DNA of 32,000 bases from Clostridia bacterium (GTDB taxonomy: Bacteria > Bacillota > Clostridia > HGM11514), in contig JAXGBA010000078.1 of the NCBI GenBank assembly GCA_034186235.1, positions 1 to 32,000 of the forward strand, written 5' to 3'. The notes beneath the pieces were generated by a model. It worked only from the letters and a program-made list of their open reading frames with translations. It was not told the origin of the DNA and did not search any database. Shown one piece after another: positions 1 to 32,000 of the stretch. Within the stretch, counting starts at the first letter, position 1. Each line of letters opens with the position of its first letter. The translations under genes were made by a program, and so were the position numbers.

Positions 1-714
1 CATTCCCGGGGCAACGCCCGATTCGCTGCACACAAGAACCGAAGATTTCTGCATAACGGTGAAGCTTCCGTTTTTATAAAGTTCGGAAGTCCCGACATCC
101 AGTCCGCCGCTTATCTCTATAAGGTTCGGCAGAACCGCTTTTCCGCCGACCGCCGCAGCGACTTCAGCGGCGTCCGCTTTAAGGCGGTTGACCCTTATAT
201 ACATATGCGGAGGTTCATTCATTGCCGCCAACAGCTTTTCTGCCTCCTCATCGCCGAACATAGAAATCCACTTTTTGATTATACCCTTCGGAAACGAGTA
301 TTTTATTTTAAGATACTTTACAAGATCGGTTTTATCAGGAAGTTCTACGGTTTCCGAAGATATTTTCCTTAAAACGCCGTTCACAAAGCCTGCACTGTGC
401 GGTGAAAACCGTTTTGCAAGCAAAACGCTTTCGTTGACCGCTGCGGATGGCGGAATCCTGTCCGTAAACAAAAGCTGAAACGCCCCTGTGCGCAGAATAT
501 TTTTAACCGTATCGGAGGGCTTGTCAAAATCACAGAAGTGAGAAATCGTATAATCGAGCCGTGTTCTGTTTGAAAGCACTCCGTAAACAAGTGCAGCCGT
601 CAGCGAACGGTCTTTGGAATCAACTTTTTTTAAAATATCCTTAAGCAAAAGATTTGCATAATTTTCGTTTGTTTTGTCAAGCGCTAAAACCGCAGCCTCT
701 CTCGCTCTCATCAT
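1..714 (-). CDS. rsmB: 16S rRNA m5C967 methyltransferase RsmB/Sun, N-terminal part (3' end lies beyond the left window edge)
   Basis: Absent from the ORF track because it runs off the edge. My codon-by-codon translation of the minus strand from ATG 714..712 to base 1 gives 238 codons with no stop: MMRAREAAVLALDKTNENYANLLLKDILKKVDSKDRSLTAALVYGVLSNRTRLDYTISHF...KNGSFTVMQKSSVLVCSESGVAPGM. It shows a NusB-like N-terminal domain and then the start of the methyltransferase domain. The start forms an ATGA overlap with the stop of the upstream peptidase gene. The position after fmt is the canonical neighbourhood. Confidence 0.8.
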   Translation of the reverse strand, partial: MMRAREAAVLALDKTNENYANLLLKDILKKVDSKDRSLTAALVYGVLSNRTRLDYTISHFCDFDKPSDTVKNILRTGAFQLLFTDRIPPSAAVNESVLLAKRFSPHSAGFVNGVLRKISSETVELPDKTDLVKYLKIKYSFPKGIIKKWISMFGDEEAEKLLAAMNEPPHMYIRVNRLKADAAEVAAAVGGKAVLPNLIEISGGLDVGTSELYKNGSFTVMQKSSVLVCSESGVAPGM

Positions 715-1397
715 CTTCTCCTGTCACGGATGGCGATGAGCCTCAAAAGCTGCAGAAGCGCCATTGCCGCAGACGCAACATATGTCATTGCGGCAGCCGA
801 AAGAACCTTTTTTGCACCGCTTATTTCCTCGCCCTCAAGCATGTATGATGATTCGAGAGTTGAAAGGGCGCGTCTTGACGCATTTATCTCAACGGGCAGC
901 GTTACAATATGAAAAAGAACAGCAGCCGAAAAGAGAATTATGCCGACATCGGTAAGCATAAAAAAACTGGATGAGAAAATCAGCCCAAGTATAAAAAGCG
1001 GCATCGCAAGCTGTGAGCAGAGATTTACAACCGGAACAATGGCGTTTCTCACCTTTATGGGCGTGTATCCGACGGCATGCTGAACAGCATGGCCGACTTC
1101 GTGCGCCGCAACGCCTATTGCCGCAACAGATGATGAGCCGTAAACGCTGTCGGACAGCCTTACCGTATTCGATCTCGGGTCGTAATGGTCGGTAAGATTT
1201 CCGGCGATATGCTCAATCGCAACATTATGCAGACCGTTCATATCAAGTATGCGCCTTGCGGCGTCATAGCCGGTCATGCTGCGCCTGTTTGAAACTCTCG
1301 AAAACCTCGCAAATGTCGAATTTACATTTGCCTGTGCCCAAAGCGAAAGAATAAGCGCCGGCAGAATTATAATCCATGTAGGATCAAAAAACAGCAT
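711..1397 (-). CDS. membrane zinc metallopeptidase, YugP-like (Zn_peptidase_2 family)
   Basis: 228-aa ORF with an N-terminal TM segment (WIIILPALILSLWAQ), a HEVGHAVQH zinc motif (HExxH) and C-terminal TM segments. AAGGAG sits upstream of the ATG. Confidence 0.8.
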   Translation of the reverse strand: MLFFDPTWIIILPALILSLWAQANVNSTFARFSRVSNRRSMTGYDAARRILDMNGLHNVAIEHIAGNLTDHYDPRSNTVRLSDSVYGSSSVAAIGVAAHEVGHAVQHAVGYTPIKVRNAIVPVVNLCSQLAMPLFILGLIFSSSFFMLTDVGIILFSAAVLFHIVTLPVEINASRRALSTLESSYMLEGEEISGAKKVLSAAAMTYVASAAMALLQLLRLIAIRDRRR

Positions 1398-1410
1398 AAA
1401 ATCAGCTCCT

Positions 1411-2334
1411 TTATTCGCAAATTGTATTTTCGGGGATTGTGTGCCCTCTTAAATAATCGTCAACGGACATTTCGCCCTTACCTTGGGGTTTGAACTTTCT
1501 TATATATACCGAACCGTCACCGCATCCTATCGGCAAGCCGAGGTTTTTCTCATACTTCCCGACAGCGCCGGCAGGCAGCGGCTTTTCGGAATAAGAACAC
1601 TCCGTAATTTTGAAAATCTTGCCGTCCATCACCGTAAACGCAAGCGGAACGGGGTTTAACGCACGGACAAGATTATAAATATTCTTGCCCGAATCCTCCC
1701 ATTTTATATGCGCCGTTTCTTTGCCGAGCATGGGCGCATATGTAAATTCGTCATGATTCTGCGGAATCCTTTGCAGACTTCCGTCCTTCAGCCTGTCAAT
1801 GGTTTCGGAAAGAACCTCCGCTCCGATTTCCGACAGTTTATCAAAAAGTTCTCCGCCGGTCATCGTATCCGTAATCTCAATTTCGGACTTAATAAGCATA
1901 TCGCCCGTATCAAGCCCTTTGTCCATCATCATTGTCGTAACGCCGGTCATCGTATCGCCGTTCATGATGCTTCGCTGAATCGGCGCAGCACCCCTGAGTT
2001 TCGGCAGAAGCGACGCATGGACATTTATGCAGCCGTACTTCGGATAATCAAGAATATATTCCGGCAGAATCTTCCCGTAGGCAACAACCACGATAAGCTC
2101 TGGATTGAGCTTTTTAAGGGTTTCGAGGAACTCTCCACCCTTTATTCTTTCCGGCTGAAAAACGGGAATCCCAAGTGCTTCTGCACGTGCCTTGACAGGG
2201 GTCGGCATAAGCTTGTGACCTCTGCCTTTCTGCCTGTCGGGCTGGGAAACAACGCCGGCGACCTCCGTTTTTTCATATAAAACATCAAGACATCCCAGGC
2301 CAAAATCCGGAGTGCCCATAAACATTGTTCTCAT
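1411..2334 (-). CDS. fmt: methionyl-tRNA formyltransferase
   Basis: 307-aa ORF. The N-terminus MRTMFMGTPDFG and the HASLLPKLRGAAPIQ motif are typical of Fmt. It lies directly downstream of def. Confidence 0.95.
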   Translation of the reverse strand: MRTMFMGTPDFGLGCLDVLYEKTEVAGVVSQPDRQKGRGHKLMPTPVKARAEALGIPVFQPERIKGGEFLETLKKLNPELIVVVAYGKILPEYILDYPKYGCINVHASLLPKLRGAAPIQRSIMNGDTMTGVTTMMMDKGLDTGDMLIKSEIEITDTMTGGELFDKLSEIGAEVLSETIDRLKDGSLQRIPQNHDEFTYAPMLGKETAHIKWEDSGKNIYNLVRALNPVPLAFTVMDGKIFKITECSYSEKPLPAGAVGKYEKNLGLPIGCGDGSVYIRKFKPQGKGEMSVDDYLRGHTIPENTICE

Positions 2335-2346
2335 AAATCAATCACC

Positions 2347-2790
2347 CTATTCTTCCGCCTTCATGGTATATAAAACTCCGTCAAGGTGGTCAATTTCGTG
2401 GCAAAGCGCACGGGCAAAAAGACCGTTTCCGCTTATCTGCACCTTTTCTCCCATACGGGTCTGGGTTTCGACGGTGACGGACTTCGGTCTTCTGACCTCC
2501 GCTGCCTCACCCGGAAGGCTGAGGCAGCCTTCCGGTTCGCATATTGTTTCCTTTGACCGGGCGATAATTTTCGGGTTTATAAGTTCGTACCTTCCTTCGC
2601 CTATATCAACAACCGCAACCCTTCTCAAAACCCCTACCTGGGGACCGGCAAGACCCACGCCGTTTGCACTCTGCATAGTTTCATACATATCGTCAAGCAG
2701 GGTAAACAGCCTGTCATTAAAATCCGTAACCTCACGGCATTTTTTATAAAGAATTTCATCCGGAACCTTTCTTATTTCTCTTATTGCCAA
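2347..2790 (-). CDS. def: peptide deformylase
   Basis: 147-aa ORF with the three deformylase motifs: GVGLAGPQVG, EGCLSLPG and HEIDHLDG. Confidence 0.95.
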   Translation of the reverse strand: MAIREIRKVPDEILYKKCREVTDFNDRLFTLLDDMYETMQSANGVGLAGPQVGVLRRVAVVDIGEGRYELINPKIIARSKETICEPEGCLSLPGEAAEVRRPKSVTVETQTRMGEKVQISGNGLFARALCHEIDHLDGVLYTMKAEE

Positions 2791-2802
2791 AAAAATGACC
2801 TC

Positions 2803-5175
2803 CTAAAAAATTGAAATGTGCGTATCTCTTTTTTTAGAGTTATGCCTGTCGCAGACCTTCCAGAGAGCAGGGCGTATATCGGCGGACGCTTTTATCAGCA
2901 TCTGCCACCTATACACATTGTTAACCCTCGAAATCACACACGGAACCGGCCGCATAATTTCGAGAATACCGTCCGTTCCCTTAAGTTCGTCTTTAATTTC
3001 GTTTATTCTTATTCCGGCGGCGGAATTATCGCCCCCGGTTACAAGCACGGTAAAAATTCTGCAAAACGGAGGATACACCGAAAGTTTTCTCAGTGCAAGT
3101 TCCTGTCTGTAAAAATCGTTGTAATCCTGCAATTTTGCAAAATTAATGCAGTCGTTTTCGGGAGAATATGTTTGAATTACCGCTCTGCCGCAGTTTTCGC
3201 CCCTCCCGGCACGGCCGAGAACCTGGGTAAGCATCGAAAACGCCTTTTCCTCGGAGTCAAATTCCCCGGAATTAAGCATCATATCCGCCGCAAGAACACC
3301 GACAAGCGTGACATTGGGAAAGTCAAGCCCCTTCGTCACCATCTGTGTTCCGAGAAGAATATTGGCATTTTCATCCGAAAATTTCTGCAAGAGCCGCCTG
3401 TGAGCCGACTTTTTCGCAGTCGTATCCATATCCATACGGATAACCGAAGCTGACGGAAAAAGATTTTTTATTTCCTCCTCAACCTTCTGCGTGCCCGTTC
3501 CGAAATACTTAACATAGGCGCTTCCGCATTTCGGGCAGATCTTAGAAGGCACGGTCTGATATCCGCAGTAATGGCATATAAGCTTATTTATATTTGAATG
3601 GTATTTAAGCGAAACCGAGCAGTTGGGACAGTCAAACACATATCCGCATTTTCTGCATGATATGAACGACGAATGTCCTCTTCTATTTATAAACAGCACC
3701 GTTTGCTCGCCGTTTTCGATATTTTTTGAAATCTCGCATGCAAGCTTTTTTGAAAACACAGAGGAGTTGCCCTCCTCAAGTTCTTTTCGCATATCGGCAA
3801 TTTCGACTTTCGGCAGCGGAGCGCTGTTATAGCGTTTTGACATCGAAAGCCTGTTTTTACAGTGATACACATCCGAAACGCGCGGCGTTGCGGATGCTTC
3901 AAGCAGAAGTGCACCGTGCTGTTTTGCACGCATAAATGCGACTTCTCTCGCATCATATCTGGGCGAAATTTCAGAAACATAGCTGTCATCATTCTGTTCA
4001 TCGATAATAATTGCACCTATGTTGTCAAGCGGAGCAAAAATCGCCGATCGCGCACCGACAACCACCCTCACCCCGCCTTTTCGGATTTTCTGCCAGTTAT
4101 CAAACCTCTCCCCGACGGAAAGGCCGCTGTGAAGCACCGAAACCATGTCCCCGAACCGTGCGCCGAAGCGCCGTATAGTCTGGGGGGTCAGCGAAATCTC
4201 GGGAACAAGCATAATCGCATTTCTCCCCGATTCTATTGTATCGCCGATAATTCTGAGATATACCTCGGTTTTGCCGCTTCCCGTAACGCCCCTTAGCAAA
4301 AATCTTCCGGTTTTACCCTTGATTTTTTCAAGAACCGCTTTTTGCTCGTCTGTAGGCTCGGGGGGCACATCGGGTTCAAAAAACTCGTTTTCCGCTCTGC
4401 TTACAGGTCTTTTGTAAATCTCAATTATTCCTTTTTTGCAAAGGATATCGAGTGAACCCCTGCCTGCGTCCGCGCTGTCAAGAAGCTCCGGAACCGCCAT
4501 TTCGCCCTCTGCGCCGAGAATACCGAGAATCCTCATCTGAACCGGCGCCTTTGACGCAAACTCCGCCATATACACCTCAAGGACATCAGCCTCCGCCGCA
4601 ATATATGCAATATTAACGGTTTTTTCTCTTATCGGCAGAAAGCGCTGTTTTGAAACCGCAACAATCCCCTTTTTTATCATGGAATTAACCGCCTGGCGAA
4701 CGCTCTTGCCCGTTTCACGGTTAAGTTCGGAAATGCTCGAAACGCCTCCGTTTTGCTTCAAAAACTCCAGAACCGCCGTCTGAACGGTCGAATGTTCGGT
4801 AAGATTTTCCGCATTTTCGGGATTTACAAGTGTAACGGTTTCTTTGAACTTCATGCCGCTTCCCGGAGGCATAAAAAGCCTCAATGCAGCATAATGGCTC
4901 GAAAAGTACCTGTTCCGTATCCAGGCCGCAAGCTCCATATCAAGCTTTGAGCAAACAGGCATTTCGTCCAAAACCGCCGCAATTTTTTTGATATTTCCGG
5001 TTTCGATATCGGTTTTATCAGAAATATCGGTTACAAAACCGTCGGTTCTTCTTCCGCCGAACGGAACCTCAACACGCATACCGGGAAGAACTCTCATGCC
5101 CTCCGGCACCTCGTAATCAAAGCTTCTGTCGAGCGCATAAGCCATTGAGTTTATATAAACCTTAGCATAGTTCAT
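2803..5175 (-). CDS. priA: primosomal protein N' (replication restart helicase PriA)
   Basis: 790-aa ORF with Walker A GVTGSGKTEVY and a DExx box (IIIDEQND). It has a Cys-rich zinc module, CRKCGYVFDCPNCSVSLKYH...CHYCGY...CPKCGS. Its start overlaps the coaBC stop by 14 nt. Confidence 0.95.
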   Translation of the reverse strand: MNYAKVYINSMAYALDRSFDYEVPEGMRVLPGMRVEVPFGGRRTDGFVTDISDKTDIETGNIKKIAAVLDEMPVCSKLDMELAAWIRNRYFSSHYAALRLFMPPGSGMKFKETVTLVNPENAENLTEHSTVQTAVLEFLKQNGGVSSISELNRETGKSVRQAVNSMIKKGIVAVSKQRFLPIREKTVNIAYIAAEADVLEVYMAEFASKAPVQMRILGILGAEGEMAVPELLDSADAGRGSLDILCKKGIIEIYKRPVSRAENEFFEPDVPPEPTDEQKAVLEKIKGKTGRFLLRGVTGSGKTEVYLRIIGDTIESGRNAIMLVPEISLTPQTIRRFGARFGDMVSVLHSGLSVGERFDNWQKIRKGGVRVVVGARSAIFAPLDNIGAIIIDEQNDDSYVSEISPRYDAREVAFMRAKQHGALLLEASATPRVSDVYHCKNRLSMSKRYNSAPLPKVEIADMRKELEEGNSSVFSKKLACEISKNIENGEQTVLFINRRGHSSFISCRKCGYVFDCPNCSVSLKYHSNINKLICHYCGYQTVPSKICPKCGSAYVKYFGTGTQKVEEEIKNLFPSASVIRMDMDTTAKKSAHRRLLQKFSDENANILLGTQMVTKGLDFPNVTLVGVLAADMMLNSGEFDSEEKAFSMLTQVLGRAGRGENCGRAVIQTYSPENDCINFAKLQDYNDFYRQELALRKLSVYPPFCRIFTVLVTGGDNSAAGIRINEIKDELKGTDGILEIMRPVPCVISRVNNVYRWQMLIKASADIRPALWKVCDRHNSKKRDTHISIF

Positions 5176-6352
5176 TATTTGTCACCATATCGAGAAGCCT
5201 CCCCGCAAGGGAAAGTTTGCTCATTTTGGGAAGCGAAGCGGATTTCCCCGATTTAGAGAACACGGTTACCACATTTGTATCGCCGCCGAAACCGGCGCCT
5301 TCTGTTTTAAGATTGTTTGCCACGATATAATCTGCGTTTTTCCGTTTCAGTTTATCTACCGAGTTTTTCTCCATATCCTTCGTTTCCATGGAAAAACCGA
5401 CAATTTTTGCTTTAAGGCCCATCGAGCCGAGTTCAGCAAGAATATCGGGATTTTTAGCAAGGGTAATGCTGCCCATTTCGTCCTTTTTAATTTTATCGTC
5501 CGAAACGGTTTCGGGTCTGAAGTCCCCCACAGCCGCAGCCTTCACGATTATATCTGCCTCCTCTGCCCGCTTAATAACCTCACGGCGCATATCAAGCGCT
5601 GACTCAACATTTATCCTCTCAACGCCGACCGGGCAGGAAAGCGCCGAAGGCCCCGAAACAAGCGTAACGGAAGCACCCCGAAGGTATGCCGCACGCGCAA
5701 GCGCATATCCCATTTTACCGGTAGAGCGGTTTGAAATGAATCTAACGGGGTCGATTTTCTCTCTTGTCGGCCCTGCGGTAATCAAAACACTTTTTCCGGA
5801 AAGCGTCTGAGGGGTAAGCGATTTTACGATTTCCTCAAATATATCTCCGACCGGCGCAAGGTGACCTTTCCCTTCATCTCCGCATGCAAGCCTTCCGGAG
5901 GACGGCTCAACAAAACGGAATCCCCTTTTTTTCAGCCGCTCAATATTTTCGCCCACCACAGGGTTTTCGTACATACCTGTATTCATTGCAGGCGCAACAA
6001 TAACCGGCACTTTCGCCGCCATCACGGTTGTCGAAACAAAATCATCGGCAATTCCGCAGGCAATTTTACCTATTATATTAGCGGTTGCCGGGATTATCAC
6101 AACCGCATCGGCACGCTTTGCAAGCGAAATATGCTCCACCTCATAATTTTCGGGAACGGCAAACATATCGCACGCAACATTTCTGTTCGTGAGCGTCCCC
6201 AGCGTCAACGGCGTTATAAATTCGCACGCCGCGCGCGTCATCATCGTATAAATTTCGGCCCCGGCGGTTTTTAAAAGACTTATCAGTTCGCAAGCCTTGT
6301 ATGCCGCAATGCCGCCGCACACGCCGACCAGAACCGTTTTGCCCTTAAGCAT
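5162..6352 (-). CDS. coaBC: bifunctional phosphopantothenoylcysteine decarboxylase / phosphopantothenate-cysteine ligase
   Basis: ORF 5162..6424 trimmed to ATG 6352 (MLKGKTVLVGVCGGIAAYK, the flavoprotein N-terminus). The 24 upstream codons lie inside rpoZ in another frame. The CoaB half contains ITAGPTREKIDPVRFISNRSTGKMG. Confidence 0.9.
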   Translation of the reverse strand: MLKGKTVLVGVCGGIAAYKACELISLLKTAGAEIYTMMTRAACEFITPLTLGTLTNRNVACDMFAVPENYEVEHISLAKRADAVVIIPATANIIGKIACGIADDFVSTTVMAAKVPVIVAPAMNTGMYENPVVGENIERLKKRGFRFVEPSSGRLACGDEGKGHLAPVGDIFEEIVKSLTPQTLSGKSVLITAGPTREKIDPVRFISNRSTGKMGYALARAAYLRGASVTLVSGPSALSCPVGVERINVESALDMRREVIKRAEEADIIVKAAAVGDFRPETVSDDKIKKDEMGSITLAKNPDILAELGSMGLKAKIVGFSMETKDMEKNSVDKLKRKNADYIVANNLKTEGAGFGGDTNVVTVFSKSGKSASLPKMSKLSLAGRLLDMVTNNELC

Positions 6353-6608
6353 CTTCTTCTCCGTTTTCGGTTTCCGTAGACGGCTCTTCCGTTTCCGTAT
6401 TTTTCTCCGCTTCCTCGCCGTCAATAATTCTTATTTTGCCCTGATAAAGTTCGTTTGCGGCAATTGTAACTTCCTTGTCGCTGTCGCATACAACAAGCTG
6501 TTCATCCCCGAGGGCAAGCTCCCTTGCGCGCTTTGCAACCGCACAGACAAGCGAATATCTGTTGTCCACAATTTTGTCAAGCTCGTTGATTGAAGGTTTA
6601 ATCATCAT
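6345..6608 (-). CDS. rpoZ: DNA-directed RNA polymerase subunit omega, with an acidic C-terminal tail
   Basis: 87-aa ORF. MIKPSINELDKIVDNRYSLVCAVAKRARELA is the conserved omega core. AAAGGAG lies 10 nt upstream. The gmk-rpoZ order is conserved. Confidence 0.85.
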   Translation of the reverse strand: MMIKPSINELDKIVDNRYSLVCAVAKRARELALGDEQLVVCDSDKEVTIAANELYQGKIRIIDGEEAEKNTETEEPSTETENGEEDA

Positions 6609-6615
6609 AATAGCA

Positions 6616-7227
6616 TTACTCCTTTAAATTCCAAACATTTTTTAAGTATTCTTTATTTCTGCAAACTCTGATTTTTTCGGCGTCGGCAATAGTTTCAAGC
6701 TTATCCGCCGCCAAACCGAGCTTGTCGTTTACAATAATATAATCATAGTTTGCACCGCGCATAATTTCCCTATGCGCTTCGCCAATTCTTTTTTCGATAA
6801 CCTCAGGGCTTTCCGTGCCCCTTCCGGTAAGGCGTTCTCTCAAAATTTCGGGAGATGGCGGCAAAACGAAAACCAGAACCGCATTGGGGCACTTCTCCTT
6901 GACTTTGTATGCGCCCTGAACCTCAATTTCGAGAATTACATCCCTTCCCTCCTCCATCGCACGAAGCGCCGGAGCCTTGGGAGTTCCGTAATAATTGCCG
7001 CAGAACTCGGCATATTCAAGCAGCCCGTCATCGGCAATCAGCTTTTCAAACTCATCTCTCGTTTTGAAAAAGTAAGTTACGCCGTCCTCATCCCCTGGCC
7101 TTGGGCTGCGGCTTGTTGCCGAAACCGACAGAAACGTTTCCGGTCTGCGCTTTATGTATTCACTGCAAACCGTACCCTTCCCGGCGCCGGACGGCCCTGA
7201 AACAATCAGCAGAACCCCCTTATTCAT
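6616..7227 (-). CDS. gmk: guanylate kinase
   Basis: ORF 6616..7344 trimmed to ATG 7227 ([21 protein letters not shown]-loop at the N-terminus as in Gmk). The start overlaps the remA stop by 8 nt. Confidence 0.92.
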
Positions 7228-7468
7228 AGTCCTCGCCCTCCTGCATACGCGCCGCAACAGTTTCCGGCTGCACCGCAGATAAAATAACATGATCGCTGTC
7301 CATAACAATAACCGCTCTTGTACGCCTGCCGTAGGTTGCATCAATAAGCATGCCGTTATCCCGTGCCTCCTGAATTATGCGCTTAATCGGCGCAGATTCG
7401 GGACTTACGATGGCGATAAGGCGGCCTGCCGAAATCATGTTGCCGAATCCGATATTAATCAATTTCAT
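7220..7468 (-). CDS. remA: RemA/YlzA family (DUF370) regulatory protein
   Basis: 82-aa [57 protein letters not shown] matches the highly conserved RemA sequence. It lies between the yicC-family gene and gmk, as in Firmicutes. Confidence 0.85.
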
Positions 7469-7488
7469 AAATGTTCCCCCTAAAATGA

Positions 7489-8367
7489 CTATTCGATATT
7501 CTGAATCTGTTCCCTTATCTTTTCAAGCTCGCTCTTTACATCGATAACGATTTTTGAAATCTTGATGTTATTCGCTTTTGAACCGGTTGTATTGATTTCC
7601 CTGTTCATTTCCTGCAATATAAAGTCCAGCTTTTTGCCCACCGGGGCACTTGCTTCGAGCGTTTTTGAAAATTCCTTTATGTGGCTTTTAAGCCTTACGG
7701 TTTCCTCATCAATCGCCGCCTTGTCAGCAAAAACCGCAACTTCGGTAAGTACCCTTGAGCGGTCAAAATCGGCATTACCGAGAAGTTCTGTGATTTTCTG
7801 CTCAAGATTTTCGCAGTACTCACGCACAACATCGGGTTCGATTTTCTCTATAGCCGCAACCTTCGCCGAAATCCCCTCCAGCTTGGTTTCAATATCATGT
7901 TTAAGGCGCTCACCCTCACGCTTTCTCATCCCGACATAAGCCTCCATAACTTCATCGAGAACCTCTTTAACCGAATTTTTAAGGAGTTCCTCATCCTCCT
8001 CGGCTCTCTCAAAGCTGAACACATCGGCATTTCTGGCTACTGTCATGACAGAAATATCGTCGCTGAGCGAAAAGCTGTCACGCAGCTCGCGAAGCGCCGC
8101 AATATAGCTTTCGGCATAAGCGCGGTTTAAGGTTACAAGCGACTCACCGCCGTCGATTTTTTCGATTCTGATAAAAACATCGACCTTACCGCGGCTTATA
8201 TAGCCTTTGAGGTATTCGCGCACGAAGTCCTCCAGAAAATTATAATATCTCGGAAGCTTAATCGAGAAATCCGTAAAACGGTTGTTCACACTTTTAAGTT
8301 CTATGTTGATACGGTATCCGTTGATTTCTTTTTCGCATCTACCGTACCCGGTCATACTCTGAAGCAT
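7489..8367 (-). CDS. yicC: YicC/YloC family stress-induced protein (endoribonuclease family)
   Basis: ORF 7489..8394 trimmed to ATG 8367 ([10 protein letters not shown], the typical YicC N-terminus). GGAG lies about 11 nt upstream, and the predicted promoter places the TSS downstream of 8394. The C-terminal [11 protein letters not shown] motif (DUF1732) is present. Confidence 0.85.
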
Positions 8368-8413
8368 ATTTTCAATCTCCAATCTGAAATTCAATACAAT
8401 TACTCTATTATAT

Positions 8414-8441
8414 ATTTTAACATTTTTTTTGATAATGTCAA
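8414..8441 (-). promoter_or_regulatory. sigma-A-type promoter for the yicC-to-rsmB string
   Basis: On the minus strand: TTGACA (8441..8436), a 16-nt spacer, then TGtTAAAAT with the extended -10 (hexamer 8419..8414). Confidence 0.5.
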
Positions 8442-8449
8442 TTAAAAAA

Positions 8450-8478
8450 TTGATTTTTTATTAAATATAAGGTATAAT
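8450..8478 (+). promoter_or_regulatory. sigma-A-type promoter for rqcH
   Basis: TTGATT (8450..8455), a 17-nt spacer, then TATAAT (8473..8478), about 45 nt upstream of ATG 8524. Confidence 0.5.
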
Positions 8479-8523
8479 ATTTTTAAATCAAATGATTTTT
8501 TGGTGGAAAGGACAATAAAAACT

Positions 8524-10242
8524 ATGGCACTTGACGGAATTGTGATAAAAAATATCGTGTCCGAGCTGAACAAAACCCTAACCGGCTCACGGGTTGACAG
8601 AATATATCAGCCCGAACGGGATGAACTTACGGTAATTTTCCCGGAGGGGAGGCTTACGCTTTCTGTAAACCCGTCGGCGGCAAGAGTATGCATGAGCACC
8701 GCAAAAAAGGAAAATCCGCAGCAGGCACCGATGTTTTGTATGCTTCTTCGCAAACACCTGACCCCGGCACGCCTCGAAAGGGTTTACCAGGACGGGTTTG
8801 AAAGAATAATAATTATGGAATTTGACGCACGCAACGATATGGGCGACAGCGTTAAAAAGAAGCTTATATGCGAACTTATGGGCAGGCACAGCAATATAAT
8901 TCTGACCGATGAAGACGGCAGAATCATAGACAGCATAAAACATATCGATGTGTCGGTTAGCAGCGTAAGGCAGATACTCCCCGGGCTTATGTACGAAGGT
9001 GCGCCGACGCAGCATAAGCAAAATCCGCTGACTGCGTCCGAAGAAGATATAGAAAATGCCCTTCTCGGCTTTGATAAATATACCCCGTCGGACAAAGCCT
9101 TGCTCGAAGCGTTTACAGGGCTCTCGCCCATGGCTTGCCGGGAAATCGCATTTCGGGCGACAGGGTGCACCGATACCCCGATTTGCGATGCCGAAAACCT
9201 TGCGGAAACGGCAAAGGGTTTTTTTGATGATATAAAAAGCTGCAGTTTCACGCCCTGCACCGTATATATTGACGATAAAAAAGAGGAATTTTCATCTTTT
9301 CTGCCGAAACAATATGGCAGGCGTGCAAAAATCGTTGCTGCCGAATCCGTAAGCGAGGTTCTTGAAAGCTTCTACGAAGGAAGAGATGCACAGGCACGGC
9401 AAAAGCAGAAAACGGCAGCCGTTTCAAAGCTGGTTTCAAACCTAATCGCCCATGCCTCAAAGAAAATAAATATTTATAAAAATACAATTAAGGATTCCGA
9501 AAACCGTGACAGCTTTAAGCTTAAAGGCGATCTTCTCATGGCAAACATCTATAAGCTTAAGGGGGGAGAAAGCAGCATAACCGTTGAAAACTTCTATGAC
9601 GAGTCACTGCCGGAGGTTAAAATTACGCTCGACCCGCAAAAAACGCCTTCGCAGAACGCCCAAAGGCTGTACGCCAAGTATACCAAGCTTAAAACCGCAG
9701 GCGAAGTGGCGGCGGAAATGCTCGAAAAAACCGAGGAGGAGCTTGCATATCTTCTTTCTGTACAGCAGTTTATATCGGAAATCAAAACCTCGTCCGACCT
9801 TTCTCAGATAAAAGAAGAGCTGCACGAGGGGGGATACATCAAAAAAAGCAAAGGTAGGCAGAAGCCTCAAAAGGCAAAGCCGATTGAGCTCGAAAGCAGC
9901 GACGGATTTAAGATACTTGTAGGCAAAAACAATATACAAAACGACTATGTTACCTTCAAGCTTTCAAGAAGCCGCGATATATGGCTGCACACAAAGAACA
10001 TACCGGGATCCCACACGCTTATTGTCAGAGGAAATGCCGATGAAATCCCCGAGTCCACAATAATCGAGGCGGCAAATATCTGCGCCGCACACTCCAAGGC
10101 AAAGGACGGGGTTAAGGTTCCGGTTGATTACACAGAAATCAAAAATGTCAAAAAAATCGCAGGCGCCAAGCCTGGAATGGTTATATACGACAACTATAAT
10201 ACGGTGTATGTCACGCCGTCTGATAAAGGAGAAAAAGCATGA
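8524..10242 (+). CDS. rqcH: ribosome quality control factor RqcH (NFACT family; formerly fibronectin-binding protein A-like)
   Basis: ORF 8500..10242 trimmed to ATG 8524 (MALDGIVIKNIVSEL, the typical NFACT-N start). It has a coiled-coil middle region and a C-terminal DUF814-type segment (GFKILVGKNNIQNDYVTFKLSRSRDIWLHTKNIPGSH). Confidence 0.85.
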   Translation: MALDGIVIKNIVSELNKTLTGSRVDRIYQPERDELTVIFPEGRLTLSVNPSAARVCMSTAKKENPQQAPMFCMLLRKHLTPARLERVYQDGFERIIIMEFDARNDMGDSVKKKLICELMGRHSNIILTDEDGRIIDSIKHIDVSVSSVRQILPGLMYEGAPTQHKQNPLTASEEDIENALLGFDKYTPSDKALLEAFTGLSPMACREIAFRATGCTDTPICDAENLAETAKGFFDDIKSCSFTPCTVYIDDKKEEFSSFLPKQYGRRAKIVAAESVSEVLESFYEGRDAQARQKQKTAAVSKLVSNLIAHASKKINIYKNTIKDSENRDSFKLKGDLLMANIYKLKGGESSITVENFYDESLPEVKITLDPQKTPSQNAQRLYAKYTKLKTAGEVAAEMLEKTEEELAYLLSVQQFISEIKTSSDLSQIKEELHEGGYIKKSKGRQKPQKAKPIELESSDGFKILVGKNNIQNDYVTFKLSRSRDIWLHTKNIPGSHTLIVRGNADEIPESTIIEAANICAAHSKAKDGVKVPVDYTEIKNVKKIAGAKPGMVIYDNYNTVYVTPSDKGEKA

Positions 10243-11858
10243 ATATTATTCAAGTTTCATCACTCGAAAAAATACTGCCGAAAAAAAGCCTTGAAGCAAC
10301 GGAAATCAACACATTCACCGTGCTTCTCGGCGAAAGATTTTCGTATCAGATTGCATACAGGTGCGATGAAAAATACGAAAAGTACGCTGTCAGAGTTGAA
10401 TCAAGCCTTTCCGTTTCGGTTCGTGACGAGCAGCTTGTTCCGGTTATGACCCCATATAACCGCGGCTCTTACGACCAGGATTTTATCACTCGTGAACCGT
10501 TCCTCTGCCCCGACCCTCTGATTAAAAATCCGGGTACAATCCTTGCATATGAATGGTACAAAGGGCTTTGGATTACGGCGGAAGGCACAGACGCTCCCGG
10601 AAAACACGAAATCAAGGTCATATTTGAAGGCGAAAAAACATATGAAAAAGTATTCACGCTCGAAGTCATTAATGCACGCCTTCCCGAGCAGGAGCTTATT
10701 TACACAAACTGGTTCCACACAGACTGCATAGCCTCATACTACAACCTTCCCATGCTCGGCGAGGCGCACTGGGCAATGATAGAAAAGTTTGTTGAAACCG
10801 CCGTTAGGAACGGCATGAATATGATACTTACTCCGATTTTTACGCCTCCGCTCGACACAGAGGTCGGCTCGGAAAGGCCCACCGTTCAGCTTGTTGAAAT
10901 CAGAGAAGCGGATGGAAAATATTCATTTGATTTTTCACTGCTTAAAAGGTGGATTGCGCTTTGCCTCAAAAAAGGCATAAAATACTTTGAAATGGCGCAT
11001 CTTTTCACGCAGTGGGGCGCAGAATTCACACCGAAAATCATTGTGAACGGTTCAAAAAAATTCGGTTGGCACAAGTCTGCGACAGGGGCGGAATACAAGG
11101 AGTTTTTGACGCAGTTTTTGCCGGCGCTGACGGAATTTCTGAAATCCGAAGGCATTGCGGACATTACATATTTTCATATTTCGGACGAACCGAACCCCGC
11201 TCATCTCGAAAAATATCTCGCCGCAAAAGAAGCCGCCGCAAAATATCTTGACGGCTTTAAGATTATGGATGCGCTTTCAAATGTGGATTATTTTGATAAA
11301 GGGGTTGTTGCGCTTCCGGTTCCGGCTTCAAACCACATTAAGCCCTTCCTTGAAAGGGACATCAAGGAACGCTGGACATACTACTGCGTTTCGCAGCAAG
11401 ACCTTGTAAGCAACCGCTTTATGGCAATGCCGGCGTGCAGAAACAGGAGCATAAGCTATCAGTTATTTAAGCACAATATAAAAGGGTTTTTGCATTGGGG
11501 CTTTAACTTTTACTACTCGCAGTATTCAAAACGGAAAATCAATCCGTTTTTTGAAACCGACGCCGGCGGCGCAAACCCGATTAATGACGACAGCGGATTT
11601 CCGTCGGGCGACTCGTTTTCGGTTTACCCCGGGGATGACGGCGCAATTGAATCGACAAGGCTTATTGTATTTCACGAGGCGCTCCAGGATTTATCGGCAA
11701 TGCGCCTTCTGGAATCCGAAATAGGGCATGAAAAATGCGTTGAATTCATAGAATCAACGCTTTCTCACAAAGCGGATTTCGACATATGCTCAAAATCCGC
11801 AGATGAAATACTCAATCTCCGCCTTGCTGTAAACCGCAAAATTGCGGAGCTTCTTTAG
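10239..11858 (+). CDS. DUF4091 domain protein, GH123-like glycoside hydrolase (cytoplasmic)
   Basis: 539-aa ORF. The N-terminus MNIIQVSSLEKILP and overall layout resemble DUF4091 proteins. HISDEP supplies an adjacent Asp-Glu pair as used by GH123 enzymes. There is no signal peptide. The start forms an ATGA overlap with the rqcH stop, and AAGGAG lies 7 nt upstream. Confidence 0.65.
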   Translation: MNIIQVSSLEKILPKKSLEATEINTFTVLLGERFSYQIAYRCDEKYEKYAVRVESSLSVSVRDEQLVPVMTPYNRGSYDQDFITREPFLCPDPLIKNPGTILAYEWYKGLWITAEGTDAPGKHEIKVIFEGEKTYEKVFTLEVINARLPEQELIYTNWFHTDCIASYYNLPMLGEAHWAMIEKFVETAVRNGMNMILTPIFTPPLDTEVGSERPTVQLVEIREADGKYSFDFSLLKRWIALCLKKGIKYFEMAHLFTQWGAEFTPKIIVNGSKKFGWHKSATGAEYKEFLTQFLPALTEFLKSEGIADITYFHISDEPNPAHLEKYLAAKEAAAKYLDGFKIMDALSNVDYFDKGVVALPVPASNHIKPFLERDIKERWTYYCVSQQDLVSNRFMAMPACRNRSISYQLFKHNIKGFLHWGFNFYYSQYSKRKINPFFETDAGGANPINDDSGFPSGDSFSVYPGDDGAIESTRLIVFHEALQDLSAMRLLESEIGHEKCVEFIESTLSHKADFDICSKSADEILNLRLAVNRKIAELL

Positions 11859-12327
11859 AACAAACGGATATTAAACAATCCTCATAAAAAAATCGGTAAA
11901 TATCGGCCATACCGATAACCGAAAAGGAATTCAGCGGAACCGTTATGCCGGTTCCGCATTTTTTTAAATACGCTTCCTTTGCGGTCCAGATTTCAAAAAA
12001 CGCTCTTTTGGGATTTTCGGCAGACAGAATATATTCACGCTCGTCACTGCTGAATTTTTCCGCAATCTTAAGATTGACCTCCCTTATGCGCTCAATATCT
12101 ACCCCGACTTCGCAGTCCGAAACGGCAGCCGCCGCAAAAGAACCGCTGTGGGAAATATTAAAGAAAGCCGCACCCTCGGCATAAGGCTTGCCGTTTTCCG
12201 TGCGTTCAAACTCACCCGAAAAGCCAAGCTTTTCCCTGACAAGTCCGTAAATTCTTTCTCTCAGAGCCTCCGTGTCGGAAAGCTTTTTTCCGCTCGTCTT
12301 TATTTTTATAACATACACTTTAGTCAT
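11812..12327 (-). CDS. 4'-phosphopantetheinyl transferase, Sfp type (short form)
   Basis: 171-aa ORF with the Sfp-family motifs GKPY, FNISHSG, GVDIERI and WTAKEAYLKKCG. The start is 3 nt after the stop of the upstream DUF1680 gene. The 3' end overlaps the convergent DUF4091 gene by 47 nt. Confidence 0.8.
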   Translation of the reverse strand: MTKVYVIKIKTSGKKLSDTEALRERIYGLVREKLGFSGEFERTENGKPYAEGAAFFNISHSGSFAAAAVSDCEVGVDIERIREVNLKIAEKFSSDEREYILSAENPKRAFFEIWTAKEAYLKKCGTGITVPLNSFSVIGMADIYRFFYEDCLISVCSKEAPQFCGLQQGGD

Positions 12328-12330
12328 ATT

Positions 12331-14223
12331 CTAAATATAAATGCTGAAAAACCTCATATCTCCGCTTTCATAATCATCAGCGGTTGCATAAGCGCACATT
12401 GTGATTTTTTTGCATTTTCCGTTCCTTATAAGTTTAACCTCGTATTCCGCCATCATGTTGTCCGCCGTATTCTTGCAAACTGCTTCGGCACGCACATTTT
12501 CTCCGCATACGGTATCGGGGCAGAATATTTCCGATTCCGCCATGCCTGTTTTCTTGCTTTTTGCAAGAAGTATCGGACCGTAAGTAATGTAAGAACGCCT
12601 CTTTTTCTCCATATATTCCACAGGAACCGTAACCCCGGGTTTTCCGTAGGGAATCCAGCGCTGAACCTTAAAATCGCCCTCAGGAATTTCGCCGGGCTCA
12701 GCCGGAAAATCATGTATTTCAGCTTTAAAATCAAAATCGGCGGTTATTTCGGAAACGCCTTTTCCGACAGTTAATTTATAATAATCTCCGCTGACCTTAA
12801 CGCCGTCAACGGCAGCATTCCTGCCGGCGGTATCGGGAATTCTCAAAAACACGTCCGCCGCCGCTTGGGCACAAATTTTAATATTCACTTTTCCGTTTCG
12901 AATATATCCCTCGGAAATCGTAATTTCAGCCGTATCAAGCTTGGATTTGAGAGGAGAATACATATTTATGTAAATATTTTCACCCGAGGTTGATACCGCA
13001 AGCTCCGTAACATTTATATAACCTCTCGGTATGTTGTCAAGACAGCACTGGTTGTATTTAAGCCCCGACTGACCGCTTGCAATCATGTGACAGCAATTTG
13101 CGCGAACAGCTCTTGCACCCCATTTGCCGTCGTCCGAAACCGATGCCAAAAAGGCGTTATAGTATGCTTTTTCAACCGAATTGACATATTTCGCATCACC
13201 GGTTAATCTGTAAAGCTCGCTGCAAACCCTTATCCAGTGTATCACATCGCACGGCTCTGAAAGAGCGTTCTCAATTTTCGAAGCATTTGCAAAAATGTCG
13301 TTAAACCCGACCGAACCCATAGGATTAAGCTCGTGTTTTTCAAGAAGCTCGTGCATGTTGCAAACCGCATAGAAATATTTTTCCGTGCCGGTAACCTTAT
13401 AAAGCTCCAAAAGTCCGTCAAGACAGGACATCATCTCGTAAGCCTTTGCCCACAGATTGCTTTGCGGATACCACTCGTGAACCGGTTTTTTCATCAGAGC
13501 ATTTCTTATGATGTTCGGCTTTTTGCCGTCGTCTCTGTCCCAGTTTTCCGCAATATCCACACAGAAATCAAGCAGCTTTTCATCACCTGTCAGGCGGTAA
13601 AGTATAAGCATCGGCTTGATTATCGAACCGCTCGGCAGACCGCAAAAGTTTTTTGTACCCGTTTCGGATATATGTACACCAAGCTCCGAGAGCTCCGAAA
13701 TAAGCTGATTAGCCAGGCGATGAGCGCCGCCTAGAATTTTTTTGCTGCCGGTCAGCTCCGCCGCTTCAACCAGACCCCAAAGCGTGTATTTCCTGCACCA
13801 GATGTTCCAGTTCCAGTCACAATCCCATCCCATAATATCAAATGCCGCCTTCGGGTCGGGCGCAAACACATTTTTGCTGTCCTTATATGAGTTGATATAT
13901 CCGTCCTCTCTTGCAAATGTAAGGACATTAAGCGCAGCCTTTTCGATAAATTTCTTCAGTTCCTCTCTGCCGGTATATTTATATACGCGGCAGGCGCTTA
14001 TAATCAGTTTTCCCCAAAATTCTCCGCTCCAGTGTCCGACCGCAGTATCGTCATCATGCGGGAATTTTAAGGCGTCCTCTGCCTCTTTGTATATCTCGTT
14101 TTCGGCAAAGTCGGAAAAAATGCGGTTTTCAAAAAAGCGTTCCATATACTCTTCTTCAAAACCGCAAAATCTTGTTTTGCCGATTTCGGGAAATTCCACC
14201 CGATTTTTAATCTTGTACACCAT
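12331..14223 (-). CDS. DUF1680 / GH127-like glycoside hydrolase (beta-L-arabinofuranosidase family fold), cytoplasmic
   Basis: 630-aa ORF. SEPCDVIHW (Glu-x-Cys) and QCCLDNIPRG (Cys-Cys) match the Zn/Cys catalytic arrangement described for GH127 HypBA1. Helical-repeat (alpha/alpha)6-like N-terminal two thirds. No signal peptide. Confidence 0.6.
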   Translation of the reverse strand: MVYKIKNRVEFPEIGKTRFCGFEEEYMERFFENRIFSDFAENEIYKEAEDALKFPHDDDTAVGHWSGEFWGKLIISACRVYKYTGREELKKFIEKAALNVLTFAREDGYINSYKDSKNVFAPDPKAAFDIMGWDCDWNWNIWCRKYTLWGLVEAAELTGSKKILGGAHRLANQLISELSELGVHISETGTKNFCGLPSGSIIKPMLILYRLTGDEKLLDFCVDIAENWDRDDGKKPNIIRNALMKKPVHEWYPQSNLWAKAYEMMSCLDGLLELYKVTGTEKYFYAVCNMHELLEKHELNPMGSVGFNDIFANASKIENALSEPCDVIHWIRVCSELYRLTGDAKYVNSVEKAYYNAFLASVSDDGKWGARAVRANCCHMIASGQSGLKYNQCCLDNIPRGYINVTELAVSTSGENIYINMYSPLKSKLDTAEITISEGYIRNGKVNIKICAQAAADVFLRIPDTAGRNAAVDGVKVSGDYYKLTVGKGVSEITADFDFKAEIHDFPAEPGEIPEGDFKVQRWIPYGKPGVTVPVEYMEKKRRSYITYGPILLAKSKKTGMAESEIFCPDTVCGENVRAEAVCKNTADNMMAEYEVKLIRNGKCKKITMCAYATADDYESGDMRFFSIYI

Positions 14224-14255
14224 ATCAATCTCTCCAAATCAAGTATTATATAGAA

Positions 14256-14284
14256 ATTATACACAATCCGCCTTTAGTTGTCAA
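14256..14284 (-). promoter_or_regulatory. consensus sigma-A promoter for the DUF1680-PPTase transcription unit
   Basis: On the minus strand: TTGACA (14284..14279), a 17-nt spacer, then TATAAT (14261..14256). GGAGAG RBS lies upstream of ATG 14223. Confidence 0.55.
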
Positions 14285-14309
14285 TATAAAATACAGCTGT
14301 TTTCGTATC

Positions 14310-14325
14310 GTGTAAATATTTTGCC
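14310..14325. promoter_or_regulatory. putative operator/activator site A (GTGTAAATATTTTGCC; core GTAAA-N3-TTT[A/G]C palindrome)
   Basis: Lies almost exactly midway between the two divergent -35 boxes (14284 and 14348). The 13-mer GTGTAAATATTTT recurs exactly at 16344..16356. Confidence 0.4.
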
Positions 14326-14347
14326 GTCCAAAAGTCAATTGTGTATA

Positions 14348-14376
14348 TTGACCTGAAAAAGTTTTTATAGTATAGT
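14348..14376 (+). promoter_or_regulatory. sigma-A-type promoter for the beta-helix gene
   Basis: TTGACC (14348..14353), a 17-nt spacer, then TATAGT (14371..14376). The -35 box is embedded in the inverted repeat GTCAAT-N7-ATTGAC (14334..14352). The region is AT-rich, so other -10-like hexamers exist. Confidence 0.45.
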
Positions 14377-14409
14377 ATGTATAATATATTATAATGAGGT
14401 AAACTGTAT

Positions 14410-16239
14410 ATGAACTACATTGTAAAAAACGAAAAAGAACTTTTTGAGGCGGTAAAGGCTATCAATTCCGAAACGGAGGCGGCCGTGATAACAGTCGAAG
14501 CCGGAACATACGAAATAAACGAAAGCATCGTTTTCATGCGTGATAATGTCACAATAGAATCAAACGGCGATGTAAACTTCAGGGGAAGCCGCAAAATCCC
14601 GGTAAACGGAAGCGGCAAGGTTGAAATCGACCTTAAATCCCAAGGAATTACCGATTTCGGAAAATTCGGAGAAGGTCCTTTCGAGGATTTCTGGAACAAA
14701 TATGATATACCCAAGCCGCATATGACGAACGAAGGCCCGGGTGCCGAGCTTTTTTACGATGACAAAGCAATGCCTCTTTCGAGATATCCCGAAACCGGCG
14801 AACTTAAAATAACCAAGGCCCTCAGCAAAACACCGCTTGTGGAATACGGCCACACGGAAAGAATAGGCTCTATGGAAGGAAAGTTTTTGTGTAATGACAG
14901 TTTCGTAAAAGAATGGGCAGACGAGGACGACCCTTTGCTCATAGGATACTGGGGAAATGACTGGGCAACACAGCGACATACCGTAAAATCCGTTGACCCG
15001 AAAACAGGCGCCATAGAGGTAAATCCGCCGTACCATGCGTTCGGCTACCGTGACGGCAAAATTTTCAACAACGACGACGGAGGGGCTTCGTTTTATGCCC
15101 TGAATTTGAAATGCGCCCTCAAAAAGCCCGGAAACTGGTGTATAGACCGCAAAAGCGGAAAAATACATATGATTCCTTATGAAAACCAGAAAGAGGTCAG
15201 CATATCTGTATGCGAAGATATTTTTTCGCTCTGCGGCAGAGAAAACATACATATAATAGGTATAAATATGTCCGAGTGCCGCAAATCGGGCGTAATGATG
15301 AACGGCTGTAAAGCTTGCTCGGTTGAAAACTGTCGCATTTACAATACCGGTGCATGGGCGGTAATTGCTGATGACTGCACCGATACAAAGGTTGTAAACT
15401 GCACAATATTCGATACCGCCGGCGGCGGCATTGCCCTCAGCGGAGGCGACCGCTCGACCCTTACCCCGGCAAACAATATTGCCGAGGGCTGCGAAATTCA
15501 CGACATTGCACGGTGGCACAAAACATATCTTGCCGCAATTGAACTTAACGGAGTCGGCTGTACGGCTTCCGAGAATAAACTTTACGACCTTCCGCATTTT
15601 GCAATAGTTTTCCAGGGCAACAATCATATAATAGAGAAAAACGATATTAAAAACGCATGCTATTCGTCAAACGACGCCGGTGCAATCTATGCCGGCCGCG
15701 ACTGGACCTGCCGCGGAAATATAATAAGATATAATTATATTCACGATTTCCCGGGGCGCGCAAATGTCGGCTGCATAGGAATATACTTTGATGACGCAAT
15801 GTCCTCAGCAGAGGTTTACGGAAATACCATTGTCGGCTCAATACAGGCGGGAATTGAACTCGGCGGCGGAAGGGACTTCAAAATTCATCATAACACATTT
15901 ATAAACTGCCATGTTTCGATGATGATGGACGCACGCCTCAAAAACTGGGGAACCACTGACAAACTTCTGCGCCACCTCGGCGAGGTTCCGTACAGAAATA
16001 AGGTGTGGGAAACAGCATATCCCGAGCTTTTCAGGATTCTTGATGAAGATTTCTGCGCTCCGGAAAATAATGAATTTCACGATAACCTCACAATCGGCGG
16101 TCACGGCGTTGCCGTATCGAAGGACGGCGCCGATGAATACATAATCATGAAAAACAATACATTTATAAAATCGGATTTCCCGACCGCCGTCCACGAACGG
16201 TACAGATCCAACTGGTGGGCATTCCCGGAAGAAGAATAG
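14410..16239 (+). CDS. right-handed parallel beta-helix repeat protein (pectate-lyase-fold glycan hydrolase/lyase candidate), cytoplasmic
   Basis: 609-aa ORF with repeated beta-helix turns: NCRIYNTGAWAVIADDCTDTKVVNCTIFDTAGGGIALSGG, then GNNHIIEKNDI and IRYNYIHD. No signal peptide. GAGG RBS present. Confidence 0.7.
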   Translation: MNYIVKNEKELFEAVKAINSETEAAVITVEAGTYEINESIVFMRDNVTIESNGDVNFRGSRKIPVNGSGKVEIDLKSQGITDFGKFGEGPFEDFWNKYDIPKPHMTNEGPGAELFYDDKAMPLSRYPETGELKITKALSKTPLVEYGHTERIGSMEGKFLCNDSFVKEWADEDDPLLIGYWGNDWATQRHTVKSVDPKTGAIEVNPPYHAFGYRDGKIFNNDDGGASFYALNLKCALKKPGNWCIDRKSGKIHMIPYENQKEVSISVCEDIFSLCGRENIHIIGINMSECRKSGVMMNGCKACSVENCRIYNTGAWAVIADDCTDTKVVNCTIFDTAGGGIALSGGDRSTLTPANNIAEGCEIHDIARWHKTYLAAIELNGVGCTASENKLYDLPHFAIVFQGNNHIIEKNDIKNACYSSNDAGAIYAGRDWTCRGNIIRYNYIHDFPGRANVGCIGIYFDDAMSSAEVYGNTIVGSIQAGIELGGGRDFKIHHNTFINCHVSMMMDARLKNWGTTDKLLRHLGEVPYRNKVWETAYPELFRILDEDFCAPENNEFHDNLTIGGHGVAVSKDGADEYIIMKNNTFIKSDFPTAVHERYRSNWWAFPEEE

Positions 16240-16343
16240 ATATTAAAATAATCGAAATTCCGCACTTCATGCCGACCGATTTGTTGATAATGAATATCAC
16301 TTTTAACAATCATTAAAGGCAGGATTTGTGCATTTGTTCAAAT

Positions 16344-16380
16344 GTGTAAATATTTTACCCTATATGTCAAAATATTTACC
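16344..16380. promoter_or_regulatory. putative operator/activator sites B and C (GTGTAAATATTTTACC and, inverted, GGTAAATATTTTGAC)
   Basis: Two copies of the site A core lie about 20 bp apart centre to centre. They abut the position where a -35 box would be for the permease promoter. A CATTTG-tt-CAAATG palindrome sits immediately upstream (16331..16344). Confidence 0.4.
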
Positions 16381-16400
16381 TTTTTAAGTTGCGCCAAATA

Positions 16401-16409
16401 TGTTATACT
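16401..16409 (+). promoter_or_regulatory. extended -10 promoter element for the ABC permease operon
   Basis: TGtTATACT at 16401..16409. There is no good -35 hexamer (TTTTTA at the expected position), which fits activator dependence. Confidence 0.35.
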
Positions 16410-16483
16410 TAATGTGTTATCTTAGATTGGCGGTTAGTGTGTAATCGCCAAGCCTGTTTTTAATTACTTAGGAGGTGGCAAAA

Positions 16484-17440
16484 TTGGCAAAAGAGGTAAC
16501 AAATGAACTTACATACATACCTAAAAAGCAGAGTGCGGCACTTATTTTCAAAAAGAATTGGATGCTCCTTGCACTGTGCGCACCGATGCTTGTTTATCTT
16601 GCAATTTTCCGTTACGGGCCGATGTTCGGTATCATATTGGCATTTAAGTCGTATGACTACCAGGGAGGTATCATCGGAAGTGACTGGACGGGTCTTTACA
16701 ACTTTGAGTTCTTCTTCCAGTCGGACAGTTTTACGATAGTTGTAAGAAACGCCCTTCTTTACAACATGGTAATGATATTCCTGGGTCTTATTGCGTCAAT
16801 CATGCTTGCGCTGCTGCTCTTTGAGCTTTCGGGCAGGATTGCTATCAGGGTTTATCAGACGCTTATGTTCATACCGCATCTTCTCTCATGGGTTGTTGTT
16901 GCGTACATGGTATACGCATTCTTAAGTCCTACACACGGTATGCTGGTAAGCATCTATAATTACTTCGGCCTCACATATACCGACTGGTATTCTGAGCCTA
17001 TGAAATGGATATTCATTCTGCCTATCGCCTCCATATGGAAAGGCTGCGGTATGAGTGCGCTTATCTATTATTCGTCACTCCTCGGTATCGACGCGGAATA
17101 CTTTGAAGCTGCATCGCTCGAAGGTGCAACAAGGCCTCAGATTGCAAAATATATAACGCTACCGTTCCTGTATCCTACCGTTACAATCCTTACGATTATG
17201 TCTATCGGTAAGATATTCAATGCGGATTTCGGTCTGTTCTATCAGCTGCCGAAAGGCTCACCGCTGATCAGGACCACTACGGATGTTATCGAAACCTACA
17301 CATACCGTGCATTCTATGAAGAAAGCAATATCGGGCAGTCATCTGCGGTAGGTTTGGTTCAGTCCTTGGTTGGCTTGGTGCTCGTTACGCTTACAAATGC
17401 CGTTGTTAAGTGGATCGACCCCGAAAGAGCATTGTATTAA
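16484..17440 (+). CDS. carbohydrate ABC transporter permease, LplB/YteP-like (MalF-type)
   Basis: ORF 16475..17440. The GTG at 16475 lies inside the AGGAGG RBS (16470..16475), so I prefer the in-frame TTG at 16484 (8-nt spacing). About six TM segments and the EAA loop EAASLEGATRPQIAKYITLPFL. Confidence 0.85.
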   Translation: MAKEVTNELTYIPKKQSAALIFKKNWMLLALCAPMLVYLAIFRYGPMFGIILAFKSYDYQGGIIGSDWTGLYNFEFFFQSDSFTIVVRNALLYNMVMIFLGLIASIMLALLLFELSGRIAIRVYQTLMFIPHLLSWVVVAYMVYAFLSPTHGMLVSIYNYFGLTYTDWYSEPMKWIFILPIASIWKGCGMSALIYYSSLLGIDAEYFEAASLEGATRPQIAKYITLPFLYPTVTILTIMSIGKIFNADFGLFYQLPKGSPLIRTTTDVIETYTYRAFYEESNIGQSSAVGLVQSLVGLVLVTLTNAVVKWIDPERALY

Positions 17441-17459
17441 GAAAGGACGGTGTTTGTAA

Positions 17460-18359
17460 ATGGCAGTTGTTAAAAGAAAAAGCGAAACTATCGCAAAGTT
17501 TTTTATACATATTTTCTTCTGTTTGCTTTCGGTAACATTTATTATACCGATCTGGTCGATTATTTCCATCTCGTTCATGAGTGAAGAAGAAATCATCCAG
17601 AGCGGTTACGCAATGATTCCGAAAGAACTGTGCCTCACTGCTTATAAGTATATTTTCAGCAGTACCGGTGCTATTATCAACGCTTATAAAGCAACAATTA
17701 TTACATCGGTTATGCAGTGCGTGCTGTTCCTCATCGTAGGTTCAATGTGCGCATACGCTATATCCCGTTCAGACTTCAAGTTCAGAGGACCTATTACATT
17801 CTTCATGTTCTTCACCATGCTGTTCGGCGGCGGTATGATTCCTTCTTACATACTTATCGCAAAGGTTATGAACCTTACCGATACTTATGCAGCACTGGTT
17901 TTTCCGTCAATTGGTAATGTATGGTCGATATTTATTATCCGAACATTCTTCCAGCAGTTGCCGGGCGCTATTATTGAGTCCGCAACTATTGACGGCGCAA
18001 GCGAATGGACGATTTTTACAAAGATTATTCTTCCGCTTTCGACGCCCGCACTTGCAACGATGGGACTTCTCGAGTTCCTCGGCGCATGGAACGCATGGAT
18101 GCCCTCAATGCTTTACCTTACAAGTAACGGTAAAGACAAGAGAACTCTGCAGTATCTGCTTCAGACGATGCTTCGTAACATTGACGAGCTGAAGAGAAAT
18201 CAGGAACAGACGGGTATGATTCTCGAAACAGCCAACACGCCTACAGAGAGTGCCCGTATGGCAATGGCGGTTGTTGCTGTCGGTCCCATTCTCCTTATAT
18301 TCCCGTTCTTCCAGAAGTATTTCGTACAAGGTCTTACGGTAGGTTCCGTAAAGGGTTGA
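17460..18359 (+). CDS. carbohydrate ABC transporter permease, LplC/YtcP-like (MalG-type)
   Basis: 299-aa ORF with multiple TM segments and the EAA loop ESATIDGASEWTIFTKIILPLSTPALAT. Confidence 0.85.
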   Translation: MAVVKRKSETIAKFFIHIFFCLLSVTFIIPIWSIISISFMSEEEIIQSGYAMIPKELCLTAYKYIFSSTGAIINAYKATIITSVMQCVLFLIVGSMCAYAISRSDFKFRGPITFFMFFTMLFGGGMIPSYILIAKVMNLTDTYAALVFPSIGNVWSIFIIRTFFQQLPGAIIESATIDGASEWTIFTKIILPLSTPALATMGLLEFLGAWNAWMPSMLYLTSNGKDKRTLQYLLQTMLRNIDELKRNQEQTGMILETANTPTESARMAMAVVAVGPILLIFPFFQKYFVQGLTVGSVKG

Positions 18360-18373
18360 TTTAAAGAAAATTT

Positions 18374-18409
18374 AAGGACACATAGCTTCATGCCGTGTGT
18401 CCTTTTCTT
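18374..18409 (+). terminator. candidate intrinsic terminator after the permease pair
   Basis: 9-bp stem AAGGACACA / TGTGTCCTT (18374..18382 and 18396..18404) with a 13-nt loop, followed by TTTTCTT. Confidence 0.5.
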
Positions 18410-18425
18410 AAAAGGTGATATAAAA

Positions 18426-18701
18426 ATGGGAAAAAATATCAGAAAACGCAATCTTAAACTCAATAGGGCGATTAAAATCACCGCTGCAATTATAGTATGG
18501 TTTGCTGTATTTTTGCTTATTAACCTCCTAACCAAAAGAAATCAGGCAAGCGGTTTGTCGGCAGACGTGACGGAAACCTATGTAATACTTGCTGTTTCGG
18601 CAATTATATCGCTGCTTGGGTTTGTTGCAACATTATATGCGGTGTTTTATTTTGAAAGGTTCTCTCTACAAAGGAGAAAGAAAAACAAAGATAAAAGATA
18701 A
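18426..18701 (+). CDS. small hypothetical membrane protein (2 predicted TM helices, basic termini)
   Basis: ORF 18390..18701 trimmed to ATG 18426 because codons 1-12 lie in the terminator hairpin and AAGGTGA precedes 18426. Predicted TM helices are ITAAIIVWFAVFLLINLL and YVILAVSAIISLLGFVATLYAVFYF. I recognise no family. Confidence 0.45.
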   Translation: MGKNIRKRNLKLNRAIKITAAIIVWFAVFLLINLLTKRNQASGLSADVTETYVILAVSAIISLLGFVATLYAVFYFERFSLQRRKKNKDKR

Positions 18702-18717
18702 TCGAAAGGATGCAGTT

Positions 18718-19764
18718 ATGGGCAACTTTAAAGCTTTTTTGAAACGCAAAGACATTGAATTTTCGCTTAAGCGCTACGGAATTGATGCTCTCGGAGCAAT
18801 GGCGCAGGGACTTTTCGCTTCACTTTTAATAGGAACAATTCTGTCTACGCTCGGTCAGCAGACAGGCTGGAAAATGCTTGTTGACATCGGCGACTTGGCA
18901 AAAACGGTACAGGGGCCGGCAATGGCTATAGCGATAGGATATGCGCTGAAATGTCCCCCGCTTGTTCTTTTCTCACTTGCAGCAGTCGGTGAAACTGCAA
19001 ACAAAATGGGCGGAGCCGGCGGCGCTTTCGCGGTTCTGATCATTACAATTGTTGCAGCAGAGCTTGGAAAGGCTGTCAGCAAGGAAACAAAGCTCGATAT
19101 TCTTGTAACGCCTGTTGTTACAATCTGCTCGGGCGCATTTCTTTCAATAACGATTGCCTCCTACATCGGAGCAGGTTCATCGCTTGTCGGTACATTTATA
19201 ATGTGGGCAACAGAGCTTCAGCCGTTCTGGATGGGTATAATTGTTTCGGTTGTTGTCGGGATTGCTCTTACTCTGCCGATTTCAAGCGCAGCCATATGCG
19301 CAGCGCTTTCACTTACAGGGCTTGCGGGCGGCGCCGCTTTGGCAGGCTGCTGCGCACAGATGATAGGCTTTGCCGTAATGAGCTTCAGGGAAAACAAATG
19401 GGGCGGACTTCTTGCGCAAGGCCTCGGCACAAGTATGCTGCAGATGGGCAACATTGTTAAGAATCCGAGAATATGGATTCCGCCGACGCTTGCTTCTGCA
19501 ATATGCGGTCCGATAGCAACCTGTATATTCCACCTTCGTATGGACGGCGCTCCGGTATCATCGGGCATGGGCACCTGCGGCCTTGTGGGGCAAATCGGCG
19601 TGTATACCGGCTGGATTGAAAAAGGCATAAACATCACTGCATTTAACTGGATAGGTTTAATTGCGGTTTCGTTTGTTCTTCCGGCTGTTCTTACATGGCT
19701 TTTCGGCCTTTTCTTCCGAAAAATCGGCTGGATTAAAGAAAACGACTTAAAACTGGATATATAA
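18718..19764 (+). CDS. PTS EIIC_2-family (PF13303-like) integral membrane permease, orphan
   Basis: ORF 18589..19764 trimmed to ATG 18718 (AAAGGA RBS 7 nt upstream). The N-terminus MGNFKAFLKRKDIEFSLKRYGIDALGAMAQGLFASLLIG and the SSGMGTCGLVGQ motif resemble this family from memory. The protein is polytopic. Confidence 0.6.
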   Translation: MGNFKAFLKRKDIEFSLKRYGIDALGAMAQGLFASLLIGTILSTLGQQTGWKMLVDIGDLAKTVQGPAMAIAIGYALKCPPLVLFSLAAVGETANKMGGAGGAFAVLIITIVAAELGKAVSKETKLDILVTPVVTICSGAFLSITIASYIGAGSSLVGTFIMWATELQPFWMGIIVSVVVGIALTLPISSAAICAALSLTGLAGGAALAGCCAQMIGFAVMSFRENKWGGLLAQGLGTSMLQMGNIVKNPRIWIPPTLASAICGPIATCIFHLRMDGAPVSSGMGTCGLVGQIGVYTGWIEKGINITAFNWIGLIAVSFVLPAVLTWLFGLFFRKIGWIKENDLKLDI

Positions 19765-19796
19765 AAATCTGCAGCCGGGCAGAGCATTATTAAAAT

Positions 19797-19855
19797 AAAG
19801 CATTTGCGTGTATCGTCAGGTTTCATGAGATACGGAGCAAATGCTTTTTGTTTTT
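19797..19855 (+). terminator. intrinsic terminator of the EIIC_2 gene
   Basis: The outer stem AAAGCATTTGC (19797..19807) pairs with GCAAATGCTTT (19837..19847). An inner GTATC/GATAC pairing follows, then TTGTTTTT. Confidence 0.6.
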
Positions 19856-19921
19856 AACTTGTATGTTTTGCGGCGTTCCTTGCAAATGATATTTACGGCT
19901 TTATAAAATGGCGAAGAATAG

Positions 19922-19947
19922 AAAAAAGGCAGGCGTTTACGCCTGCC
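19922..19947 (-). terminator. intrinsic terminator of the mreB paralogue
   Basis: GC-rich 8-bp stem GGCAGGCG / CGCCTGCC (19928..19935 and 19940..19947) with a 4-nt loop. On the minus strand it is followed by a T6 run (19927..19922). Confidence 0.65.
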
Positions 19948-19967
19948 CGGACTGCTTGAAAAACACA

Positions 19968-20948
19968 TCATACACTCTTTTCCGCTGCCAATCCTGCTCC
20001 GATTGCAACACAGGATGCTGCGTCCTTTGCAACATATGCGGAAATACCGGTCGATTTCTCTATAAGTTCCGAGATACCGTTTAACAGACTTCCCCCTCCG
20101 GTCATAAGAATACCGTGCGTATTAATATCCGAAATAAGCTCCGGAGGGGTGCTTTCAAGCACGCACTTAACCGAATCGACAATCCTTTCCACACATGGCA
20201 TCAAAGCCTGTCTTACATCATTTGAAGTTATAACAAAGTTTTCCGGCAAACCGCTTAGCAGCCCAAGCCCGGAAACCCTCATTTCGCCTTCCGCATTTTC
20301 ATCAACGCTGCCGATTTTGATTTTTATATCTTCGGCGGTTCTGCTTCCGATTGTGACATTGTAATTTTTGCGCACATAGCGCCTGATCGCTTCATCAAAG
20401 CTGTCACCGGCACAGAAAACCGTGCTGTTCACTACAATGCCACCAAGTGAAATAACCGCAATATCGCTGCTTCCGCCGCCTATATCAATAACCATTCTTC
20501 CGCATGGCTTGTTGATGTCAATTCCTGCACCGATTGCCGCCGCAACCGGCTCTTTTATCAGCTTTACACGCCTTGCCCCGGCAGCTGATGCAGCGTCTGA
20601 CACCGCTCTCTTTTCAACCTCGGACGCAAGGCACGGAACGCATATAACCACCGATGGCTTCATGATGTGCCCGCCCTCGGCCTTTCTTATATAATGTTTC
20701 AGCATACGCTCAGTCATTGAAAAATCGGAAATAACACCGCTTCTGAGAGGCCTTACGGCATTGATGTTCTCGGGTGTCCTCCCGAGCATACCTCGTGCCT
20801 CTCCGCCAAACGCAACGGTTTTTCCCAAAGCGTCAACCGCTATAACAGACGGCTCCCTGATTACAATTCCCTTTCCCGAAACATACACCAAAACAGAAGC
20901 GGTACCAAGGTCAATCCCGATATTTTTGGAAATAATATTAGCCAACAC
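19968..20948 (-). CDS. mreB: MreB/Mbl-family actin-like cell shape protein (stand-alone paralogue, no mreCD)
   Basis: The 328-aa ORF has NIGIDLGTASVLVY (phosphate 1), VIDIGGGSSDIAV (phosphate 2) and ILMTGGGSLLNG (adenosine) motifs. The track start, GTG 20954, abuts the GAGAGG RBS. GTG 20948 or TTG 20945 are better spaced, so the start is uncertain by a few codons. Confidence 0.9.
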   Translation of the reverse strand: MLANIISKNIGIDLGTASVLVYVSGKGIVIREPSVIAVDALGKTVAFGGEARGMLGRTPENINAVRPLRSGVISDFSMTERMLKHYIRKAEGGHIMKPSVVICVPCLASEVEKRAVSDAASAAGARRVKLIKEPVAAAIGAGIDINKPCGRMVIDIGGGSSDIAVISLGGIVVNSTVFCAGDSFDEAIRRYVRKNYNVTIGSRTAEDIKIKIGSVDENAEGEMRVSGLGLLSGLPENFVITSNDVRQALMPCVERIVDSVKCVLESTPPELISDINTHGILMTGGGSLLNGISELIEKSTGISAYVAKDAASCVAIGAGLAAEKSV

Positions 20949-20989
20949 GCTCACCTCTCGACTGACATTATTTCCCGAAAACGCCTGTT

Positions 20990-21199
20990 TTATTCTATTG
21001 AAAAATCCTCAGGCGTAAAATTTTTCTCCTTAGGCTTTCTCATGCGTTTGGGCTGTATTCTGAGATAATTAAGGTCAAATTTCGGACATGTGTGTTCCGG
21101 CGGAACAATCCCCTCAAATTCGCACAGAATATCATCGGTAACCCTGATAAGCGTCGCATGATTGCAAAGCGCACAAATGCTGCGATATTCATCACTCAC
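20990..21199 (-). CDS. small Cys-rich hypothetical protein (CxxC-N13-C-N11-C, basic C-terminal tail)
   Basis: ORF 20990..21241 trimmed. ATG 21241 has no RBS and lies inside the predicted -10 region. In-frame GTG 21199 is preceded by AAGGAG at 8-nt spacing. The 69-aa product is xSDEYRSICALCNHATLIRVTDDILCEFEGIVPPEHTCPKF...KRMRKPKEK. I recognise no family. Confidence 0.45.
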   Translation of the reverse strand: MSDEYRSICALCNHATLIRVTDDILCEFEGIVPPEHTCPKFDLNYLRIQPKRMRKPKEKNFTPEDFSIE

Positions 21200-21231
21200 C
21201 GCAATCACTCCTTCAAAATTGATATATGTAT

Positions 21232-21260
21232 ATTTTATCATATTTCGTGCACAAATTCAA
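21232..21260 (-). promoter_or_regulatory. sigma-A-type promoter for the small Cys-rich ORF - mreB unit
   Basis: On the minus strand: TTGAAT (21260..21255), a 17-nt spacer, then TGaTAAAAT with the extended -10 (hexamer 21237..21232). An imperfect inverted repeat TGCA(C)AAATT ... AATTTGCA (21248..21270) overlaps the -35 box. Confidence 0.5.
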
Positions 21261-21301
21261 GCAATTTGCATATATTGTTATCAGAAAGGCAGTGAAGCTT
21301 G

Positions 21302-21607
21302 ATGAACAGCATTTTTCAGATATTGCTTCTGCTGTTTGCGCTGTACGGAATTGCAAGCATTCTGTGGGAGCTGAATGATAGTTTTTTTAAACAGAAAAAC
21401 CGGAATACCGTTTCATATTTTGCTTTCATGCCGCTTGGGGATGTTGAAAGCATAGAACACGAAATCCGCAGCTGTATCGACTACGCCGAGCAAATGAACT
21501 GCGAACCGGTGATAATCGAAGGCGAAAGCTGGAACAGCGAAAAAAAGCGCATAGCGGAAATAATAGCAAACGAAAGCGATATTAAAATCGTACATAAGAA
21601 AACTTAA
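21302..21607 (+). CDS. hypothetical protein with an N-terminal membrane anchor
   Basis: 101-aa ORF from ATG 21302 (the track starts at TTG 21299). It has an N-terminal hydrophobic helix IFQILLLLFALYGIASILW and then a soluble domain of about 75 aa. The RBS is weak. I recognise no family. Confidence 0.4.
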   Translation: MNSIFQILLLLFALYGIASILWELNDSFFKQKNRNTVSYFAFMPLGDVESIEHEIRSCIDYAEQMNCEPVIIEGESWNSEKKRIAEIIANESDIKIVHKKT

Positions 21608-21628
21608 CGGTCTGAATTTTAATTGCAT

Positions 21629-21667
21629 AAAATCACCCGCCGGATTTGAAATCCGACGGGTGATTTT
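21629..21667. terminator. bidirectional intrinsic terminator between ORF 21302..21607 (+) and the giant SLH gene (-)
   Basis: 17-bp stem with one mismatch: AAAATCACCCGCCGGAT (21629..21645) pairs with ATCCGACGGGTGATTTT (21651..21667). The loop is 5 nt. A/T runs on both sides give a U-tract in either direction. Confidence 0.7.
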
Positions 21668-21675
21668 TTATCATT

Positions 21676-24600
21676 TTACCTTTCTAAAAGCCTTTGAAGT
21701 ATTGCCGCTGCCTCCGCACGGGTTGCGGTTGCTTTGGGGTCAAGAGTGGTCTCGGTTCTGCCGACCATTATTTTTGATGCCGCAGTCCACTTAAGCGCCG
21801 GAACTGCATATTCCGAAATATCGTCAAAGTCGGAATATACGGATATATCAAAGTTCTCGCCTGCGCTTACATCCATACCCTTAAAGCCTGCAAACCTGTG
21901 CATAATCGCCGCAATCTGCTCTCTTGTTATAAGATCGTCGGGGGCAAACTCGGTTTCGGAATAACCGCTTACTATGCCGTTTTCAGCTGCCCATGCAACT
22001 GCATCCTTATAGTATGCGCCATCCGCAATATCCTCAAATCCCGAAGGCTTGGAGGCGCTCGGCTCGCCCTCTGACCTGTAAAGAACCGTTACAAGCATAG
22101 CACGTGTAAGGTTTTTGTCCGGCCCGAACAGCGTATCGGTTATGCCCTTAAAGAGGTTGTTGTCGTAAACATACGCAACATTATCGAAGAACCAATCCGA
22201 TTCGACAACATCCGTAAACGGAAGCCTTGATTTTTCCGCAAACACCGCCTGCACCTCAATATCCTTGTCAATTGCTTTAATAGTGTACGGAGATGTTCTG
22301 CCGACCGACATACCGTTTATCAGCAAATCTGCAATAACATAGCCTTCATCGGGCGTTGCGGTAACGGTAACGGAGGTTCCGCCCAAGGCTCTTTCACTCG
22401 AAACGGTAACCTTACCGTGTTCGCTCTCCAGAACCGTAACTTTATAGTATCTTGCGCTTCCGCTGCCCGATGGCGAGCCGCCGCTCGGTCTGTCGCCCTT
22501 TTTGAAGAGCGCAATTGCTTCGGTCAGATCCGAAACGGAATCGGTGTAATCCTTATCGGTAGAGGATGAATTATTAAGCACCGTCTTTGCCTTTTCGATT
22601 GCTTTTGAAAGCGCATTCTTTCTGCCCTCGGAAGCGTTCGGCTCAGACGCCAGCACACCTTCCGCTTCTGCGATTTTCGCTTCAAGGTCGTCTTTTGTAT
22701 TGCCGCCGACCTCAATTACCACATTGTCCGAAACACCTGCAGAAATTATCTGACCGTCCTCGGTTTCGACATCCGTTGTTGAAACTTTTGCTTTAACCGC
22801 CGTTTCGCCCGGGATAAGCGCAGTCAGTTTACCGCCCTCGAATGATACGATATTTTTTGCGTACATGATATTCCAATCAACATCGTCTTCATCTGCGGTA
22901 TATGTTGAACCGTTCGCCGTCAAAAGTGCGGTAAGGTCAATGCTCTGACCGTTTCTTATGCTTATTTTCTTGATACCGTTTGAATCGGCATCAACAGATT
23001 TTCCGCCATTTTGTATTTCGATTCCCGAAATTGCAGCACTGCCACCCTTTATGACGGTTACGACAAGTTCGGTTTCGTTTCCTGCACGGTCAGCGGCTTT
23101 CAGCCTGTGAACAACGCTCATTTTGCCATCGGGAAGGGTTTTTGAGATTGTAAAGCTGCCGTTGTTTGAAATATTTATGCCGTCGGATGAACCGTCAATT
23201 GTGAGAACTGCCGAATTTTCGGTCATGCCTTCAATCACATATGCGCCGGAGTCATCCGCCGTTATTACATTTGCGCCTATCGCAACGGCTGCGGACGGGT
23301 CTTCGATGCTTGCGGCGGTATTTCTTGTAAGCGACAGAACCGGAAGCGATGTGTCAACCGTAAAGCCGAGCTGCGCATTTTCAACATCGGACGCATCAGA
23401 GCCTGTTATATGGTCTTTATTGTCGGCATATGCGGTGAAGTCGATTATATAATCTCCGTCCTCCAGATTGTCAAGCACAAACTTCCAGTCGGTTTTGAAT
23501 TTATTGTCACTGTACGCTTTAAGCCCGTTCACGGAAAGCTCAACAAATGCCGGTTCGCTGAAAGTATATTCAACCGTCACGCTGTCCTGACTGATAAATT
23601 CCTTAGTTGTATCAAAGTTGGTTTTAACCGACAAAAGCTTAGGTGTTTTCGGGCTCGGGAGCGTAAGAATATTTGAATCAACATATCCGTCACCGTAATA
23701 ATAAAGCGTTTTGCTTTCATCTTTCGGGTCAGCCGTCTCTCTAAGCGTTTTTATACGCACTAAGTAGTTTTTGCCGACCTCAAGGTTTGCCTCTTTTCCG
23801 AACACGAAGTTGCTGCCCATTGCAAACTGACCGTACGCATTATCAAGGATTTTGCCGTCCTCGGAAATAATTTCGGCAAGATAATGTGTGTAATCGGCAT
23901 TTTCAGGATCGGTTGCCGATACGAATATTCCGCCGTTTCCGCCGTAAGCAATATGAACTGACGAAACGCTCTTGGGAAGCTTCGGATTTTTGAATGTGAT
24001 CGGCGTTTTATCTATCGCAAGGCTTATTCCATCGGTTGCGGAAACGGTTGCAACCATATAATATGTGCCGGACGGGAACGAATCCGGAATTGTAATATTC
24101 TCCGTGCCCGACTTTATATCCACACCGTCTTTATGAAGAATATTTATACCGAGTGCGTTGCCGCTGTTCCTGGACGCTTTGATTTTATCAAGAACCTCCG
24201 GGTCCTCCGTAAGATAAACATCAACGCAGCCCTTTTCGTGAGCCTTGCCGGATACGCTAAGGTTTGCCGATATATCAAACGATTCATTCGAAGCGTGCGA
24301 TGCGGAAACGCCTGTAAGCTCCGCAATATCGTCAACCGCATTCATCGAGAAAGTTTTAATCTCAATATTTTCGGTTGTATATTTAACCTTCCATTCTCCG
24401 TTTGCAATTGCTTTTTTATCTGTAACGGTTACATATATGTAATTTCCGTCATCGCGGTTCTGAACAACCATGTTTCCGCCGCCGTTGCCGTCATCGGGAG
24501 TTGTTTCGATTTCAATTCCGTCTTTAGGACTTATAACGGTTATCTCGCCCGCCTTGGGAGTTCCCGCACCGGTGTACGGAATCTCAAGCAGGAGTGCGTC

Positions 24601-27600
24601 CTGCCCGTCTGCACCGTTGGTTTTTACAATAGCCTCTTTTACGTTTTCGGGTGCCGCAAGGCTCACAACGCTTAGCGCACGGATATTTGTCCCGTAAAGT
24701 GCCGTTCCTTCATCGGCGCTGCCTAAATCTTTGCCGCTGCGGCTCGGTGCGCTGAGGTCGATGTTCTTACCGAAGGAAACCTTTTCGCCCCAGTAATAAA
24801 TAACACCGAATTTAATTCCTATTATCTTGATGTTGGCGCCTATAAATTCATGGGACGCCGCTGCCTCAACCCCGGCAAGTTCCTTGCCGCCGACAAACGG
24901 TATACTGTCGGGTATGCACAGCGAAGCATAGATGTAACCGTAGAAATAGTCGTCCGCTATATTTACGGTTATACCGCCCTTTATCAGCCCGTCAATAATA
25001 TTTATGCTGCCGTAAAGGTTCAGTTCCCACGGTTCAATCCACCGTGCCTGTATGCCCGCCTGCAGATTGAGAATTCCTTTTGCATATTTGATATTCATAT
25101 CGCCCGTAAGCGACAGCCCCTCAAGGCTGATTCTGGCGTTGAAGTCGCCCGTAAGCACCCCGATTGCCTCCAGTCTTGTGAAAAGAAGAAGCGTTACCGG
25201 AGGAAGCTTATCAAAACTGCCGCCTATTGAATCCGCCAGATCGTTGATTCCGCCGCCGAGGCCTGTCATAAAAAGAACGGGGGGCGCAAGAGGAATCTTC
25301 AAACCGTCACGGATATAAAACTCAATTTTATCGGGGAGAATCTTATCCTTGCCTTTAAGCTTAACCTGTTTGAATGCAAGAACGCCCTCGCACTCGATTA
25401 CCTTAATGTTAAGACCTGCGTTTATCTCATACACATTCTCGATTGTGTTGATTGTAACCGACGCATATATTCCCGGTGCATTTGAAACTAGAGAACCGAG
25501 AAGGTCTTTCGGGAGGCCGAGAGAGAACTTTGCATCGATGCCTATATATCCCTTATCGTCTTCAACCTCAACCTTGCCGTCCTTAACTTCTCCGCGTTCT
25601 CCAAAGAGAATATTATTGATTTCCGCCGAGAGTTCGCCTTCGGAAAGTTTGGTATCCTTTGAAATCTTTGTTTTTTCATCGGATGTCGGCTGCGGAGTTT
25701 CATCAAACATCTGATTGAAGGTATCGGAATAATCATCGGGGTCGCTGTCATCAAAAAGATTGTTCATTTCCATCGAAATATCTTCCTGGTCGGCAGTCAG
25801 ATCCCTTTGCGGCGTTTCCTCGGTTTTGGGCGCCTTTATAGGAAGGCTTATCGAACCGCCGAAGCCTATGCCGTATGTAACAATGCCGTCGCCGTCCTCA
25901 TACCAGCTTGAACTCATTTCGCCGAACTTAAGGTCGATAAGGAAACCGCCTATCATCTGAATCATCGTTGCCGCCCCGTCGAGAGAAAGCGTAAGAGTTG
26001 CCGGCTCAAGCTTAAGCGCAGACGCATCCTGGAATCTTTCAGTATCAAGAGTTGTTGCAACGCCCTTATTAACGGTAAAATTCCACTTGCTGCGCCACAC
26101 ATTTATAGAGTTTACAACTTTTAAAAGCCCGTCGCCCTTAACTGTATAAGCGCCGTTTTTCTCGTAAATTTCAAGCGGTTTATCGCCCTCGTATGAGAGT
26201 ATATTGTTTATGATTATATCGCCGTCGCCAAATTCCGCCTGCCAGTATCTTTCGCCGCTTTCACGCTTCATTTCTCGGATACCGCCGCGGATATTGAGTA
26301 TAACCTCGGCATCTGCGATTGCGTTCTTGTCCTTGCCGAAATCAAACTTGAATTTTTCGCCGCGTATTTCGCCTGTTTTTTCAAGTTTGCCGCTGTAGAA
26401 CTGTTTATATTCGCCCTCGTTTGCAAAAGTGAAAAATTCATAATCGGTAGCGTTGTTTTTCGTCATTCTGACAAGCGCAATCGTTCCGTAGGATTTCAGC
26501 TTATACTTTTCATCCGCCGAAACGGTAAGCGTTGCCTTTGCGGTTATGGATTTTCCGAACTCCGCAACAAGGTCCTTATCGGAAAATGCAAACACAAGGC
26601 TGTACTCTCCGACTTCAAGTTCTTCCTTGGTGGTAAAACTCAAATTCTGATATTCCTCGTCCATGAACGCAATGTTCTTTTTCTCGATAAGCACGCTGTG
26701 ACCGCTCGTTTTGTGCTTGAGCCTTAAATCCCAGCCCTGATTGCCCGAAAGCGCCTTGAACGGCTTCATCGAACCTGAAACCGTAATAGCCTTTTCGCCG
26801 CCGGTCCATACAATCTCAGGATTTACTTTGGTTATATGTACCTCTGCAATTTTGCCGCTTACAGAGCGGAGAATAACGCTGTCCTCTCCTGCGGTTTCAA
26901 CCGTTTTCTGCGTTCCGTCGGCAAGATTTGCCGTTGCGGTGAGCGACGCATAAACCGTACCTGCTGTGAGGTCCGTCTGCGGTTTTGCACGAAGCCTGAA
27001 TTGCCTTGTTATAACTTCTTTGCCGATTTCATTTATAGTTACAATCGAACCGATACCGCCGACAATCTCGAAAAACTTTTCGTCAACAGTCAGATTAAGC
27101 TGTGCAGAGGTGAGCAAAACGGCAGCATCCCCCGAATTATCAATTTCAACAGTAACATCAAATTCGCCGCCGTTCTTGTAAGCGTTTCCGCTTTCGTCAA
27201 GCTCAACCCTACCGCAAACGATGTTGAGGCCTATATCGCTCTCATTATCGTTTGTGAAATTTCCGACGCCGTAAAGCGATTCCGCAGAAAAGTTTCCGCC
27301 GTTCGGAACAGCCTTTTTCTCCCAGTATACCGCAACTGCGCTGTCGGGAGTTTTATACGCATTGGAATAATTGGTAAAATCACAGTATTCGTCGGGATTG
27401 TAGTCAAATCTTGTATTCGCAAGATTCGCCCAGTGACCGACGATTACGGAGGAAGGTTCAATTCCGCCGCTCCAGCCCTTGGTTATAACATATGCCAGCT
27501 TTGAGGGATTGGAAAGAGAATCCACGCACCTAAGCTGCTGCGGAACCTCATCCCCGGAAAACTTTTTTTCTGTCATGGTCGGAACAATATCGGTATCTAC

Positions 27601-28161
27601 AACCACATACGGTGCGTCGGTATCGTTTCCGAGTGCGGTATCGAGCATAAGGCGGATACTTATATCGGAAGTCTTACCGCTTTCGTTTGAAACCTCAAAC
27701 GAAAAACCAGCATTTCCGAGAGTATCGGTGTTTTCGTCCGTGCCGAGCGCAACCTTCATTTTTACGGTTACGCCGTTAATAGTCCACGGAACGGTTAAAA
27801 GTCTGCCCTCCTCGGAAACAACGGGTGTTCCAAGAATGGAGTTCAGCCCGAAAAATCCGTAATCCTGCCCGAAAACATAATCCTTATCGTCTATACGGAC
27901 GGAAACGAAGGAAGTTCCGTTGCTGCGCGCCTTATCCTCGCTATAAAGCAGAGGAATATTATTATCAAGCGACTTTTTGGGGTTACCCTCGGCGGTTTCG
28001 ATAGCAAAACCGCCGGTATCTGCGTGGAAGGTATATGTAAGATACCCGTTTGAAATACTGTAAATATTCTGCTCCTCGGCACCGGCAATGCACGGTGTTA
28101 AAACGCCGATAAGCATCGAAAACACAAGCACATAGGAAATCAGTTTCTTAAAAATATTCAT
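21676..28161 (-). CDS. giant secreted, SLH-anchored cell-surface protein (2161 aa)
   Basis: Uninterrupted 6.5-kb ORF with a GGGGAGGA RBS upstream of ATG 28161 and a Sec signal peptide. From the C-terminus by my count: three SLH repeats (21679..22230); an InlB-B-repeat-like module YYKVTVLESEHGKVTV... (22231..22455); a Gly/Ser/Pro linker (22456..22497); a helical FIVAR-like module (22498..22701); a Big_2-like Ig module (22702..23034). Further upstream are FN3/Ig-like modules and large unassigned regions. Confidence 0.85.
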   Translation of the reverse strand: MNIFKKLISYVLVFSMLIGVLTPCIAGAEEQNIYSISNGYLTYTFHADTGGFAIETAEGNPKKSLDNNIPLLYSEDKARSNGTSFVSVRIDDKDYVFGQDYGFFGLNSILGTPVVSEEGRLLTVPWTINGVTVKMKVALGTDENTDTLGNAGFSFEVSNESGKTSDISIRLMLDTALGNDTDAPYVVVDTDIVPTMTEKKFSGDEVPQQLRCVDSLSNPSKLAYVITKGWSGGIEPSSVIVGHWANLANTRFDYNPDEYCDFTNYSNAYKTPDSAVAVYWEKKAVPNGGNFSAESLYGVGNFTNDNESDIGLNIVCGRVELDESGNAYKNGGEFDVTVEIDNSGDAAVLLTSAQLNLTVDEKFFEIVGGIGSIVTINEIGKEVITRQFRLRAKPQTDLTAGTVYASLTATANLADGTQKTVETAGEDSVILRSVSGKIAEVHITKVNPEIVWTGGEKAITVSGSMKPFKALSGNQGWDLRLKHKTSGHSVLIEKKNIAFMDEEYQNLSFTTKEELEVGEYSLVFAFSDKDLVAEFGKSITAKATLTVSADEKYKLKSYGTIALVRMTKNNATDYEFFTFANEGEYKQFYSGKLEKTGEIRGEKFKFDFGKDKNAIADAEVILNIRGGIREMKRESGERYWQAEFGDGDIIINNILSYEGDKPLEIYEKNGAYTVKGDGLLKVVNSINVWRSKWNFTVNKGVATTLDTERFQDASALKLEPATLTLSLDGAATMIQMIGGFLIDLKFGEMSSSWYEDGDGIVTYGIGFGGSISLPIKAPKTEETPQRDLTADQEDISMEMNNLFDDSDPDDYSDTFNQMFDETPQPTSDEKTKISKDTKLSEGELSAEINNILFGERGEVKDGKVEVEDDKGYIGIDAKFSLGLPKDLLGSLVSNAPGIYASVTINTIENVYEINAGLNIKVIECEGVLAFKQVKLKGKDKILPDKIEFYIRDGLKIPLAPPVLFMTGLGGGINDLADSIGGSFDKLPPVTLLLFTRLEAIGVLTGDFNARISLEGLSLTGDMNIKYAKGILNLQAGIQARWIEPWELNLYGSINIIDGLIKGGITVNIADDYFYGYIYASLCIPDSIPFVGGKELAGVEAAASHEFIGANIKIIGIKFGVIYYWGEKVSFGKNIDLSAPSRSGKDLGSADEGTALYGTNIRALSVVSLAAPENVKEAIVKTNGADGQDALLLEIPYTGAGTPKAGEITVISPKDGIEIETTPDDGNGGGNMVVQNRDDGNYIYVTVTDKKAIANGEWKVKYTTENIEIKTFSMNAVDDIAELTGVSASHASNESFDISANLSVSGKAHEKGCVDVYLTEDPEVLDKIKASRNSGNALGINILHKDGVDIKSGTENITIPDSFPSGTYYMVATVSATDGISLAIDKTPITFKNPKLPKSVSSVHIAYGGNGGIFVSATDPENADYTHYLAEIISEDGKILDNAYGQFAMGSNFVFGKEANLEVGKNYLVRIKTLRETADPKDESKTLYYYGDGYVDSNILTLPSPKTPKLLSVKTNFDTTKEFISQDSVTVEYTFSEPAFVELSVNGLKAYSDNKFKTDWKFVLDNLEDGDYIIDFTAYADNKDHITGSDASDVENAQLGFTVDTSLPVLSLTRNTAASIEDPSAAVAIGANVITADDSGAYVIEGMTENSAVLTIDGSSDGINISNNGSFTISKTLPDGKMSVVHRLKAADRAGNETELVVTVIKGGSAAISGIEIQNGGKSVDADSNGIKKISIRNGQSIDLTALLTANGSTYTADEDDVDWNIMYAKNIVSFEGGKLTALIPGETAVKAKVSTTDVETEDGQIISAGVSDNVVIEVGGNTKDDLEAKIAEAEGVLASEPNASEGRKNALSKAIEKAKTVLNNSSSTDKDYTDSVSDLTEAIALFKKGDRPSGGSPSGSGSARYYKVTVLESEHGKVTVSSERALGGTSVTVTATPDEGYVIADLLINGMSVGRTSPYTIKAIDKDIEVQAVFAEKSRLPFTDVVESDWFFDNVAYVYDNNLFKGITDTLFGPDKNLTRAMLVTVLYRSEGEPSASKPSGFEDIADGAYYKDAVAWAAENGIVSGYSETEFAPDDLITREQIAAIMHRFAGFKGMDVSAGENFDISVYSDFDDISEYAVPALKWTAASKIMVGRTETTLDPKATATRAEAAAILQRLLER
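21679..22230 (-). other. three tandem S-layer homology (SLH) domains (cell-wall anchoring region of the 2161-aa protein)
   Basis: FTDVVESDWFFDNVAYVYDNNLFKGITDTLFGPDKNLTRAMLVTVLYR; FEDIADGAYYKDAVAWAAENGIVSGYSETEFAPDDLITREQIAAIMHRF; FDDISEYAVPALKWTAASKIMVGRTETTLDPKATATRAEAAAILQRLL. Each shows the SLH pattern with a T-R-A/E-(E/Q)-x-A helix. Confidence 0.8.
28078..28161 (-). other. Sec-type signal peptide of the 2161-aa protein
   Basis: MNIFKKLISYVLVFSMLIGVLTPCIAGA|EE has a basic n-region, a hydrophobic core and an AxA-like cleavage site. Confidence 0.7.
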
Positions 28162-28175
28162 ATCCGTCCTCCCCG

Positions 28176-31100
28176 TTAGTTAAGTACATAAACCTGAAGC
28201 GTAATATAATCACGCTTGTCGGTCTGGATAAAGAATGTATACCAGCCCGTTTCAAGACCGCCTATTTCAAATTCGCCGTTTTGGTTCTTTGAAATCATCG
28301 TGCCGGAACGCTTCATCTGACCCATTGTTTTTACGCCCTTCTGATAGCGGACATAAGCTGTTGATGTCGGCGAGAAGTTTTTAAGCGCAATCTTTATGCT
28401 GTCACCGCTGACCTCACTTCTTCCGGCAGCATCCGGAAGCTTCCCGTTTACCGTTGCCGCAACATCATAAAGTCCAACCAGGCGAACCGTTCTTTTAACC
28501 TTGGTTACATTATGAGCGTTATCTGTCACCTCATAGGTTATAACATATGAAATACTTCTGTCAAACTTGTTGTTTTCGATGTTGTCGGGGTCAAATCCGC
28601 CCCAATCCGTTACCGTAACGGCATTTGTAAGGTCATATCCACCGCCGAACCTATCGTATGCGCGGAAGGCCTCACCCGGCTTTGTGAGCATATCCTTACT
28701 GTAAGACTCGCCCATTCCGGGGTTTTCATAGAACACAAGTTCCTCTTTGCCGAGAAGGTCAATCACCGGAGGCTCCTTGTCGATAACCTCAATATCCACC
28801 GCATACGAATCGGAAAGCTGATTGTTTTTCTGCATATTGAATATATACATTCCGTTATCGGTATAGGTTTTTTCGTTGGTTTTTGAATAATCGCCGCTTC
28901 CGCCTGCGGGGCGTGTGTCGGCATCGGTTATAACGGTAACCGTAACATCATTCCCCGTAACGGGATTTGCTTCGTAAATATCTCCGGCCTTGGTCGAAAC
29001 CCTGAAGCCTGCCTCGTCTCCGGGCTTGTGGCTTCCGATGTGGGGTTTGGTTACCCATGCGCCGTTTTCGAGCACATCATAATCATAACTCCATCTCACC
29101 TCGGTAATCTTCGGAGCGGCAGAGTCTATTTCGCTGACCTTAACCGTAAGATAAGAGCAGATTCCCTCATCGTCAAACACCTTAAATGTGTAAACACCGT
29201 TTTTGTAGAAAGTAAATTCAGCAACATCCGCCTTGTACTGAATGCCGCCGTAAAGGACATTCACATCAGCAAGGCTGCGCCTTTTATCGATTTCGTTCCC
29301 CGATGTATCAAGCGCCTTTTTGAACTTGATTTTCACTTCGGTTTTATGTTCGTCCGGGAAAAGCTCTGCCGAAAGTGCCGGAGGAGTTTTATCGATATTC
29401 GATACCGTTACGACATCAGTAACCGCATTTCCTCCCTCATCAACAAACTTAATGCCGAGAGAACCGCTTTCCGCAAAGGTTATTGTCGATGTTCCGTAAT
29501 CAATCGAATACTGCGAAGCGTCGGTTATACCGCTTACCGGCTCAACCTCAATAATTTTAACATTCGGCTTTGAGAATTTGAGCGTAACGCTTACGCTTTT
29601 TGAAGTAACCGTATCCGGGTCAACACTGTATACGGTATCTATAATTTCGGGCGCTTCGGTATCGATGTTATCAATATGGAAATTCTTGGTTGTTTTGTTT
29701 CCGACTTTATCGTAAAGCGTAATGCCGTACGAACCGTTTTCGGGAAGCTCACCCGTAAATTCGGTACCATTTTCGGTAAGAGGAATATCCTTTCCGCCTG
29801 CCGCTTTCAGCGTAACCGTTCCTACACCGCTGCCCTCATCGGAGGCGGTAATTGTAATTCCGACCGGCTTATTCGTTGTAAGCGTTGTTGCCAGCTTATA
29901 CGAAATCTCGCCCGGGATTATATCAAAGTTTGCCGCCGAAATCTCTTTCGATGCCGTATAACCGTACATATCCTTCATATTAAATGTGAACGAAGGCTCA
30001 TAGCTGTCTATTATTTTTTCGGTTTTTCCGCCGTTGTTTGTTATTCGAAGGCCTCTCTCCTCCGCCCTGTCGGTCAGGTTTACAACAGCTTTTATACGCT
30101 TGTAATATACCCCGTCCGCATTAATGTCGGCAATCTCCTTCCAGTCTCCCTTTTCATCTTCATAGAAATAAGAAACGGTATAATCCTTGTCGGCGCCTTC
30201 CTCAATCGGAGTTTTGTTTATGCATTTGACCATCTTGTAGTCATCTCCGTCAAAAAGCGCGTACTCCGTTCCGAAGCCTTCAAGTCTCTGAACCGCTCCC
30301 CAGGAAACCGCACCTGTCTGCGAACTGCACCTAAGAGCGGATATCCATGAATTATCGGTAAAGGTGTATATAACCTTTTTAACACCGTACTCGTCACCGT
30401 CACTGATGAAATCGATCTTAACCGGGTAACCGCCGGAGCTCATATCATGGCTCCACGGATTTTCGTCATAATCGATTAAGTTGCCTTCGGCGTCGTGCAT
30501 CGGAATATTAATTGCAACGGGGGCATCGGTCCCATCGCCATAATATCCGCCGAGATTGATCGATTCTATACCGGATTCCGGATCCTGAATGGTAACCACG
30601 AAAGTTACATCGCCGATTGTCGGATTTACGCCTATAATGTCCTCATATTCATCGAAAACAAATATTTCGGGATTAATTTCAACCTTGACAACCGGAGGAG
30701 TGTTATCAATATTATCCGCAACAAGCTCGCAAACGCTCCAAGAATCTTTGTCAGCGTTACCTGCCTCGAAACTGTATACACTCACGGCTCTTTCCATAAT
30801 ATTAAGGTATTCACCGCTGTCAAGAATGAGCGGATATACGGAATAAACAAGCTTTGTGTATCCGCCGCCGGCTTCATCATACTCGGATTGTTCCTCATTA
30901 AGGAACAACCCCTGATTGTTTGCCTCCTGATCGTCATAAGGCATCACTCTAAGAGAGCTTTCCGATGGCGTAATAACCAGCGTAACCTCCCCGCCCTCGG
31001 GCGACAGCATTTGATTTTCGGGAACATCGGAACCGTTGAACTGTCTTTTGATATTTGCCTTTCCGGTGACGCCGAACTCAACATCGTTTATATCGATATT

Positions 31101-32000
31101 AACCGCCTTTGCTCTGCCTATATTGTCAACAGTGTAAAGAGTGTAGCTGCCGTTTTTATTTATTGCAAAGCTGTAGTCCTGCGAATATGTGCCGGCATAG
31201 CCTGCCGCAATCGAAAGATTTGTTTCTTCAAGTGTAAGCTCGTTTTCGGTATCCGGGACAGTCGTAACCTTATCCGCAGGAAGCACATATACCGGAACAT
31301 TGAAATTCACTCCTACAATCGACTTTTTATCAGCCTTCTTAGGGAAAGCTTCCGCCGATTTTGCGGTAATTTCCGCATCAGTTGTGCTTAATGTTTCTCC
31401 GAGAACAACATCGCGTGTGTTTCCGAGAGAATCTGTAAGTCTTAACCCTATACGGAAGCTTCCCGTTGTTCCGAAAATCTTCACATTATATGTGTAATTG
31501 TTGTCGCCGTCGAAACTTCCGGCGCTGCTTGCCGTTTCGTATGCCGAAACGCTGTCGCTGTTATATTCAAAGTATGTATCCTTGATTTTGCCGCCCGAAA
31601 GCGCCGATGCCGCCTCCGCTTCGGGAATAATCGCAAACGAAATACCGTCGGGCGCCGCTTCATTTATCTTTATGCTTGCTTCGCAGTCGACCCTTTCGCC
31701 GCTCGGCTTTTGCGTAACCGAAACAGTTTCCGCCGTCGGCGCCTCGCGGTCAATTCCGTTTATAACAAGCGGAACCTCGGTAAAGTTTCCGGCAGCGTCC
31801 GTAATTTCCAGAACGGTATTTGTGTTCTGCGTCGCAGTAACGCTGTAAGCGTCCTCTCCGTTTTCGATTTTAACCGAAGAATCTTCGCAGGTAACCGTCA
31901 TACCATCCGTGTTATCGTCCGATACATAAAGCTTGCCCGAAATATTTTCGGTTGTGTGTTCATCGTTCATAATAAGCCTTGCGCTCGGTGCTGTATCGTC
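28176..32000 (-). CDS. giant multi-Ig-module surface protein, C-terminal 1275 codons (5' end beyond the right window edge)
   Basis: The track ORF starts at ATG 31970, but the frame stays open to base 32000. My translation of 32000..31971 is DDTAPSARLI, which carries the same DxxAPx module-boundary motif seen six times inside the ORF. There is no signal peptide at M31970 and only a weak RBS, so the gene very probably starts outside the window. The stop is 14 nt upstream of the SLH gene start. Confidence 0.8.
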   Translation of the reverse strand, partial: DDTAPSARLIMNDEHTTENISGKLYVSDDNTDGMTVTCEDSSVKIENGEDAYSVTATQNTNTVLEITDAAGNFTEVPLVINGIDREAPTAETVSVTQKPSGERVDCEASIKINEAAPDGISFAIIPEAEAASALSGGKIKDTYFEYNSDSVSAYETASSAGSFDGDNNYTYNVKIFGTTGSFRIGLRLTDSLGNTRDVVLGETLSTTDAEITAKSAEAFPKKADKKSIVGVNFNVPVYVLPADKVTTVPDTENELTLEETNLSIAAGYAGTYSQDYSFAINKNGSYTLYTVDNIGRAKAVNIDINDVEFGVTGKANIKRQFNGSDVPENQMLSPEGGEVTLVITPSESSLRVMPYDDQEANNQGLFLNEEQSEYDEAGGGYTKLVYSVYPLILDSGEYLNIMERAVSVYSFEAGNADKDSWSVCELVADNIDNTPPVVKVEINPEIFVFDEYEDIIGVNPTIGDVTFVVTIQDPESGIESINLGGYYGDGTDAPVAINIPMHDAEGNLIDYDENPWSHDMSSGGYPVKIDFISDGDEYGVKKVIYTFTDNSWISALRCSSQTGAVSWGAVQRLEGFGTEYALFDGDDYKMVKCINKTPIEEGADKDYTVSYFYEDEKGDWKEIADINADGVYYKRIKAVVNLTDRAEERGLRITNNGGKTEKIIDSYEPSFTFNMKDMYGYTASKEISAANFDIIPGEISYKLATTLTTNKPVGITITASDEGSGVGTVTLKAAGGKDIPLTENGTEFTGELPENGSYGITLYDKVGNKTTKNFHIDNIDTEAPEIIDTVYSVDPDTVTSKSVSVTLKFSKPNVKIIEVEPVSGITDASQYSIDYGTSTITFAESGSLGIKFVDEGGNAVTDVVTVSNIDKTPPALSAELFPDEHKTEVKIKFKKALDTSGNEIDKRRSLADVNVLYGGIQYKADVAEFTFYKNGVYTFKVFDDEGICSYLTVKVSEIDSAAPKITEVRWSYDYDVLENGAWVTKPHIGSHKPGDEAGFRVSTKAGDIYEANPVTGNDVTVTVITDADTRPAGGSGDYSKTNEKTYTDNGMYIFNMQKNNQLSDSYAVDIEVIDKEPPVIDLLGKEELVFYENPGMGESYSKDMLTKPGEAFRAYDRFGGGYDLTNAVTVTDWGGFDPDNIENNKFDRSISYVITYEVTDNAHNVTKVKRTVRLVGLYDVAATVNGKLPDAAGRSEVSGDSIKIALKNFSPTSTAYVRYQKGVKTMGQMKRSGTMISKNQNGEFEIGGLETGWYTFFIQTDKRDYITLQVYVLN
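28473..28787 (-). other. DUF5011-like Ig domain near the C-terminus of the upstream giant protein
   Basis: VIDKEPPVIDLLGKEELVFYENPG...AFRAYDRFGGGYDLTNAVTVTDWGGFDPDN...YVITYEVTDNAHNVTKVKRTVRLVG follows the D-x-x-P-P-x-I ... Y.D.G..A.D ... DLT..V.V ... Y.I.Y.V.D..GN ... R.V.V pattern of that family. This is recognised by eye only. Confidence 0.45.

Follow-up and report, generated by a model that had tools for sequence, protein, structure and literature searches.

In cellulosome anchoring, the type I/II dockerin of a scaffoldin is bound by a cohesin-SLH protein, for example SdbA, OlpB or Orf2p of C. thermocellum. Surface proteins can also be matured at the wall: in C. difficile, SlpA is processed by Cwp84, a wall-anchored cysteine protease. 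SLH domains are joined to beta-barrels in the outer-membrane tethers of the OmpM / SlpA type, which occur in diderm Firmicutes and Deinococcus (PMC10628300; PDB 8BYM, 8AGD). In OmpM, an N-terminal SLH domain and a coiled-coil stalk precede a C-terminal 16-stranded barrel in the outer membrane (PMC10628300).

Here, we describe a pair of genes, A and B, at one end of a 32,000-nucleotide stretch of clostridial DNA (hereafter, the window). They form a widespread, previously unnamed pair in Gram-positive (monoderm) Firmicutes.

A conserved two-gene operon

A first-pass annotation had proposed that two co-directional open reading frames fill positions 21676-32000, the upstream one still open at base 32000. 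Both are indeed present, on the minus strand (Table 1), and the ten codons that precede the first ATG of gene A are free of stops. The stop of gene A (28178-28176) lies 14 nt from the ATG of gene B (28161), and the ribosome-binding site that had been noted for the second gene (GGGGAGGA, 28174-28167) sits 5 nt ahead of that ATG. The spacer contains no terminator, and A-B gaps are short across all related loci. The terminator 3' of B is strong (fold dG -28.2 kcal/mol, z -8.6; 0 of 200 shuffles fold equally well). Full-length gene A was read from a 90%-identical MAG (L006), the window having the 5' ~3.1 kb of the gene missing. In this MAG, A is preceded at a distance of 33 nt by a TetR gene, which itself follows a terminator. 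From the gap, the ribosome-binding site, the terminators and the MAG, we conclude that A and B are one operon, with the order tetR-A-B followed by a terminator in the window's lineage.

Table 1. Features of the A-B locus, in window coordinates
Feature	Position	Strand	Details
Gene A, 3' part	28176..32000	-	C-terminal 1274 aa and stop; open at base 32000
Most conserved part of A	28179..29978	-	last ~600 aa; conservation 0.49-0.61
A-B spacer	28162..28175	-	14 nt, contains RBS GGGGAGGA; read from sequence
Gene B, complete	21676..28161	-	2161 aa, ~238 kDa, acidic
B signal peptide	28075..28161	-	residues 1-29, ...IAGA/EE; AF2 helix residues 2-26
B N-terminal supersandwich	27262..28074	-	residues ~30-300; AF2 pLDDT mostly 70-90
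B Ig-like beta-sandwich domains (several)	25960..27234	-	residues ~310-734; AF2 pLDDT 70-92; no Pfam match
B barrel-like sheet	24742..25959	-	residues 735-1140; predicted ~21-strand antiparallel meander (AF2)
Acidic disordered loop in barrel-like domain	25642-25830	-	residues 778-840
B core, C-terminal half	22762..24741	-	residues 1141-1800; collinear in all homologues
FIVAR-like helical module	22510..22695	-	residues 1823-1884; Pfam E 7.9e-5, under gathering score
Divergent InlB B-repeat (Flg_new_2)	22231..22446	-	residues 1906-1977; Pfam E 7.6e-10; also in gene C
Three SLH domains, wall anchor	21679..22224	-	residues ~1980-2161; Pfam E 7.9e-29, 3 stretches
Intrinsic terminator	21627..21667	-	18-bp hairpin then UUUUAU; starts ~9 nt past B stop

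We find that homologues of the two genes occur as neighbours well beyond this lineage. Among related loci with upstream DNA (Clostridia and Paenibacillus), 73 of 74 have an A homologue immediately 5' of B and on its strand, and the sole exception is a truncated B remnant. The same order is seen in all three distant relatives (L078, L079 and L080; ~28-33% identity). From gut Clostridia to Paenibacillus, the A-to-B order is essentially invariant. Full-length homologues of B reach down to ~32% identity, and the B family comprises 1112 clusters at 50% identity (matches at E<=1e-3), carrying generic database names in every case seen.

A is a secreted protein without its own anchor

Full-length A is a Sec-secreted, acidic, all-beta multidomain protein of ~2303 aa and ~250 kDa. 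Behind a signal peptide, which its full-length relatives also carry, come an N-terminal PLAT domain, a series of diverged Ig-like modules and, at the C-terminus, ~600 conserved residues. The window part aligns with residues 1035-2308 of the A reading frame in the MAG (91.8% protein identity), and the PLAT domain is encoded in the 5' part of the gene that the window does not include. PLAT occupies the N-terminal ~110 aa; Pfam detects it in 6 of 20 relatives, and the family profile matches alpha-toxin entries in the PDB (E 1.4e-7). Otherwise, Pfam searches of A homologues gave only weak matches, to Big_13, Big_3_2 and Bact_surface_Ig-like; R28 was also matched weakly.

As had been claimed, A ends without an anchor: domain and hydrophobicity scans of its window part detected no SLH domain, dockerin, LPxTG motif with a TM segment, or hydrophobic segment. 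SLH, dockerin and sortase signals were likewise found in 0 of 20 diverse full-length A proteins. The N-terminal part missing from the window brings no wall anchor either, as full-length A of the MAG has a signal peptide only.

The most conserved part of A is its C-terminal end, with the invariant motif ...GQMK...GWYT.Y.QTDKRDY...VY. This region is kept in a short A (L056) and in the distant A of L078 (hhalign probability 98.8), and we infer that it is a candidate B-binding end. A varies little in length (2160-2540 aa), each of its modules is conserved in its own right, and no DNA repeats were found. Together, these characteristics hint at a more specific machine, unlike typical variable-length stalk adhesins.

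The first-pass annotation had also drawn on a module-end signature shared by A and B. This signature proved to be generic. In its clean form, DxAGN...VD/ID..P, the motif is found five or six times in A but at a single place in B (residue 1691), and motifs of this type are common to many bacterial Ig-like domains. Furthermore, A and B have no significant similarity to each other (best BLASTP E 0.69).

The wall tether is provided through B

B is a Sec-secreted, acidic, all-beta multidomain protein. Its signal peptide and three C-terminal SLH domains are present as described earlier; the signal peptide region (residues 3-29) is its only hydrophobic 19-mer, and a family profile matches the SLH structures of B. 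anthracis Sap (3pyw, 6bt4) at E 2e-19 to 8e-20. Outside the SLH domain, B is matched in sequence by no solved structure. The long stretches said to belong to no family are real: residues 30-1822 of B have no Pfam or NCBIfam match, and residues 1141-1830 have no Pfam match even at E 0.1. Residues 1141-1800 are probably a run of beta-sandwich domains; they hold the single DRAGN / VDTSLP Ig-type motif of B, and weak Big_2, Big_6, Big_13 and Glucodextran_B matches are seen in B homologues.

In 27 loci, B ends instead in a dockerin, and the following gene, C, encodes a cohesin-SLH anchor. In this split form, B carries a type I dockerin and C reads signal peptide - cohesin - FIVAR - InlB-B-repeat - 3xSLH. 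The C-terminal dockerin of these short B proteins is matched at E 8e-9 to 1.6e-4. The cohesin of C is recognised by Pfam in 5 of 10 members (best E 9e-7) and matches the PDB cohesins 1g1k and 2vn5 at E 0.003. Window B has neither dockerin nor cohesin. Its tail, starting at the FIVAR module, is homologous to and collinear with C minus the cohesin (E 3e-59 and 4e-62), such that the core is covalently fused to the FIVAR - B-repeat - SLH part of C. Judged by sequence, window B is the fused form of dockerin-B and gene C. Distant B proteins, too, have an SLH domain or a dockerin at the C-terminus. Thus, where an anchor exists, the wall tether runs via B, by fusion to SLH or by dockerin and cohesin, and never via A. 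Some B proteins of rumen Clostridia (L004/L027) have neither a detectable anchor nor gene C, so in these lineages the complex would not be wall-bound.

A putative two-subunit surface complex

We give an even chance to the reading that A and B are two subunits of a conserved wall-rooted surface complex, the likeliest form being a large two-piece adhesin or capture device. A two-component assembly tethered by the SLH protein had been suggested before; the conserved unit, the anchorless A and the anchoring via B support that suggestion in part, while the shared-signature argument for it falls. Synteny and the missing anchor on A, together with the peak of conservation in its C-terminal ~600 aa, suggest that A would be held non-covalently on B through this end. 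The product would be a wall-rooted assembly of ~35-40 beta domains, with B at the root and the PLAT domain of A at the far end, where it would attach to lipid or some other hydrophobic surface.

The supersandwich of B would bind a ligand too. It is the most conserved block of B (conservation 0.64-0.68), with many invariant polar and aromatic residues. At probability 1.0, Foldseek pairs it with GH38, GH116 and OpgG/OpgD and with the domain at the N-terminus of both GH94 cellobiose phosphorylase and cyclic glucan synthase. In glycosidases, the supersandwich is usually glycan-contacting. The most likely job of the complex would be binding, as opposed to catalysis or the formation of an S-layer lattice.

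In 26 loci, a gene for a wall-bound C11 cysteine peptidase with a signal peptide, SLH-like repeats and His/Cys motifs lies directly ahead of A; a single locus has an S8 peptidase gene after B. These neighbours suggest proteolytic maturation at the surface. The window's lineage has no C11 peptidase gene beside the pair. The first-pass annotation had overlooked this peptidase, as well as the PLAT domain of A, the supersandwich and barrel-like domains of B, and the cohesin-dockerin split variant.

Several observations count against this two-subunit adhesin. The strongly aliphatic face of the barrel-like domain is not accounted for, the fold matches are weak (pLDDT ~73-75, TM at most 0.4), some B lineages are anchorless, the CAZyme neighbours vary, and the near-constant length of A is atypical of stalk adhesins.

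Alternative roles

In bacteria that lack an outer membrane, a large barrel-like beta domain would not be expected. AF2 models of residues 735-1140 have pLDDT 74.7 and pTM 0.59, with pLDDT rising to about 90 or above in the final ~150 aa. Conservation is 0.66 across residues 900-1100, and the predicted sheet and the supersandwich are the two most conserved parts of B. One strand face is aliphatic and the other polar or small (dyad hydrophobicity +1.86 vs -0.98). The top Foldseek PDB matches are all meander beta-barrels (FimD, VDAC/Tom40, LptD, AlgE and porins), with ApoB100 matched more weakly, although E-values are weak and TM is 0.25-0.40. A and B might accordingly target membranes: PLAT, whose nearest match is the Ca-dependent membrane-binding domain of clostridial alpha-toxin, would dock on a foreign or own membrane, and the amphipathic sheet of B would bind lipid or insert into the bilayer. 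The pair would then serve in contact-dependent attack, in the capture of vesicles or lipid, or in carrying lipid through the thick wall. The predicted TetR regulation in the window's lineage would fit, as TetR repressors often sense hydrophobic small molecules. We nonetheless consider such a machine unlikely. The hosts are monoderm and lack BAM machinery, the bacteria that carry the pair are commensals of the gut and saprophytes of soil, and neither known toxin nor lipid-transfer families are matched in sequence. With TM values this low, the sheet may not close into a barrel, and a buried sandwich core would equally produce the alternating hydrophobic pattern.

It is similarly doubtful that A and/or B act as a cellulosome-like platform on the wall, either to organise enzymes that degrade polysaccharides or to bind glycans of plants or the host for uptake. 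The cohesin-dockerin-SLH anchoring recalls anchoring scaffoldins, the N-terminal fold of B is typical of glycosidase accessory domains, and one distant B carries CBM_X2. The carriers degrade polysaccharides, and CAZyme genes are often near (GH53, GH43, PL8 and GH3 in related loci; GH123 and GH127-like in the window). However, these flanking genes differ from locus to locus, and the window proteins have no catalytic CAZyme domain or recognised CBM. Cohesin occurs in neither A nor B, so enzymes would have nothing to dock onto.

Still less probable is that A and B are independent adhesins that are merely neighbours, with A secreted free or bound otherwise. The two are dissimilar in sequence, share no recognisable interaction module, and include anchorless B variants. 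Against this, order, strand and short spacing are kept across the 73 of 74 loci and in relatives at ~28% identity, from two classes, even as every flanking gene changes; such tight linkage is typical of interacting subunits in operon evolution. Least credible is a non-canonical S-layer or sheath, co-assembled from A and B and processed by the wall-bound protease: SLH anchoring, the adjacent cysteine peptidase and two co-expressed partners of conserved length would suit it, but the proteins are roughly 2-5 times typical S-layer size, a TetR-type repressor takes the place of a strong constitutive promoter, and some lineages lack the anchor.

Comparison with known systems

The PLAT domain of A resembles the C-terminal PLAT of clostridial alpha-toxin (PDB 1olp, 1ca1), but A has no phospholipase domain, and its PLAT heads a 2300-aa Ig-module protein. 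Similarly, the gene for a wall-bound peptidase ahead of A recalls the SlpA/Cwp84 system, although the peptidase is C11 rather than C1A, the anchor is SLH rather than CWB2, and the window-lineage pair has no such neighbour.

Like the OmpM/SlpA-type tethers, B combines SLH with a large antiparallel meander beta domain in one polypeptide, and 8agd is among its weak fold matches. Unlike in OmpM, the SLH of B lies at the C-terminus and can be dispensed with, the barrel-like domain is embedded within a ~1800-aa core, the hosts lack an outer membrane, and the sequence match is through SLH only.

The pair shares with giant Ig-repeat adhesins (Ebh, SasG/Aap and Rib/R28-type) a very large, secreted, acidic, beta-sandwich-rich and wall-attached character, along with the DxAGN / ID..P motif and the weak R28 match in A. 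It differs in having two genes, with the anchor on the partner instead of the repeat protein; in having no near-identical tandem repeats, with length and module order conserved over large distances; and in using SLH or dockerin in place of LPXTG.

In the 27 split loci, a B dockerin and a next-gene signal peptide - cohesin - linker - 3xSLH protein tether a very large secreted protein as in cellulosome anchoring (cohesin structures for comparison: 1g1k, 2vn5, 4ums). In window B, by contrast, the tether is a covalent fusion. Furthermore, the tethered cargo lacks the multiple cohesins of a scaffoldin and bears no enzymes, one dedicated cohesin serves one dockerin, and the A-B system extends to non-cellulosomal genera such as Paenibacillus.

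The giant genes A and B form a single operon

Gene A, the upstream member of the pair, and gene B, the downstream member with the SLH tail, lie together on the minus strand of the window (see table). No stop codon occurs in the ten codons between the first ATG of A and base 32000. Thus, A extends past the window edge, as the first-pass annotation had supposed. The two genes are separated by 14 nt, from the TAA of A (28178-28176) to the ATG of B (28161), and GGGGAGGA sits 5 nt before the latter. A strongly folding terminator follows B (dG -28.2 kcal/mol, z -8.6; its folding was equaled by 0 of 200 shuffles), which places the end of the operon at B. A promoter/terminator consensus scan missed this terminator. 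On our reading of the short gap and the terminator, A and B constitute one transcription unit, in agreement with the initial proposal. In a closely related MAG (L006), a TetR-family gene is found 33 nt upstream of A, and a terminator that follows lspA precedes this gene, indicating that the operon of this lineage is tetR-A-B.

Downstream of B, the window carries a small convergent ORF, mreB, and housekeeping genes. The convergent ORF encodes an N-terminal hydrophobic segment and has no family match (Pfam E above 0.05). The hairpin after B could act as a bidirectional terminator. Between the terminator region and mreB, reading by eye of the sequence only identified a Cys-rich ORF (VSDEYRSICALCNH...CPKFD...) with an AAGGAG-like RBS ahead of it. 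A glycan-related gene cluster lies farther along and continues with two ABC permeases and a PTS EIIC_2 gene; its genes are not kept beside the A-B pair in other loci. L006 has an extra 2.4-kb gene directly after B that is absent from the window. Its 743-aa product combines an HTH (Cro/C1-type) with a dynamin-family GTPase, and its presence or absence reflects a strain-level insertion or deletion beside the operon.

Features of the window and of homologous loci (L-numbers denote fetched loci)
Feature	Position or occurrence	Strand	Details
Gene B	21676-28161	-	2161 aa
Gene A, 3' part	28176-32000	-	First ATG at 31970
Terminator of B	~9 nt past the stop codon of B		18-bp hairpin, then UUUUAU; read by eye, then folded
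Convergent ORF	21299-21607	+	102 aa; convergent on the terminator of B
Cys-rich ORF	~21000-21205	-	~66 aa; just upstream of mreB
mreB	19968-20954
Glycan-related cluster	10239-16239		GH123 (+); GH127-like (-); right-handed beta-helix/NosD-like protein (+); ~5-11 kb past the 3' end of B, beyond mreB
FIVAR	B residues 1823-1884		Pfam, sub-threshold
Flg_new_2 (InlB B-repeat)	B residues 1906-1977		Pfam
HTH-dynamin gene	L006:16610-18838		Directly after B
Truncated B-like ORF	L066:1588-5574		Oscillospiraceae MAG; starts at the equivalent of residue ~237
S8 subtilase	L078:18438-19520		After B, Lachnospiraceae locus
C11 (clostripain-family) cysteine peptidase	L002:1458-3143 and 25 other loci (26 loci)		Immediate upstream neighbor of A
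Gene C	27 loci		Directly after B, frequent 4-nt overlap
TetR gene	17 loci		Gut Clostridia lineage

The gene pair is conserved across Firmicutes

Full-length homologs of B, with identities down to ~32%, occur in Clostridia, Lutispora, and Paenibacillus. Scanning a single genome for each species yielded 72 loci. The conservation of the two genes as neighbors, one of the checks set at the outset, is clear: an A homolog lies directly before B, on the same strand, in 73 of the 74 loci with upstream DNA, with gaps of -4 to ~100 nt across related loci (three further loci begin within B at a contig edge and were left out of this count). The sole exception is L066, where B is a remnant truncated at its N-terminus. 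This second B-like ORF of the genome follows murA and an MBL-fold gene, has no A upstream, and is probably a decaying paralog. Among more distant loci, the A homolog is again immediately upstream in all three that were retrieved, which come from a Lachnospiraceae MAG, Bacilliculturomica massiliensis, and a JGI metagenome. The A protein of the Lachnospiraceae locus aligns with the A family at an hhalign probability of 98.8, and the alignment extends to the very C-terminus.

An exhaustive phmmer search with B residues 1-1200 returned 1112 clusters at 50% identity (E<=1e-3), of which 670 remained at E<=1e-10 and 206 at E<=1e-30. Many matches share 27-34% identity, are collinear over residues 1-1140, and are 2000-2800 aa long. 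Source names seen among the B homologs were "hypothetical protein", generic labels (SLH, dockerin, YDG), and, in one JGI record, "trimeric autotransporter adhesin".

Clustering of neighboring genes across 77 loci recovered only three other recurrent families: gene C, which encodes a separate cohesin-SLH anchor protein, the C11 peptidase, and TetR. Besides these, no flanking CAZymes or regulators recur across lineages. In the distant loci L079 and L080, MalT-type regulators (WHD_MalT/TPR_MalT/GerE) adjoin the pair, whereas TetR or AraC-type regulators do so elsewhere; regulation of the pair thus seems to have been rewired between lineages.

Besides a signal peptide, the C11 peptidase carries two SLH-like repeats and the catalytic motifs WDHGxG and FDACLMG. 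In Paenibacillus, Ca. Flemingiibacterium, and Sedimentibacter, it is found with the A-B-C cassette. In the Lachnospiraceae locus, an S8 subtilase is found in place of the C11 peptidase. The presence of these peptidases beside the pair suggests surface proteolytic maturation.

The wall anchor acts through B, in fused or split form

B ends in three SLH domains (three Pfam stretches, E 7.9e-29, residues ~1980-2161) and begins with a signal peptide (hydrophobic segment at residues 3-29, AGA/EE site) that is its sole hydrophobic segment; both features had been recognized in the first-pass annotation. The B family profile matches Sap SLH structures. The impression that long stretches of B resemble no family is borne out: residues 30-1822 have no known family in Pfam or NCBIfam, relaxing the threshold to E 0.1 yields none for residues 1141-1830 either, and NCBIfam adds nothing beyond the tail domains found by Pfam. 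PDB sequence and profile searches of B match in the SLH region only, such searches overall gave no match outside SLH, cohesin, and PLAT, and an exact-sequence look-up of B returned no record.

In loci with gene C, B is short (1896-2100 aa) and terminates in a type I dockerin (PF00404; Pfam E 8e-9 to 1.6e-4), a domain that Pfam detects in these split-form relatives only and not in the B of the window. The product of gene C comprises a signal peptide, a cohesin, a FIVAR-like helix, Flg_new_2, and three SLH domains. Its cohesin is recognized by Pfam in 5 of 10 members (best E 9e-7) and by PDB cohesins 1g1k and 2vn5 (E 0.003). Over its last ~360 residues, the B of the window is collinear with the part of C that follows the cohesin (E 3e-59 and 4e-62). 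Thus, in the window's B, the B core and the anchor protein have become one chain, and the dockerin-cohesin pair has been lost. The terminator right after B shows that gene C is absent from the window. Distant B proteins likewise have SLH or dockerin C-terminal ends. In a few B proteins (L004/L027), no anchor is detectable.

By these sequence comparisons, we show that the wall tether acts through B, either covalently or via dockerin-cohesin-SLH, and that A is anchorless. The split and fused forms indicate that a peptide bond can replace a cohesin-dockerin pair, and they represent a natural fusion experiment. The split form also illustrates cleanly how cohesin-dockerin pairs are used outside cellulosomes.

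A is an anchorless protein with a PLAT domain

The L006 contig (CAKSKB010000008.1, from a Hadza gut MAG) is 90.4% identical in DNA across the whole 10.3 kb. Its full-length A is ~2303 aa and begins with a signal peptide, the only hydrophobic segment of the protein; the window holds the last 1274 residues, which are 91.8% identical. No significant Pfam match was obtained for the part of A inside the window. A word-indexed homolog search with this part gave 3 unrelated matches and a profile of the A C-terminus gave fragments only, so full-length A homologs were taken from the fetched loci.

A profile of 20 such proteins matches PLAT domains, namely that of clostridial alpha-toxin (C-terminal and membrane binding; E 1.4e-7) and those of lipoxygenases (E 1.4e-4). 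Pfam detects PLAT in 6 of the 20 (best E 8e-9), with the closest relative, L006, below threshold. The domain lies outside the window. SLH, dockerin, or other anchors occur in 0 of the 20. The earlier description of A as anchorless therefore applies to the whole protein, and the concern that its missing N-terminus might carry an anchor of its own is answered in the negative.

The length and module order of A are conserved, module conservation is position specific, and no tandem or direct DNA repeats were found in 21600-32000. Conservation peaks in the C-terminal ~600 aa, a stretch that both the short L056 A and distant relatives keep. A module signature said to be shared by A and B did not hold up: the DxAGN / ID..P motif occurs 5 or 6 times in A and only once cleanly in B, and the two proteins have no significant similarity (best E 0.69). 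This motif is common to many bacterial Ig-like domains.

Predicted folds of B

The AF2 model of B residues 1-1200 (61-sequence alignment) is all-beta, with pLDDT 73. At the level of single domains, Foldseek ranks supersandwich accessory domains highest (probability 1.0 over ~300 columns). Residues 30-300 match those of GH94 cellobiose phosphorylase, cyclic glucan synthase, GH38 mannosidases, GH116, and OpgG/OpgD. Conservation across B is highest in this block (0.64-0.68), with many invariant polar and aromatic residues. Whole-model Foldseek matches (teneurin, ApoB100, usher) were rejected as homology, with TM below 0.1.

The model of residues 735-1140 (pLDDT 74.7, pTM 0.59; about 90 or more in the last ~150 residues) is a ~21-strand antiparallel meander broken by an acidic disordered loop at 778-840. 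Its top PDB fold matches are all membrane meander barrels (FimD/PapC, VDAC/Tom40, LptD, AlgE, and porins), at marginal E-values (8.7e-4 and weaker) and TM 0.25-0.40. We read these matches as non-homology and the region as a predicted large curved or barrel-like sheet. Its strands show a two-residue periodicity, with an aliphatic face (mean hydropathy +1.86) and a polar/small face (-0.98), and it forms the second conservation peak of B (0.66). Paenibacillus and typical Clostridia, both among the carriers of the pair, are monoderm. A barrel-like domain with an aliphatic face, as predicted here, is a structural oddity in monoderm bacteria.

Possible functions of the pair

We show that A and B form a single operon with an essentially invariant A-to-B order and that both proteins are exported. 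Profile matches place PLAT on A, and structure models predict supersandwich and barrel-like domains on B. In the picture that we favor, and in which we have about even confidence, wall-tethered B would hold A, most plausibly via the C-terminal ~600 aa of A, and the assembly as a whole would be a large device for binding, its far end formed by the PLAT domain.

The constant length of A, its position-specific module conservation, and the aliphatic-faced sheet of B are unexplained by a plain adhesin, so more unusual readings stay open. Of the rival readings, we consider a membrane-active machine unlikely. About equally unlikely is a glycan-capture or enzyme scaffold, a reading to be set beside both the supersandwich matches and the lack of any GH family match for B (Pfam, NCBIfam, and PDB sequence search). 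In a specific, decidedly unlikely proposal, the central domain of B would be a lipid-facing beta-barrel or beta-belt acting with the alpha-toxin-like PLAT of A, as a wall-anchored device gripping, perforating, or extracting membrane lipid. The target membranes may be those of foreign cells, vesicles, or the producer itself. If true, bacteria without an outer membrane or BAM machinery would possess a large, single-chain beta-barrel system that acts on membranes. That A and B are two unrelated neighbors, dissimilar in sequence yet almost always adjacent, is very unlikely. A non-canonical S-layer is highly improbable.

More than 80% of the nearly 4500 residues of A and B have no described family, despite >1000 clusters at 50% identity. 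The carriers are gut, rumen, and soil Firmicutes, in which the order, length, and modules of the pair are strongly constrained. Culturable carriers include Paenibacillus polysaccharolyticus, Lutispora saccharofermentans, Bacilliculturomica massiliensis, and Acetivibrio sp. MSJd-27. In size, the pair probably ranks with the largest structures on the surface of these bacteria. It is found in human-gut Clostridia, including Hadza and Nepali MAGs, and may therefore play a part in how the cells attach to food particles, mucus, or other cells.

Comparison with known systems

We found no description of the A-B pair, its fused and split forms, the PLAT head, or the barrel-like core in family databases, solved structures, or the literature. 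A Tc/Rhs-type YD-shell toxin was rejected, with no RHS/YD or Tc domains in Pfam or NCBIfam and TM below 0.1 to the teneurin fold. Glycoside hydrolases with a supersandwich (GH94, GH38, GH116, and GH186) were also rejected, as only the accessory-type fold is matched in B.

The known combination of SLH and barrel is OmpM of diderm Firmicutes (PMC10628300). OmpM has an N-terminal SLH and a C-terminal porin barrel in a diderm host, whereas the SLH of B is C-terminal; OmpM (8BYM) and B align over the SLH domain only. Tandem-repeat Ig adhesins (Ebh/SasG/Rib) have similar, variable-number repeats, whereas the A-B region is without repeats and the length of A is conserved. The covalent sortase anchor of these adhesins (LPXTG, TM, and charged tail) is likewise absent: neither A nor B has an LPxTG with hydrophobic tail or a sortase signal. 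As in cellulosome-type anchoring, a dockerin and a cognate cohesin-SLH anchor are present in the split relatives, but both are absent from the window's B. The anchoring logic of the pair is thus already known, from SLH, cohesin-dockerin, and Ig-module surface proteins.
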